In this document: positions 1 to 64,000 of the stretch, piece after piece | How the letters are laid out: every line of letters starts with the position of its first letter | How positions within the stretch are numbered: the stretch's first letter is position 1 | From: Mustelus asterias | Taxonomy: Eukaryota | DNA length: 64,000 nt | Assembly (NCBI RefSeq): GCF_964213995.1 | Contig: NC_135830.1 | Span: 12,338,001-12,402,000 of the forward strand | Direction: 5' to 3' | Notes under the pieces: generated by a model | The model's database searches: none | What the model saw: only the letters and a program-made list of their open reading frames with translations | What the model was told of the DNA's origin: nothing | Translations under genes and position numbers: made by a program

Positions 1-1180
1 CACTATTACCTCTGACATTTCTTTCAATACCCTGGGATGCATTCCATCCGGACCCGGGGACTTATCCACCTTCAGTCCCATTAGTCTACCCAGCACTGCC
101 TCTCTGGTAACATTAATGGTATTAAGTATTTCTCCTGCTGCCAACCCTCTATCGTTAATATTTGGCAAACTATTTGTGTCCTCCACCGTGAAGACCGACA
201 CAAAAAACTTATTTAAAGACTCAGCCATATCCTCATTTCCCACTATTAACTCCCCCCTCTCGTCCTCCAAGGGTCCAACATTCACTCTAGCCACTCTATT
301 CCTTTTTATATATTTATAAAAACTTTTACTATCATTTTTTATATTAATTGCTAGCCTAGCTTCATAGTCTATCCTTCCTTTCTTGATCGCTTTCTTATTT
401 GGCTCATGTACCTCTATACCCATCGAACCCGTGTAACTATCTAAATGCTTTTTAAAAGACAAAATTGTACCCGCCTCTACGACTGCCTCTGGCAGCTTGC
501 TCCAGACACTCACCACCCTCTGTGTGCAAAATTGTCCCTCTGGACACTTTTGTATCTCTCCCCTCTCATCTTAAACCTATGCCCTCTAGTTTAAGAATCC
601 CCTACCTTTGGGAAAAGATACTGACTATCTAGCTGATCTATGGCGCTCATTATTTTATAGACCTGCATAAGATCTCCCCTCAGCCTCCTACGCTCCAGAG
701 AAAAAAGACCCAGTCTATCCAGCCTCTCCTTATAACTCAGTCCATCACGTCCCGGTAGCATCCTAGTCAATCTTTTCTGCACTCTTTCTAATTTAATAAT
801 GTCCTTTCTATAATAGGGTGACCAGAATTGCAGACAGTATTCCAAGTGTGGCCTTACCAATGTCTTGTACAACTTCAACAAGACATTCCAACTCCTGTAT
901 TCAATGTTCTGACCGATGAAACCAAGCATGCCGAATGCCTTCTTCACCACTCTGCCCACCTGTGACTCCACCTTCAAGGAGCTATGAACATGTACCCCTC
1001 GATCTCTTTGTTCTGTAACTCTCCCAACGCCCTACCATTAACTGAGAAAGTCCTGCCCTGGTTCAATCTACCAAAATGCATCACTTCGCATTTGTCTAAA
1101 TTAAACTCCATCTGCCATTCGTCAGCCCACTGGCCCAATTGATCAAGGTCCCGTTGCAATTGATCAAGATCCCGTTGCGC
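1..1180 (-). mobile_element. CR1-clade LINE fragments (ORF2 RT C-terminal part and upstream region), degraded
   Basis: ORFs 591..977 and 974..1279 give CR1 ORF2 motifs WQMEFNLDKCEVMHFG, LYKTLVRPHLEYC.QFWSP and LGLFSLERRRLRGDL. Confidence 0.9.
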
Positions 1181-2039
1181 CACTGGCCCACATAGATCGC
1201 AATTGCGACAGTGTTTACCTACTGGTTTGACGCTCTGACATCTGGCAAAAGTTTTGTCAAAACGTATTCGTTTACCCATGCAAAAAGTTGCATCATTGTG
1301 ATTTTTAAAATTAATTTAAAGTCGTCACTCATGGCCCTTGAATTGAGTTGCTGTTGGAATTCAAACTCTAGTCTCTGTACCTGCATCCTTTTTCTCGGCA
1401 TTATAAGTCTGTGACAGTAACACTATGCGGCCAGAAAACACTCCCCCCAGTTAATCAACGAACGAATATTAGCTAAATAGAGTATCTTACAAGCATATGA
1501 CATTGGCTCTTACAGATTCCTCAGAATAAATTCAGGAAAAAATAGAAGAGCTGAAAATTCTCTACACGCTGAGCAGGAACATACATACACCTATTTGGAC
1601 TCAGCGCACATTTTATCAATTCATTCAGTGGCTACAAGAACAAGTCAGAGCCTTTGAATTCTCGCGTTGCAGATTCGTCGAGTTGAGTTGGAACCCAATG
1701 TGAGGAGTGAGAACAAACGTCTGTTGTTTCCGATGGTTCTTTGCACATCAGCAAGCTTCGTGTTTCTATTTCCACTGAGTTAATTGGAACCGAGAAATTA
1801 CGAAACACCGCATTTGGTTCTGAAAACGGATGCCTTGCTATTACTGGGGATGTGCTTGAAGCTGATGTTGCGTGTGGGCCCGGGTCCACATGATTTGTGT
1901 TGTTTTGCTGGCTGCAAATTATTAAATTTCCTTGATAATGAGAGTAACAGTGGGGTACAGAGAGTAAAATACCTACTCAAATAGAAGCGGGAATTCCAGG
2001 GAAGGAAATACATATTTAAAAATGTCAGAGCGTGTGATG

Positions 2040-2840
2040 CGAAGTGATGCATTTTGGAACATGAATGCGAAGTGATGCATTTTGGGAGAAATAATGTAGG
2101 GAGGGGTTATACAATAAATGGCAGAGTCATCAAGAGTATAGAAACACAGAGGGACGTGGTGTGCAAGTCCACAAATCCTTGAAGGTGGCAACACAGGTGG
2201 AGAAGGTGGTGAAGAAGGCATATGGTACGCTTGCCTTTATAGGACGGGGTATAGAGTATAAAAGTTGGAGTCTGATGATGCAGCTGTATAGAACGCTGGT
2301 TAGGCCACATTTGGAGTACTGCGTCCAGTTCTGGTCGCCGCACTACCAGAAAGACGAGGAGGCGTTAGAGAGAGTGCAAAGAAGGTTTACCAGAATGTTG
2401 CCTGGCATGGAGGGTCTTAGCTATGAGGAGAGATTGGGTAAACTGGGGTTGTTCTCCCTGGAAAGACGGAGAATGAGGGGAGATCTAATAGAGGTGTATA
2501 AAATTATGAAGGGGACAGATAGGGTGAATGGTGGGAAGCTTTTTCCCAGATCAGAAGTGACGATCACGAGGGGTCACGGGCTCAAGGTGAGAGGGGCGAA
2601 GTATGACTCAGATATTAGAGGGATGTTTTTACACAGAGGGTGGTGGGGGCCTGGAATGCGCTGCCAAGTAGGGTGGTGGAGGCAGGCACGCTGACATCGA
2701 TTAAGACTTACCTGGATAGTCACATGAGCAGCCTGGGAATGGAGGGATACAAACGATTGGTCTTGTTGGACCAAGTAGCGGCACAGGCCTGGAGGGCCGA
2801 AGGGCCTGTTTCCTGTGCTGTACTGTTCTTTGTTCTTTAT
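2040..2840 (+). mobile_element. 5'-truncated CR1 (HER1-like) LINE with 3' UTR and TTGTTCT tail
   Basis: ORF 2161..2694 is the CR1 ORF2 C-terminus. Near-identical to the 27224-27950 copy. Confidence 0.92.
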
Positions 2841-2939
2841 GTGAGAAACTGAGAAACATTTATTCAAAATGCAGCAATAGAACAAATGGGCATGAATTCA
2901 AAATAGTAAAGGTTTACATTTGGGTGAAGGTCGGTTAAA

Positions 2940-3856
2940 GTCTACTATACTCCTCATACACCTATGACTGTATGGCCAAATTCCCCTCCAATTCGATTTT
3001 CAAGTTTGCTGACGACACTACCGTAGTGGATCGGATCTCAAACAATGAGGAGACAGAGTACAGGAATGAGATAGAGGATCTGGTGAACTGGTACGGCAAC
3101 AATAATCTTTCCCTCAATGCCAACAAAACGAAGAAGATTGTTAGCGACTTCAGGAAGCGTAAAGGAGAACATGTCCCTGTCTGCATCAAAGGGGACGAAG
3201 TAGAAAAGGCTGAGAGCTCCACGTTTTTAGGTGTCCAGATCACCAACAACCTGTCCTGGTTCCCCCATGCCGACACTATAGATAAGAAAGCCCATCAACG
3301 CCACTATTTTCTCAGAAGACGAAGAATATTTGGCATGACTCTCACCAACTTTTACAGATGCACCATAGAAAGCATTCTTTCTGGTTGAATCAGAACTTGG
3401 TATGGCTCCTGCTAAGCCCAAGCCCTCAAGGAACTACAAAAGGTCGTGAATGTAGCCCAATCCATCACGCAAACCAGCCTCCCGTCCATTGACTCTGTCT
3501 ACACTTCCCGCTGGCTTAGCAAAGTAGCCAGCGTAACTAAGGGCCCCACGCACCCCGGACATTCTGTCTTCCACCTTCTTCCGTAGAGAAAAAGGTACAG
3601 AAGTCTGAGGTCACGTACCAACCGACTCAAGAACAGCGTCTTCCCTGTTGCTGTAAGAGATGTGAATGGACTTACCTTGCATTAAGTTGATCTTTCTCTA
3701 CACCCGAGCTATGACTGTAACACCACATTCTAAAATCTCTCGTTTCCTTCTCTATGAACGGTATGCTTTGTCTGCATAGCGCGCCAGGGACAATACTTTT
3801 CAGTGTATGTTAATACATGTGACAATCAAATCAAATCAAATCAAATCCAATCAAAT
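2940..3856 (+). mobile_element. Rex1/Babar-type LINE 3' fragment with (AAATC)n tail
   Basis: ORF 2972..3388 KFADDTTVV..ISNNEETEYRNEI...LSLNANKTK; tail caaatcaaatcaaatc at ~3825-3856. Paralogous to 21040-22415 and 52360-53190. Confidence 0.85.
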
Positions 3857-4590
3857 TGTCTACCGCGCAGACAGAATGAAGAAATAGAGGGGAAATGGCA
3901 CAATATGGATACAAAGAACTCGATAAACTGCGGAATTGTCGGGTTTTCTGAAAGAATCGACCAAGATGAACCCCGCAGTTCGTGTGGTTTATCGGTCTTA
4001 GTGACATAATTCAAAAAAGGTTAGGAGTTAATCACGTTGCTGTGTGTCTGGAGTGAGGGCGTATACGGACGGCAGGTTTCCTTCACTCCATATCATCATT
4101 AAGCTAATTGGGAATTTATACCAATTATCTAGTGTCAGGATCACCACTTATTGCACCTTTAATTCCACATGATTATTTGGTTAACTGGATTCAAGTTTCC
4201 TCCTGATGTGATCGGAATCCAAATCATTAAGGTGGATTAATAATCCAGTTCTCGTGGATAACTGCTCTGCAACACATCACTGTGTAATTGAAACCGCTCC
4301 TGGCGTACAGAGGAACACGGTGGTGGTTCTCCCTCTTGTGGCCATGTGAGGTAAATGTTCTGCCTGGGACATCTCTGAATTCTCAGATTACTGAGTATCT
4401 TGTTGCAGGATAATGCTGCTGTGTCTTTTCTTGTTCCGATTATTCTTATTATAATAATATTATGCTTAATTCAGACGGACCTATTCATGGAACTTCAGTT
4501 TGAATCCTTATTATTTTTTCTCCTATTTTGAATGTCCCAGGCTTATCTGTTAAAACATAATCACGTTTCACAATTTGAAGCCATAGCAAT

Positions 4591-5261
4591 TGTTGTAGGT
4601 AAAAAACCTCTGACACTATTAGGAGATCAAAATGCAGGTTTATTTTCACAATTGTGGGAGAAGTGAGGTTCCTAACAGTGGACCCAGGCCTTCTCATCGA
4701 ACACAAGTAAGAACAGAGTTTATATATGTCCCGGGCCCCGCCCCCATTACATTGCAATTCTCTAAGATGTCTGTCATTGTTCATGGTGAGAGTCTTGTTG
4801 TTTTAGCAGTATCTTCCTCTGCGCAGTTTGTCCGATCTCCAAGGCCACGATTGTTCGTCATTTATATCCTTGAAACAACATCACAGGTTTTGCACAAACA
4901 AGTTAACTAATATACATACAAGTTTGTATAATACTTTATATCAGGATAAGATGAATAACGTATGATGAATATATATATGAATCTATGGTGATTCAAAGAC
5001 AAAAGGCATACATGTCAACTCCATCGTGTTAAACAAAGGTACATAAAAATGGAGGTTGTTTAGCTTAACTCGAGCTGGGTTAATCGCATTTCCTGATAAC
5101 AAATGGAGACAGAGGAATAGCTGTTTCTTTTATCTGGCACAGACATGAAAAACACCGAACTCTGACAAAAACATGGACTCTGCAGTGTTCTAAACAAAAT
5201 CACAGAGTTCGGGTCTTAATGCTTAAGTGTGACAAGGGTCATTAACCCATTCCCGACTGCA
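4591..5261 (-). mobile_element. Solo LTR (TG...CA) with 5-bp TSD GCAAT
   Basis: Begins tgttgtaggt and ends gactgca, with gcaat on both sides. The empty site (ccacagcaatactg) is visible in the paralogous block at ~24985-24998. Both ends match element 26659-28077. Strand inferred from tttatt (AATAAA on minus) near the left end. Confidence 0.8.
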
Positions 5262-5873
5262 GCAATACTGATAAGATCCGGACTCTTTATAAAGGCCTGT
5301 ACACACACCGAAAGGGTGTAAATTTGACTCCTGACTCTCAATTATCTGGTAGAATGTCGGATTTCAGTGTAACTGCTTCAATTTTAAACTTTTCTCACGG
5401 TTGCCGTTATTATTTTTTGTCCAACGTATGAGGTGTCCCTAATGGGGTTCGGGGAACTTGTCAAAATGGGTGACTGGAAGAAATTGCATGTTCTACTTTC
5501 TGCACTTTCCTGGAACGTGGTTGAGGGAGAGCGGGGCTCTGAGACACAGAGAGGAGGAGGCAGACACTGGAGGGCAAAAGATTAGAGATTGTCAAACAGA
5601 CACCGAGACGAACAGAGAGCTGGAGACTCAGAAAAACAGACAGGAGGAGACAGAGAAACACTCAGATGCTGTAATTGGGCTACAACTAACATTGTTGGGT
5701 GGCCATTTCCTGAGAACACTGTGAAACCAGCCAATCCTGTTATTGGCAACGCCCCTTAGTTTCCTAACATAGAAAGCCTGCCCGTAATAGAAAACTACTT
5801 CTTCATGCCAGAGTACAAGAGTTGGCATAATTTTAAAATTTTGCTTTTTCTGTACAATTCTAAAACGGCAAAC

Positions 5874-6329
5874 ATTTTCTCCAAACGCTGTTTACTAATA
5901 TTGTTGGCTTTGTTGCCCGCTGAGTCTGTGTTGAATAGTCATTGTCTGTTCCCAGCGTTCATTACCAGAAATTGAATAGATTCTGTAATATGTTGCAGGA
6001 ACGAATGACAAAGATGAGATGTTCCAAGGTCCCCCCGAATTAACGATACAGGAAAGACGGACCATAACACTGGGCTGCAGTTACTCGACGGCTGATGTTC
6101 GAACTCTGCTCTGGTACAACCAGCCTCGCGGGGAAGATCCGACATATTGATTGACGATATATAGCGCAGTGTGAAGATTCTCCGGATAGATTTTCTGCTG
6201 TTTTGCACAAGAAAACATAAAATGGTTCCCTCAAATATCGCCGGAACACTTCTCTCTGACAGCACTGTGTCTTTCTGTGCCATGGAGCCCACACTACTGC
6301 GGAGGTTCAGAGAATCCCGTAGAAAAACC
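5874..6329 (+). pseudogene. TCR alpha/delta-type V segment pseudogene (V1) with degenerate RSS
   Basis: Leader ATG>ATT (5874) and donor GT>CT (5920) relative to paralog V7. V exon from 5999 reads GTNDKDEMFQGPPELTIQERRTITLGCSYSTADVRTLLWYNQPRGEDPTY* (stop 6148), then frameshifts, ending LSDSTVSFCAM. Heptamer cacacta 6290-6296, 24-nt spacer, nonamer agaaaaacc 6321-6329. Confidence 0.85.
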
Positions 6330-6944
6330 CCAGACAGGGAGTTACATTTGGCGATCAGCAGAGGGCGCGCTTTCAGCGTTGAACAGAAACGATTAGCCTG
6401 TAACAGTTCACAGAATCCGACAGTGCAGAAGACACCCTTCGGCCCATTGAGTCTGCGCCGACACATGAAAGGCGCTGACCTGCCCACCTAATCCAACTTG
6501 CCAACAGAATCGAGCCAGCCAGAAGTCGAACTTGGAATAATCTGATCCGTAATCAAATGCATTATCCATTGCGCCACTGGCCTACAGTTACAGGACCATT
6601 GCTAAAATGACACAGCACAACATTCAACAAGAACAGATGAACAGCAACTGAGAAATTGAATGAGGTCTGTTTTAACTTGCATAACCTTTTCGTGTCTGTC
6701 TAAATTAATGAGCTACACTTCCTCTTTCTACAGTCTGTTTCTTGGTCGCATTTACCATAGCCGGTGCATAGTGTCTAATTGGTCAGAATGTGTTGCTGGA
6801 TTAGGCATAGTTTGTAGAAAATAATGCATTTCACAGCGCACCGATTACACTCTCTTAGTTACAGCAGTTTATTTTCCTTTCGATTGAATATTTTCTGACA
6901 AAATTGACAACCCAGTGTTTTCGCCTCAATATAACCAGGCTTTA

Positions 6945-8170
6945 ACATAAGACCATATGAAATAGGATCAGCAGAATTCCGTGCGGCCTCTCGAGTCATT
7001 CAATGGGATCGTGGCTGACCCAACATTCCTCACATTCAGTTTACTGCCCTTTCCCCGCAAGCCTCGATTCACCTACTGAACAAAAATCTATCTATCTCAG
7101 CCTTAAATATACGCAATGACTCTGCCCCCACAGCTCTCTGTGGTAAAGCGTTTCAACGACTCACAACCCTCTGAAAGAAGAAATTGCACCTCATCTCAAT
7201 GTTCCTTTTTTTTTCTGAGACTGCGCCGTCTGGTCTGAGACTCTCCCATGAGGGGAAACACCCTCACAGCATTTAGCCCCCCAAGCCTCTCAATAATCCT
7301 GCATATTTCAATGAGATCACCTCTCATTCTTCTAAATTCGAATGAGTAGAGTCCCATCCTGTTGAACCTTCCCTGATCAGAAATCCCTCTGTATTGGGGA
7401 TCATCCTCGTAAAACTTCTCTGCACTACCGCAATTAAATAATATATGTCCTTAAATAAGGAGACCAAAACTGCTTACGGTACCCCAGATGTGATCTCATC
7501 AGTATCTTGTGCAGTTGCAGCAAGACTTCAGTACTGTTATACTTCAACCCCCTTGAAATAAGGATCAATGTCCCATTTGCCTTCCTGATTATCTGCTGCA
7601 TTTGTGTGATTTTTGATTTTGTATTTTGTGCACAAGTACCTCTCAAGTCCCGTATGTCTCTAATTGCATAATACTCTGTTCTTTTGTTCTCCTTTCCAAA
7701 ATGAACATTTCCACATTTTCCCACATTAAACTGTATTTTCATTTTTTTTTGTCTACTTACTGAACTTATCAATGTCGCAACTTACCTTTCCACCCATGTT
7801 TGTGTTATCTGCAAATTTGGCGACAGTACATTTGCTTCCTCACTCCAATTCGTTAATATATATTGTAACCAGTTATGGTCCCTGGAACCCCACCGGTACA
7901 TGTCGCCAAACTGAAAACACCGTATCCAAAATTGCTGTTTCCTGCCCATTACCCAATTGTCTATCCATGCCAATATACTACTCCCAACACAATGGGCTCT
8001 TATCTTATGACTTGGCCTTTTGTTGGGTGCCTTCTCGAACCCCTTCTGGAAGTCAAAATAGAACACATCTACTGGTTCCCCTCTATCCACTCTGCTTGAG
8101 ACTTCCTCGAAAAAACTCTAAAAAGTTACTCAAACACAATTACTCTTCCCCGTTCATGAAGTCGTGATTT
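6945..8170 (-). mobile_element. Degraded CR1 LINE
   Basis: ORFs 7782..8090 (VDVFYFDFQKGFEK) and 7434..7772 (QFNVGKC...QFWSPYL), followed by a CR1 3' UTR. Confidence 0.85.
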
Positions 8171-9339
8171 TGGGGTCCGTTGCTACCCCATCCCTAACAA
8201 TAGAACTATTCTTCTTATAAGGATATTGACGATTGGGTGTTTCCAATTACTGACGGGCGGATTCACACCTACATATTCTAAAACACCACTGGGGTCACAG
8301 GGAAGGGATTTGAGAGAGTCCTCAGGCATGACAGCCGATTCTTGATTATGAAAAATTGAAGCACTTTCCTCAATCTCAAACTCCCTTTTCCAGAAAGGAC
8401 AGCGATAATGTGGTACTGGAGCACGTGAGTTGTAAGGGTGTTCAGTGGGGGCATTTCCGACAGGTAGTCGTGAAATTAACACATTTCATCTCAATTTCAA
8501 ATCATGACTTTAATCTGAAATTTTAACGCACGACAGTATGATTGTTTCTTGTTTGAACATATATTTGAGATCTGAATCATGGAGATTTTCTCACTCAGCT
8601 ACTGTCCTGAAATGTTCATACAGAAGACGTGGCTGCAATAAACATCGACCACGATATTGTATGGAGTGAAAATGTTTCACTCTGGAACCGAATTGTGCCA
8701 AACAAGCAGCATTCACAGCTTTGGCAAAGGGTTATCTGGATTCGAAACGTCAACTCTTTTCTCTCCTTACAGATGCTGCCAGACATGCTAAGATTTTCCA
8801 GCGTTTTCTCTTTTGGTTTCAGCATTTACTGTTATGGTCTGAAGATAATCGGTGAGAGCAAAAGCAGTAACAGCACCGATGAGATATTAGGACTCTCTCT
8901 AACTCTGAGCGGAGAAAGAAAACTCTGAAGAGTTGAGAACAGAGACTAACAGCCGGAGTTTATGAAGGAAAGCAGACCCGCAACCGTAATTTGGACTGTG
9001 TGACATCCTCCGTGTCGGGATTAGTGGAGAATCGTCAATGGATGAGCAATGAGCAGGTCCACTATCAGCCGCTCTGACACCTGGAGAGGAAACCGCATTA
9101 ACCTTGGATCAAACTGTCACCCAACTGTTTCCAGTAACGGCCCAGAAAACAAACTGCAGAATCCGAACAGACAGACAGATCCATTATTAAATCAGTCTAC
9201 AGGTTAGGTAGAGGGCCTTCCAGTTTCTGATAAGGTGTTAATTCACACAAGGACAGGGCTGAATATTTAGATGAGCTCCGGGAGAGATATTTCTGACCCT
9301 CAGAATAGATCCACTGACGTCACTCAGACTGCAATGTGA

Positions 9340-9885
9340 CATAGAAACATAGAAGCTAGAAGCAGGAGGAGACCATTCGGCCCTTCGAGCCTGCTCCGCC
9401 ATTCATTTTGATCATGGCCGATCATCGAATTGAATACCCTGATCCCGCTCCCTCACATATCCCTTGATACCTTCAGCCGCAACAGCTATGTCTAATTTAT
9501 TCTAGAAATCAGACAACGTTTTGACCTCAACTACATTCGGTGGCAGTGAATTCCACGCGTTCACCATCTGGTGAAGAAATATCTTCTCACCTCAGTTCTA
9601 AAAGATTTACCCCTCATCCTCAAACTATGACTTCTAGTTCTGGACTCTCCCGCCATTGGAAACATTCTTTCTGTATCTGCCCTGTCTAACTCTTTTAGAA
9701 TTTTATAAGTTTCTATGAGATCCCTTCTCACTCTTCTAAACTCCAGTGAATATATTCCTAACCGTCTGTGTCACTCCACAGATGACAGACCTACTATCCC
9801 AGGAATCAGCCTGGTAAACCTTCGCTGCACTCCCTCTATAAGCAAGGACATCAGTCCTCAGATAAGGAAACCAAAACTGCACACA
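9340..9885 (-). mobile_element. CR1 LINE 3' fragment
   Basis: 3' UTR motif ccattcggcccttcgagcctgctccgccattc with a catagaa tail. Similar to 11865-12290. Confidence 0.8.
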
Positions 9886-9907
9886 ATCCGTCACACATAT
9901 CCGCATT

Positions 9908-10010
9908 CCGACGTCATAATACTAGATACTCTGACGTCACAATGTCGGATACTCTGGTCTCACAGTGCCTGGATGTACTGATGTCACACTGCCGGGTGTA
10001 CTGACGTCAC
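9908..10010. promoter_or_regulatory. Tandem ~23-bp repeats each carrying a CRE-like TGACGTCA, upstream of V2
   Basis: Units start at 9908, 9931, 9954, 9978 and 10001. Perfect TGACGTCA in the 9931 and 10001 units. Confidence 0.6.
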
Positions 10011-10223
10011 AGAATGCTCTAACGCATGCGCACCCTCATCCCTCAAATCCCAGCGATGCTGCAGCTCCCTCACTGCTTTACTTTGTGATCACAAGTCCCA
10101 GAGACCCGGCTTTGGCTTTCACAGTGGAACTGGTGCTGGGCTCCGTTTCATATCCAATACCGTTGCTTTCCCAGGAACTCTTTCGGCTTGAGATCTATTT
10201 TACACAATTCGACGTGATCCAAC

Positions 10224-10756
10224 ATGAAGTTGAGCTTCAATTTAGTGATCATTTCCCTGGATTTCATACTCTTCCCTCAGTGTAAGTGTGGTCACTGTTT
10301 CTGACAGGAATATTTCACACACCAGATATATTGTGTTAAATTATACTCTGCTTTACTGTATTGTTTTCATTGTGTATACAATGGTACTTTATTGTGATAC
10401 ATTATAATGCGCTATTTTATTGCTGCATATGCACATTAACTTCCCAGGTGCTGCTGGCGGTGAAGAGGTATCGCAGTCTCCGGAGTTCGTGGTGGTTACC
10501 GAGGGAGCCACTGCAACATTCACATGTTCCACAACAGTTCCACAGATCCTATACTGATACAGACAATACGAGGACAGAATCGTGCAGCACCTGGTGAGCG
10601 TTACCAGGGATCCGGACAGGATCACGGCTCGGTACATTTTCTAAGAGAAACGCAGCACTCTGAAAGTTAGCGATACTCGAGTGACAGGTGCTGCCACCTA
10701 CATCTGTGCAGTGCAGGCACAGTGTTGTAAAGATCAATACGAGTCGTACAAACACC
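10224..10756 (+). pseudogene. TCR alpha/delta-type V segment pseudogene (V2) with 23-RSS
   Basis: Leader MKLSFNLVIISLDFILFPQ 10224-10281 with gtaagt donor. V exon from 10448 reads EEVSQSPEFVVVTEGATATFTCSTTVPQILY*YRQ...IF*EKRSTLKVSDTRVTGAATYICAVQ. RSS: cacagtg 10718-10724, 23 nt, acaaacacc 10748-10756. Confidence 0.92.
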
Positions 10757-11401
10757 TGCAGAGGAGCAGTCCTACTGGTTGTAGCCTGTGCTTCATCAGA
10801 AAGCTGGACATTTTATAAAACTCTCCCTGGAAAACCTCTCCCAATCTCCCAGTAAGTGAAATACACTCCTAATCTGTGTTCCTTTCTAATATCAGTCGAA
10901 AAGGAAGAAGCACTTTGAGATGTGCGTTATTGCTTGTCAAAATCCACACCAGACGCCGTGTGCTGTCCAAGGTCCTTTGTGATAATCGCTGTGCTGTTCG
11001 GTGCTTTTTAAACGTTAATTGTTCATTCCATGGGTTAAATTTAAGTCCAGATTTTTCCACATTCTGGACTTTGTCACAGAATCCAGTGAGGCAGACTCAC
11101 TGTCCTTGGATCTCTTCGAGTCTGGAAGAACATCCCACAATGATCTGTTAAACTTACTGCATATCCCTTGGCTCTCGCTACGTCGGTCGGCAGATACGAA
11201 TTTGGGTATTTTCCGAGATATTTGCTGACATGATATACGTCGGGGTATGGTGATAAGCCTGAAGATTTCCCAGACTGGCTCTATGTTGATTTCAACAAGG
11301 GTTTGAACAGCAATGCAAGTGATTGGTATAAAAACCTATCTTTGTAAACCTGGAAACAAGCTCAGCTAAAGACATCAAAGACACAGGACAGAGAGCGCTG
11401 A

Positions 11402-12390
11402 GGTTTTTGTGCAGGGTTTTAGCTGTAATCTAACGCTGTGCCTCACAGCACAGCAATAGACCGCTCGGTCCTCTCCACTGAGGCCGCTTATAACTAGACT
11501 TTGTAGACTCGTCAGCAGCCGCCAGATATCGCCCTGAGATCGCATCTTTCTTCAGTGCTACTACATTACTAATTATCCATCTTGGAGGCTCTGCCGGTTT
11601 CTGTCGATACCACTGCATGGTGTCTATAGCCTGGTCTGTATATTTGCAATCCAGCTTCGCCGAACCCCCTTCCGACAGAGTTACCGACACGGGGACTGAT
11701 TTACCGCACATAGCCCGCCTGTTAAAGTAAATGAAAAATAAGATCGCGATGAAAGAGGATCGATCTATCTGTATAAGTGTGCGCGAATTTCCATTTTCCA
11801 ACCTGCCCCTCTAAATATATACCTGATCTTTATCCATTTTAAATCGAAACAGAAAAACGTTGAAACGAGAAGCAGGAGTAGGCCAGTCGGCCCTTCGAGC
11901 CTGCTCCGCCATTCATTTTGGTCATTACTGATTATTGAGTTCAATATCCTGGTTCCCCATTCCCCAATATCTCTTAATTCCTTTAGCTCCAAGAGCTATA
12001 TCTAATTTCTTCTTGAAATCAGACAACATTTTGGCCTCAGCTACATTCTGTGGTAGTGAATTCCACACATTCTCCACGCTCTGTGTGGAAAGATTTCTCC
12101 TCACCTTTGTTCAAAATGGTTTACCCCTTATCTTCAAATTATGACGGCTAGTTTTGGACTCCCCCATCATTGGGGGCATTCTTTCTGAATCTATCCTGTC
12201 TAACCCTGTTAGAATTTTATGAGATTCTATGAGATCCCCTTCACTCTTCTAAACTCCAGTGAATATAACCCTGACCGATTTAGTCTCCAAAAATCATAGC
12301 ACAATCTATTTTATCAATCTGCTAAACTGTTTGAACGAACATAATTCATCACTTACTGTCCCAGAGCATCACCAGTATGATCAGAAACAT
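11402..12390 (-). pseudogene. TCR alpha/delta-type V segment pseudogene (V3) with 23-RSS
   Basis: Leader MFLIILVMLWD 12390-12357 with gtaagt. V exon from 11718 reads AVNQSP/SVTLSEGGSAKLDCKYTDQAIDTMQWYRQKPAEPPRWII.../AVYCCAVR with two frameshifts. RSS: cacagcg (11440-11434), 23 nt, acaaaaacc (11410-11402). Confidence 0.92.
11865..12290 (-). mobile_element. CR1 3' fragment inside the V3 leader intron
   Basis: Same 3' UTR motifs as 9340-9885. Confidence 0.8.
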
Positions 12391-13134
12391 GTCTGACCGA
12401 ATCTCTGTCAGTGAATGGGAATGGAATGAGTCAGGGATTGAGAAGGAGCGAGGGGAATCGGGTTCTGTTCAGCACATTGTTCCACATACTCACAGCAGGG
12501 GGCAGGGCCATTGCGACCTCACTCAGGAAACCATCCATATTGGCTTTGCCGTTGGACCCAGGTGACTTTCAAATTAGCATGCTTGGATTTGGAGCCCTCT
12601 GCTTAGAATGGGGGTCACTGACAGGATTTCGGGTTTGTTAATTTACATCCGAAAACACGAATATCAAGTACCTTCTTCAAGGAGGTCTACATTGAAATTG
12701 ATCAGACTGAATTATATTGCTCGCTGATGTTCAGGCAATATTTAACGTTTATAAATCATATTTAGAAACCATGGAATCATCGTTCAGTGAGACTGTCCAG
12801 ATATTGGAGAAAGTAAACTGGAATAGTTCCACGGTGGACGGCATTCAATGATCAGATGATTATGTGAAAATGAAATTGCTCTTCTTTTATCAAATAATGA
12901 AATTAGTTTCTTAATTTTAGTGCTCAGAATATTTTAAAATTTGATGCAATAGATCACGCAAAACTGTTTCAAACGGTCGATCATTCGATAATCCAAGTGT
13001 GCCAGTTTAAGAGAAGGAAAAGCATAGAATGATCGTATTCATTGCTGCCCTGTCAGTTGTTCAAAGTTGGAAACACATTGCCTAAAATGGTGGCAGAATA
13101 TTAAACACAAATGTTTAGAAGGAAATTATATGTA

Positions 13135-13545
13135 TAAGAAGGTAAGAACTAGGAGCAGGTGTCAGCCATCAGGTCCCTCGAGCCTGCTCCGCCATTCAAC
13201 AAGATAATGGCTGATCTTTTTGTGGACTCAGCTCCACTTGCCCGCCCGCTTACCATAACCCTTAATTCCTTTACTGTTCAAAAAATTATCTATCCTTGTC
13301 TTAAAAACATTCAATGAAATAGCCTCAACAGCTTCACTGGGCAGGGAATTCCACAGATTCACAACCCTTTGTGTGAAGAAGTTCCTCCTCTACTCAGTCC
13401 TAAATCTGCTTCCCCTTATTTTAAGGTTATGTCCTCTTGTTCTACTTTCACTCGCCAGTGGAAACAACTTCCCTGCTTCTATCTTACCTATTCCCTTCAT
13501 AGTCTTATATGTTTCTATAAGCTCTCCCCTTATTCTTCTGAATGT
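13135..13545 (-). mobile_element. CR1 3' fragment
   Basis: ctcgagcctgctccgccattcaac...gaattccacagattcacaaccc 3' UTR/ORF2-end motifs. Confidence 0.75.
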
Positions 13546-14046
13546 ATCTTGAACAAAGATATCCCCTCATTCTTCTGAATGTATCTTGAACAAAGAATCT
13601 GATCAGTGTGAAAAATGCGGGGATGAAAGATGATTTGGAGAACTTTTCCAAAGAGGCATAGATAGGACGAATGGCCTCAATCGGCGCTCCAAGATTCTAA
13701 GATTCTCATTGCATCGTGTCCCAGCCGCTCTACTTATTGTTGGACAACTGAACAATGAGCAGGCGCAGGATGGCCAGAGACTTTTGTAGATTCAACCGTC
13801 GCTAATTCCGCTCCACCAGCTCCCAGTGCAGCTGAGAGTCACCACACACTTCATTCAATATTGAGTCTGCCGTATCCCCGCCCACAGCTTCCGTTTGTTG
13901 TTCTCACTTTGACCCGATTGTGTGATTGGAAAGATTGCTGCATTCCTTTCATTGGTTGGATGAGCAATGCAGTGGGACGGGCATCTGTATTTCTGTCTCT
14001 GACAGAGGATTCATCTCACTGCACAGTTACAGACTCAGGAAGGATA

Positions 14047-14718
14047 ATGGTGAACTATCTCATTCCGATCTTCATCATTATCTCACTGCTCAGTAAGTAG
14101 GTTTTGGCGCAAAGGGGATCAAAGGATATGGGAGAAATGGGATCCGGTTTTTGAGTTGAATGATCAAACATTGATCAAACTGAATGGCTGGGCACGATCC
14201 AAGGGCCGAATGGACTACTCCTAATCCTATCTCCGATGTGTTTATGTATTTCCTTTCTGGAAAACCAAATGCTATTGCTAACAAATAATAATGATCGTTT
14301 TGATGACCATTTTGTTGAGGAATATTCGGCTCGTACTGATTACTTTTCTTTTTACCCTTATTTTATGTTAGAATGGAGTAGCCAAGACACAGTGGAGCAG
14401 CCGGGTGCCATAATAATAGCTGAAGAGGAAAGTAATGTCACAGTTACCTGCAACATGAAGACGAGCACTTCTAACCCTTATGTGTACTGGTATAGTCAGA
14501 GTCCCGGGCAGCCTCCACACTACATGCTTCGTATTGTGGGAGGGAAACTGTACAGACACACCGACATCAGCGACCGCTTTTCAGCATTTCAGCATTAAAT
14601 AAAACTGTCAAGATTACTGAGCTAATGATCGGCAACACGGTGATGACTGACAGTGCGGTATGTTTATGTGCCTTAGACCCCACACTGCGATAGATATGGC
14701 GGGTCCCATACTAAAATC
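14047..14718 (+). pseudogene. TCR alpha/delta-type V segment pseudogene (V4) with degenerate RSS
   Basis: Leader MVNYLIPIFIIISLL 14047-14092 with gtaagt. V exon from 14372 reads SSQDTVEQPGAIIIAEEESNVTVTCNMKTSTSNPYVYWYSQSPGQPPHYMLR...DRFSAFQH*, then frameshifted ELMIGNTVMTDSAVCLCALD. RSS: cacactg 14681-14687, 22 nt, actaaaatc. Confidence 0.9.
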
Positions 14719-15410
14719 CCACAGTAAGTATTTCAGTTGGTGCTCAGCAGAGGGCGCTCTCACGCCGTTAGACAGTAACAATAAAGTTAAAATCGCCACA
14801 GCCGCAAAGGCTGGAGGCAATTTAACCTGAGGATCACACCACATCTCAGGAGAGCGGTCAAGGTTGAGGTGGCGGCGACTTCATGAATGAACACACCGTG
14901 TACAGGTATTGAACCTATGCTGTCAGTGCTGCTTTGCGTCACAAGCCAGATATCCAGCAACTGAGCTGAACGGCAACATTCTCATCACTTACTCTACCTA
15001 TATGCGAGCATTTGTCATTCACGCACTAGGAAACGCAGATTCCTCTGAATCTAAGACCTCTTCAATCTCTCACCATTTACTTCATAAGTTTCTTTGTGTT
15101 TCTTCTTGTCAAAATGCATCACATCACATTCGCAATTTTGACTTTCTTCCTCTTCTCTTCGCATTGTTTCCCAATTTTCTGTGCTCTGTACGTATTGTTA
15201 CTGCACTTTTTTGCCTTGTCCTTCACTCATTCTGATTTGAATGTAATCTCTTCTATTTTCTTCGGATACATTTCCAACCCTTCATTTTAATCTTTTTTAA
15301 ATTTTCTGATTCAAGAAATGTTTTTCTCTCTTTCGCCTTACCATTGGAATTTAATATCGCGCTTCTTGAAACGCTGTTATTCCCGCGGAGCGGTTTTTGA
15401 AAACGGTGCA

Positions 15411-15775
15411 AGTTTTGGTACGGGACCTCCCTGTGTTTATTACACTGTGCCTCATGGTGCAGAAATAGGTGGCAGTGTCTGAAACCTGTACGTCTCTCAC
15501 AGTCAGGATGCTGAGTTTGTTGCCTTCTCCGATCGAAGTAGTGATCCTCCCGTGTTGATCGGTTCCTCTTGTGGCCATCACTGGGGCGACTGATTCGGGA
15601 GCTGTTTATACCAACGCACGATGTCAAACGGAATGGAAATAGTGCAGTTCATGGATATATTCCTCGCTCCACTGATAACCATCCGTGGAGGGAGCTGCAG
15701 CAACTCAGCTTCTCCGGTCACCCCCGTGCAGATCAGAGTGAAAAACAACAAAACGTCGATGCAAATCCTGACCAT
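15411..15775 (-). pseudogene. TCR alpha/delta-type V segment (V5): leader fused to V without an intron, frameshifted, intact 23-RSS
   Basis: MVRICIDVLLFFTLICTGVTGEAELLQLPPRMVISGARNISMNCTISIPFDIVRWYKQLPNQSPQ, frameshift near 15580, then MATRGTDQHGRITTSIGEGNKLSILTVRDVQVSDTATYFCTMR. RSS: cacagtg (15449-15443), 23 nt, accaaaact (15419-15411). Confidence 0.9.
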
Positions 15776-16394
15776 TCTCAGTTCACACACAACACCGAGA
15801 TCAGCTTTGAACCAGGCGATGAACATTAACCCGGAGCCAAGTATTTTCTTCGGGTTCAGTTCAGTGCCGTGTTTATGTTGAAGTTACAACATTAGGTGGG
15901 TTCTACTTTAGCCACTCATACTGAGCGTTTCACACTGACACAGGCCTACACAGCCTCTGAGTACACACCTGACACGCCCAGATTAAATATTTCTCACGCG
16001 ACACACTGCTCTCTACTGGTGAATACTGGTAATTGCAGGGTGCAATTCTTCACTTGGATCTTCGACAAGTTGCAGTTCACAAGATAGTTATGAATGAGAA
16101 CAGCTGTTTCCTCCTTCTTGTTATAGCTCTTTTATTGCGGGAGAGCTTACAACGTTCCTTCTGTTCTACGATCCAACGATTGCAGTGCATTTTGCTCTCT
16201 CGTTCTTTCTGAAGTCTCATTCCACATTGTGACCAGTCCCGGTGTGTTAGTCCTAAAATATCGTTCGATAATTTGGGAACTTGTGCAATGGGAACTGGTC
16301 TATCCATCGAATATTTGTTACATAACTACAGGAGTAGAAACCTTGACAACTCATAAGAATATTTCAAAAAATAATAAGTTTGTTATCAGTGATA

Positions 16395-17299
16395 AAACTA
16401 TGTTTCTGCATTTGTTCCTTCAATCAAATTTTCTTCAATAAAAACACGCGCTCCGATAATGAACTTAATGCAGTGTCCTTCTGCCCTCTCCTGGTGGAAA
16501 AAAGCACTACAATATGCAACTTTAAAATAACCTGTTTCATTTCGGGAATCAAGATTGATTCCAACAACTGCTGATCATACATTCTCCTCAGTATGAAGTA
16601 TATTTTTAATTTCTCTTCTTTTTGATTGCGCCTGGTGGTATTGAATCTGATTTTCATTGTTGCAACTCATTGATCATCCGATGTTCCAACAATCCTTTTA
16701 GAGCGGATCATGGATATTGTGTCACTCCACCTCTATCTTCAGGAGTTCAGGTAGAAGTAGAATGGATGACATAAAATCTATTTCTAATACAAGATGCGGG
16801 TTGGGGGAATAATGGTAACTGGATCTAACATCATGAAACATAGCCAGTGTTAATTCTGACAAAATACCCGATTGATGGTGATGATCAAGCAGTTTGCCAA
16901 CACCGATTTCTGCGCAACCCGACATTTCAAAAAAAATCATGTTAACCAACTCTCGGCTGCAACTAAGCAAAGCTGCCGTTTAGACCTGCGTCCAAATCTC
17001 AGTGTTCGAAAACAGTTGAACACCGGTGCAGGTACTTTCTCAGATGTGAATACCACCAGGCGCAATTAAAAAGAAGAGAAATTAAAAATATACTTCACAC
17101 TGAGGAGAATGTATGATCAGCAGTTGTTGGAATCAATCTTGATTCCAGAAATGGAACAGGTTGTTTTAAAGTTGTATATTGTAGTGCTTTGTTTTTCCAC
17201 CAGAAGAGGGCAGAAGGACATTGTATTAAGTTCATTATCGGAGCGCGTGTCTTTATTGAAGAACATTTGATTGAAGGAACAAATGCAGAAACATAGTTT
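16395..17299. repeat. Inverted repeat with arms ~16395-16650 and ~17040-17299
   Basis: The right arm is the reverse complement of the left with only scattered substitutions (e.g. aaactatgtttctgcatttgttcc / ggaacaaatgcagaaacatagttt). Confidence 0.92.
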
Positions 17300-17624
17300 G
17301 GACGAACCAACCCTTTACCGTAAACACGATTTTTTGTATAAGTATGCTGCGAATATTGCAAGTGATCGAGATCCTAAGGTCAGGGTCTACATGCGATGTC
17401 CATCCACTCTCATTCTGCGTAAATCTATTAAATAGCCAGTTCTAGCCCTCCATTCGTCCCATTTAAAAGATGGTGTTTGGCTATTTACCACATTGTTCTA
17501 TTCAATTCTCTCAGGACTCAGTGGCCTCTTGCATCAGCTACGGTGAGTTTTCACAGTTAGAGATCAGCTCTTTTAATTTGGGCTCCGGCTATGATTCCGG
17601 AACAACATTAACTAATTTCAAATT

Positions 17625-18085
17625 AAAGCAAATTACTGAGGATGCTGGAATCTGAAACCAAAAGAAAAATGCTGGAATATCTCTGCTGCTTTGGCAGCAC
17701 CTATAAGGAGAGAAAAGAGCTGACGTTTCGAGTCCGGATGACCCGTTGTCAAAGCTAAAAGGCATGAGAAGTGGGAGGTGTTTATACTTTTTGGTAAAGG
17801 AATGAAATATGAGTCATAGCCACAAAAACAAAGGGAAACGCTGCTAGCAGTCCAAAGAGAGACTAGTAGGTGTGAATGGCCAAACGACAGAGAAACTGAA
17901 ATCAGAGGGTAAGCTGTGACAGATGAAGATAAGGAGGGAGGGGGGAGATGGATGGAAAAGAGGTAAAATTGAGAAAACGGGGGGAAAGCGAAGCAAAGGA
18001 GGAGAAAAGAAATGGAAAGGGGAAAGAGTAGGAGGCGGATAAGAAAGACAATAAAGGAATAAAAGGAAGAGAACAGTTAAAAATT
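17625..18085 (-). mobile_element. Penelope-like element terminal fragment with degenerate hammerhead motif
   Basis: Minus strand 17756-17716 reads agctttgacaacgggtcatccggactcgaaacgtcagctct; adjacent purine-rich tract. Related to 8715-8826, 33880-34020, 43380-43585 and 60585-60755. Confidence 0.55.
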
Positions 18086-18407
18086 AACCGATTTCCTGTT
18101 CTCACTCCGCCTTCCAGGTTGAAGAGATTAACTGGACAAGTTTGGGTCTCATCCCTGTCCAGGTCCCCGGAAGGTGAACAAACTCACTTAGTTTCTTTCT
18201 CCCGGCGCTGAGACCCAAAGGGGCCGTGCGCTGATTGGGTCATTTGAAGACAATGGAATTCTAAGGCTGGATGTCAATGAATGACGTTGTCAGCAATAAA
18301 CCAATCAGCAATGGCCCGGATGTAACTCAACTTCATACCAGCTCTTGACAATTAAAATGTTAACTTCAACAATCTCTGCTCACATCCGCCTCGGCCCCTC
18401 TGCAAAC

Positions 18408-19336
18408 ATGTCTCCTGTGACTCTGAGCTTATTCTTCACCGCTGCAGCTCTATTAACCGGCAGGTTCACAAGTTACAAACTCTGTGTTTTACGTATTTAC
18501 CATTCACTGCATTCAATTGCGCAGTTCGATTAACACACTGGTAAAATATATATTAATTCTAATATCAATTAGAATCCACTTTGTCTCACCAAGGGAGGAG
18601 GCAAAATACTTCAGCTGAATGAGAGCGAAGAGTTAAAGTGGGATTGCAGGCCCCACTGTAGCCGGTGAGGGACTTTGACAAACTCGATAAACTGGATAAA
18701 AGCTTTGACAAACCCGAGATCTATAAACCCACGGACAGTTTAGTTTCCCCTTCAAATAACGTAAAGCGAAGGCGAGGATCTGATCTCCTTCGAAGGTGTT
18801 CATTTAACGGAGTGTCATTTAACCGCTGCAAACACGATCCCGTTACAACCTGCGTGTTGCGGGAAATATGTTTCTGTTTAGATCCTTTGATTCATTTTTC
18901 AGATTATTGGCCAGGGTGACGGGCCGAATCCGGCCATTAGACGAAGTGAACTCACGTCGTTTAATTTAGCATTACTCTTGTCTCTTACAGGACAATGTGG
19001 AGGAGATTCAATTTCACAGATGCCGGCTGCAGTCACAGAGAGTAAAGGAGATGATGTTCAGTTATTCTGTAATTATACAACTGCAAGCATTGACAATTAT
19101 TACCTATTCTGGTACCGTCAGTGTCCCAGCGGATCCATGGAGTATCTACTGATGAGAAGCAAATATACTGGGAACACAGAGAGATTCCCAGGGGACCGTT
19201 TATCAGCGGAGCTCAATGATACAACCCGCACCATTCAGCTGAAAATGTCTAAAACAGAGCTGGCAGACGCCGGTGTGTATTACTGCGCATTGAGACCCAC
19301 AGAGGCACAGAGCTGGGCTGAACCTGTACAAAAACT
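18408..19336 (+). CDS. TCR alpha/delta-type V gene segment (V6), open V exon with 23-RSS; potentially functional
   Basis: Leader MSPVTLSLFFTAAALLT 18408-18459. Phase-1 intron 18460-18990 begins GCAGGT and ends ttacag. V exon GQCGGDSISQMPAAVTESKGDDVQLFCNYTTASIDNYYLFWYRQCPSGSMEYLLMR...ELADAGVYYCALRP has the conserved Cys/Trp/Cys. RSS: cacagag 19298-19304, 23 nt, acaaaaact 19328-19336. Confidence 0.88.
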
Positions 19337-19394
19337 CTCAGAGCCTCACCCAACATAACACTGCGTTCGGCAAATATTGTGATCAGGGATCATT

Positions 19395-20455
19395 GCTTTT
19401 CAAATTGGCAGGCAGTAACTAGTTGAGTGCCACAGTTACCGGCACTAGGACCCCAGCTATTCACAATATATATTAATGATTTGGATGAGGAAACAAAAAG
19501 TTTTCAGATGATACCAAGTTGGGTGGGAGAGTGAACTGCGACGAGGATGCAGGGATCCTTCAGAATGACTTGGACAGGGTGGGTGAGTGGGCTAATCAAT
19601 GGCAGATGCCGTATAATTTGGATAAATGTTGAGGTTATTCACTTTGGAAACAAAAACAGGGAGGCAGATTACAACCTGAATTGCTGTAAATTGGGAGAGG
19701 GGGAGTGTGCAGCAGGACCTGGGTGTCCATGTGCACCAGTTACTGAAACTGAAGGTAAGCATGCAGGTATAACAGGCAGTAAAGAAGGCAGATAGCATGA
19801 TGGCCTTCATTTGCGAGAGGTTTCGCGTACAGGAGCAGGGATTAGTTGCTGCAATTATACAGGGCCTTGGTGATGCCACACCTAAAGTATTGTGTGCAGT
19901 TTTGGTCTCCTTTTCTGTGGAAGGATGTTTTTTTCTCGAAGGAATGCAGAGAAAGTTTATCAGGCTGATTCCAGGGATAGCGGGACTGATGTATGAGGAG
20001 ATTGACTAGGTTAGGACTGTTTTCGCTGGAGTTCAGACGAATGAGGGGAGATCGCATAGAGACTTATAAAATTTCGAACAGGACTGGACAGAGTAGATGC
20101 AGGGAGGATGTTCCCGAAGGTGGAGGAGTCCGGTACCAGGGGTCATAGTTTGAGAATTCAGGGTAGACCATTTAGGACGGAGGTGAGGAGACATTTCCTC
20201 ACCCAAAGAGCCTGTGGAATTCATGACCACAGGAAAAAAGCTGATGCCAAAACATTGAATGCATTTAAGAGGTGGCTGGAAATAGCACTTGGGGCGAATG
20301 GGACCCAAAGTTATGGGGAAAAAGCAGGATTAGGCTATTGAGTTGGATGATCAGGCATGATCCTAATGAATGGTGGAGCAGGCTTGAGGGGCCAGATGGC
20401 CTCCTCCTGCTCCTATCTTCTATGTTGCTATGTATGATAGAATGTTTCTATGTAT
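19395..20455 (+). mobile_element. Degraded CR1 LINE 3' part
   Basis: IYINDLDE...DDTKLGG-like and LGLFSLEFRRMRGD-like stretches; 3' UTR gaggggccagatggcctcctcctgctcctat. Confidence 0.85.
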
Positions 20456-21039
20456 GATATCTGATACGTTTAATTCAATTACATACTTTCAGTTGTACTA
20501 CATACGTCACAACAAAACATATCGATGAGAATTGGCTAGTTGTTTAATGAACACAGAAATATTATAGAGCGCTTTTCTCGATGCCTGGAATGTTTGACTG
20601 TCACGGTTATGATGTACTGGAGATAACACAGAGCACTGTATGATACATTTAATCACGAATTTTATAATGACCTGTCTGTTTATAATGGCCACAGCTGGAG
20701 GACTGGAGGACATTCAATGTGGTATCATTCTTCCTGAAGAAAGGAAAGGATAAATCAGGAAACCACAGGCATGACAGTCTGGCATCAGTGGTGGAAAACA
20801 ATTGGAAGTAATTCTGAGAAACGGAATTCATCTGCAGTTGGAGAGGCAGAGATTAATCAAGAACAGTCAGCATGGTGTTATTTGGGGGAGGTCATCCATT
20901 TCTTGCTTGCTCAGTAAACCGAATTCAAAATCCAATTCACAGTTCGCACACGAGTGACAAACATACCCAAGCTGACAAGATAAGATATTGCATCCCATTT
21001 TAGGAACATACGAATTAGGAGCGAGATTAGACAATGCTG

Positions 21040-22415
21040 AGGTCTATATCTGCTTCAAGAAGACGACCATCATCCCAGAACCAAAGAACAGCTCAGCAGC
21101 GTGCCTTAATGACTATCATCCGGTGGCTCTGACATCCAGCATTGTGAAGTGCTTTGAAAGGTTAGTCAAGGCACGGATCAATTCCAGCCTCCCAGATTGC
21201 CTGGATAAACTACAGTTTGCCGAACACCGCAACAGGTCCACTGCAGGCGCGATCTCTGTGGCCCTGCACTCAACCCTGGAACACCTAAATAACAAAGACA
21301 CCTATGGCAGACTCCTATTCATTGACTACAGCTCAGTATTTAACACCATTATTCCTGCGAAACGCATGTCCAAACTCCGTGGCCTGGGCCTGGGCTCCTC
21401 CTTCTGCGACTGGATCCTGAACTTCCTAACCCACAGACCACAATCAGTAAGAATGGGACCAGACCTCCTCTACGTTCATTCTTTATACTGATGTCCCACA
21501 ATGCTCTGTTCTCAGCCCTCCACTGTACTCCTTACAACCTACGACTGTGTGGCCAAATTCCCCTCCAACTCGATTTTCAAGTTTGCTGACGACACCACCA
21601 TAGTGGGTCGGATCTCAAATAATGAAGAGACAGGATACAGAAATGAGATCGAGAATCTGGTAACTGGTGCGGCAACAATAATCTCTCCCTCAATGTCAGC
21701 AAAATGAAGGAGATTGTATTCGACTTCAGGAAGCATAGTGGAGAACATGCCCCTGTCTACATCAATGGAGATGAAGTAGAAATGGTCGAGAGCTTCAAGG
21801 TTTTAGGCGTCCAAATCACCAGCAAGCTGTCCTGGTCCCGCCATGCTGGCACTATAGTCAAGCAAGCTCACAATTATTTTCTCAGAAGATTGAGTAAATT
21901 TGGCATGTCAGCTACGACTTTTACAGATGTACCATAGGGAGCATTATTTCTGGCTGTATCAGAGATTGGCATGGTCCCTGCTCTGCCCAAGACCGCAAGA
22001 AACTACAAAAGGTCCTGAATGTAGCCCAATACATGATGCAAACCAGCCGCCCATCCATTGACTTTGTCTACACTTCTCGCTGCCTCGGCAAAGCAGCCAG
22101 CAAAATTAAGGACCCCACGCATCCCAGACATTCTCTCTTCCACCTCCTTCAATCGGAAAAAAAGATACAACAGTCTGAGGTATGTACCAACCGACTCAAG
22201 AAACAGCATTTTCCCTGCTGCCATCAGACTTTTGAATGGACCTGCTTTGCATTAAGTTGATCTTTCCGTACACCGTAACTATGAAAGTAACACTACATTA
22301 CGCACTCTCTAATTTCCTTCCCTATGAACGGTATGCTTTGTCTGTGTAATGCGCAGGGAACAATACTTTTCACTGTATACCTATACATATTATAATAATA
22401 AATCAAATCAAATCG
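21040..22415 (+). mobile_element. Rex1/Babar-type LINE 3' part
   Basis: ORF 20988..21491 (CLNDYHPVALTSSIVKCFERLV, LFIDYSSVFNTI), KFADDTT, and an aatcaaatcaaatc tail. Confidence 0.88.
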
Positions 22416-23435
22416 ATTCAGCCCTTCGAGCCCGCTCCACCATTCTATATGTTCATAACAGAGCTCCATCTAATCCTAACTCCACTTCCCTGCCTTTTCC
22501 CCATAGCCCTTTATCCTGCTTTTGATCAAATATGTATCTATCTCTTTCCTGAATCCGTTGATGTATTTTGTATCCGCTACAGTGTGACAGTGAGTTCCAT
22601 AGATTTAGTAACCTCTTTGAGAAGTAGCTTCTCCTTATCTCTGTCTTGACCCCACACCCCCCACCCCACCCCCCACCATAATTACTCCATGACTATGATC
22701 TCTTGTCCTGGACTGTTCTAGAAGGGGAAACATCTGGTTAACAATTAATTTACCAATCACGTTGAGTATTTTATACACCTCAATCAAATCCCCACTCATT
22801 CGTCTGTACACCAGCGTGTATAAATCCAAGCTACTACACCGCTCTTCATACGACAACCCCTTCAAGATATTGACGAGACCACAGCTGGAATACTGGAACC
22901 AGTTTTGGGCTTCTTATTTCATTATTTCATTGGAAGTAGTTCAGCGAAGGTTTACGAGGATAATCCCCAGTATGGAGGGATTGTCTTACGAAGAAAGGTT
23001 AAACAGGATTGTACTCTACTCACTGGAAGTTAGAAAAACGAGATGCGACCTCGTTCAAACATATAGGATTATTGAGGGGTTTGACAGTGTAAATGCTGAG
23101 AGGATGTTCCCCTCGTGGGAGAATCTGAGGTCAGAAAACATCGTCTGAGAATAAACGAGCGCTAATTGAAAACTAAGATGAGGAGCAATTTCAATTTCTT
23201 TTTACAGAGGGTTGTGGGTCTTTGGAACTCATTGCTACAGATAACTGCGGGGCTGGAGTCATTGTGTATATTTAAGGCTGAGATAGATAGATTTTTGTTC
23301 AGTAAGCGAATCAAGTGTTACGGGGAACGGGCCGTAAAGGGTACGTGAGGAATGTTGGAACAGCCATGATTCCATTGAATGACAGAACAGACTCCAGAGG
23401 CCGAGCCTTACCCTGGCCCTTTGTCATTTGGTCTT
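22415..23435. mobile_element. Two adjoining CR1 3' fragments (minus ~22415-22865, plus ~22870-23435)
   Basis: ORFs 22635..22865(-) and 22762..23148(+) carry GLSYEER and RPQLEYWNQFWA motifs. Confidence 0.8.
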
Positions 23436-23933
23436 AAGGTTAAAGCCTGGTTCCTTTAAGCCGAAGACACTGGGCTGTCAATTCTGTCAGAAACCATTCA
23501 ATCGAAAGGAAAATAAACATTGATGTAACTAAAGAGTGCAATCGGTACATTGTGAAACGTATTCATTTTCTACAAAACTGCGTCCATATCAACAACACGT
23601 TCTAATCAGAGACACTATGCACCGGCTGTGATAAATGGGACACAGAGAGTAGAGATTGAGAATGTGTTGCTCATTAATTCAGATAGACAGGAAAAGATCA
23701 TGAAAATGCAAAACGTGAGTGAGGGCATAATAAATTGATTTGCGAAATTATTTTGCAGTACAAATGCAAGTTACAACGTGCCTAATACAATTCCTCTGTT
23801 GCTGCTCACCTGTTCATGTTGAATGTTGTGTTGTTTTAGAAACGTCCTTGAAATCTCACAGGCTAAAAAATTGCTTCTGTTCATCAGTGCGAGCGCGCCC
23901 TCTGCTGACCACTAACTGGAACTCCCAGTCTGG

Positions 23934-24378
23934 GGTTTTTGTCCGGGGTTCGCTATATCTCTGCACTAGAAATATACGGTACTGTCAGAGAGAAGTGTTC
24001 CGGCGAAACTTAATAGGACCGTTTTGCTTCTATTGTGCAAAGCAGCAGAACATCTCTCTGGAGAATCTTCAACTATGGCTCCTGTGCTATATATCGTCAA
24101 TAAATAAATCGGAGCTTCCCCGTGAGACTGGATGTACCAGAACAGAGTCGGAACACCAGCTATCGAGTAACTGCAGTCCAGTGTTCTGGTTTGTCCTTCC
24201 TGAACCGTTAATTCAGCGGGATCTTGGGACACTTCATCTTTGCCATTGGTTCCTGCAACAAATTACAGAATCTCTCAAATATCTGGGGGAGAACGCTGGG
24301 AACAGACAGTGACTATTTAAACACAGACTCACCGGGCAGGAAAACCAACAGTATTAGTAAAGAAAATTGGGAGAACAT
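23934..24378 (-). pseudogene. TCR alpha/delta-type V segment (V7), otherwise open, but lacking the second Cys and the heptamer
   Basis: Leader MFSQFSLLILLVFLP 24378-24333 with gtgagt. V exon from 24252 reads GTNGKDEVSQDPAELTVQEGQTRTLDCSYSIAGVPTLFWYIQSHGEAPIYLL...LSDSTVYF*. Nonamer acaaaaacc retained at 23942-23934. Paralog of V1. Confidence 0.92.
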
Positions 24379-25334
24379 GCTTCCTGCTCAAGAATTCCAC
24401 AATGTCATCAGAATTGTTAAATTATGTCAACTCTTCTACTCTGATGTGAAGAAGTAATTTTATATCATGGGCAGTCCTCATTTATTGGGAGACTAAGAGG
24501 CGTTACCCAATGACAGGAGTGGCTTGTTGCTCAGTGTTGTCAAAAATTGGCCACCGAACAACATTGGTTGTAGCCCAATAACTTTATCTGACTGTTTCTC
24601 TGTCTGCTCCTGCCTGTCTTTCTCTGAGCTTCCGGTTCTCTGTTTGCCTCGGTGTCCATTCCGCATTCTCAATATTTTGAGCACTACTGGGCGTCCCCTC
24701 TCTGTGTGTCTCAGAGACCCTCTTTCCCTCAATCGTTTTCCAGGAAAGGGCAGAATGTAGAACATGCAATTTCTCCCAGTCTCCCATTTCAAAAAAATTC
24801 CCCAAGCCCCATTAGGGGACAGCTGGTATGTTAGCTGAAATATCATAACGAAAACTCTGAGGAAAGTTTAAAATTGAAGCAGGTGCAGTGAAATCCAACA
24901 GTCTGCCTGATAAATGTGAGGTAGGACTCAAATTTACATCCTTTCGATGTGTGGAAAGAACTTTATTGAGAGTTCGAATCTTATCAGTATTGCTGTGGTT
25001 TCAAATTTTGTAACAAGAATAAAGTTCAACAGAAGGGCCTGGAATATTCAAAACAGCTAAAGCAATTCATTGATGAGGATTCAGACTGAAGTTCGTATTA
25101 GTTCCGTGCATGGCTCCACCTGAATTTAAGTATATTGTAATTAGAATCATGAGAACAAGAAAAAATACAGCAGCAAAATCCTGCAACAAGATCCTTCAGT
25201 AACCTGAGAATTCACTGATCTCCCAGAAGAGGCCATTTACCTCACATCACCACCAGAGGACGATCCCTCAAAGTGTTTTTGTGGTCACTGCTTCAGGAGA
25301 GGGTTCCAGAACAAATCGATATATTAGGGAGCCA

Positions 25335-25610
25335 TAATCCAAGAGAACAGGATGAATTATTGAATTGCACAGTTAAGTGACAGAGAGCAATAATGTAGAA
25401 GAACTGCTTTAATTGTTGGAATACACAATGATATGTTACAGAGCAGAAATCTAGGAGAACTGGATTGCTTGTTGGATTACACATGATGTGTCAAAGAGCA
25501 GTAATCCAGGAGAACTGGATTAATTGTTAGATTGCAGACTGATATGTTACAGAACAGTAATCAAGCAGAACTGGATTAATTGTTAGAATACACTAATATT
25601 GACAGAACAG
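25335..25610. repeat. Minisatellite, ~56-bp unit x ~5
   Basis: (g)agaactggattaattgtt...tgatatgttacagagcagtaatc recurs at 25343, 25399, 25455, 25510 and 25566. Confidence 0.85.
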
Positions 25611-26658
25611 ATATGGATGCTAAATTTGCAGACAACACAAAGCTAGGTAGGAAAATAAATGGTGAAGTGCATGTAAGGAGACGATAAAGGGACATAAATA
25701 GGTTAAATTAATTGGCAAAGCCCCGCCAAATTGAGTATAATGTGGTCAAATGTGAAAACGTCCATTTTGGCAGGATGAATATAAAATACACTTAATATTT
25801 AAATGGTGAAAGATTACAAAATTCTGAGGTATTTTAGTATAGAGAGAAGACCAGCTTCTGACAATCAAATGCATCCGTGTAATACTGCACACAGGTCCTA
25901 AACTCCAGACACACTGAGTTAAATGTCAGAGTGTCAAAATACAAACTGTGATCAGCTAAAAGTCTTCTTTTTAGTGGAAGCAATATCACTTCTAAGCCAA
26001 ATGGTAATGTGTTCAACTCCCATAACAGATGCCTCAATTCATGATTCAACCTTTGGTCCTGTGCTCAAGGAGAGTGGTTCCATTTTAGATGTGATGATAT
26101 TCCCAGAGGTAGTATAGCATATAGTATAGTATATCATTACTAAGCTCGTAATCCAGAAGCTTGAAACAATGCTCTGGAGACAGGAGTTCAAATCCAACCG
26201 GGTAGCTCGGGAATTTCAGTTCAATTCATTGAAAAAGCTGAAACAAAAATCATTCTGCAATTAATATGAATGATAAAGGTACCAACATTTCATCAAAGCT
26301 CACCTTGTTCACTAATGTCCTTCAGGAGCGGGAACCTTCCATCTTCCAGAGAAAATATATAAAATTGCCAAAAAAGTAGCAAGCCTGAGGATTGGGAGCC
26401 TTTTAGAATTCAACAAAAGATGACACAACATAATTGAGGGGGGAAATAGAGTATGAGAGTAAAATTGTAGGAAACATAGAAACTGACTACATATCTGAGG
26501 AGGAAATGATCAGTAAAGACTAATGTTGGTACCTGGCAGAAGCAAGGGTAATTATAATTACAAAGAAGTGGCGGAAGAATAGAACACCCAGACTTTGGTT
26601 CAGTGTTCACAAATGAGGACAAAGATAACCTCCCAGAAGTGATAAAACACGAAGGGTC

Positions 26659-28077
26659 TGTCGTAGGTAAAGATACCTTTCAGTCTATTCGTAGGTCAAA
26701 ATACATTGGTTTATTTTCACAATTGTGGGAGATTCGTCCGATGTCTAACACGGCCTCATTCCTTCTCAGCAAATACAGGTTAAGATATATTTATACCCCC
26801 CCCCCCCCCCCCCCCTGTCACGTTCAGTTTCCCAGGCCTCACTGGTTCCCCGGCTGTGGCTTGTCTTCCATCGTGTGAATCTTGCTGCCTTGGTGGTTTC
26901 GTGTCAAGGCCATGACTGTTGTTCTCTGAACACAGGTGGGGTACCATACAAACGTACAAGGTTACAGTCTCGTACAAACAAGTTAACTGGCTTATAGCAA
27001 TTTATATATATTCGTAGGTGCTTGTATAATATCTATATCGATACAGTTTACGATGAGTATATATGAATGCATCATTATACGATCACAGAAGGCCCTACTG
27101 TTACACAGCAATACATAACTAAAGAATACAAAATGGCGGGGTTAGCCGCATTCCGGAACAGATTAGCCGTCACAACATATTCCTGTATACCACAGCTGCT
27201 ACCTTTATCTGCTCATGGATACAAAGAACAACAAAGAACAAAGAACAAAGAACAGTACAGCACAGGAAACAGGCCCTTCGGCCCTCCAAGCCTGTGCCGC
27301 TCCTTGGTCCAACTAGACCAATGGTTTGTATCCCTCCATTCCCAGGCTGCTCATGTGACTATCCAGGTAAGTCTTAAACGATGTCAGCGTGCCTGCCTCC
27401 ACCACCCTACTTGGCAGCGCATTCCAGGCCCCCACCACCCTCTGTGTAAAAAACGTCCCTCTGATATCTGAGTCATACTTCGCCCCTCTCACCTTGAGCC
27501 CGTGACCTCTCGTGATCGTCACCTCCGACCTGGGAAAAAGCTTCCCACCGTTCACCCTATCTATACCCTTCATAATCTTGTACACCTCTATTAGATCTCC
27601 CCTCATTCTCCGTCTTTCCAAGGAGAACAACCCCAGTCTACCCAATCTCTCCTCATAGCTAAGACCCTCCATACCAGGCAACATCCTGGTAAACCTTCTC
27701 TGCACTCTCTCTAACGCCTCCACGTCCTTCTGGTAGTGCGGCGACCAGAACTGGACGCAGTACTCTAAATGTGGCCTAACCAGCGTTCTATACAGCTGCA
27801 TCATCAGACTCCAGCTTTTATACTCTATACCCCGTCCTTTAAAGGCAAGCATACCATATGCCTTCTTCACCACCTTCTCCACCTGTGTTGCCACCTTCAA
27901 GGATTTGTGGACTTGCACACCTAGGTCCCTCTGTGCTTCTATACTCCTGATACATGAGCATGAAAACACCCTAACGTAAACATGAGTTCTACAGTGTTTC
28001 TCACACAATTCCGAAATAGCACAGAATTCACTTTGTCACTTTGAGTATTAGAATTCATTAACCCATTCCCGTCTTCA
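26659..28077 (-). mobile_element. Solo LTR related to 4591-5261, interrupted by a young CR1
   Basis: Starts tgtcgtaggtaaa and ends ttaacccattcccgtcttca, flanked by GGTC on both sides. Confidence 0.75.
27224..27950 (-). mobile_element. Young 5'-truncated CR1 (HER1-like) inserted in the LTR
   Basis: ORF 27313..28008 has an intact ORF2 C-terminus and an (AACAAAG)n tail. Candidate TSD gataca at 27218-27223 and 27949-27954. Confidence 0.92.
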
Positions 28078-30079
28078 GGTCTAATGGGACTGCGGAACTG
28101 AAGGAAATCAGTATGAATAAGAAAATCGTGCTGGGGGAATGAATGGAGTTAAAGGTTGACGAATCACTAGGGCCTCATAATCTACATCCCACAGTAATAA
28201 AGGAAGTGGCCCTGGAAATGATGGATGCATTGATGATCCTCTTCCAAAGTTCTATCGACTCAGGAATAGTTCATACAGATTGGAGGATGGAAAATGTAAC
28301 CTCACTATTTAAAAAGGGACGGATGGAAAAAAATGGGAATTATAGACCAGTTAGCCTGACATTCGTCGCCGGGAAGGTGTTCGAGTCTATTATAAGGAAA
28401 AACGTGATAACTAACTATTTATTAAGCGTCAATGGGATTTGACAATGCAAGCATGGACCTACGAAAGGCATATCATGTTTTACTAAATCTACGGTCGTTT
28501 TTTGAGGATATAAATAGTAGAATAGATAAAGGAGGACCAGTGGTTAAGGCAATTAACTCATCTAGGGAATGTATCTGTAAAACTAATAAACCGAACTAAA
28601 ATACCTCGGACGTTTTGAACTGTTTACACTGTTCTGAGTTCCAATGGTGAAGATCAAAATTCACTGTAAACTGTTACAGAAAACGACAGATTATTTATTA
28701 CCAGGCTCAGGAGAAACTGGACATTCTTTTGACTTTCTGCAAAAGAGAAGATTGACGGTCGACTTCTTAGAAGTCAGATACATTGCCGCTGTTTAGACAG
28801 GGATTTGCGATGATATTTTCAGTCAGTTTCATGGTTGTATTTGCTTACGCTGCATCAAAACATGATTCTCTTACAGATGGATAAAGAGGTTATGCGCATC
28901 AAGAAGTAATTCCTCAGATCGTTGTTTTGTATTTTTTGAACCAGATCATTTTTTAAAAAATTCCTAAGATGACAACAACGATTACTGTTCAGAGATACTG
29001 CATTCTGTTTAAAACGTTCAGTTGTGTCCTGGTGTCTGGATCGGGGACTGTTCAAAGATGAGTATTTTTAAAAATATTCGTTTTGCCTGCCAACATAAAT
29101 TACAAATCGTATGGTCTTGTGAAGTTAATCTGTTTCTTCCAAGTTCAATCCCCGCTGATATTTTTTACTGTGCATCGGCCTTGGTCTCTCACTCTTGCAG
29201 TGATTCTTAAACTGCCTCTATCTCAATACATTTTTGTTGTCTATGTGTTCTGTCCGCTCTCATTCTGGGTGCTGCAGCTAACTCTGTGGGACACGTGCTT
29301 GATGTGGATTTCCAGTGGCAGGAGTAATATTGCTGGAGTTGCTGAATGGACCAACCCTTTAGAGACCTGTGGGTGCACATCAATTCTATGAAGACATCAC
29401 ACAGAAAATTGACTTGGTTGAGGAGTTATTCTTCCAATTATGGATGCAATCTTAATGAACAGTAATGCAACTCTGAAATCAGGCAACGAGAGGGCAGTTA
29501 ACTTGACAAAAATATCGTGAAAGTGACAGGGCGCCTTACTGAGGAAGTATCAACATTGCACTTTGCAATCAGAAAAAAAATAGTCAACCTGGCATTCCAA
29601 AGGGTTTTATTCTGCTTCTTAATTACCAATATATCAGCATGGGAAGAGGACAAGTTATTTAGAACAAGCACAAATAAGTAATGTTACATCTTCAAGTTGG
29701 AAGGCTATGAACGGCTATTTTAATGACTTACACAAAGAGGCAGAGTAAATGTTTGCATTCTTCTGATGTTGTCAGGCGAGGTGAACTGTAAGCCGTAAGA
29801 AAGGACCGAGAGTCTGCAAGGAAACATAGGCAGGATAACTGAGTGACAAACGAGGTGGCACCTGGAGTACTATGAGCGTAAGTATCAGGTTATTCTGTTC
29901 CGCCTTACTCATATAAAATCAAATATTTTTAAAGACCGTGAAGCATCAAAACATTGATACTTGGAGAGACTTGCACATGATTTCAAAAGTAACACGAAAA
30001 AAGACTTGTAGTACTGCTTACGGATTATGGCTGTTCGGATACCCACTTGAATGTTGTGGGGCGAATGGAACTAAGGTAT

Positions 30080-30375
30080 ATTTATTAGCCACAAGTAGTC
30101 TTACATTAATACTGCAATGAAGTTATTGTGAAAATGCCCTAGTCGCCACACGCCAGCACCTGTTTGTATACACAGGGAGAATTTCGCATGGCCAATTCAC
30201 CTAACCTGCACATCTTTGGACCGTGGGAGGAAACCGGAGCCCCGGAGGAAACGCAGGCAGACACAGGGAGAATGTGCAAACTCCACACAGACATTGATCC
30301 AAGTTGTGAATCGAACATGGATCCCTGGCGCTGTGAGGTAGCAGTGCTGCGCACGGTGCCAATGTGCCACCCCAA
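30080..30375 (-). mobile_element. V-SINE (tRNA-derived)
   Basis: Reverse strand shows a tRNA-like head and the V-domain gtgtggagtttgcacattctccctgtgtctgc...gtttcctcc. Confidence 0.8.
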
Positions 30376-32254
30376 CTGTTGGTGGTGGGGGGAATCAGTG
30401 TTCCTTTATCATCACTTATACCACATACCGAGACAAAACCATCGCTATTCAATAGAAACATGATGTTGAAATTAATGCACTCATCGCAGGCTATGCCTGG
30501 TATGTTCTAATTGCGTAGGAGGTAAGTGACGAGTGAAGAAATTGAGTATTCTTCCTGAACAACCAATTTAACACGAAGCTTAGTCAAATATAAGAATGTT
30601 ATTTGGGTTTCAGCACATTCCAAATAGTCAAACAAAATAAACATGTTCCATAAACTGTCCGTTCAAGTTCACATTAAATAAAACTTCATACCTCACTTAA
30701 TTTTTTTCCTTGACGTATTTTTCAACACTATTTTCCAGTTGGACTCTCTCCTTTACGTATGGACACCGATGTCTCATTGGGCAGTACAGTTCCTTAGAAC
30801 TACTAGGATGGATTGAACCAGCAAATGGCTCCTTGTCGTGTTGGTGCTTCAGTGAGCATGTAGACCAGACGAATTCCATCCTGCAAAGAGAGAGATGAGA
30901 GCCAGCTTGTATCTGCCAGTTTCAAGTTGAGTTTGTAAACATATAAAATAATGTTTATAAACAGATAAAAGAATTGTTTTAAAAAATGCTAGAGGGAAAG
31001 AAAACAGTCCTTGAATTGCTGTTTTAGAGTTATGTGCTAAAATGTAGAGTACATACAGACTCCAGGTTGCAACATTTGTTTGAAAGGGACCAAACATCAG
31101 GTTTGACTTAGTAACAGGCCCCACAAGTTTTTGCATTTTGTTAAGATTTGAGTTAAAGAAGACATTCAGCTCAGCCTATAAGTTTAAAGTAAACACTCAG
31201 CTGAAGGGAACCTATCAGCTTTGATTTTTTTGTTGTTGTCAGCATCAAACCAATCGTGGTGCAAGAAAATTGCGAGGTCATGGCAGGTAAAAAGGGCCAG
31301 AGGAGCAGCCATCTCCAGATAATATCTTGGGTGAACATATCTAGAGGCCAGAGCAGCCTGTTAAAAAAAAAAACCATTTGTCTATGGAGCAGTTCTCCAT
31401 CCCTGCCAGTTTAAAAATCGCTTAAGAAAACTATCTAACAGAAGGATACGGGGTTAGAAAGACCTTACAGACAGCGCACAACTACTGAAGAACTCCTAAA
31501 TCTGAGAATCCCATCAAGCCTGGTTGTATAATTTATTTGAGAGTGACGAAAATTCCGTTATCGCTGTTTTGGTAATGAATGTTCCTCGTATTATTTGAAC
31601 AGCATTTCAGTCGAACCGTACCTTAATTAACATGTTAATTGTTTACTTAAAGTTCTTGGTTATTTCAATAAAATAGCTTGATAATTATTCACTCAAAGTG
31701 ATTGACAGACATTTGTCTTATTAATAAGACTCGGAACGTTAAGTAAAAGGAGTTAGCAGCGTCACAAACAGTTTTTCCAGATTACGATGTGAGATAAAGG
31801 GGATTAACCTCTGTGTCATGACAGTCTGGTAATTTACTGAATAACAGCAAGACTGGCAAAGTTTGGACAATATTTCACTGTTACAGAAGGGCACAAAGTA
31901 AATTTTTGTCTGGAACACAAGCAGAAACAGGAATAGCGGGAGTCCATTTGGCTCGGGGGGCTCTCAAACATCCACACTTTCAATTGGCAGGTAAGTTTCC
32001 TGAACAAGTTTACTACAGAAATAACACAGGAGTTTAAATTCAGGGCTTTCGCTGCCTGGATTTAAATTAAATTCCCTGTCTCGATATTGTGCTAATTGTT
32101 GTAACTCACACTCAGTTACTGCTTTAAGAAAATTCATAATGAGACTCGGAACCTTAACTCTCTGCTTCACATTTGCTGCAAGACCTGCTGACAAATTCCA
32201 GCACTTTCTGTTTTTATTTTAGCATGAATTACTAGCTTGATCATACAGATGAAC

Positions 32255-32960
32255 ACAATAAATAGGAGCAGGAGTAAACCACTCGGTCCATCGAGCCTGT
32301 TCCGACATTCAATACCGTTATGGCTGATCTTGGAGTGCAATTCAGTTTTCCACCAGCTCCCCATGTCCCTGAATTCCCCGAGAGACCAGAAACCTGTGTA
32401 TCCCAAACTTGAATGTATTTGATGATGGAGCTTCCATAACTGTCTGGCACAGAGAATTCCAAAGATTCACAACCATTTCAATAAAGTAATTTCTCCTTAT
32501 CTTAGGCCTAAATGATCAGCCCATTTTCCTGAGACTGTACTGCCGTGGGTTAGATTTCCCGACGAGCAGAAGAAATTTCTTAGCCTCCACCCTATCAAAC
32601 CCAATCAGACTTGTGTAGGTTTAATGAAATCACATCTCATTCTTCCAAACTCCAGAGACTTTCGGCCCAATTTACTCAGCCTCCCATCACCCGACAAATC
32701 CCTCATCCCAGGGATCATCTGCTGAACCTTATCTGCACCGTTTCCAATGGAAACATATCCTTTATTAAATGTGAATATCATATCTGTGCAGAATATTCAA
32801 CATATGGTCTCAACAAAACCCTGTGCAACTGCAGCAACACCTCGTTATTCTTGGACTCCAGTCTGCCGTCAATAAAGACCAAAATACAATTTTCCTTCCA
32901 ATCATTACCTGCAACGACATGCTAGCTTTATGCATTCCTTGTACAAACGCATCTATTCTA
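32255..32960 (-). mobile_element. Degraded CR1 3' part
   Basis: 3' UTR ggagcaggagtaaaccactcggtccatcgagcctgttccg plus ORF2-end remnants. Confidence 0.7.
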
Positions 32961-33151
32961 TTCTCAATATCGACACCTACCTTTTTCAGCTCTGCAAATA
33001 TGTCTTGTTCTTATTATTTTTTTACGAAGAAGGAAATACCTATTTGTTTTCCAAAGTTACACCCGATCTGGACCGACGCTCATCAAATGTCTCTAATTCA
33101 TTTCCCAGCCCCTTTCCCACAGCTTATTTCTATCAGCTAAATTTTACTTAT

Positions 33152-33224
33152 AGGCTCTAGCGAGAATTGAACTCGCGACCCCTGGTTTACAAAACCAGTG
33201 CTATAACCACTGAGCTATGGAGCC
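33152..33224 (-). tRNA. tRNA-Thr(TGT) with substitutions in the acceptor and D stems (possible pseudogene)
   Basis: ggctccatagctcagtggttatagcactggttttgtaaaccaggggtcgcgagttcaattctcgctagagcct. Confidence 0.8.
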
Positions 33225-34332
33225 AAATACTGCGACGAGCTTCTAGTAAGCGCAGTATTATCAGTGGATTGAGGACCAGGATGGGGTTTGAGGTCGGAGA
33301 TTTTTGATGAATGTGGAAATGTCTGAGGTGGAGAGCAGGAAGTTAAAAGACACAACTTGAAAGTGAAATGATCTGATATGTGTATTGTGTATGTACTTGA
33401 CATGTATGTTGTGTGTGTCATGTGTCTCTTCTTCAGAGTTTATTGTTAATGTTACATCTCTGACTTTTCCAGCTCTGATCCAAGTTCACCCAACTGGAAG
33501 ATTAAGCTTGTTGCTCCCTTCACAGAAGCTATGAGGCGTGTTTTTATTAAATGAAGAAATGAACGAAAATTTATTCACTCCGTGACTGGGATTCGAAACC
33601 GCGTCACGCCGCCGACGCTGATCACTGGACCATCAGTGACGCTGATGTGAGAGATTTGCAATGGGTTGATCATCTCTGCACCCATTGCTTCATTTCCAAT
33701 AACTTTCAATAAACAAATGTCACAATGAGGAATGACGGGAAGCGCTCATGACAGGATTTGAACCTCACCTGGAAAATCCCAATATCTTCCCTGGGCCGGG
33801 ACTGCAGTCTCAATGTTGGCAATCCTGTTGTTTAAATCGGAAGATCGTCATTCGGCCTGTGCTACCGTTTGTATTCTCTATCGGAGCAACTCCACTCCTC
33901 CCAGCTTTGACAGAGAGTCATCTGGACTCGAAATGTCAGCTCTCTTCGCTCCTTACAGATGCTGCCAGACCTGGTGAGATTTTCCAGCATTGTGTCTTTT
34001 GTTTCCGATTCCGAAGTCCACAATAATTTTCTCCATTCCTTCCGCACACGTTCCTTTACCTCAACAACTGTTTACATTGGTATGTCGCTCCTCTTTGTTC
34101 ATGCCAAAAACGACACGGCACAACCTTACATCACCATCTCTATTGTCAGCGCTTTGCGGCCGATCACTGCCTTTCTGCTTCTGTATTTGTTCTTGACCCT
34201 GTTGCACATGTGACATTTCTAGCTGTGGTGTCGACATGCAAAACTCACTCGGCTGATATTAGTGGATTTACTTTCGATCAGATAGTGAATCAGGTTATTT
34301 GTTAATAGTTTGCTGAGAGCGATAAATAATCG

Positions 34333-34400
34333 TTTCCTGAGCGGGAATTGAGACCAAACAACACTGGAGAATACTGAACATAACCCATTGGACACCCAGG
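34333..34400 (-). pseudogene. Degenerate tRNA-Glu-like pseudogene
   Basis: Reverse strand ccctgggtgtccaatgggtta...tcaattcccgctcaggaaa resembles the ends of tRNA-Glu. Confidence 0.45.
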
Positions 34401-34589
34401 GTCACGAGTGAACTGTGTTTTTCAAAATCACTTGACATATATCCCTTAATATGTCCAGTTTGGATGGAACATTCGTGACTACTTCCGCTAATGACAACAC
34501 CGATTGTGCTTGCTGGGAATTGAAAATGACAGTGAGGAGGAATAGTCCCACAAGATGCTGAAGTGATTGCGGTTTACAAAATTCTAAAT

Positions 34590-34950
34590 AGGATTGAAAA
34601 GAGTAAACGTAGAGATTTTTTCTTCTTACTCGCAATCGAGAACAGCATGTCAAATGTATAGATTGAGAGATGGTATATTTCAAACTGAGATGAGGAGCAA
34701 CTGCTTCTCACAGGTGGTCGTGAATTTGTGGAATGCATTGCCCCATAGCGCGGTTGAGTCTGAATCATTAAATGATTTCAAGAAAGAGACCGATATATTC
34801 CTGATAATAAAAGGGATGAGGGGATATTGGAACAGAGAGGGAGGTGGATTTGAGAACAGGGAGAGATCAGTCATGAACTGATTGCATGACGGTTCAGGCT
34901 CGAAGGGGTGAATTTGCCCACTTCTGCTCCTAATTCTATGTTCCTAAGTG
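34590..34950 (+). mobile_element. CR1 3' fragment
   Basis: ORF 34594..34881 (FSQVVVNLWNALP) plus 3' UTR. Confidence 0.8.
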
Positions 34951-35338
34951 TAACTTTCAATTTTCAAAACCCATCAACTCATCACTGTGGCTCCAATGGT
35001 ATCTACGTACATTGCATCCACAGGTTCCCCTTCATCCACAACACAACGGAGTCCTGTAAGGGACTTAGGAATGGCCCCATTACTTTAAAATTCTTTGTTT
35101 CCCTCATTTAATCTCTTCTGATTTCCACCCGGCCAGAGGCCTCCCCTCTTGTTATGCTGCTGGATAACACTTGTTTAAAACCTCCTACATTTCTAACAAT
35201 TCCCAGTTATTCCCAACGAAAGGTTATGGAGCTAAAATATGAGATTTGTTTTCCTGACTTTCTGAGTTTTTCCAGCATTTTCACCTTTCACTGCAGAAGT
35301 CTGAGCAGCTTTGAATGGTGAATAACTTCACCAGCAGC

Positions 35339-35430
35339 GGCTCGTTGGACGAGGGGTATGATTCGGGCCCAGGGTGTCAACATCCACAAACTTGCAAGCG
35401 ATCTCGGGTTCACATGCCGGGCTAGAGCCC
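35339..35430 (+). pseudogene. Degenerate tRNA-Pro pseudogene (AGG at the anticodon position) with an 18-nt intron-like insert
   Basis: ggctcgttggacgaggggtatgattcgggcccaggg[tgtcaacatccacaaact]tgcaag...gagccc. Paralog of 47633-47722. Confidence 0.7.
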
Positions 35431-36267
35431 TCATTCTGCTGTTGTTTCGTATTGGACAAGTCATAGGTTTTATATATGTATTTTTAGTGCAAACGGTGGG
35501 ATTGGTTTACGTGGGATTTGGTTTGAGAACCTGAACACACAGTGCAGGCAATCTATCAACACAACACTCACACAAGAAAATCATGACATTAAAAGGTTAA
35601 TATGCTTATGGTCATTCACTTTATTTCTGTTCACCAGTTTAGAGGACCCCATGTTAGTTGGTTCAGACAGCTGGCTGTGTGTATATTGTTATTCATACGT
35701 GGATTGTGGATGTGTACCCCACTCGCTATTTCTGCTTTCTTTGTCTCTATATATCTCCCGCAGACGCTGTCAGTCTCTCTGACTGATTTTATGACGTTGA
35801 CCTCTTTTGCTCCTTGCTCTCTCCATTCTTTCGCTGTCTGTGTGTAACCGAGGTTCACTGGATTCATTTCTGCGTTTCTCCTGGGAGGAGAGATTCAGTG
35901 GGATGAGTATGTTTGCTCTGGAGTTTAGATTAATCAGAGGTGATCTTATTTAAAAGCATGAAACTGGGAAACAGTTTGACAGTGTAAATGTTGAGAGGCT
36001 GTTCCCCCCAACCCTGGCGAAATTATTAAGAACAAAAACACAGGGTGGATGATGTAAGAGGAGTTTGGAATGTTTGGGAGAGGTGAAGCTTGGAATTGGA
36101 AGATGGGAATGATGCAATTGAAGATTGAGAAGGATGGATAGGAACCTTGGGAATTATGTAGGTCGATTCATTGTAAACTTTGAAATCAGAACAAGCTGAG
36201 ACACCAGATGAAAAAGCCATATTTGGCTCTATGCATTTTAGGTTATGGAAAGCAAGTTCGCCCATGT

Positions 36268-36332
36268 GCCCGGCCAGCTCAGTCGGTAGAGCATGCGACT
36301 CTTAATCGTGGGTTCGAGCCCCACGTTGGGCG
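36268..36332 (+). pseudogene. tRNA-Lys(CTT) pseudogene with 8-nt deletion
   Basis: gcccggccagctcagtcggtagagcatgcgactcttaatcg^tgggttcgagccccacgttgggcg. The 3' anticodon stem/variable loop is missing. Confidence 0.85.
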
Positions 36333-36999
36333 TTGCTGTTTTAAAATTTGTCCCATTCCTGGGTGAATTCTGTTTCTCCAGAAGTGTCACCGCTCAAACT
36401 GAGTCTTTCTCGTTTCTACTTTGTTTATCTCACAGTTGCGGCTTTCTGACTGAAAACTGCCTCCGGTTCACTGGAAGGCGGTGTATTCAGCACTGAACTG
36501 AGCGAGAGGTTTTGTTCTCATTTATTATGAGATTTAAACACAGATCTGCGAGATTGTGTCAGTGGGAACAATAATCATCTCCATTGTAATTCAATCACTC
36601 CAGCCTTCCATCCTATCAAAAGACCGTTTGTTCTTTCCTCCTCTCCCTCTCTATTTTCCATGACTCTGTACTCGTTTGTAAACCATTAAATCACTAATTT
36701 GTTCCAGTTAGGGTCAAAGGTCAGCAACCTGAATCATTCACTCTCTTTCCCTCTCCACAGAAGCTGCTGAAGCTGATGAGTGCTTCCAACATTTTCTGTT
36801 TTGAGGTGGGATTTGCAGCAATTACAATTCCTAGTTTTGGATCACAGTGGATCACTTTTCTCTGACTGAACCTTACCTGTTTAAATAGTTAAAGGGCTGA
36901 GGTTTTAAATAATAAGACACCAGAATATGTCACCCTGTTTGACATGAAATTAAACAAAATGAGAATTAATCATTTCATAAAATGCTGCTAATGCAATGT

Positions 37000-37325
37000 A
37001 TATTTCATTGTCAATGCCAGCATTTGTTGTCCATCCCTATTTCCCACTGAACTGAGCATTTTGTTCGGCCATTTCAGAGGGCAGTTAAGAGTCAATCACA
37101 TTGCCTTGCGTTTGCAGTCCAATGGATACCAGAAAGGGGAAGGATGGCAGATTTCCTTCTGCAAAAGATCCACATGAGTTTTCATGACAATCAGAAAATA
37201 AAGCTTCATTACTGAGACTAGCTTTCACTTCCGTTTCAGTTCTAGACTGTGGTGGGATCGTGACCTGTGAGCCTGAGCCATGGGATTCATACTCCACTGA
37301 TGTTACCACTATGCCACCATCTTCC
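37000..37325 (-). mobile_element. tRNA-derived SINE (family of 41720-42068)
   Basis: gccagcatttgttgtccatccct...ggaaggatggcagatttccttc matches the 58805-59160 copy. Confidence 0.65.
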
Positions 37326-37807
37326 CAGAAGGGTATAAGTGTAAATCCTTCACATGGAATCAAAACGCTTAATTTCACATTGAAAACAAAGATTTAAAGC
37401 AATGTAGTGTGGAAATCAATGTCAGATACTCAGGATACCGGGGAATTGATGAGATATCTATTACTTTCATTCAAAGACAGAAAAATGTGGTGAATCCTCA
37501 GCGTGAGTGATGAAGGAGCTGCGCTCCGAAAGCTCGTGATTCCAAATAAACCTGTTGCACTTTACCCTGATGTTGTGAGAATTCATAACGGGTACTGAAG
37601 GTCATTTCATTTACAATTCGCAATGGATGATTTTGATAAAATTAACAACTTTCAGCAAATCGCACCGCAATCACATTGGGGATGATGCAGTGTGTTACTC
37701 TCCTGGCCTCATTGCACAAGCTCCAGAGGATGATTGCTCAAGAACACAAACAGTTGAGCGATAAAGAGGTCGACGGCTTCATTGATCAGTGATTACCCGA
37801 GGGTACG

Positions 37808-37908
37808 ACACACACACAGACACGCACGCAAACGCACACGGACACACACGCACACACAGACACGCACGCACGCATGCACGCACAGACAGACGCACGCACG
37901 CACACACT
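37808..37908. repeat. (CA)n/(CACG)n microsatellite
   Basis: Direct inspection. Confidence 0.9.
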
Positions 37909-37937
37909 TGCTCAAGAATGCTCTAGCCATCTCAATT

Positions 37938-38009
37938 TCCATGTTGGTCCTGTCGTTAGAATTCACAGCTTTCACTGTTGCGGTCTGGGTGCGATTCCCG
38001 GTCAGGGAA
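37938..38009 (+). pseudogene. tRNA-Glu(TTC) pseudogene
   Basis: tccatgttggtcctgtcgttagaattcacagctttcactgttgcggtctgggtgcgattcccggtcagggaa; A and B boxes mutated. Confidence 0.7.
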
Positions 38010-39086
38010 TGATGATTTATTGCTCTCGTGCAACACATGAATTAAGGAGAGGGGGCATTGCTTCCTGATCGAAAACGGGAGCGATACTTGTGGCAGATTG
38101 AATAGCAAAGAGGAAAAATCTGCACGATTCCACAATCCTGTCAACTACCCACAACAATCCATTTACATTAAGAAGTCTCACAATGCCAGGTCGACTTGGA
38201 GTCAGGAGCTTTCGGGGCGCTGGTAAAACATGATGCTGTGAGACTTCTTATTATGCCCACCCCAGTCCAACGCCGGTATCTCGACCTCATACTTACATTG
38301 CAATTGCTGGTAAATCCTGTCAGAATGAGTGAGTTACCTTCTACTGCATTAAGTTTCACTGTCGCTCACCACATTCAAAAAGCAATGTTTGTTATAAACC
38401 TTATTGTGGTAAATCTGTTGAAAAACTTCAGCTTATCACAGCTCCGCTTTCATCTCATTGGAAGCTAATGTGAAAAGATGAACAATTTCAAAGCTGAACA
38501 ACATGCACGAGACTGGAAGGAAATGCGACTGTGAATAATTGACACTGCATATTCCTGTACTCAGTATCTGGGAGAATCAGGAAGATGAAATCCTGGTGGT
38601 CCACTGTTTAGGATTCGGCGCTTTCAGGGTCATAGATCGGCTTCGATATGCTAAGATTTAAAGTTCTTGATAATCCATTGAACAAACTTGAATTGTTTCC
38701 TGATCGAAAACAGCTCTATCAGAAGCAGTGGAGTTAGATCTATATTTCTGTCCGAATTGGAAATGTCACATGGGCAACTGTTCAAGAACAAACACAGATA
38801 GTGAAGGACAGTGATAGGCTGCAAAGCGCTGCCAATAGAGATGGGGATACAAGGTCAAATCTGTATGACAATGGGGTACATTTTATCGATTAGATTGACA
38901 CAAACATCTCCTAGACCTGGATCCAAATCTCAGCCAAATCACAAGAAAACATCTCGCTAACTTAAACGCTAAGCTCTCCGACTTCACTCAGAAACCAGTT
39001 ACGATGAGACAAAGCGGCATGCAATCTGACCGCTCGATCCCCCTCAATAAAACTACATTGAATCCCGAGGACCAACTGACAGCTGA

Positions 39087-39158
39087 GGGGGTATAGCTCA
39101 GTGGTAGAGCATTTGACTGCAGATCAAGAGGCCCTCGGTTCAAATCCGAGTGCCCCCT
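39087..39158 (+). tRNA. tRNA-Cys(GCA), apparently intact
   Basis: gggggtatagctcagtggtagagcatttgactgcagatcaagaggccctcggttcaaatccgagtgccccct; T-stem ctcgg/ccgag is fully paired. Confidence 0.93.
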
Positions 39159-40194
39159 TTCTTGTTTAATTGATACTTTTCTTTTCAATTCCAACTGTCT
39201 TTCATTGGCTGCAAAGCGCGTGGTGACGTCCAGCAACCGGGAAAGGCGCGACATGAATACAAGTCGATCTTTCTTGAATTATCTTTAATCCGAATCCTTT
39301 GGCTACTGACCCTCATCAGTGGAAACAGTTTGTCCCTATCTACTTCATCAAGCGGCCCTTTCCCTTGTTAGCAGAAGCGGGTAACCACGAAATCGCAGCA
39401 ATACTGTGGGGAGGGAAATAGTCAAGGGGCTTGCATAGTATTGCAAACGATGTGGTCATGTTGTAGTTCTCGACTATATTTTACGAAAAGAGAATTAGGG
39501 TTGGATACATCCAGCACTCGCTGATACCCTGATATGGTGTGTCTTAGTTTCAGTGGCGGAATTTCGTCCTGCGTTCAACTCGTAAGCAAATGTTTGGTGG
39601 CTCACTACCATCCAGAGGCGGAGGTTGTACTTTTATTTTCCCGACCAGCATTCATTGTCGCGCAGTTCCGGCTTGTGAACCTAGGCAACAATAAAAATAT
39701 TTCTCAAATGTTGCCGTTCTACTGTGGTCAGGTGTTGTCAACATTACTTATTTAATGACTATTCGTATCATACATATCACATGGTATAATATATATTCAT
39801 TTCAAACATGCAATTAAAGTTCAGAATTAGAGTCTTTGCTGGATGTGTTTGTGTGTCAGTTCTCCGATGAGTCCTCATCTGAGACTGGGAAACAATCTCT
39901 CAGTATTCTGTCGGTTCAATAAGATTGCTTCTCAGTCTTCTAAACTCCAGGGAATTTCAGCCCAATTTGCACAGCCTCTCATCCCAGGAGAACTCTCTCA
40001 TCGCTGGAACCAACCAAGTGGACCGTCTCCAATGGAAGGATAGCCTTTTTTCCAAAGAAAAGCCTCGTGGATATCAAAAACGCTCCGAATATTTCACAGT
40101 TGCTCCTAACAAAACCCTGTATAAATGTAAATTGGCGTTTTTATTCTTATACAGCAATCTGCTGGCAATAAAGACCAAGATGCCATTTCCCTTC

Positions 40195-41628
40195 CTATTG
40201 TGATTTATATAAATGATCTGGAAGAAGGAGTAACTGGGGCGATCAGTAAGTTTGCGGACGACACAAAACTGGGAGGGCTTGCAGATAGTGAGGAACATTG
40301 TCAGAGGCTACAGAAGGATATAGATAGGCTGGAAATTTGGGCAAGGAAATGGCAGATGGAGTTCAATCCTGATAAATGCGAAGTGATGCATTTTGGTGGG
40401 AATAATGTAGGGAGGAGCTACACGATAAATGGAAGAACCATAAAGGGTGTAGAGACGCAGAGGGACCTGGGTGTGCAAGTCCACAGATCTTTGAAGGTGA
40501 CGTCACAGGTGGAGAAGGTGGTGAAGAAGGCATATGGCATGCTTGCCTTTATAGGACGGGGCATAGAGTATAAAGGTTGGGGTCTGATGTTGCAGATGTA
40601 TAGAACGTTGGTTCGGCCGCATTTGGAATACTGCGTCCAGTTCTGGTCGCCACACTACCAGAAGGACGTGGAGGCTTTGGAGAGAGTACAGAGGAGGTTT
40701 ACCAGGATGTTGCCTGGTATGGAGGGGCTTGGTTATGAGGAGAGATTGGGGAAACTGGGGTTGTTCTCCTTGGAAAGACGGAGGATGAGGGGAGACTTAA
40801 TAGAGGTGTATAAAATTATGAAAGGCATAGATAGGGTGAACGGTGGGAAGCTTTTCCCCGGGTCGGTGGTGACGTTCACGAGGGGTCATAGGTTCAAGGT
40901 GAAGGGAGGGAGGTTTAACACAGATATCAGAAGGACAGATTTCACACAGAGGGTCGTGGGGGCCTGGAATGTGTTGCCGGGCAAAGTGGTGGAGGCGGAC
41001 ACACTGGGAACGTTTAAGACTTATCTAGACAGCTATATGAACGGAGTGGGAATGGAGGGATACAAAAGAGTGGTCTAGTTTGGACCAGGGAGCGGCGCGG
41101 GCTAGTTGTTCCTTGTTTCTCGTTTCAAGGCTTCATTCTATGATCATCTTGCTGGTGCCAGTACAGAGCGAGACTGCGGATAGTTGGGAACCTGTCTCGG
41201 GGGCAGGGAATTCATATGGTGTTCGTGGAAGTGGAAATGACTAGGGTTGGGAAGCATTTTCCGATCAGGGCCATTGTGATCTCCTGGACTCGTTTCGATC
41301 GCCTCAGGGGGTCGGAGAGGAATTTCCCAGATTTTATTTTCCCCATATTGGCCCTGGGGTTTTTCACTCTGGGTTTTCGCCTCTCCCTGGAGATCACATG
41401 GTCTGGAATGGGGGGGTGGGGGTGAGTTAATAGGTTGTAATGAACAAAGCATCGTAGCTGTGAGGGACAGCTCGGTGGATAGGATATTGGTATGTAGATA
41501 GGCTGGAAAATTGGGCGGGGATCCTGGATTCAGGATTCAATCCTGGACCGGGGAGCGGCGCGGGCTTGGAGGGCCGAAGGGCCTGTTCCTGTGCTGTATT
41601 GTTCTTTGTTCTTTGTTGTTTGTTGTTT
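40195..41628 (+). mobile_element. Young CR1 LINE 3' part with an open 292-aa ORF2 segment and extended 3' UTR
   Basis: ORF 40200..41078 runs IYINDL...KFADDTKLGG...WQMEFNPDKC to the stop. TTGTTCT/TTG tail. It abuts an older minus-strand CR1 at ~39840-40195. Confidence 0.93.
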
Positions 41629-41719
41629 GTTTGCTGCGCCACCATGCTATCTTCCTGCGTTCCTTGTCCAAACACACCCAAATCTCTTTCAACATAAACG
41701 CTTATAACTAGGATAGACG

Positions 41720-42068
41720 ATGGCCTGGTGATATTATCGCGAGACTATTAATCTAGAAACGCACCCAATTTTATGTGGCCCCGGTTTTGAATCCTGCCAC
41801 GGCATGTTGTGGAATTTGTATTCAATAAAAACTATCTGGAATTAAGAATCTACTGATGACCATGAAACCATTGCCGATTGTCGGAAAAAGAAACATGGAG
41901 TTCGGTAATGTGCTTGAGGGAAGGAAATCTGCCGTCCCTTATCCGACCTGGCCGACATTGACTCCAGAGCTGTAGCAACGTGGTTGACTCTCAACTATCC
42001 TAGGGCAACCAGGATGGGCAATAAATGCTGGCCAGCCAGCGACACCCATTTCTAATGAATTAAAAAAT
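41720..42068 (+). mobile_element. tRNA-derived SINE with L2-like 3' end (SacSINE1/DeuSINE-like, by recollection)
   Basis: tRNA-like head, gagggaaggaaatctgccgtcc core, and gggcaataaatgctggccagccagcgac...aaaaaa tail. Confidence 0.7.
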
Positions 42069-42131
42069 AATAGGTCACCTTTTCAAACATTGTCTGCTCT
42101 TTCTCCGTTTATGAACAAGAGAATATCTTTC

Positions 42132-42410
42132 TGGGCAACATGGTGGCACTGCTGCCTCACAGCGTCAGGGACCCAGTTTCAATTCCCGGCATTGGTTACT
42201 GTCTGTGCAGAGTCGGCATGTCTTTCTCGTGTTGCGTGGGTTTCCTGCGGTGCTCCTTCTTACTCCCACAGTGTGAAAGATGTGCTGCTCGGTGCATTGG
42301 CCATGCTAAATTCGCTGTCAATTTACCCGAGAAGGTGCCGGTTCTGCGGACGAAGGAATTGTCACAGAAACTTCATTGCAGTATTACTGTAAGCTTAATT
42401 AAAAAACTTT
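42132..42410 (+). mobile_element. V-SINE, degraded
   Basis: ctgctgcctcacagcgtcagggaccc...gcgtgggtttcc...ttggccatgctaaatt. Confidence 0.7.
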
Positions 42411-43379
42411 AAATTGTCCAACTTTATACCCGATGTGCTCCAACCACTGAGTTATGGAGCCAATTCCTGCGCCCAGCTCGGAGTTAGTGTATCATCATCA
42501 GTGGAGCAAAGAAGAGGTTGAATTTTCAGGTGGGCGATATTTGATGGATGTGGAAATATCCGAGGTGGAGAACAAGGAGTTAATCAATGCGATTTGAAAG
42601 AGGAAGAATTTGACATGTGTGTCAGTTGCTTTTGTGATAAATATCTGCCGTGTCATTCTTCTTCAGAGTTTACTGTTGTTGTTACATCTCTGATTTTTCC
42701 AGCTCTGATACAATTCATTCAGCTGACGATTAAACTTGTTTCTTCCTTAACATACACTGTGAGGCGTGTTTTCGTTTAATGAAGAGTTGAATAAGAAGTT
42801 TTCTAGTACTTGCCTGGGACTCCAACGCGGAACGTGGCGCCGAAACCTGACCACGGGACGCCAGGAAAGCTAATATCAGAGATCTGAAATTCGTTGATAA
42901 CCATCTCTGTCTCCACTGCTTCATTTCAGGTCACTTTCGCTACTGACATTGTCACACAGTCATTCTAACATCTTATAACCAACTGAAACAAATTATGTCT
43001 TCATCCTTCATGTTCAAAGACTTTCGGCTCCAGAAACTAAGTACGTGCAGAGCAACGTGCCGTTTAGTTAACAGTTTATCATCAATTCCGGGCTTTTGCG
43101 GTGGAAACATTGACTCTGAACCACTAGACCACCCAGGCTCCACTGTCACTGGCTCAATGTTGCCTTGTCCACCATTCCTGGTGTCATGTAATCCATCCGA
43201 CCTTGTGCTCTATCACAGAAATTCCTTTTCTTCCTTTTGCTGAGTGATTCCTGACTTTACAATCAGAAAATACTGGGAATACTCAGCAGGCCAATTCATG
43301 TTTAGTGACAAACGCGCAAATAATTCCAGTAATCGAATCCCTCTGAAATAAAAAACATTTGGATTTTTTTTCTGTGAAG

Positions 43380-43585
43380 GCAAAATACTGCGGATGCTGG
43401 AACCTGAAACAAAAATAGAAAAATGCTGGAAAATTTCAGCAGGTCCGACAGCATCTGTAGAGAGAGAATAGCGCCAACGCTTCGAGTCCGGAGCTATGAC
43501 GAAGGGTCATCCAGGCTTGAAACATTGGCTCTATTTCTCTCCACTGATGCTGTCAGGTCTGTTTAGATATCCAACCTTTTCTCTT
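43380..43585. mobile_element. Penelope-derived fold-back element with degenerate hammerhead motif
   Basis: Arms gacagcatctgtagagagagaatagcgccaacgcttcgag / cttgaaacattggctctatttctctccactgatgctgtc flank atgacgaagggtcatcc. Confidence 0.55.
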
Positions 43586-43596
43586 TATGATGAAAG

Positions 43597-43668
43597 TATT
43601 TCTGCCGGGATTAAACAGGGGACCTTTCGCGTGTAAGGCGAATGTGACAATCACAACACCACAGAAAC
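43597..43668 (-). pseudogene. tRNA-Val(TAC) pseudogene
   Basis: gtttctgtggtgttgtgattgtcacattcgccttacacgcgaaaggtcccctgtttaatcccggcagaaata. Confidence 0.75.
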
Positions 43669-43877
43669 ATTGCGATGCAATGATTCAAGGAAACTGGTTC
43701 CAAAACCTGTCAATTGCCAACAATAATTTACATTTGAGTTGCATGGTATTCTGTGACAACAAAGATAGTTCGTCAAGATAATTAACTGGACATATAGCGG
43801 TGATAAGATTCGATCACACGCTTCAACTAATATTACTGCCCTGTACGTAGTCTCACAGCACCAGGTTTATTTGGTAG

Positions 43878-43912
43878 CACGAGCTTTCGGAGCACTGCCC
43901 CTTCATCAGGTG
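43878..43912 (-). ncRNA. Minimal type I hammerhead ribozyme motif in a Penelope-derived short element (~43845-44010)
   Basis: cac-CTGATGA-aggggcagtgctcc-GAAA-gc-TC-gtg: intact core, stem I cac/gtg, stem II ggggc/gctcc, stem III reduced to the palindrome AGCT. Confidence 0.7.
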
Positions 43913-44222
43913 AGTCACGTGATGAAGGGGATGTGCTTGGACTTTAACCTGGTGTTGTGAGACTACTTACTGTGCTTATCCCAGTCCAACGCTGGCAACT
44001 CCACATCATTACTGCCCTGAACTCATCAATGGAGTACAATTGGCACACATGACCCATTGAGCCTCCTTCACGACTTAATCAAGGCAGACCCACAGCCTCA
44101 ATCGCAATTTCCCACCTAATCCCGATAGCCCTTCATCTACTTAGATTCCAACAACTCTCCACCTCAACCTTCAATGTCTTCATCAACTGAAGATCCACAG
44201 ACCTCTGTGCGGCGACAGAATT

Positions 44223-44504
44223 GATGCAAGATGGCGCCCGAGCGAGGCGACCACTTGCAAGCTATTCGCAGCATACCTTCTAACTCTATCTTTTCCTCTT
44301 GTTCTATGCTTCTAAAACTTCATTGTCACTCTTTTAAACTCTCCTACAATGCTGAATTCATTTTCTTACACCCCAGCTATGACTGTAGCACTACATTATG
44401 CACTCTCTCGTCTGCTTCTCTATGAACGGAATGCTTTGTCTGTACAGCGTGCAAGAAACAATACTTTCCACTGTATGCTAATACATGTGACAATAACAAG
44501 TCAA
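44223..44504 (+). mobile_element. Short non-autonomous element with a Rex1/Babar 3' end, TSD AGAATT, inside a CR1 3' UTR
   Basis: The 3' half matches the 3' UTR at ~3695-3830. agaatt at 44217-44222 and 44505-44510. Confidence 0.75.
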
Positions 44505-45985
44505 AGAATTCCAAAGATTCACAAGCCTTTGAGGGAAGAAATGTCTCCATATCTCAGTCATAAATGGCTGAAACGCTATCCAGAAAATGTGAGCCCAGAG
44601 TACCTTACTGAGGCACGTTTTGCCACCGTATAACTGTAACATCACTCATTTGCCATGGCTAATCCATATAGCCTACAACAGCTGCACCATGCGTGTGACA
44701 GTGGACGCAGAAAAGCAACAATATGCCAGTGGCGACTTTGTTGAGGGCATTTTTTCAATAAATGGCGAAGAACAAAGTAACATTTTGTCTGCTCCAATCC
44801 AGTTCAGATGCAACAACGATCTCGAATCCGGGAAAATTAAAACAAAATATTAATTTCGATGATGTTTCGACCTGATTTTGAATCGGGGAGCTCATCGTAT
44901 ATGAAATGAACATGTTAACTCCTACAATCCAGAAACTCTGCTCACTACTATTGTGCCCGGTCCAGAATATCAAACCGTGCAGTCTGATTGCAGTTTAAAT
45001 CCTTGTTTTCTGGAATTACAATTCTGTTGACAACCTTAGCCATGTGGCAGAGTCATCGATCTCACATAAGATTCAGAAAATAACATTTGTCACGAATTTG
45101 CTCTCTTTCTCCATGACTGCAGTTGCAGAATATTATTCAAGCACTGGAAAATTGTAAATGCCACATGGCGGTGAGATAGTGTGATGCATTAATATTTAAT
45201 AACAAATAGAGTTGGGACAGTTGCTTTGAAAAGGTTTTGTCAGTTTTTTTGAACACAATAATCAGTATACTTCAGGAACACAGGTGACAAATGGAAGTGT
45301 TTAGAATTTGATGCGTGTCCACAGATTCTGCCACACCTGCTGAGAATTTCCACCATCTCATGCTTGTATTATAAATACAGGTTTTATCAGAACATAAAAC
45401 GGCAAGACGGCAATGATAAATGAAATAGTCCCACAAGCTGTTCGCCTGTAACTTTCTATTTCCAAAACCCACCAATCTCATCATTGCTGATCCTGTGAAA
45501 CTTACCTTGTAAAACACGGCAGGCATTCATCTCTCAAAGAACTGAAACGCCTCAAATGTGAACTATCTGCTCTTAATCTCAGGACTTTGCAATTATAAAA
45601 ACAGCATTCTGGTGGAAGTTTAACTCTGTCCTCAATCCACTGATCTTTGCCGACTTGCTGTCTATTTCCCTCATTGAACACATTTCAGGTTGGGACAGAC
45701 AGATTCCTGATCTTTCCGGGAAAGAAGAGGCGTGTGCAGGAAAATGGCAACCCAAGATCAAACATGGGTTAAAGTTTCGAGTTCAGTTATTGAGTTTAAT
45801 AATATTTGAAATACATAAATTGTTACAAATAATATGTTAGAGATAAATGTTCAATAAACTAACGTCGGCTAACAGTAGAGGCAGAAACACACGATAAGTC
45901 TTTTTCAATGTTGCCCAAGGACTCAGTGACACTCAGAAACCGAGAGACAATGAAAGCAGATGGAGAGAAAAAGAAGCGAAAGCGC

Positions 45986-46059
45986 AGTCCCTGGATGCTC
46001 TCGAACCACTAACTTTCCGGTTAATAATCGAACGTGCTAACCAATTGCGCCACAGAGAC
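45986..46059 (-). pseudogene. tRNA-Asn pseudogene (anticodon GTT>ATT)
   Basis: gtctctgtggcgcaattggttagcacgttcgattattaaccggaaagttagtggttcgagagcatccagggact. Confidence 0.8.
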
Positions 46060-46447
46060 TGAGACAGCTGCAGCCCACATGGCATCCTAAATCAGGGTGT
46101 CAGCGTGTTGGCTGCAAATTCGACGCCAATTCAATTTTCACCAAACCTGTCACAGTAAGACCAAATGATGGCATCGTTTACAAATCTAAACATGCATTTC
46201 TTTTAAATTTTACCCCACAGTGTTGCTGTGTGTCATGGTGAATCCCTTCTCCTAACATGGGAAAAGGGCCGTTTTAATAGAGCAGGGAGGGACAGACTGT
46301 TTCCACTGACAGTAACAGAGGACTGGGATTGAAGATCATGAAATGTTTGCATTTATATAGAACCTCTCCCGACCACCGCACGTAACAAAGCGCTTTCCAG
46401 TCAAATACGGGCAGTTTTAATTGAAAAAAAATTAATTAAGCGCGGAT

Positions 46448-46518
46448 GGAGGCATTCGATTTGAATGCAGAAACGTCTTGACCTGTAGTGAAATGCTCTG
46501 CCCCGAAGCTACATTGCC
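46448..46518 (-). pseudogene. Degenerate tRNA-Cys-like pseudogene
   Basis: ggcaatgtagcttcggggcagagcatttcactacaggtcaagacg...ttcaaatcgaatgcctcc resembles the 39087 gene. Confidence 0.5.
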
Positions 46519-47632
46519 TTAATACAAGCCCTCCGTTTTGTCGCTCCTTAGTGCTCTGTCTCGCGTGGTGTATGCTTATGTTTGCTCCTCTGTGTGCGTG
46601 ACTGTGCTTACGTACGCCAAGGGCGTGAACACGTTTTTTTTACCATCACACACTCTATTCACTTACTTCATAAATCTTCATGATGAATGTACATAAGATG
46701 GCAAAGGCTTAAAGTTGCGAGATGAAATTGACCCTTTCCGTTATTTGTGAGTGGAGACAGCTTATTGACTGAGTTCCCGTATGTTCCATTGTGAAAGATG
46801 TTCAAACATTTTCTTTGATCAACATTTAAACAGACAGCGGATTCACTCGGTGTGACGGTGGGTTCCAGTTCTATATCTCTGATCACAGCATCAATTCATG
46901 TCACTTGCTGTGAACCAATATTTCTAATAGGTTGGATGCTCCAATATTTTTAATACGTTGGATGTTTAATCTAATTTACTTCATTTTATATTTCATTATT
47001 TCATCTCAGATCTATTTCCACCAGAGGCAAGTCTCTCTCTCAAGATGTTCTGTTTAGGTAGAACATAAGTTAGTCCTTCATTCAGTGGCAACAACGATTA
47101 CTTTTCGCTGCAGTATGAAAGCGGCAATGACGTGAAATAATCACACAAGCTGCTCATGTGTTCCTCTCAATTCCCAAAATCCACCAACTTCATCACTGCA
47201 GTTCTCTGTAATCGTTGTGCAGTCCACTCACCGGTTACCTATTATCCGCAGCACACGTGACTGCTTCAAAGGTCTTGTGCATGATTTCATTGTGCGGTGC
47301 AAACATTCTGTAATACTCTGCTTTCCTGACGCTCAGGCCATGGACCACAAAGTACTTGCTCATTTATCTCTCTTGAATTGTACCCTATCAGGGCCCTTTC
47401 CTGTTGGTGTGTTTCCTAGCTCCTGGGTATCACTTGTTTAAAACTTCCTACATTTCCAAACTTTACCAGCTTAAATGAAAGGTTGTCGAGGTGTAAGAAG
47501 AGAGTCCTTTCTCTGTGTGCACTTGCTGCCTGACTTCCTGAGTGTTTCCAGCGCTTCCAACTTTCACTGCAGCTGTCTGATCAGATTTGTGTGACAATAT
47601 AATATCCGTATTTGAGCAGCTCTGTCAACAGC

Positions 47633-47722
47633 GGCTCGTTGGTCTAGGGGTATGATTCTCGCTTTGGGTGTTATGATTCGCAAAACTGCGAGAGGTCCCG
47701 GGTTCAAATCCCCGACGAGCCC
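47633..47722 (+). tRNA. tRNA-Pro(TGG) with 18-nt intron at 47669-47686
   Basis: Exons match vertebrate tRNA-Pro(TGG) except for one T-stem mismatch (ccccg vs cccgg). The insert tgttatgattcgcaaaac lies one base 3' of the anticodon. Confidence 0.88.
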
Positions 47723-49076
47723 CATTGTTGTTGTTTGCGATGGCAAAGTCTTGTTCATTACTTGATGAGTTTACCTGCGGTTTCGTTTGAGAAACTGACA
47801 ATACAGGGGATCTAATAACACAACGCACTCAAAAGTATTTAAAAAGTTGACCCTTCTTTTGGACATTCCCATTATTCCTAGTCAACGATTCAGAGGACCC
47901 AATGCTTGTGGGTTCCGGCCGCTGGCTTTGTGTGCACCGTTATTCATTCATACGATGTGGCTGACTCCCCCACGTACTGTCTATATCTGTCTCTCTTTGT
48001 TTCTGTGTATCGATCTGTCTTTTTCACTCTCTCAGACTCTCTCTGTACCTCTATCAACTTTCCATATTGTGTTCTTATTTCCCTCTATTCTCGCAGTGTC
48101 TGTGTAACCAAGATTCACTGGATTGATTGCTGTGATGAGACAGTTGCCCTTGGAGGAGAGATTTATTGTGACTACCCTGTTCTCTCTCGAGTTTGGAATA
48201 ATGAAAAGTGATCCCACTGAAAAGTCTGCAACGGCGAGACTGTTTGACAGTGTACATGCTGAGAGATTGTTTCCACCCCCCCCCTCACACACTCGCCTCC
48301 CTACACCCCTCCACCGCATCCCCCCCCCCCCCGGCCCCCTACACCCCTCCTCCTCCCCCGCCTCTTGCTCGAGTCTGGAGTGTTTTAAACTGGGCTCACA
48401 ATATCCGGATAGTACGTCAACCATTTAGGACCGAGGTGAGGAGAGAATTCTTCACTCAGAGACTTGTGAATGCTTGGAATTCTGTAGCCCAACGGTCTGC
48501 GGGTCCTCAACCAGTGAGAATATTGAATACTGAGAAGGAGAATTGTTTTGAACTCGAAGGGAGTTAAGGGATTCGGGATTTGGTGGCAAATTGGTGTTGA
48601 ACGTGGGATTCACCGTGATCTTATTTCATGGTGGAGGAGAGTTGAAGGGAAATATGACCCACTCCTTCTCCATCGATTCTGTCCATGGCAACAGCAACCG
48701 TGACAGCATTCCTTTTCTACAGGTAAATTTGACCTTTGGTCCCAGCACTGAACTGATGTTTTGTGGAGGCGTGGGATCGAGTCCCACTTTTTTTAAATAT
48801 TTCAATTGATTTAGTTTAGATTTCATGAAATACTTTTGTTCGATCATGCCATGGCTCAGATTTAATGCAGCAGGAAACATCTTATTCACTTGGACAAAAG
48901 GAGCCAGCAGAGACGATGTAAATACAAGTTGTTCGGGACAATTGGCAGGATTGTGGAATGGGATGGAAATTTAATCCTTATTTATCAAAGTGGCACAAGT
49001 ACCACTCCTGTTTTCGAGTAGGAAGTAATTTCAGCTCCTCTTCATTCATGTGCTGCACGACAGCAATAGAGTTGCA

Positions 49077-49157
49077 TTCACTGACCTGGAATTAAACCCA
49101 GGCCGCGGTACTGAAAACTCCGAATCCTCCGAGTACTAACCACCAGACCAGCAGGGA
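49077..49157 (-). pseudogene. tRNA-Glu(TTC) pseudogene with short internal duplication
   Basis: tccctgctggtctggtggttagtactcggaggattcggagttttcagtaccgcggcctgggtttaattccaggtcagtgaa. Confidence 0.7.
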
Positions 49158-49551
49158 AGGTGTCTGCCTGCACTTTAACCTCACCCATTTATATTAAATT
49201 TGGACTTTATTTTCATTTCAGTTTTTGTTTTAGACCTGCGATGGGCAAAATGCCATGTTTAGATGGAACATGCGTAACTCCTTCAGCCAGTGACATCACT
49301 GTTTGCTGTAACCTGGAACATGAAATCGACAGTGAGGTGAAATAGTCCCACAGGTTGCTCTTGTGTATCTTTCAGTTTCCAAAATCCACCAACCTCATCA
49401 TTGTGGCTCCAATGAAACAAACAACGCAAACATAGCAGCCTTGTAATAAGGAACTGACACGCAATTAGTTTGAACTCCATTCTTTCCATCGCAGAATTTT
49501 GCCGTACTAAAAATACCATCCAGGTGAAAGTTTACCTTTCCCTCGTTCCAC

Positions 49552-50570
49552 AGTAAGAAGTCTCACAACACCAGGTTAAAGTCCAACAGGCTTATTTGGA
49601 ATCATGAGCATTCGGAGAGCTGCTCCTTCATCAGGTAAGTGTAGAGGCAGGTTTCACAAACACGGCATATATACACAAAGACACAATTGTAAGATAATGG
49701 TTGGAATGAGAGTTTTTTCAGGCAATCAAGTCTTTACAGGTACAGATAATGCAAGTGGCGAGAGGGACAATCACAAGTTAAGGAGGTGCGAATTGTCTCA
49801 AACCAGGACAGTTAGTAGGATTTTGCACTTCCACGCAAATTGGTTACATGTAGTGCGACATGAATCCAAGATCCCGGTTGAGGCCGTGCTGATGCAAGCG
49901 GAACTTGGCTATCAGCTTCTGCTCGGCGATTCTGCGTTGTCCTATGTCTTGAAGGCCACCTTGGAGAGTGCTTAGCCGGACGTCCGAGGCTGAATGCCCT
50001 TGACTGCTTAAACGTTCCCCGCAAGGAAGGGAACACTCCTGCCTGGTGACTATTGTGCAGTGTCAGTTCAGCCGTTGTAGCATCTGCATGGATTCGCCGA
50101 TGTACGACGCCTCTGGACATCGTTTTCTACGTATGAGGTAGACAACGTTGGCCGAGTTGCATGGGTATGTACCGTGTACCGGGTGGAGAGAATTTTCATG
50201 TGTGATGATGGCATCCATGTCGATGGTCCGGCACGTCTTGCAGAGATTGCCTTGGCAGAGTTGTTTTGTGCCGTGGTCGCTGTTTTCCTGAAGGGTGGGT
50301 AGTTTGCTGCTACCAATAGTCTGTTGGAGTTTGCGCGGTTTTTGAAGGCAAGTGGTGGGGGTGTGGCGATGGCCTCATCGATGACATGTTGAAGGCTCCG
50401 AAGAAGATGCCGTAATTTCTCCGCTCCGGGGAAATACTGGACGACGAAGGGCACACTGTCGGCCATGTATTCTGTTTGCCTTCTGAGGAGGTCAGTGCGG
50501 TTTTTCGCTGAGGCGCGGCGGAACTGTCGATCAATCAGTCGAGCGTCACATCCCCTTGTTACGAGGAGAT
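49552..50570 (-). mobile_element. Penelope-like element 3' part: GIY-YIG endonuclease remnant plus terminal hammerhead motif
   Basis: Minus-strand translation of ~50180-50065 gives VHGTYPCNSANVVYLIRRKRCPEASYIGESMQMLQRLN*H (VVY...YIG). ORF 50068..50574 has VPFVVQYFPGAEKLRHLLR. ctgatgaaggagcagctctccgaat lies at 49634-49610. Confidence 0.85.
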
Positions 50571-50669
50571 GCACCTCATTCTACTGACCTTTGCCAACTT
50601 GCTGTGTTTTAACTTATAATAAAACCTTTATTGATAATAAAAACAGCAGAAGTTCTAAGTTCTCAGTAG

Positions 50670-51715
50670 GTTTGTGCTCCTGTATCTCTGTTTAAGTCCC
50701 TGCATCGCTGTGTTGTGCATCTATATCTGTCTGTGTGCCCCTTACTCTGTGCATTCCCCTGTATCGTGTATACACCGCTCTCTCTCTGTGTGTGCCCCTA
50801 AATATGTGTATGCCCAATCTCTATGTGTGTGCCCCGGGTCTGTGTATGCCCAATATCTCTGTGTGTGCCGCTGAGTCTGTGTGTGCCCCTGAATTTGTGT
50901 ACGCCCCACTACCTCTCTGTGTCTGTCCCTGTATCTGTGTGTGCACCACTCTGTGTGTGTGTGTGCCGCAGAGTCTGCGTGTGCTCCTGGCTCTCTGTAT
51001 GCCCCAGTATCTCTGTTTGTGTGCTCCTGTATTTCTGTTTGTGTGTGTGTGTGTGTGCCCCTCTATCTCTGAGTGCCCCTCAATCTGTGCGTCTCCCTGT
51101 ATCTGTGTGAACCCTGGTATCTGTGTGAGTGTGCGTCCCTGTATCTACCTTCATGTGTGTCACTGTATATGCGTGTTTGCCACGGTATCTTTGTGTCTCT
51201 CCGTGTGTGTATGCGTGTATGTGCGTGCACGCGCGTGTGTGCGTGTCTGTGTATCTGTTTGTGTGTGTGTGTGTCCATGTATCTGTCTTTCTGTGTCCCT
51301 CTATTTGTATGTATGTCCCTCCCTCTATCTGTGTGTGTGACCCTGTATCTGTGTGTATGCCCCCATGTCTCTGTTTGTGCCCCTGTATCTGTGTCTGTGT
51401 GTCCGTGTATCTAAATATGCACATGTATCTGAATGTGCCCTTGCAACTGTGTGTGCCTCAGTATCTGTGTGTCCCTGTAACTGTGTGTGTGAGCCCCTGT
51501 GTCTGTGAGGTTTTCAGTTTCTCTCTGTCTGTTCCCCTGTGTGTGAGCGTGTGCTTTTGAGTATGGTTTTTAAGTTTGTGTCTATATATATAAGTCTGTG
51601 TGTTTGTTTGGGTGAGAGAGTGTGTATATGGCAGCATGTGTTTATGAGAGTGTTTCTGAATGCGTAACTGTGCGTGTGTAAGTACATGTTTGTGTTGAGT
51701 GAGTGTCAGTGCGAC
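50670..51715. repeat. TG-rich low-complexity tract (cccctgtatctgtgtgtg-like units)
   Basis: Direct inspection; it explains the Cys/Val-rich spurious ORFs. Similar tract at 53345-53535. Confidence 0.9.
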
Positions 51716-52057
51716 ATTGAGACATTGTAAAACAGAAGCATACTTCAAATTTGAAAGAAAATGACATTAACCAAACTCTCCATTTTGGATGCTATCAGTT
51801 CCAGAAACAATTGAAGCAACATTTAGCCTCTGTGTTTATTGTGTGTTAGGGAATGGCCCACCAGTTTCACAAGAGCCAACACCGAAACCTTCCCTGATGA
51901 ATATGTACGAAACTTGTAGAGGTATATAACTGGCAGGGCAAATCGGAACAAGAATGGAGGTTGAACATTTTCATTCCAACACAGATGGGTTTTTTTTCTG
52001 TATCACAGTAACTTTTATAATGTAGGCCAAGAGCTTCAAAATGGGAAAAGCTTATTA

Positions 52058-52322
52058 TGGAGTTTGCACATTCTCCTTGTGTCTGCGTGGGTTTCCTCCG
52101 GGTGCTCCGGTTTCCTCCCACAGTCCAAAGATGTGCGCGTTAGGTTGATTGGCCATGCTAAAATTGCCCCTTAGTGTTATGAGATGCGTAGGTTAGAGGG
52201 ATTAGTGGGTAAATATGTAGGGATATGGGGGTAGGGCCTGGGTGGGATTGTGGTCGGTGCAGACTCGATGGGCCGAATGGCCTCCTTCTGTACTGTAGAG
52301 TTTCTATTTCTATTTCTATTTC
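52058..52322 (+). mobile_element. HE1-type V-SINE (5' truncated) with CR1-derived tail
   Basis: V-domain ggagtttgcacattctccttgtgtctgcgtgggtttcctccgggtgctccgg; tail gactcgatgggccgaatggcctccttctgtactgta(tttcta)n. Confidence 0.85.
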
Positions 52323-52359
52323 GATCGAGCACGGATACAGTGTGAATAAAGGCTGTGAA

Positions 52360-53190
52360 GATACAAAATAATTTCAAGTTTGCCGACGACATCACTGTAG
52401 TGGGTTGGATCTCAAACAATGACGAGACAGAGTACAGGAATGAGATGAACAATATGGTTAACTGTTCCGGCGACAATAATCTCTGCTTCAATGTCAATAA
52501 AACAAAGGAGATTGTCATCGATTTTAGGAAGCGAAAAGGAGAACATGTCCCGGTCTACATCAACGAAGACGAAAGCTTCTAGTTTTTAATGTGTCCAGAT
52601 CACCAACAACCTGTCCTTGTCCCCCCATGCCGACACGAAAGTTAAGAAAGCCCACCAACGCTTCTACTTTCTCAGAAGACTAAGGAAATTTGGCATGTCA
52701 GCAACGACTCTCACCAGCTTTTACAGATGCACCATAGAAATCATTCTTTCTGGTTGTATCACAGCTTGGTATGGCTCCTGCTCTGCCTAAGGCCGCAAGA
52801 AACAACAAGAAGGCATGAATAGAGCCCAATCCATCACGCAAACCAGTCTCCCATCCATTGACTGCCGCTGCCACGGCAAAGCAGCCAGCATAATTAAGGA
52901 TCCCACGCACCCCGGACATTCTATCTTCCACCTTCTTCCGCGGGAAAAATATACAAAGTCTGAGGACACGCACCAACCGACTCAAGAACAGCTTCTTTCC
53001 TGCTGCCGTCTGGCTTTTGAATGGACTTACTTTGCATAACGCTGATCTTTCACTCCACCCAAGCTATGACTGTAACATTACATTCTTCAATGTCTCGTTT
53101 CCTTCTCTATGAACGATATGCTTTGTCTTTTCCCTGTACTGTTCACTGTATGTAATATACGTGACAAAAATAAATCAAATGCAATCAAAG
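52360..53190 (+). mobile_element. Rex1/Babar-type LINE 3' fragment
   Basis: ORF 52355..52582 (FKFADDITVVGWISNNDETEYR); same 3' UTR and tail as 2940-3856. Confidence 0.85.
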
Positions 53191-54539
53191 AAATAAAATC
53201 TGCGCCTTAAAATGATTTCGTTTTCAATCTTCAAAGAATCATTGTGTAATTTAGTGGATTATATTGGAAACATTGACGTTTATTAGTGTCACAATTAGGC
53301 TTACATTAACATTGCAATGAAGTTACTGTGAACATTCTTTATAAGGATCTGTGTGTCTGTGTGAGTGTATGCGTGTGCGCATGTCTGTGTCTGTGTGTGT
53401 TTGTGACTCTGTATTTCTGTGAACGAGTGCGCGCCCCTGTATCTCTATGTGTGTATGTTTGCGCGTGTGGGCCCCTGTAAATGTCTTTGTGTATGTGCGC
53501 GCTGCTGTAAATGTCTGTGTGCGCGTGCCCCTATAAGATTAAACCTTGAAAATGTCTGACAGTGAATTACAGAGGGAAGAAAAGTTTGCCCACTCCCATT
53601 TTGAATGTGATTTAACCTCTGATAACTGCATCGAATGCACGCATTGCAGTCTGAAATAACATCAACTTCAATGTCCAGACCATGTCTCCAAAGGATAATG
53701 AAGAACACAGTTCCTGTGCGGTGTCTGGTTATATAAAAGGGCGAATGCGCCAGCCGAGCTCCTTCTGTATACTCAAATCTCGGACAATATCGTTCAATAG
53801 TCACACTTCAGCAAAAGGTTCGCGGATGCAGCCATCCAGACACTGAACTTTGAGACTCACAAATCTGCAGTTGCTGTGCGGCGCCAGCAGATGGTGGTGT
53901 TGTATCACTTTAACGACAAGATAGCAAAACAGGTTTGAGGAGATTTTTAGGTTAAATTTATTTCCTTGTTTCCCCAGAAAGGAACCAACAAGTAAAGCAA
54001 CGACATTAGTATCTGTGTCAGTAATATTCACAGGGAAATCTGGCCGAAGGATAATGAATTTAATACTGACATTGGCATTCATCTTCCCACGAATAAATAT
54101 GCGCATTAACAGCTAATTATTTTATGACCTCTTTTATTGATTTGAAGTGATGTGTACTTTTCTCATCCAGACTTATTAAATAATAAAGTTTTATGGTGCG
54201 GTGAGGTTTAAGGGACGGGAGGGCTGGCATCTCCATTTGTTGTTGGAGGTGTGTTGGAGTAGACGCAAAATGTCACAGTCACCAATCTCCCTCCCGCTTT
54301 GCCATGGGGATACTTTACTCTGGAGCTCATTTTGCCCAGGCCATGCTGAATGTCAGCATTGAAATGATCCAAACCCAGTGCCCTTTGGAAGTAAATTCGA
54401 TTATTTTTCTATTTCTGCGCTTGCTGTTCATGAATTGATCAGAATAACAAAACAAAAACGGTCTCACTGTGCGTGTCTGACTGAGATGGGGTTTTGTACA
54501 GTACACCAGATAAACACACTGTTATGGTAAACTATCTGA

Positions 54540-56433
54540 TCACTGTTTAATAAACTTCACAATTCCAGTAAATGGAAATTTCACCACATTCTTCAGATCC
54601 GCTCTGAATTGCGTCTGGGTCATGGCATGAATGCATGTGTTGGTGCAGCAACTCTAGAGTTGAAGCATAAATCCCAGTTCCTGAACAAATAATGGCAAAA
54701 TAACAGAAATAAATTCAACTTGTACAATCGCTGATTAAGGCAAAACAATAGGAACCCTGACCATAACAGGATAAAATTTCCCGACATCGCAAAGGGTAAG
54801 ATGGTAGATTTTCTTCACTTCTCTATCTCTTGGCCATTTGAACTTTCCCCGCTCTTTTGCGTCTGAGGTCTACGGAGAACCTTGCTCGACAATAAAATGT
54901 GTTTAACGGTTGAAATATTGAACAGCAGATTCAGCAATAAAGGAACAGATGAGGTTTGGAGAAGAAGGCTGTGGAGGCCAGTTCATTGAGTGTCTTTAAG
55001 ACAGAGAGATATAGGTTCTTGATTGATAAGGGGATCGGGGTTATGGGGAAAAGGCAGCAGAATGGGGATGAGAAAAAATATCAGCCATGATTGAATGGCG
55101 GAGCAGACTCGATGGGCCAAGTGGTCTAATGCTGCTCCTATGTCTTATGGTCTTCTGGTCTTTTGGCTAAAATATAATGCAGACTTTCAACTTCTACTCA
55201 CGCTGGTGAAAACAATTCATCAGAATCTGCATAACAGAAGTAGAGATTATTGGAAAGTACACTATGTCCTCAGACATATAGTACCAGAACGTGTTCTTTG
55301 CACTGAGCAGCACACTCACTGTTCCAATAACCACAACTGCCGTTTTCTCAGTGTAGTATTTTATTTTCTGTTTCTGACAAGTAATGGCCACGAATCGATC
55401 AAAGGTGAAAGTGACAGTGAACAAGACAGAACAATCGGTGACTGCGTACAGCAGGACGGCATGGATGTTGCACACTTGAGTATGATGCATGAAGATAAAT
55501 TGATCATTAACTCTGATAGGAATTTGCCTCAATATGAGGTCGATGATGACGACCAGTACACACGCTGCTAACATGGAAATTAGGAACGTGTGACACATTT
55601 TGAAAGTCCACACCTTCCGCGAGACAGGATAAGAATCGTCGATAAGTTCACTGTAAGGAAGAGAGACACAATTAACTCATATTTCAGATTGAGAACGGGA
55701 GCAGCGGTCTGTCAGGATTCTGGGGAGCAGTTGAAGTATTTGTTTTCACATAATCCAGCCTCAGAATAATATGGATTCACTGGTTCCGCTGAGACCGAGT
55801 TCACAATAGGAAAGCACCGCATTGATGTAGCAAGAAAGCAGATTCACCAACAGATCAGATCTGCACTTTCAAGCCTTCTCCATATTTGTATTTGGGAAAC
55901 ACAATGATGCCAATGGGTTTGGACCAAATGTCCCTGGTCCGGGTCACTCTGCTGTGACTCTGCTGTAGACTCTGCATTTGTAGATATTGCATCAGTTGAT
56001 TTGGAATTGGCTGTGAATCACAGCACTGGAAATTATATATATATTTTTACTGAGGTCAGGACCCTTTAGATACTAAGGCAGGAACAGTGAAAGTGGCCGG
56101 TGGAGGTGGGGACGGAGTGGGTGGAGCGAGGAGATGGGGGTGGGGGGGGGGGCGTGGTAGTGGGGAGGGGAGGGAGAGGGAAATAAAGAGCAACCACCAG
56201 GCGACAGTAGGGAGAATGGCTGCTGAGAAGGGAGAGAATTTTTCTCACTGCATTAGCACATAAGGAACATGACGTTTGCATATAATAATATTATTAACTG
56301 GATCTCATGGACAAGGGTAATATATATAGTGAAATTACACTCACCAGTCACACCAACGGAGTGGGTAGTAAATCCTTCAGACATCGTGACGTACCCAAAT
56401 AATACGAAGCTCAAGTGGAATAATCCAGAACAT
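54540..56433 (-). pseudogene. Two-exon GPR139/GPR142-like class A GPCR pseudogene
   Basis: Exon 1 ~56433-56345 reads MFWIIPLELRIIWVRHDV*RIYYPL/VGVTG then gtgagt. Exon 2 after cttacag (~55650) reads VNLSTILILSRGRCGL/...CNIHAVLLYAVTDCSVLFTVTFTFDRFVAI...SCCTNTCIHAMTQTQFRADLKNVVKFPF...*. It contains frameshifts and a CR1 3' fragment at ~54950-55155. Confidence 0.8.
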
Positions 56434-57649
56434 GGTTCATCGACTCTGAGATTCAATGATCTCTGGTTGTACTGGAGACCACTCTTATTTTTAACACCGG
56501 TGGGCACAATGAAAGCATTGCCTATTTATGGAGTGAGTAAAGTCACCGGTGAAACAATTAAACTTTGTGCCTACACGATTATTCACAATCGCCGAACAAA
56601 CAAGATGAATTCAGCTTTTCTTGCAAAATACATGTTTATTGAAAGTCCTTTGCAATCAAAGAAAATGATCTGACTGAAGACAAACAAATTGGCCCAAGCA
56701 GTTTGGTGAAAAATAGGATTATTGATTAAGACTATGTTACTGAACTGACGTGAATTAAGACAGTAACGAATATTTCTCTCTCATAATGTCAATCTACAAT
56801 TTCAGAATTTCAATGAAACTGTAATAGTGAAATTGGTGCAGGTTCGGGGAATAATGTTGATGCTTCTGCTAATAAAAGAGAGGTGTCAAAAGCAGGATGA
56901 TTAGAAATATTACACTGCTGGTATTCAGCAAGAAACAGGTCTTAATCCGATAAAATAACCATCTACCCTTGTATTGTTCACAGATATTATTTTATGGAGA
57001 TTAACCCGTGCAAGAGGTAAGTCAGGTGTCCAACCTGCGTTCCGAAGCACATGTAAAATTTCCTGTACTTTTGATGATAAGTGAGGATGTGTCCTGTGCC
57101 CTTCACCCAACCTTACATCTTCCTTTGCATGCCATGCTGATTTCAGACTGTGTGGATGCAATTCCATCGATCTGCACGTTTTATCTTCTCGAAATATCTT
57201 TCACCTTCAATTCACTCTACTTAGTAATATTTAATTCCTTCTATTATTTTTGCTCGAATTTAAAACAAATGTCAGTCCAGCTATTTATAAACCTGACAAA
57301 AAAGGACATTATCTTACATGAATTACACCCAATATTATTTATACATACCCATTCAGTTGCACAAAACTCTGGTGATAACTAGAAGAATAGAAAAGTAATG
57401 ATGCCGAAACGGGCCATTCAGCCCATCATGCATACTCTGGATACAACAGAGACAAATGGAACTAGTGGCTCCGTCTAATCCCACATTCTATCATCTGCTC
57501 CGTAGCCTTGCAGGTTCAAGCTCTTCTGATAGTGAGCCCATATGAGAAATAACGTGTATACCTTTGGCTATCGATATATAAAGGGAAATGAAAATGTCTT
57601 TGAGACACTCCTGAGAAGGTTTACTAAACGATTTCCAGTAATGAGCGGG

Positions 57650-60580
57650 TTGTCTCATGGAGATGGTTGGAGAGAGTAGACATATACACACTGAAAGTTC
57701 GAATAGTAAGAGGCGACTTAATGGCAGAGTTTAAGATCTTGAGGGATGTTGACATTGTGGATGTGCACAGAATGTTGCCATTTCGGAGAGAATCCAAAAC
57801 CGGGTGAGAAAGTTTCAAATAAGGGGTCGCTCATTAAAGACAATGATGTGGAATGTGTTCTCTCTCAGATCGTCGTATGAACAATCAAAATAGAAAGATA
57901 CGTAGGACATTAAGCCCCTCAAGCCCGCTCCTCCATTTCATAACTTAATTCTAACATCAAATTTGCAGTCCACCTACACCTGATCACCAATCACGTATGA
58001 CTCAGCAAAAACGTATCCACATCTACCTTAAAAATAATGAAAGCTCTGTTGCCACCGATTATTGAGAAAGAGAGTTCCAAAACATGAGGACCAACAATGC
58101 CATAAGGAATAGGGACAAGGGCAGGCCGCTCAGCCTTTCGAGCCTCTTCAGTCATTAATGCGATTGTATACGGTGTTAGTGAGACCACACCGTGAGTATT
58201 GTGTGCAGTTTTGGTGTCCTTATCTGGGGTAGGATTTCATTGCCCTACAGGGAGTACAGCGAACGTTTACCAGGCTTATATCTGGGATGACAGGCCTGTC
58301 ATATGAGGAGGGACTAAGTCGGTTAGCATTACATTCATTCGAGTTTAGAAGATTCAGGGAGGAGTCATAGCAACCGACAAAATTCTAACAGAGTTAGACA
58401 GGGTAGATTCAGAGAGAATGTTCCTAATGGAGGGGGAGGCCAGAAGTGGACTAGAATATCTCATCAGGTCTGAAGGCATTTTTGCAGAGAGACCATCAGA
58501 AAGACATGGGTGTGATGGAACGTGGGAAAATAAATAGCAATATCTTGAGGAGTTTAGGTTTTACAGAGAAGGATATGCTGGAGTCTTAAAGCGCATCCCG
58601 GTAGATAAATCCTCAGCACCTGATGAAGTGTATCCTAGGACGTTGTAGGAGGCTAGGGAGGAAATTGTGTATCCACTAGCAGAGATATTTTAAACATCGA
58701 TAGCAATAGGTGAGGTGCCCGAAGATTGGAGGGTGGCAAATGTTGTGTCTTTGTTTAAAAGCGAAAAGCCTGGGAACTACAGGCCGGTGAGCCTCACAGC
58801 TGTAGTTTTTTTACGTGTTCATGGGACATGGGCGTCGCTGGCTGGCCAGCATTTATTGCCCATCCCCAGTTGCCCGAAAGCAGTTGAGAGGCAATCACAT
58901 TGCTGTGGCTCTGGAGTCACATATAGGCCAGACCGTGTAATGACAGCAAATGTCCTCCCCTAAAGAGCATTAGTGAACCAGATACGTCTTTCCAACAATC
59001 AACAATAGTTTCATGGTCATCAGTAGATTCTTAATTCCAGAATTTTTTTATTGAATTCAAATTCCACCGGCTGTCATGACCGAGTTCGAACCCCGGTCCG
59101 CAGAACTTAGTTGAGTTTCTGGATTAATAGTCTAGCGTTAATACCACGAGGCTATCGCCCCCCTCCCCTCACCCCGCCCCCCCCCCCCACCCCCGCCGCC
59201 CCGCCCAACTAAGTTGATCGAAGGAATTCTTACAGATCGGATCGACAGGCATTTGGAGAGTCAAAGACTGATTAGGGACAGTCAGCATCGCTTTGCGAGT
59301 GGAAAATCATGTCTCACAAATTTGATTGAGTTTTTTTTGAAGGGGTAACCAAGAAGGTAGATGAGGGCCGTGCCGTCGATGTTGTCTATATGAACTTTAG
59401 CAAGGCCTTTGACAAGGTACCGCGTGGTAGGTTGTTGCATGAGATTAAAACTCACGGGATCCAGCTCGGTAGCCAAATTGATATAAAATTAACTTGATGA
59501 CAGAACACAGAGGGTGGTGTAGAGGCTTGTTTTTCAAACTGGAAGGCTGTGAGCAGCGGTGTGCCATAGGGATCGATGTTGGGTCCACTGTCACTTGTCA
59601 TTTATATTAATGATATGGATGAGAATTTAGGAGGCATGGTTAGTAAGTTTGCACATGACACCAAGAATGATGGCATAGTGCACAGTGAAGAACGTTATCT
59701 CAGATTTCAACGGGAACTTGATCAATTCAGCCAGTGGGCTGACGAATGGCAGATGGAGTTTAATTTAGATAAATGCGAGGTGATGCATTTTGGTAGATCG
59801 AACAAGGGCAGGACTTGCTCAGTTAATGGTAGGGCGTGGCGAGAGTTATAGAGCAAAGAGATCTGGGGGTACATGTTCATAGCTCATTGAAAGTGGTGTC
59901 ACAGGTGGGTAGGGTGGTGAATACGGCATTCGGTATGCTTGGTTTCATTGGTCAGAACAGTGAATACAGAAACTGGGACGTATTGTTGAAGTTGTGCAAT
60001 CATTGGTAAGCCAAACTTGGAATACTGTGTACTGTTCTGGTCATTCTATTATAGAAAGGATATTATTAAACTAGAAAGAATGCAGAAACGATTTACTAGA
60101 ATGCTCCGAGAACTTGATGGTTTGAGTTACAAGGAGTGGTTGGATAGACTGGGACTTTTTTCTCTGGAATGTAGGAGGCTCAGGACGATCTTATAAAGGT
60201 CTATGAAATACTGAGAGACATAGATCAGCTAGATAGTCAATATCATTTCCCAGTGGTAGGGGAGTCTAAAACTGGAAGGCATAGGTTTAAGATGAGAGGG
60301 GAGAGATACAAAAGGATCCAGAGGAGCATTCTTTTTTCACACTGAGGGTGGTGAGTGTCTGTAACAATCTACCAGAGATAGTAGTAGAGGCGGGTACAAT
60401 TGTGTCTTTTAACAAGCGTTCAGAAAGTTACATGAGCAAGATTGCTATCGAGGGATATGGGCCAAACGCTGGCAATTGGGACTGGCTTGGTCGTTAAAAA
60501 AAGGTGGCATGGACAAGCCTGGCAGAAGGGCCTTTTTCCATGCTGTAAACCTGTGTGACTCTAAGACTCTTTGACTCTAT
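57650..60580 (+). mobile_element. Cluster of degraded CR1 fragments (main copy ~58480-60580, split by a SINE)
   Basis: PEDWRVANVVSLFK..PGNYRPVSLT (58715) and IYINDMDE...WQMEFNLDKCEVMHFG (59576), with 3' UTR to ~60580. Confidence 0.85.
58805..59160 (-). mobile_element. tRNA-derived SINE (same family as 41720-42068) inserted in CR1
   Basis: catgggacatgggcgtcgctggctggccagcatttattgccc...ttcgaaccccggtcc...ctggattaatagtctagcg. Confidence 0.75.
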
Positions 60581-62084
60581 GAGATTGGAGCCAACGTTTC
60601 GAAATCAACTTGTCAGAGGCTCAGAGCTCTGACGGCGGGTCATCAGGACTCGAAACGTTGTCTCTATTCTCTATCCACTGATACTGTTAAAACTGTTGAC
60701 ATTATCCAGCATTTTCTGTTTCTGTTTCAGTTTCCAGCATAAGCAATAATTTGTTTTATTAAGCAAAGGAGAGTGATAGGCTGCAACGCACTGACGATAG
60801 AGATGGTGTTGCAAAGTATATTTGGGTGGTAATGGGTCAGACTTTACCTTTTACACTGACACAAACATCGCCTAGATCTCGCTCCAAATCTCGGACTAAA
60901 TGATAATCTTCGCATTGAATCTACTCAGTCCCATGAGGTCACAGGAGCTGAACACAAGTGAAGAAGGTGGATTTTGCAGTAATGGGTTGTAGGATGAAAG
61001 AAATATTGTGAAGGCAGCAGCAGTGGGGATGAAAATGAAACAATTATAGAAAGTTACAGTAGAGGAACAGCTTATTAGTCTTGGCATATTGCTTTGAAAC
61101 AACAGTTGTGATTAGTTGATCAGGAATAAGAAAGAGACAAGTTGTTTCATACGAAATTCTATTTTCACAATTTGTCACCTGTCATTGAGCCTGGGCCTTG
61201 GCGGTTAAAGCCTTGAATCTGAACCACGAGACCACCCGCTCTCCAGCATCACCTGCTCAATGTTGGCTTGTCTATCATTCCTTGTGTCAATTAATCCACC
61301 TTGCCTTGCTCTCTACCACAGACCTTCACTTTTGTTGTTTTTACCGAGTGACACCTGACTTTGCAATCAGAAAATGCTGGAAATACTCAGCATATCAGTT
61401 GACATTTACCAAAAACACAAATTATGAAACGTTTCCCTGACTCTGTATTGAAAAGCATGCAGAAAGAATGTAATAATTGAAGTGGCGAGTTTGTTGTATG
61501 TTGTCAATGGCTGAACATATCACTGGTATTGAAGCAGATTGTGTCATTTTTCAGGTGAATCCCTTTGGTTCAAGTGTGCTTTCAGCGAGCTTAAAAATAA
61601 GAAAAGGAGCGTGGATAAAGCAAATTTTAAAACATGCTGTAACCTGCTGGTCTGATGGATAGAGTTTGACACTTTCACTGCTGTTTTGATTACAGGTCAG
61701 GATATGAAGATTTATTGCTCGTGTCCAAACCATGAAACACATTTCAGTTATTTCCCTGTCGAATGCAGGAATCCTGGTCTCGCCTCATGTCCTGCCCTCA
61801 TTGAAGTGACGACCCTGACCAAATTCAACAGGAAGTTTTATTGTCATTTCTGGCGGGAAATTAGGAACCAGGCGAGGTTAAGGACAGTTTAAATCGTACA
61901 GGCCCTTCACTAAAGCTCATTGTGTTTCTGACTGGAGAAGATTTCTCTTTGTTGCATGGATCACTTCTCTGATTAACTGACGGAACGGACTCGAAGTACC
62001 CAATGGTTCATACCAAATTCTTTGCCTCTGAGCTATTTCACTAGCAATACCGTTAAAATACCTGGTGATCGTTTGCACTTCGGT

Positions 62085-62166
62085 GGTAGCGGGTCCGAGT
62101 GGTCCAAGACGTTGGGTTGAGGTTCCAGTCTTTGGGGAGGCGTGAATTCCAATTCAAACGCTGCTA
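62085..62166 (+). pseudogene. tRNA-Leu pseudogene
   Basis: ggtagcgggtccgagtggtccaagacgttgggttgaggttccagtctttggggaggcgtgaattccaattcaaacgctgcta; long variable arm, broken B box. Confidence 0.65.
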
Positions 62167-62931
62167 CAAGTGGTTTTAGTTCTGGATACTACGCTGGAGA
62201 TTTTCAGCTGTGAAGAGGGACGAAATACACTGGGGCTGATTTCGCCTGAGCATTGAATGCTGAGGGCCGACATGATTGAGTGTGCAAAACTTTCAGGGAC
62301 ATGGATTGGCAGATAGGAATAGTCGTTTCCCCATAGCAGAAGGGTGAACAACCAGGCGGCATAGATTTAAGGTATGGAGAAAGAGCTTCAGAGAGGATCA
62401 GAGGGTGATGGCAATCTGGAACCCACTGCCTGAAAGGTTGTTAGAGGCGAGAACACCAACACTAAGAACACTTAAGAACCATTTAGAAGAGAACTTTAAA
62501 TGCCTTGATATCACAGGCAGCCACATTCGCCACACCTCTGAAGAACAGCTCTTTTGTCCATGTGTGAACAAAGGCTGACTGGAGAAGGTTTCTCTTTGTT
62601 GCATAGTTCAGACTTCTCTGAGTAACTGTTAGCTGGTTACTGCGAAGTCAGTGCTTCTTGATACCATGTTTGTTGACCCCTTCTATCACATTCCTGATGA
62701 CCGAGGGCAGACTGGTGGTAATTGTCTTGATTTGATTTGCAGCTTGGCAGGTAATGACAGTGATGCAGTTGGACTGAAACTGCTTGGCTCGGAGCACGGC
62801 AAGTTCAGGAGCACAACGCTTCAGTAAAATTGCTGGAAGATTGCCAGTGCCGGGAGCTTTCGTTGTTTCCAATGTATCCACAAACATCTTTGTCTTCCAA
62901 TCAACGCTGCACTGAAAGTGATTGTCGAATA

Positions 62932-63100
62932 GTGGGCGCCGCGGTGGCTTCGCAGCGCCAGGGACCCGGCTTCAATTCCAGCCTTCGGTAATTGTGCGGC
63001 GTTTGCACGTTCTCCCCGTGTGTGCCTGAGTTTCCTGCGGGTGTTCCAGTTTCCCCCCACAGTGTCCAGGTGTGCATGTTAGGTGGATTGGCGACGTATT
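62932..63100 (+). mobile_element. V-SINE fragment
   Basis: cagcgccagggacccggcttcaattcc...tttgcacgttctccccgtgtgtgc. Confidence 0.7.
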
Positions 63101-63616
63101 TGCTGTAATTGCTTATAAATGATAGATTGACTGTGTGACTATCTGGCAAAGTTTAGACAATGACATGAAATGAGGCAATGGGAAAATAGATGTTTATGGT
63201 CTAATTGCAAATCTCTCTTATGAGCTTTTCTAGTGGTCAGGATTAGGCGCCGTGCCCGGGATTGATTCCCAGTCACGGGGTGAACATTTTTTTGTTTAAC
63301 TCTTCATTAAATCAAATTAGGCCTCACATCGTCTGCGAAGGGAGAAACAAGGGTTAATCTTCAAACTGGGTGAATTGTATCAGACGTGGAAAAGTCAGAG
63401 ATGTAACAATAAGTATAAGCTCAGAAGAAGAATTTAACGGCAGGCACACGGCAAACATTGATCGTTTGAAGTAACTGGCACATGTCAAATTCTGCCCCTT
63501 TCTCGCCACATATTTTAACTCCCTGCTCTCCCGCTCAAACATATCTATTTCTATCTGAAAATGCAGTCTGTTCCACCGATTATTATACATTTATTCCAAC
63601 GGAATTGCAAAGGGTT

Positions 63617-63689
63617 GGCTCCATGGCTCAGTGGTTAGAGCACTGGTCTCGTAAACCAGAGGTCGCGAGTTCGATCCTCGTTGGAGCCT
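63617..63689 (+). tRNA. tRNA-Thr(CGT), apparently intact
   Basis: ggctccatggctcagtggttagagcactggtctcgtaaaccagaggtcgcgagttcgatcctcgttggagcct; acceptor stem is fully paired and a T-run follows. Confidence 0.9.
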
Positions 63690-63734
63690 TATTTTCAACT
63701 TTAGTTTATAGCCGCAAGTTACACTTGGTAATTT

Positions 63735-64000
63735 AAACGCTCGGTCGAATGCGGCCTTGATGTCAAGACCGATCACTCTCAGCTCACCTCGGGAATTCAG
63801 CTCATTTGCCCATGTTTGAACAAAAGCTCAAATGAGGACAGCAGCTGAGTCACCCTGGCGAAACTCAAACTGGGCTTTGCTGAGGAGGCCTGTTGATGAC
63901 CCTGCCATCGTCTAATTTGGCGGTAATTGGCTAGTTGGATTTGCCGTGCCTTTTTTTGTGCAGGACATACCTGGGCAATTTTCCACATTGTTGCGTAGAT
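63735..64000 (-). mobile_element. L2/CR1-group LINE RT fragment
   Basis: WKIAQVCPAQKK...NYR and LDIKAAFDR motifs (ORFs 63797..63988 and 63591..63776); related fragment at 62640-62900. Confidence 0.7.

What the first reader, a model, noticed from the sequence alone, without database searches (positions are those of the whole stretch)
6355..23908. Identical CTCF-like motif exactly 25 bp downstream of the RSS nonamer in different V families
Seen: TCAGCAGAGGGCGC occurs at 6355-6368(+), 14744-14757(+) and 23908-23895(-). Each is exactly 25 nt after the nonamer of V1, V4 and V7 and co-oriented with the V. Each is preceded at the same distance by a TT(A/T/C)CA(G/T)T element resembling the CTCF upstream motif. 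V1 and V7 are paralogs, but V4 is a clearly different family with dissimilar coding sequence and spacer, so motif plus spacing look selected. Known: the motif fits the CTCF core consensus, and in mouse Igh, RSS-adjacent CTCF elements promote use of proximal VH segments during cohesin/RAG scanning. Inference: an RSS-coupled CTCF docking system acts on shark TCR V segments, which would put this mechanism at the base of jawed vertebrates.
Basis: partly seen in the sequence, partly recalled or inferred. Interest (0 to 1): 0.85.

Follow-up and report, generated by a model that had tools for sequence, protein, structure and literature searches.

The report
CTCF-type site behind shark V-gene RSSs
Three T-cell-receptor V gene segments of a cartilaginous fish carry the same CTCF-type DNA motif at a fixed 25 bases behind their recombination signal, an arrangement known until now from mammalian antibody heavy-chain V genes, where it helps the recombinase find the V gene.

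Summary
The 14-mer occurs exactly three times (0 expected). Each copy lies 25 nt after the nonamer of a V 23-type RSS and points the same way as the V.

V1 and V7 are paralogs in an inverted segmental duplication. V4 is another family: 45% nt in the V exon, 31% aa over 58 aligned residues. The 65 nt after the nonamer still align without gaps between the families, at 59-63% in the flanks and 14 of 14 in the core. So V4's flank is not a recent copy.

The core matches the printed CTCF consensus at 13 of 14 positions. It matches the mouse VH "RSS-associated" CTCF core at 12 of 14.

Contigs of four other species start to fit V4 exactly at the motif's first base. Their preceding letters are V1/V7-like.

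Against a general rule: 4 of 7 V segments here lack the element, including the only intact one. All three carriers are broken genes.

CTCF binding and any role in RAG scanning are inferred, not shown.

It is best filed as a new variant of the mammalian IgH RSS-associated CTCF element. Unchecked first-reader notes report the same pattern on other pieces of this genome.

The parts
5999..6289 (+). V1 V exon, a TRAV/TRDV-like pseudogene with stops and frame changes
   Evidence: Translations. tblastn cluster 5815-6422 with 156 hits of V-domain proteins.
6290..6329 (+). V1 RSS: heptamer CACACTA, 24-nt spacer, nonamer AGAAAAACC
   Evidence: RSS scan.
6330..6354 (+). V1 25-nt linker. It holds AGTTAC at 6340-6345, which matches the upstream-motif-like hexamer at 5 of 6.
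6355..6368 (+). V1 CTCF-type core, TCAGCAGAGGGCGC
6369..6393 (+). V1 conserved block after the core, role unknown
   Evidence: 13 of the 26 columns after the core are invariant in all three copies, without gaps.
14372..14680 (+). V4 V exon, a different V family. The frame is broken by a short tandem duplication near 14581-14596.
   Evidence: In one search table 4, contigs of the other species lack 5 nt at 14586-14592, which would keep the frame.
14681..14718 (+). V4 RSS: heptamer CACACTG, 22-nt spacer, nonamer ACTAAAATC
14719..14743 (+). V4 25-nt linker
   Evidence: 14 of 25 positions identical to V1.
14744..14757 (+). V4 CTCF-type core
   Evidence: Contigs of 4 of 4 other species begin to fit here (loose ends at 14744/14745).
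14758..14782 (+). V4 conserved block after the core
   Evidence: In one search, the loose ends 'behind' at 14780-14784 and the depth peak in bins 14734-14781 (3 of 4 runs) mark the end of the shared block.
23969..24252 (-). V7 V exon, paralog of V1. The frame is open for 98 aa, then a stop. The coding end and heptamer are deleted.
   Evidence: Alignment A1 columns 306-324.
23934..23942 (-). V7 nonamer ACAAAAACC. The heptamer is missing.
23909..23933 (-). V7 25-nt linker. It holds AGTTCC at 23918-23923, and TGG directly before the core.
   Evidence: Compared with PMC12885311.
23895..23908 (-). V7 CTCF-type core
23870..23894 (-). V7 conserved block after the core
10718..10756 (+). V2 23-RSS with no CTCF-type motif behind it (negative case)
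11402..11440 (-). V3 23-RSS with no CTCF-type motif behind it (negative case)
15411..15449 (-). V5 23-RSS with no CTCF-type motif behind it (negative case)
19298..19336 (+). V6 23-RSS, the only V with an intact reading frame, with no CTCF-type motif behind it (negative case)

Best explanation
The 14-mer is the core of a conserved CTCF-type binding element. It belongs to the 3' module of some TCR alpha/delta-type V gene families of this cartilaginous fish. The module runs: 23-type RSS, a 25-nt linker, the core, and about 25 further conserved nt, all on the V's sense strand.

Shown:
- the fixed position and orientation;
- a core kept perfectly while the flanks drift;
- presence in two V families that share only about 31% of their aligned residues;
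- the same junction in contigs of four other species.

Inferred by analogy with mouse and human IgH RSS-associated CTCF elements: CTCF bound here, with its N-terminal side facing away from the V, stalls cohesin-driven loop extrusion next to the RSS. That holds the V-RSS at the recombination centre longer and raises the use of that V. The element is family-restricted (3 of 7 V segments here), as it is in mammalian VH families.
For: - Three exact copies, 0 expected.
- All are 25 nt behind a nonamer and co-oriented with the V.
- 13 of 14 to the CTCF consensus and 12 of 14 to the mouse RSS-associated core GACCAGCAGGGGGC, both as printed in PMC6746451.
- Identity V1 against V4: V exon 45%, post-nonamer flanks 59% without gaps, core 14/14. 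P of a three-way run of 14 or more is about 0.002.
- 7 of the 8 sites in the window with at most 1 mismatch to the consensus lie in the 18-kb V cluster.
- Cross-species: in 4 of 4 runs, contigs begin to fit V4 at 14744/14745. Their preceding letters carry GGGAGTTCC, like V7's linker. Depth peaks in bins 14734-14781 in 3 of 4 runs.
- The V4-family contigs of the other species lack the 5 nt that break V4's frame here (table 4).
- The mammalian precedent has the same logic: a fixed 17-19 bp, one orientation, a core more conserved than the spacer, and only some VH families (PMC6746451). Its function is described in PMC10293834.
- A CTCF orientation code is reported in a skate (PMC10115646). The two-part CTCF motif is conserved to lamprey (PMC5504073).
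Against: - There are no binding, chromatin or repertoire data for this animal.
- All three carriers in this window are broken genes. The only intact V (V6) and three others lack the element.
- V1 and V7 are one event by descent, so there are only two independent family-level observations in the window.
- The other species are close (contigs 80-95% alike), so conservation there is shallow.
- One search printed only 40 of 194 differences, so 'no difference listed in the core' is weak.
- The spacing is 25 nt here. Measured as in the mouse paper it is 23, against 17-19 in mouse.
- The V segments lie in both orientations, which does not fit simple linear scanning for all of them.
Confidence: 0.6

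Rival explanations
1. The block is a conserved regulatory element behind the RSS, but it is used by another factor or for another purpose. Examples: an insulator between neighbouring V promoters, control of germline V transcription, or binding by the CTCF paralog CTCFL. It would have no role in RAG scanning.
For: About 25 nt after the core are also conserved (13 of 26 columns three-way invariant). This stretch does not resemble the printed CTCF downstream motif GAGCCA (PMC9004084), so something besides the CTCF core may be read there. Sharks have CTCFL (PMC7471279, abstract only, listing).
Against: The best-kept part is exactly the CTCF core. The position is locked to the nonamer, not to a promoter. 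The only known elements with this geometry are the IgH RSS-associated CTCF sites.
Confidence: 0.2
2. The similarity is history rather than function. The RSS-plus-flank module was copied or homogenised between V genes by gene conversion or unequal crossing-over, and the CTCF-like core merely rode along.
For: V1 and V7 share the element by segmental duplication. All three carriers are pseudogenes. V7's leftover spacer looks more like V4's than V1's does (alignment A1).
Against: A recent transfer would leave a long identical tract. Here identity is 14/14 only in the core and 59-63% around it. Old neutral DNA between families with 31% aa identity should not align without gaps at all. The same junction is kept in four other species.
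Confidence: 0.15
3. The motif is carried by a transposable element that happens to lie behind these V genes, as SINE B2 does for CTCF sites in rodents.
For: A high-copy repeat lies only about 50 nt further on, at 14806-14853, with depth in the thousands in all four runs. CTCF-like motifs also sit in the arms of an inverted repeat at 16481-16494 and 17200-17213.
Against: All 3 exact copies are at the same distance from a nonamer. The block is in no repeat family of the window other than the V1/V7 duplication. Its depth in the other species is tens to hundreds, not thousands. The repeats that follow V1, V4 and V7 differ.
Confidence: 0.03

Closest known systems
RSS-associated CTCF-binding elements of mammalian IgH VH segments (mouse proximal VH such as VH5-2/VH81X; human VH)
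   Same: A CTCF core on the V sense strand, at a fixed short distance behind the nonamer of a V 23-RSS. The core is as conserved as the RSS while the spacer between them is not. It occurs only in some V families (11 of 16 mouse, 3 of 8 human) and in one orientation relative to V transcription (PMC6746451, passages). The core sequences are 12 of 14 identical.
   Different: The locus here is TCR alpha/delta-type V genes, not IgH. The taxon is a cartilaginous fish. The distance is 25 nt to TCAGCAG, or 23 nt counted as in the mouse paper, against 17-19 (mouse) and 19 or 48 (human). There is an additional conserved block of about 25 nt after the core. Binding and function are shown in mouse (PMC10293834, passages) but not here.
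Two-part (upstream + core) vertebrate CTCF sites
   Same: V7, and the V1/V7-like contigs of four other species, carry AGTTCC 9 nt before the core. V7 has TGG directly before the core. This fits 'CTGCAGTTCC-like' plus a spacer of roughly 7-10 bp (PMC12885311, passages). It also fits the 5-6 bp spacing to the extended core (PMC9004084, passages).
   Different: Only the 3' six letters of the 10-nt upstream motif match. V1 has 5 of 6 and V4 is weaker. The papers give several different spacer figures, so the spacing test is soft.
Promoter-side CTCF sites of mammalian Tcra/Tcrb V segments
   Same: CTCF sites associated with TCR V segments. The statement that these sites are promoter-side is recalled. 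Of the Tcra/Tcrd papers I saw only the search listing.
   Different: Those sites lie on the promoter side. The shark element lies behind the RSS. One CTCF-like motif (16006-16019, minus) does lie upstream of V5 in this window, but it was not examined further.

Membership tests
RSS-associated CTCF-binding element (IgH VH type) | Match to the CTCF core consensus | tested here: met
   13 of 14 to CCASYAGRKGGCRS and 12 of 14 to GACCAGCAGGGGGC, both as printed in PMC6746451.
RSS-associated CTCF-binding element (IgH VH type) | Fixed short distance downstream of the nonamer of a V 23-RSS | tested here: met
   25 nt in 3 of 3 copies. The value differs from the 17-19 bp of mouse.
RSS-associated CTCF-binding element (IgH VH type) | Same orientation relative to V transcription | tested here: met
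   3 of 3 are co-oriented with the V, including the inverted V7.
RSS-associated CTCF-binding element (IgH VH type) | Core more conserved than the spacer between RSS and core | tested here: met
   Core 14/14. Linker 14 of 25 (V1 against V4) and 16 of 25 (V7 against V4).
RSS-associated CTCF-binding element (IgH VH type) | CTCF occupancy in developing lymphocytes | not testable with these tools
   The runs listed carry no library description, and none is on record as RNA. Read laying gave contigs only.
RSS-associated CTCF-binding element (IgH VH type) | Raises use of the adjacent V by impeding loop extrusion at the recombination centre | not testable with these tools
   This needs mutation and repertoire or 3C data. 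It is described for mouse in PMC10293834.
Two-part CTCF site (upstream motif + core) | Upstream motif at the published spacing 5' of the core | tested here: inconclusive
   AGTTCC lies 9 nt before the core in V7 and in the loose ends of 4 of 4 other species. V1 has 5 of 6 and V4 is weak. Only 6-7 of 10 positions match the printed motif.
Transposon-borne CTCF site | Motif embedded in a dispersed repeat consensus, without fixed relation to genes | tested here: not met
   All 3 exact copies are RSS-linked. The block is in no repeat family other than the V1/V7 duplication. Depth is moderate in the other species against thousands for the neighbouring repeat.

The most novel reading that the evidence does not exclude
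Coupling of a CTCF element to the V 23-RSS is ancestral to jawed vertebrates. On this reading the shark TCR alpha/delta V elements and the mammalian IgH VH RSS-associated elements descend from one V-RSS-CTCF module of the early antigen-receptor locus. Cohesin/CTCF-guided presentation of V-RSSs to RAG would then be about as old as translocon-type V(D)J loci. An abstract reports elasmobranch IgH genes linked near the TCR alpha/delta locus (PMC12227049, listing), which would fit a shared origin.
Probability: 0.3. Interest if true: 0.85.

Novelty: new variant of a known kind. Interest (0 to 1): 0.66.

Why it matters
RSS-associated CTCF elements are a key part of the current model of how RAG scans chromatin in the mouse IgH locus. 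In the papers I could search they are described only for mammalian Ig loci: all 9 papers holding 'RSS-associated' and CTCF, judged by title.

The same geometry behind TCR V genes of a cartilaginous fish would mean one of two things. Either the coupling is much older than the mammalian IgH locus, or it evolved twice. Both outcomes bear on how long-range V(D)J recombination was organised in early jawed vertebrates.

It also gives a concrete 65-nt element to test by EMSA, CUT&RUN and repertoire analysis in sharks.

Tried and rejected
That confirms only the TCR-V nature of the query.

2. One scan of metagenome contigs for the end of the nonamer, 23-27 nt and the core gave 4 loci. All have 50-61% G+C and no V-gene context, so I judged them microbial chance matches. 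Rejected.

3. Chance. Rejected.

4. Recent duplication of V4's flank from V1/V7. Rejected, because the flanks are 59-63% alike.

5. The site at 12592-12605(-), 2 mismatches to the 14-mer. tblastn found no V gene beside it, so it is treated as unrelated.

6. J segments in the window. A regular expression for the J-region motif found none in six frames. The position of the recombination centre relative to these V segments is therefore unknown.

7. The published CTCF downstream motif does not explain the conserved 25 nt after the core.

8. The search of earlier findings by sequence was blank.

9. Supplementary tables of PMC6746451 (site lists, other loci and species) were not opened. They may hold TCR-locus sites that bear on novelty.


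Full report
**What is in the window**

The window has no N. An RSS scan, frame translations and a local tblastn of 150 V-domain proteins agree on seven V gene segments. All lie between 5.8 and 24.3 kb, in mixed orientation.

| V | Strand | Heptamer at |
|---|---|---|
| V1 | + | 6290 |
| V2 | + | 10718 |
| V3 | - | 11440 |
| V4 | + | 14681 |
| V5 | - | 15449 |
| V6 | + | 19298 |
| V7 | - | lost; nonamer at 23942-23934 |

The spacers are of the 23-nt type (22-24 nt). I found no J-like segment. The best protein relatives of the V7 frame include a little-skate protein (49% identity), a bamboo-shark protein and TCR alpha V regions of other vertebrates. So these are TCR alpha/delta-type V genes of a cartilaginous fish. 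Unchecked first-reader notes place a NAR-TCR cassette about 12 kb before the window.

Only V6 has an intact frame. The other six have stops or frame changes.

**The observation**

The 14-mer occurs exactly three times, at the stated places. None of 100 shuffles gave any match. With up to 3 mismatches there are 7 matches against 2.9 expected.

Each exact copy starts 25 nt after the last base of the nonamer of V1, V4 or V7, on the V's sense strand.

V2, V3, V5 and V6 have nothing similar in the 70 nt behind their nonamers. The count is therefore 3 of 7.

**Is V4 independent of V1/V7?**

V1 and V7 lie in an inverted segmental duplication of more than 2 kb, with arms 75-83% alike (pairs I5, I6, I10, I11, I19, I20, I22). 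They count as one event.

V4 is another family. Its V exon is 45% identical in nucleotides to V1 and V7 (alignment A1). V7 and V4 share 18 of 58 aligned residues.

Behind the nonamer the three sequences align without any gap for 65 nt.

| Comparison | Flanks around the core | Core |
|---|---|---|
| V1 vs V4 | 30 of 51 (59%) | 14 of 14 |
| V7 vs V4 | 32 of 51 (63%) | 14 of 14 |
| V1 vs V7 | 38 of 51 (75%) | 14 of 14 |

Further downstream identity falls to 29-45%. At the three-way invariance rate of the flanks (0.51), a run of 14 or more invariant columns in 65 has a simulated probability of about 0.002.

The flank of V4 is therefore homologous to that of V1/V7 but old. The perfectly kept island coincides with a CTCF-type core.

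**Is it a CTCF-type site?**

The core matches CCASYAGRKGGCRS at 13 of 14 positions. Together with its two preceding bases in V1, it matches the mouse "RSS-associated" core GACCAGCAGGGGGC at 12 of 14. Both consensus strings are as printed in PMC6746451 (passages read).

In the window, 8 sites have at most 1 mismatch to the 14-letter consensus. Three are the RSS-linked ones, and 7 of the 8 lie inside the V cluster. With a recalled 15-letter form and up to 2 mismatches, there were 16 sites against a mean of 3.2 in 30 shuffles.

An upstream element is plausible. V7 has AGTTCC 9 nt before the core and TGG directly before it. PMC12885311 (passages) describes a "CTGCAGTTCC-like" upstream motif and a variable spacer of roughly 7-10 bp. 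PMC9004084 (passages) gives 5-6 bp to the extended core. V1 keeps 5 of 6 of that hexamer, and V4 is weaker. I rate this as suggestive only.

**Other species**

The look-up of sequencing runs listed the source organism plus five other coded organisms that hold 5-9% of the sampled words. I laid contigs of four of them (X6, X13, X15, X16) on 14350-15050 at 80% likeness or more. Between 55 and 75 contigs were laid per run. None was 99% or more alike, and most were below 95%. They are therefore other species or paralogs.

Three results bear on the finding.

- In all four runs there are contigs that begin to fit V4 exactly at 14744 or 14745, the first or second base of the core. Their unmatched letters before that point read, as printed:
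  - CTGGGAGTTCCGGTTAGAGA (X6)
  - AGTTCCGGTTAGAGA (X13)
  - AAACCCCAAGATGGGAGTTCCACTTACAGA (X15)
  - AAAGCGCCAGATGGGAGTTCCGCTCAGAGA (X16)

These are V1/V7-type linkers, not V4-type. In two read-outs the nonamer end is visible (AAACC in the X15 string; AAAACC in a further X13 loose end at 14735), and counting from it gives 25 nt to the core. The same junction therefore exists behind another V family in these species.
- Loose ends "behind" cluster at 14780-14784. Summed depth peaks in bins 14734-14781 in 3 of 4 runs:

  | Run | Depth in bins 14734-14781 | Neighbouring bins |
  |---|---|---|
  | X6 | 501-537 | roughly 55-180 |
  | X13 | 112-164 | roughly 8-50 |
  | X15 | 160-199 | roughly 80-110 |
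  | X16 | no peak | - |

  The block shared between families therefore runs from the core to about 25 nt beyond it.
- Longer pieces span V4's exon end, RSS and core, for example X15 record 13 (14593-14795) and X6 record 29 (14593-14885). So V4-family members with the element exist there too. At 14586-14592 contigs of X6 and X16 (1+3+1 nt) and of X13 (2+3 nt) lack 5 nt. X15's contigs are mixed. Removing 5 nt joins the two reading frames that are split in the window's V4.

Limits of this evidence. Only 40 of 194 differences were printed. None lies in 14740-14888, but that is weak. Depth of contigs is not copy number.

**What speaks against a general system**

Four of seven V segments lack the element, among them the only intact one. 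The three carriers are pseudogenes in this assembly. The window gives only two independent family-level cases. V segments point both ways, so a simple deletional scanning model cannot hold for all of them. The distance differs from the mammalian one. No binding or chromatin data could be reached.

**Known relatives**

PMC6746451 (passages) describes mouse IgH RSS-associated CTCF sites:
- they are as conserved as the RSS, while the spacer between is not;
- they occur in 11 of 16 mouse and 3 of 8 human VH families;
- more than 98% of mouse VH-domain CTCF sites share one orientation.

The paper states that sites in the other antigen-receptor loci are much less abundant. Its supplementary tables were not available to me.

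PMC10293834 (passages) summarises the function. The RSS-associated element of VH5-2 impedes extrusion past the recombination centre, and its deletion cuts VH5-2 use 50-fold. PMC7930373 (passages) gives the convergent orientation of VH sites and 3' sites. PMC10115646 (passages) reports a CTCF orientation code and loop extrusion in a skate. PMC5504073 (passages) reports the two-part motif in lamprey ChIP-seq. So the machinery is expected in sharks.

**Novelty searches**

| Search | Result |
|---|---|
| CTCF / shark / recombination signal / T cell receptor | 147 papers with at least 3 of 4 terms. Judged by the titles and abstract beginnings of the 20 listed, none concerns CTCF at shark V genes. 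The two shark TCR papers listed have 0 occurrences of CTCF. |
| CTCF / Tcra / V segments / CBE / RSS / Tcrd | 19 papers, 12 listed, all on mouse by title or abstract |
| "RSS-associated" + CTCF | 9 papers, 8 listed, all on mammalian Ig loci by title |

Subscription journals and supplements are outside this search.

**The scan's own notes**

72 notes of this genome hold the word CTCF. At least nine titles describe a CTCF motif 22-26 bp behind V-RSSs on other pieces of the genome. They are unchecked AI notes. I could not read those windows, so they are leads only. They do say that the scan has met this pattern before on other DNA of the same genome.

**Verdict**

The best reading is a selectively kept, RSS-coupled CTCF-type element of some shark TCR V families. 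It is the same kind of thing as the mammalian IgH RSS-associated CTCF element, in a new locus and lineage and with a different spacing. Binding and function are inferred.

Noticed in passing
14581-14596: A short tandem duplication in V4 splits its reading frame. Contigs of other species lack 5 nt at 14586-14592, which would keep the frame (table 4). It may be a real pseudogenising change or an assembly slip.
   Followed up: partly
23943-23968 (minus): V7 lacks about 19 nt that V1 and V4 have at the coding end and heptamer (alignment A1 columns 306-324). Its nonamer and CTCF-type element are intact. Another first-reader note (s1-894164) reads this as a RAG scar. That was not tested.
   Followed up: partly
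5260-7381 and 22984-24995: An inverted segmental duplication of more than 2 kb, 75-83% alike, carries V1 and V7 with their flanks.
   Followed up: partly
14806-14853: A short stretch about 50 nt behind V4's element has summed contig depth in the thousands in all four other species. It is a high-copy repeat, probably SINE-like.
   Followed up: no
16395-16642 and 17049-17299: An inverted repeat pair, 92-95% alike (I9 and I17), whose arms each hold a CTCF-like motif at 16481-16494(-) and 17200-17213(+). It is possibly a transposon with terminal inverted repeats that carries CTCF-like sites.
   Followed up: no
16006-16019 (minus): A CTCF-like motif with 1 mismatch lies upstream of V5 and is co-oriented with it. 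That is the promoter side, where, by recall, mammalian TCR V genes have their CTCF sites.
   Followed up: no
6369-6393, 14758-14782, 23870-23894: About 25 nt after the core are conserved between V families and are shared with contigs of other species. They do not match the published CTCF downstream motif. Their role is unknown.
   Followed up: partly
5800-24300: Six of the seven V segments have stops or frame changes and only V6 is intact. This is a pseudogene-rich part of the V array, with V segments in both orientations.
   Followed up: partly
50860-51545: A long TG/CT-rich degenerate tandem array (family D1).
   Followed up: no

Follow-up and report, generated by a model that had tools for sequence, protein, structure and literature searches.

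A leader split by an intron is taken to be characteristic of antigen-receptor V genes. The locus studied here raises the question of whether leader and V can share one exon in a V segment that still carries its recombination signal and, if so, of how the leader intron was lost. The window, a 64,000-nt stretch of shark DNA (C71:12,338,001-12,402,000 in a 3.68-Gb assembly), contains seven V segments by HMM search, one of which, on the minus strand at 15775-15411, is a TCR alpha/delta V with leader and V in one exon. From an ATG at 15775, 65 intron-free codons cover leader, FR1, CDR1 and FR2, the 21-codon leader being continuous with FR1, and a 23-RSS follows at 15449-15411, in agreement with the original prediction of a fused leader and V beside an unrearranged RSS. 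The predicted perfect heptamer (CACAGTG, 15449-15443) and 23-nt spacer are both present, whereas the nonamer (15419-15411), listed with them, has two mismatches to the consensus, so that only the heptamer of this RSS is perfect.

The window copy is a dead member of its family, a pseudogene. A frameshift had been placed near 15580, and compared with the intact copy L005 there are indeed 7 nt missing between 15582 and 15581, followed by a TGA at 15580-15578, which leaves the copy without the open reading frame of a functional V gene; besides this deletion the two copies show 17 differences over 501 nt. No AG is present at the canonical acceptor position and no leader exon was found within the 2.5 kb searched upstream. 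As originally described, there is no poly(A) run, although the 3′ flank is A-rich: the 400 nt past the nonamer have an A fraction of 0.36-0.50 per 100 nt (window 99th percentile, 0.41), and the first 260 nt of this flank match family loci only. The check for target-site duplications that had been suggested for the unit turned up direct repeats that are short two-copy matches, none of them a convincing target-site duplication.

An acceptor at the position of L-PART2 and an upstream phase-1 leader exon are present in all six other V segments of the window, as had been stated, one of the leader exons being decayed (near 5919, with start and donor broken). Split-leader exons lie at 10224, 14047, 18408 and 24378, with a further donor at 12356, and the V at 10224-10756 on the plus strand was assigned by sequence to the sister family discussed below. 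The leader exon at 18408-18459, which belongs to the plus-strand V at 18999, has a GC donor where its paralogue L154 has GT. In the minus-strand V at 11696, the leader intron (11717-12356) is about 640 nt long and apparently contains a repeat insertion.

Table 1. Features of the single-exon V copy, its flanks and related V segments
Feature	Position	Strand	Remark
L-PART1 equivalent (ATG and 52-nt stretch, fused to V exon)	15724..15775	minus	putative, by junction-anchored remote homology to sister exon 1
L-PART2 equivalent, 11 nt	15713..15723	minus	no AG acceptor before it
TCR alpha/delta V region, FR1 to CDR3 start; pseudogene	15450..15712	minus	Cys1 codon 15646-15644
7-nt deletion between 15582 and 15581, with premature TGA at 15580-15578	15578..15582	minus	relative to intact L005
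Unrearranged 23-RSS	15411..15449	minus	perfect heptamer, 23-nt spacer, nonamer with two mismatches
5′ flank, about 140-170 nt common to subfamilies A and B	15776..15940	minus	no TGACGTCA element
A-rich 3′ flank common to family members	15011..15410	minus	no poly(A) run
Split-leader sister-family pseudogene	10224..10756	plus	exon 1 10224-10281, intron 10282-10447, V exon 10448-10717, 23-RSS 10718-10756
Subfamily C chimera	L087:1760-2215 (C436:199759-200209); also C591, C124, C900, C88, C108		AT-rich junction

A leader without a splice acceptor

The comparison of splice signals covered 83 distinct V contexts with a full frame, taken from the loci retrieved, with family membership called by an FR1 protein motif; frameshifted copies, the window copy included, and V genes within 700 nt of the locus start were omitted. 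An AG at -79/-78 from Cys1 was found in none of the 39 family sequences but in 36 of the 44 other V sequences, and the eight exceptions among the latter comprise six with acceptors at -74 or -71 and two with broken ones. The family sequences start with an ATG at -129 from Cys1 (36 of 39), with an ATG at -135 (two) or with GTG (one), and none of 36 leaders contains a stop. The leader is thus not the read-through end of an intron, and the family has the features of a single-exon leader V family of the chicken TRAV1 type, namely one frame, no acceptor and many members. The dN/dS ratio of the leader between subfamilies was 0.44-0.63, against about 2 or higher for CDR1 (the pairs being non-independent), and within subfamilies it was 1.45-1.52, calculated from few sites.

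The idea that the 'leader' is the 3′ end of an intron read in frame, with the real leader exon farther upstream, is prompted by several split V genes of this locus whose intron ends translate into hydrophobic stretches with an in-frame ATG, and by subfamily C of the family, which does have an upstream exon and intron. It is nevertheless most improbable, given that, besides the absence of the acceptor from all 39 sequences, the ATG is fixed across subfamilies and species, the stretch is closer to exon 1 than to the intron end of the sister genes (six of six distinct sisters), and the upstream exon of subfamily C has no ATG and a frame that stops before the family ATG. A search of the genome with a leader-end plus splice-donor pattern gave seven exact matches, none a V leader by inspection, and 114 matches with one mismatch. 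The original prediction had named a real leader exon splicing into this one as the observation that would speak against it; no such coding exon was found, the only upstream exon detected in the family being the non-coding one of subfamily C.

In the six loci of subfamily C, the single-exon V is immediately preceded by the 5′ portion of a gene of another V family, comprising its promoter, leader exon, intron and the beginning of FR1, and this upstream part is 73-74% identical to L163-L168. In the aligned copies the old leader has no ATG, two copies also being frameshifted in it, and the old frame ends just 5′ of the new ATG. The old leader exon would thus serve as a 5′ UTR.

Size and setting of the single-exon family

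The window copy belongs to a single-exon family of about 70 loci in the assembly, most with open frames and some likely redundant, which bears out the suggestion that it might define an intronless V family. A DNA search found at least 30 loci at 85-100% identity over the whole unit (40 of 107 candidates scored), and a protein search found 27 stop-free loci matching at 82-100% over the length from the leader to the end of V. With the homologous ORF P0004 as query, 67 of 73 matches at E<=1e-30 ran in one frame from leader residue 1-3, and two of the remaining six, on inspection, proved to be frameshifted single-exon copies. Eighteen family loci lie on C71, the contig of the window.

The family has been multiplied both in blocks and in tandem. 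An array of 12 single-exon V copies with a period of about 2.46 kb occupies C71:19,363,811-19,397,248. It lies some 1 Mb past the J-alpha cluster, on the opposite strand, and the differences between its copies cluster in CDR1. The window copy has two identical twins (501 nt) in blocks that are 99.9% alike over at least 20 kb, which reflect either recent segmental duplication or assembly redundancy, and it also lies within a 5-kb, three-gene block with 90.6% identity to C119. Window positions 4179-24878 are 99.9% identical to C71:11.115-11.135 Mb and to C111:862-882 kb. The view that the window copy is itself a retrocopy is ruled out by its duplication inside multi-gene DNA blocks, together with the absence of a convincing target-site duplication.

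Three identical 501-nt copies and many loci on short contigs make it likely that the copy number is inflated, and since the short-contig copies may be redundant haplotypes, the true family count is uncertain. These same features might be taken to mean that the family is an assembly artefact or a somatic contamination. The chance of this is close to nil, however, because the copies diverge down to about 57% protein identity, 18 loci are on C71 alone, and P0004, a contiguous ORF in another organism, is 76% identical to the best of the shark's own copies (residues 1-129). At L154 (C143, near 821,400-823,460), an intact family copy, about 2 kb is inserted 72 nt 5′ of the ATG. On another large contig, L084:2035-2193 (C14:97,891,534-97,891,692) is an orphan 3′ half of a family V, 75% identical and lacking the leader end, with a heptamer-like site but no nonamer and with two repeat copies flanking it.

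Several lines of evidence identify the family as TCR alpha/delta V. The segments have a 3′ RSS with a 23-nt spacer, and a J-alpha-type cluster of more than 25 J segments with 12-RSS is on the same contig at 18.37-18.41 Mb, about 6 Mb from the window. The intact kin P0001 and P0002 match the Pfam V-set domain (PF07686) at 34-37 bits (cut-off 26) and retain Cys1, the Trp and the Y-x-C motif, and the PDB matches of intact kin are mostly TCR alpha chains. C71 also carries many C1-set exons; repeated units of light-chain V with 12-RSS are present on another contig. C71 combines V segments of both orientations, spread over megabases, with a J-alpha cluster and these C1-set exons, and in this it matches the elasmobranch antigen-receptor complex, in which TCR alpha/delta lies with IgH clusters, as described in PMC12227049. 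A second J-alpha cluster, at C546:137,500-154,800, is similar but not identical to that of C71 and is either a haplotype or a duplicate.

Origin of the single-exon leader

In a tree of 78 rows, the 35 single-exon rows form one clade (support 99/91), which is sister to a split-leader family of eight rows (joint support 99/98). We consider it probable that this large single-exon TCR alpha/delta V family goes back to one frame-keeping loss of the leader intron in an elasmobranch ancestor, likely templated by cDNA, followed by duplication at the DNA level. The starting point would have been the split-leader sister family in the elasmobranch ancestor; the intron would have been lost once and in frame, likely on the template of a cDNA of the sister's spliced transcript; and the family would afterwards have spread through DNA duplication. 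An RNA template by whichever route is slightly favoured overall; conversion of the gene in place by cDNA, taken by itself, falls somewhat short of even chances.

Between the two families, V-exon identity is 58-64%. In junction-anchored comparisons with three family representatives, six distinct sister exon 1s ranked first to sixth of 28 leader exons (scores 16.5-29.3, against 14.7 for the best other leader exon), and a MAFFT alignment of spliced sister and family sequences is nearly gap-free from the ATG into FR1. The ATG-to-Cys1 length of the spliced sister, 135 nt, equals that of subfamily C (135 nt), but the position of the ATG varies (43, 44 or 45 codons), which makes the length argument soft. 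In unanchored alignments, other families ranked ahead of the sister. In a longer anchored test, only subfamily B was clearly above controls (24-40 against 11-14), with subfamilies A and C at 12-18 against 10-15 and one shuffle reaching 45.5. In these comparisons the homology of the leader to that of the sister family comes out as weak. No remnant of the intron was found in the family, and no family member scored above 0 bits with an nhmmer profile built from the sister's flank and exon 1. The GDSVTR family was also considered as leader donor (z 5.5 for the leader alone) and was rejected, since the similarity did not extend into its flank (z 1.1; anchored score 7.2).

The junction is exact to within about 3 nt, models with no net change and with a net loss of 3 nt being inseparable at the present divergence. 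The original proposal was a precise loss mediated by cDNA or a retrocopy; base precision and RNA mediation go beyond what the junction itself gives, the exact-splice model lying outside the best 14 of 37 models in a junction scan. The best model in that scan kept 9 nt of the intron end, which favours a reading with the same family history in which the intron went at the DNA level, through a microhomology-mediated deletion that left an in-frame leader one codon shorter. A deletion of this kind is possible, and we rate it on a par with conversion in place. In five of six distinct sister junctions a repeat of 6-7 nt occurs both where exon 1 ends and where the intron ends, and its deletion keeps the frame (net -3 nt), whereas in the 26 other split-leader junctions such a repeat is never longer than 5 nt (the spurious row L061 set aside); the deletion product puts a G before L-PART2, as is found in 36 of 39 family sequences, while sister exon 1 ends in T; and transcription in germ cells is not needed. 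Intron loss of this type has been proposed for worms and flies (as described in PMC3698931). Against it, exact splicing scores slightly higher across the junction (24.7 against 23.1; better in 53 of 90 pairs, worse in 15 and tied in 22, the pairs being non-independent), the mid-leader register and the length of subfamily C fit zero net change, and the repeat is seen in present-day sister genes and may postdate the event.

The flanks speak to a different route, in which the founding gene arose when a sterile V transcript, spliced but not rearranged, was retrocopied into the TCR field, where it acquired new promoters. Short tandem TGACGTCA arrays of one to five copies are present in eight of nine sister promoters and absent from the family, and since conversion in place would keep the array, its absence counts against conversion in place and fits a retrocopy. 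The similarity of subfamily B to the sister ends about 110-160 nt 5′ of the ATG, a clear 5′ flank signal being seen in B only; sequence farther upstream is unrelated between subfamilies, subfamily C using the 5′ half of another V gene; and the 3′ flank is A-rich (0.46 A at +100-200 nt, against 0.29 in sisters and 0.26 in others). The absence of the CRE array, the end of the 5′ similarity and the A-rich flank point weakly to a retrocopy. However, there is neither a poly(A) run nor a target-site duplication, the A-rich tract extends over about 300 nt and is of mixed composition, a random insertion would seldom land among TCR V genes, and with V exons only about 60% identical to the sister's, loss of flank similarity by drift is expected anyway. 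So long after the event, neither of these two marks is to be expected. All considered, a retrocopied founder is unlikely, and any mechanism other than cDNA conversion, retrocopy or microhomology-mediated deletion is much less likely still. Sister promoters with such CRE-like arrays lie at about 9870-9970 of the window and in the upstream regions of L073-L078.

In a fuller scenario, which we put forward only tentatively, shark germ cells reverse-transcribed the spliced transcript of an unrearranged TCR V, and the copy was reinserted in the TCR locus, where it may have founded a V-alpha/delta family that ranks among the larger ones and consists of processed V genes that bear an RSS, move between promoters and still rearrange, one branch capturing another V promoter whose leader exon became 5′ UTR.

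Exceptions to the split leader and use of the family

The original prediction took split leaders as the rule for Ig and TCR V genes, and the rule holds with a published exception: chicken TRAV1 (V-alpha 1; 45 of 48 members) and most TRGV1 genes have single-exon leaders, according to PMC10972964, where this structure is called unique to chicken V-alpha 1. The chicken genes, as described there, resemble the shark family as multi-member TCR V families in which a single exon holds leader and V, and differ in belonging to a bird instead of an elasmobranch, the comparison being one of descriptions. Because the shark loss maps inside a shark clade with an intron-keeping sister, it is likely independent of the chicken case. 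The V-mu-j segments of marsupial TCR-mu, TRMVj in the opossum, also have no leader intron, for which retrotransposition or germline deletion has been proposed (as described in PMC2275272 and PMC6170632). According to these descriptions, however, TRMVj has D and J pre-joined to it and is unable to rearrange, whereas the shark family has dozens of members and keeps its 23-RSS; a processed V of that type, joined to (D)J with the RSS gone, is thus not what the window copy represents, its RSS being intact.

Nurse shark NS4 light-chain genes are described in PMC2193156 with a split leader, and nothing further on single-exon leaders was found in PMC12698447 and PMC5278385. Our literature search found no report of a shark V with a single-exon leader, although Parra and Miller (2012), Deiss (2019), Ott (2021) and Criscitiello (2010) may describe it. 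The family represents a second exception to the split leader, likely independent and old, in cartilaginous fish. Given that it has expanded and not decayed, the leader intron is dispensable, and the presence of an intron-bearing sister in the same locus, unlike the chicken case as PMC10972964 describes it, makes the mechanism of intron loss testable. In practice, V-gene finders that demand an AG acceptor would miss or misannotate dozens of shark V genes.

Relatives in other species suggest a considerable age. A homologue search gave no hit with a single protein as query and four with an alignment. Three Chiloscyllium punctatum gene models with homologous leaders (seen as proteins) and the JGI ORF P0004 nest in the single-exon clade (99/99), and two Callorhinchus milii proteins fall outside it, beside the sister family but without resolution. 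In P0004 one frame runs through leader, V and RSS into the 3′ flank, and together with its identity to the best own copy this makes it likely that P0004 is a single-exon gene from another species. Scans of metagenomes yielded no family member, one of them giving the unrelated V L169. Taken with the nurse shark relatives described next, the bamboo shark models and P0004 make it likely that both lineages predate the split from orectolobiform sharks.

The family is large, old and likely functional, with many intact copies likely still in use. Intact members would be expected to rearrange to J-alpha and to yield an ordinary signal peptide with no splicing of the leader. Contigs from four sequencing runs of one study contained no joint, and no listed piece bridged the junction by the 31-letter rule; this was not counted as evidence. 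Likely use in TCR alpha chains is suggested by nurse shark TCR-alpha clones labelled aV9.1 in PMC5931798, of which 19 rows give the mature V only, with junction nucleotides; the word 'intron' is absent from the main text of that paper. By eye, seven of the 19 have the FR1, FR2 and FR3 motifs and the CDR2 length of the family, and row 402, translated by hand, is identical to L066 at 57 of 87 residues. Row 403 resembles the sister family. The aV9.1 label in that source (supplementary file 3, rows 385-403) is mixed, the other 11 rows being of other V types and at least four unrelated types being present.

Follow-up and report, generated by a model that had tools for sequence, protein, structure and literature searches.

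Accounts of the spliced tRNAs of vertebrates usually draw on human and mouse and count four families, and descriptions of the human set name Tyr-GUA, Ile-UAU, Arg-UCU and Leu-CAA, with introns in five of six Arg-UCU genes and five of seven Leu-CAA genes (PMC10275265; PMC8479045). A tRNA-Pro(UGG) gene of the shark Mustelus asterias has an isotype outside these four: its body and anticodon are those of tRNA-Pro, matching the intronless Pro genes of the same genome, and an 18-nt insert interrupts it one base 3′ of the anticodon. The question raised by this locus is whether the insert is a chance lesion or the mark of a class of spliced tRNA genes and, if the latter, how such a class arose. The gene lies in a 64,000-nt stretch of DNA (the window), a tRNA-rich part of contig C71 (six ARAGORN calls) in a 3.68-Gb genome, and its insert is one member of a large tRNA-Pro intron family, not a product of chance.

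The tRNA-Pro(UGG) gene and its neighbourhood

ARAGORN run with intron search gives a score of 108.5 to a tRNA-Pro(tgg) whose 18-nt intron follows nt 37, which places the insert at the 37/38 site where the initial annotation had put it. Without intron search, 47633-47722 is miscalled as Gln(ttg), and Rfam at its gathering threshold gives no match to tRNA in this interval. Such miscalls recur among intron-bearing Pro genes, which ARAGORN assigns to Gln, Ala, Leu or Arg according to the options chosen, so that shark annotations may give a distorted count of isotypes. The parts of the gene are as follows.

47629-47632, + strand: 4-nt 5′ leader, common to the family and to the intronless retrocopy L031
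47633-47722, + strand: tRNA-Pro(UGG) gene, 90 nt (ARAGORN with intron search)
47633-47668, + strand: 5′ exon, with the 5′ strand of the acceptor stem and the D arm with the A box
47665-47667, + strand, within the 5′ exon: anticodon UGG, with G37 at 47668 and U32 at 47663
47669-47686, + strand: 18-nt intron at the canonical 37/38 site, one base 3′ of the anticodon
47687-47722, + strand: 3′ exon with the B box
47723-47764, + strand: family 3′ trailer
47758-47764, + strand: site of the family TTTCTTT run, mutated in this copy; three retrocopies end there
47857-47860, + strand: nearest downstream T4, where Pol III could next terminate

The 5′ exon has the same sequence in 22 of the 30 nearest loci and equals the 5′ exon of intronless genes on C3. 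Within the intron, the bases face the anticodon loop as had been claimed from the sequence: the antepenultimate A (−3, 47684) stands opposite U32 (47663) and can pair with it, and A, A and C at −4 to −6 stand opposite U33, U34 and G35. Folding of the naked stem-loop does not give this canonical anticodon-intron register as the structure of lowest energy (−7.8 versus −9.0 kcal/mol; P(32:−3) = 0.18), the register lying 1.2 kcal/mol above the predicted minimum. The same test applied to the Arg-UCU and Ile-UAU introns, which are also present in this genome, gives 0.0 and 0.24, and because these control introns fare no better, the folding test is non-discriminating.

Two blemishes pointed out in the initial annotation, a T-stem mismatch and the lack of a clear T4 terminator, are real. 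The first comes from a G64C change at 47713 that leaves a C50·C64 mismatch and is private to this copy, C being found there in one of the 30 nearest loci. As for the second, the first T4 lies 135 nt past the gene, and the TTTCTTT run of the family is mutated here as well as in its two or three closest sisters; L253, L254, L264 and L267 are the loci without the run. The A and B boxes are intact. Taken together, the mismatch and the lost terminator mark the flagged copy as probably a slightly damaged, weak member of its family, and that it still yields a tRNA is possible, if somewhat doubtful.

The remaining tRNA-like features of the window are a paralog within a segmental duplicate and six other genes or relics, all six intronless.

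35103-36009, + strand: segmental duplicate of 47359-48277, carrying the paralog (self-BLAST)
35339-35430, + strand: decayed paralog (pseudogene), with an insert at 35375-35392, AGG at the anticodon position and broken stems
6510-6584: decayed Arg-ACG
33152-33224: Thr-UGU
36268-36332: relic with a deleted anticodon arm
39086-39159: Cys-GCA
45984-46060: Asn-like
63617-63689: Thr-CGU

The window thus belongs to a duplicated tRNA array. The paralog had been cited as a sign that the insert runs in a family, and it does carry 18 nt at the same site, with 68 of 90 aligned positions identical to the flagged gene. However, it has AGG at the anticodon position, broken stems and no ARAGORN call with or without intron search, and it sits in a duplicate of about 0.9 kb (971 columns, 65% identity). 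It is therefore a pseudogene copied along with its segment, and was dropped as independent evidence.

Family size, conservation and pairing

Copies were counted with exact genome-wide patterns spanning the anticodon stem, covering inserts of 13-18 nt, with the reversed pattern as a control. The tRNA-Pro pattern has 171 matches with an 18-nt insert (none in the reversed control) and 63 with a 13-17 nt insert (one in the control), spanning UGG, AGG and CGG, although these counts may be inflated, many matches lying on small scaffolds that are possibly haplotigs. C71 alone holds 32 intron-bearing matches and C85 another 26, 58 on the two scaffolds together. The initial annotation had staked its reading on further intron-bearing Pro copies being present; the genome search found hundreds of matches, a larger family than had been guessed, and 234 of them rule out the insert as a one-off duplication. 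On the other side, the intronless Pro junction has 10 exact matches, or 27 with up to two mismatches; perfect Pro 3′ exons number 109, and intronless loci are 8 among the 100 matches listed. Intron-bearing copies are the majority of Pro gene matches in this genome. About eight intact intronless Pro genes, with T4-T7 terminators, occupy single loci on C3, C4, C10 and C17, and since all three Pro anticodons are represented among them, Pro splicing is not forced.

The suggestion of a spliced class outside the human four has thus grown into a family of three Pro anticodons and several intron lineages, for which we infer splicing. We consider it likely that these UGG, AGG and CGG genes, with introns of 13-18 nt at the 37/38 site, are transcribed by Pol III and spliced by TSEN and RtcB to the same mature tRNA-Pro. 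In this pathway, Pol III would transcribe the intron-bearing genes, TSEN would measure from the mature domain and cut at 37/38 via the U32:R(−3) pair, and RtcB would join the exons into a tRNA-Pro indistinguishable from the product of the intronless genes. With identical mature tRNA-Pro expected from both kinds of gene, intron-dependent modification or regulation becomes directly testable.

A different account sees most intron-bearing copies as silent passengers carried along by segmental duplication, the tRNA-Pro being made by the eight or so intronless genes and the insert being a tolerated lesion. It would fit the intact intronless UGG, AGG and CGG genes with their strong terminators, the many decayed copies, the in-window pseudogene among them, and the weak terminators of the UGG array family. 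The pattern of conservation speaks against it. Among the 30 nearest loci, a set biased by the query, exon positions vary by 0.9% and intron positions by 14%. A selection test was then based on 48 array loci picked by pattern only, 45 of which could be placed, with scoring of exon positions outside the pattern. In pairs whose flanks are near saturation (57-63% identical, against a shuffle baseline of 57%), exon identity is 89-91% and identity at free intron positions falls as low as 40%, the 355 pairs of the test not being independent of one another. In a bin of 15 pairs with flanks 70-80% identical, exon identity drops to 80%, that is, decayed copies. Of the 45 array copies, 10 have a mature body identical to the intronless one and 21 are at most one change away from it. 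The Pro family is thus one of birth-and-death turnover with a maintained core.

The pairing register is maintained as well. Pairing was tallied over 54 distinct loop-plus-intron types from near-intact genes, and is possible at 32:−3 in 48, at 33:−4 in 53, at 34:−5 in 45, at 35:−6 in all 54, at 36:−7 in 9 and at 37:−8 in 50; the same 48 types keep an intron purine at −3 opposite pyrimidine 32. The −5 base tracks the wobble base, being A or G in 27 of 30 UGG types and T in 14 of 15 AGG types, and among CGG types G at −5, for a 34:−5 pair, occurs in just four of nine. When the types are collapsed to six intron lineages, 3.4 of four pairs can form on average, versus 1.9 ± 0.4 after shuffling (p = 0.0002); of eight registers tested, the −3 register scores highest. 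Failures of the anticodon-intron (A-I) pair are confined to five CGG types on C85, which have T at −3, and one decayed type. Human TSEN is described as requiring an A-I pair of pyrimidine 32 and purine −3 for 3′ cleavage (PMC8479045; PMC10275265). The Pro family has the canonical TSEN-type features, namely the 37/38 site, the A-I pair, complementarity to nt 33-35 (bulge-helix-loop) and an intact mature domain, and cleavage by TSEN is suggested by the A-I pair together with one precisely intronless retrocopy.

The exon conservation beside near-saturated flanks and the register kept across six intron lineages, along with retrocopies that point to transcription and an Arg-UCG family in which one exact intronless gene stands against 52 intron-bearing matches (both below), make silent passengers an improbable explanation of the family.

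As a separate observation, a Pro(CGG) subfamily (L083-L086 and L093, on C85 and C103) has T at intron position −3 and five other anticodon-intron pairs. Its 3′ exons are mostly perfect and its genes have T4 terminators, which makes it a natural test of the TSEN requirement.

Retrocopies as probable traces of Pol III transcripts

Dispersed Pro copies are chimeras consisting of a few-base leader, the gene and a trailer up to a T run, followed by a SINE or LINE; one SINE of this genome is presumably of the shark HE1 type. This layout is common to retrocopies of intronless and intron-bearing Pro genes. For intron-bearing copies on the large chromosomes, 21 loci were inspected, and in 12 of them a SINE head begins at most 35 nt past the end of the gene. 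Chimeric retrocopies of intron-bearing genes suggest past germ-line transcription of these genes. U6-L1-type chimeras, retrocopies joining a Pol III RNA to a LINE, offer a parallel: there as here, a full small RNA forms the 5′ part, ends at a T run and is joined to a 5′-truncated LINE or SINE. In contrast to U6-L1, the small RNA here is a pre-tRNA with leader and trailer, joined to a CR1-like LINE or a tRNA-derived SINE.

With so many dispersed copies joined to a SINE or LINE, one might take the family itself for a tRNA-derived SINE or a SINE head rather than tRNA genes. Array copies, however, have hundreds of flanking bases in common on either side (300 of 300 tested) but no shared tail, and intronless genes and other isotypes yield the same chimeras, so that SINE/LINE fusion appears as a genome-wide side product. 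Largely on the array flank homology, the SINE reading was set aside as very improbable.

Returning to the intron-bearing genes as transcription units, the retrocopies also indicate where transcripts may end. Three of them (L247, L249 and L250) carry the trailer of the flagged gene's subfamily, and all stop at TTTCTTT, about 40 nt past the gene; this non-canonical run probably maps the Pol III stop of the UGG subfamily.

Retrocopy L031 (C3:136.70 Mb) bears on splicing itself. It combines the 4-nt leader of the family with 41-43 nt of the family trailer; precisely the 18 nt of the intron are missing, and the copy continues into a 5′-truncated LINE fragment with an RT domain. It is the sole carrier of the family trailer among the 27 intronless matches, and among the 30 of 32 trailer matches that were fetched, the array copies all keep the insert or are truncated, none being intronless. 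The simplest reading, to which we lean moderately, is that L031 derives from a spliced precursor not yet trimmed at its ends. The alternative, to be taken seriously though with somewhat less weight, is that ectopic conversion removed the intron from an intron-bearing retrocopy: the distance from L031 to the intronless C3 genes is 5.5 Mb, a rough count gives a random insertion about a 1% chance of landing this near to one of four sources, and intronless copies in decay are clustered around their sources. Template switching could be another route to the same intron loss. A target-site duplication of at least 8 nt was looked for around L031 and none was found.

Several minor features of these chimeras may be recorded here. 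The L031 insertion (L031:1077-1153, C3:136.697 Mb) has an inverted duplicate (354 nt, 96%) that starts at most one base from the 3′ splice site. For most decayed chimeras of intronless Pro genes the source gene is no more than a few Mb away, a strong local bias of retrocopies, seen in these regions:

C3:128-147 Mb, C4:147.3-147.8 Mb, C10:112 Mb and C17:70.9-72.2 Mb: locally clustered chimeras (L121-L137)

In addition, L057:620-1100 (C14:65.108 Mb), L133:1375-1546 and L041 hold head-to-tail chains of different pre-tRNAs with short spacers. Their contents are an intron-bearing Cys/Tyr-like gene, an intron-bearing Pro, an Arg-ACG-like gene and Thr-UGU, then a SINE; Pro with Leu; and Pro with Val. 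They are possibly fossil products of RNA ligation or of template switching.

Arg-UCG introns and the origin of the Pro intron

A second family shares the condition. Arg-UCG with a 19-nt intron has 52 genome matches against none in the control, with G at −3 opposite C32 in 50 of the 52, and a single exact intronless gene, which is intact (L178, C24:13117669); intronless Arg-ACG has 77 matches. In 38 sampled stretches of C85 and C71, Arg-UCG is intron-bearing in seven of seven cases, and Arg-ACG, Gly, Leu-UAG, Ser, Thr, Lys, Cys, Asn, Met and Val are intronless.

L140:9812-9904: example of an intron-bearing Arg-UCG gene; the family lies on C85 and related scaffolds

These genes resemble the four human families in their short 37/38 intron, their pyrimidine-32/purine(−3) pair and their mixture of intron-bearing and intronless members, and differ from them in isotype, being Pro with three anticodons and Arg-UCG, and in number, with hundreds and tens of copies, respectively. 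Budding yeast tRNA-Pro(UGG) carries an intron as well. It has the same anticodon and intron site as the gene studied here, although no homology is shown or expected, and in the shark AGG and CGG genes also have introns and intronless genes coexist with them. Ten yeast tRNA families have introns, and recent gains have been described for Ala-UGC of Lachancea thermotolerans and Gly-UCC of Kluyveromyces lactis (PMC4090602). As in those gains, the intron here may be restricted to a clade, with relatives having the isotype without it, and anticodon switching spreads it; the differences are that the host is a vertebrate and that both states occur in one genome, a situation called uncommon for genes of one origin in the same work (PMC4090602).

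Shark genomes have been reported to contain abundant, expanded intron-containing tRNA loci and large tRNA clusters (Squalomix, bioRxiv 10.1101/2025.06.08.657570). The tRNA text of that preprint gives no isotype for the introns and no test of selection or splicing; its Fig. 3A or supplements may give isotypes. A search of the literature turned up no publication that attributes introns to the Pro or Arg-UCG tRNAs of sharks or other fishes, and automatic catalogues (GtRNAdb, RefSeq) may list the genes. What is real in the present genome is a known kind of intron on tRNA families unreported as carriers in vertebrates, dominant here and under selection. Pro and Arg-UCG introns probably account for a large part of the surplus of intron-containing tRNA loci reported in sharks. 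With most Pro and almost all Arg-UCG genes intron-bearing in a jawed vertebrate, the spliced set is shown to be labile, and the system offers a natural test of tRNA intron gain, of spread by anticodon switching and of loss by conversion.

As to how the Pro intron arose, the single-copy loci are the most informative. L061 (C19:64.52 Mb) is an intact intron-bearing Pro(AGG) pair with T5 and T4 terminators, located about 15 kb upstream of TNPO3 (identified with Pfam and PDB) and also upstream of a multi-EF-hand gene. The two 18-nt introns of the pair are unrelated to each other except at the pairing positions, which makes them old. We take the EF-hand gene to be calumenin; a PDB search with it returned only generic EF-hand matches. 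Human intronless Pro genes presumably lie beside WNT11, RCSD1 and OPN1SW/CALU, the last of these being a Pro-AGG gene. If so, the TNPO3-CALU site is intron-bearing here and intronless in human, which means gain or loss at one orthologous site. TNPO3, CALUA and SWS1 are named together in the glossary of a flyingfish paper (PMC8294118).

One possibility is that the Pro intron is ancestral in jawed vertebrates at some loci, mammals having lost it by conversion and sharks having kept and amplified it. The AGG pair, with its old introns at a single-copy locus between TNPO3 and the multi-EF-hand gene, is in keeping with this, as is conversion that homogenises tRNA families, a process that has been proposed (PMC4090602) and of which L031 may be an instance. 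On the other hand, the other single-locus Pro genes are intronless, one pair lying about 27 kb from a Wnt exon and another about 20 kb from a weak CAP-ZIP match; 48 ORFs neighbouring the C10 and C17 intronless loci gave no Pfam hit, the C17 neighbour having a sub-threshold CAP-ZIP_m match alone (E 0.013). We regard an ancestral intron as a reasonable possibility that falls somewhat short of even.

The other possibility is a gain in the cartilaginous-fish lineage, once in Pro and once in Arg-UCG, followed by spread through duplication and anticodon switching. It would account for mature bodies identical to those of intronless genes, for the tight intron lengths (13-18 nt) and shared pairing signature expected from few origins, and for the presumed intronless state of the human Pro-AGG gene near OPN1SW/CALU. 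The UGG-type introns on CGG copies (L014/L017) represent anticodon switching inside the array, and sharks are described as outstanding among vertebrates in intron-containing tRNA loci (bioRxiv 2025.06.08.657570). The intron lineages are, however, mutually saturated, so that a single gain cannot be demonstrated. We put the chances of a lineage-specific gain at about even. Under either history, DNA duplication in tRNA arrays combined with anticodon switching would have spread the intron, with birth-and-death turnover of the copies.

Tentatively, a fuller scenario may be drawn, in which sharks gained introns in Pro (three anticodons) and Arg-UCG, most Pro and nearly all Arg-UCG genes came to depend on TSEN, the Pro intron traces to the TNPO3-calumenin locus where human is intronless, and retrocopies keep both unspliced and spliced precursors. 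If true, this would be a datable birth of a tRNA intron in a vertebrate, with both states in one genome.

A last observation concerns the intronless genes. In L037:568-640 (C4:147.247 Mb), a Pro(UGG) isodecoder that has no intron, the base of the anticodon stem shows a compensatory G-C swap; this gene adjoins an AGG gene near a Wnt exon, and presumably matches a human isodecoder.
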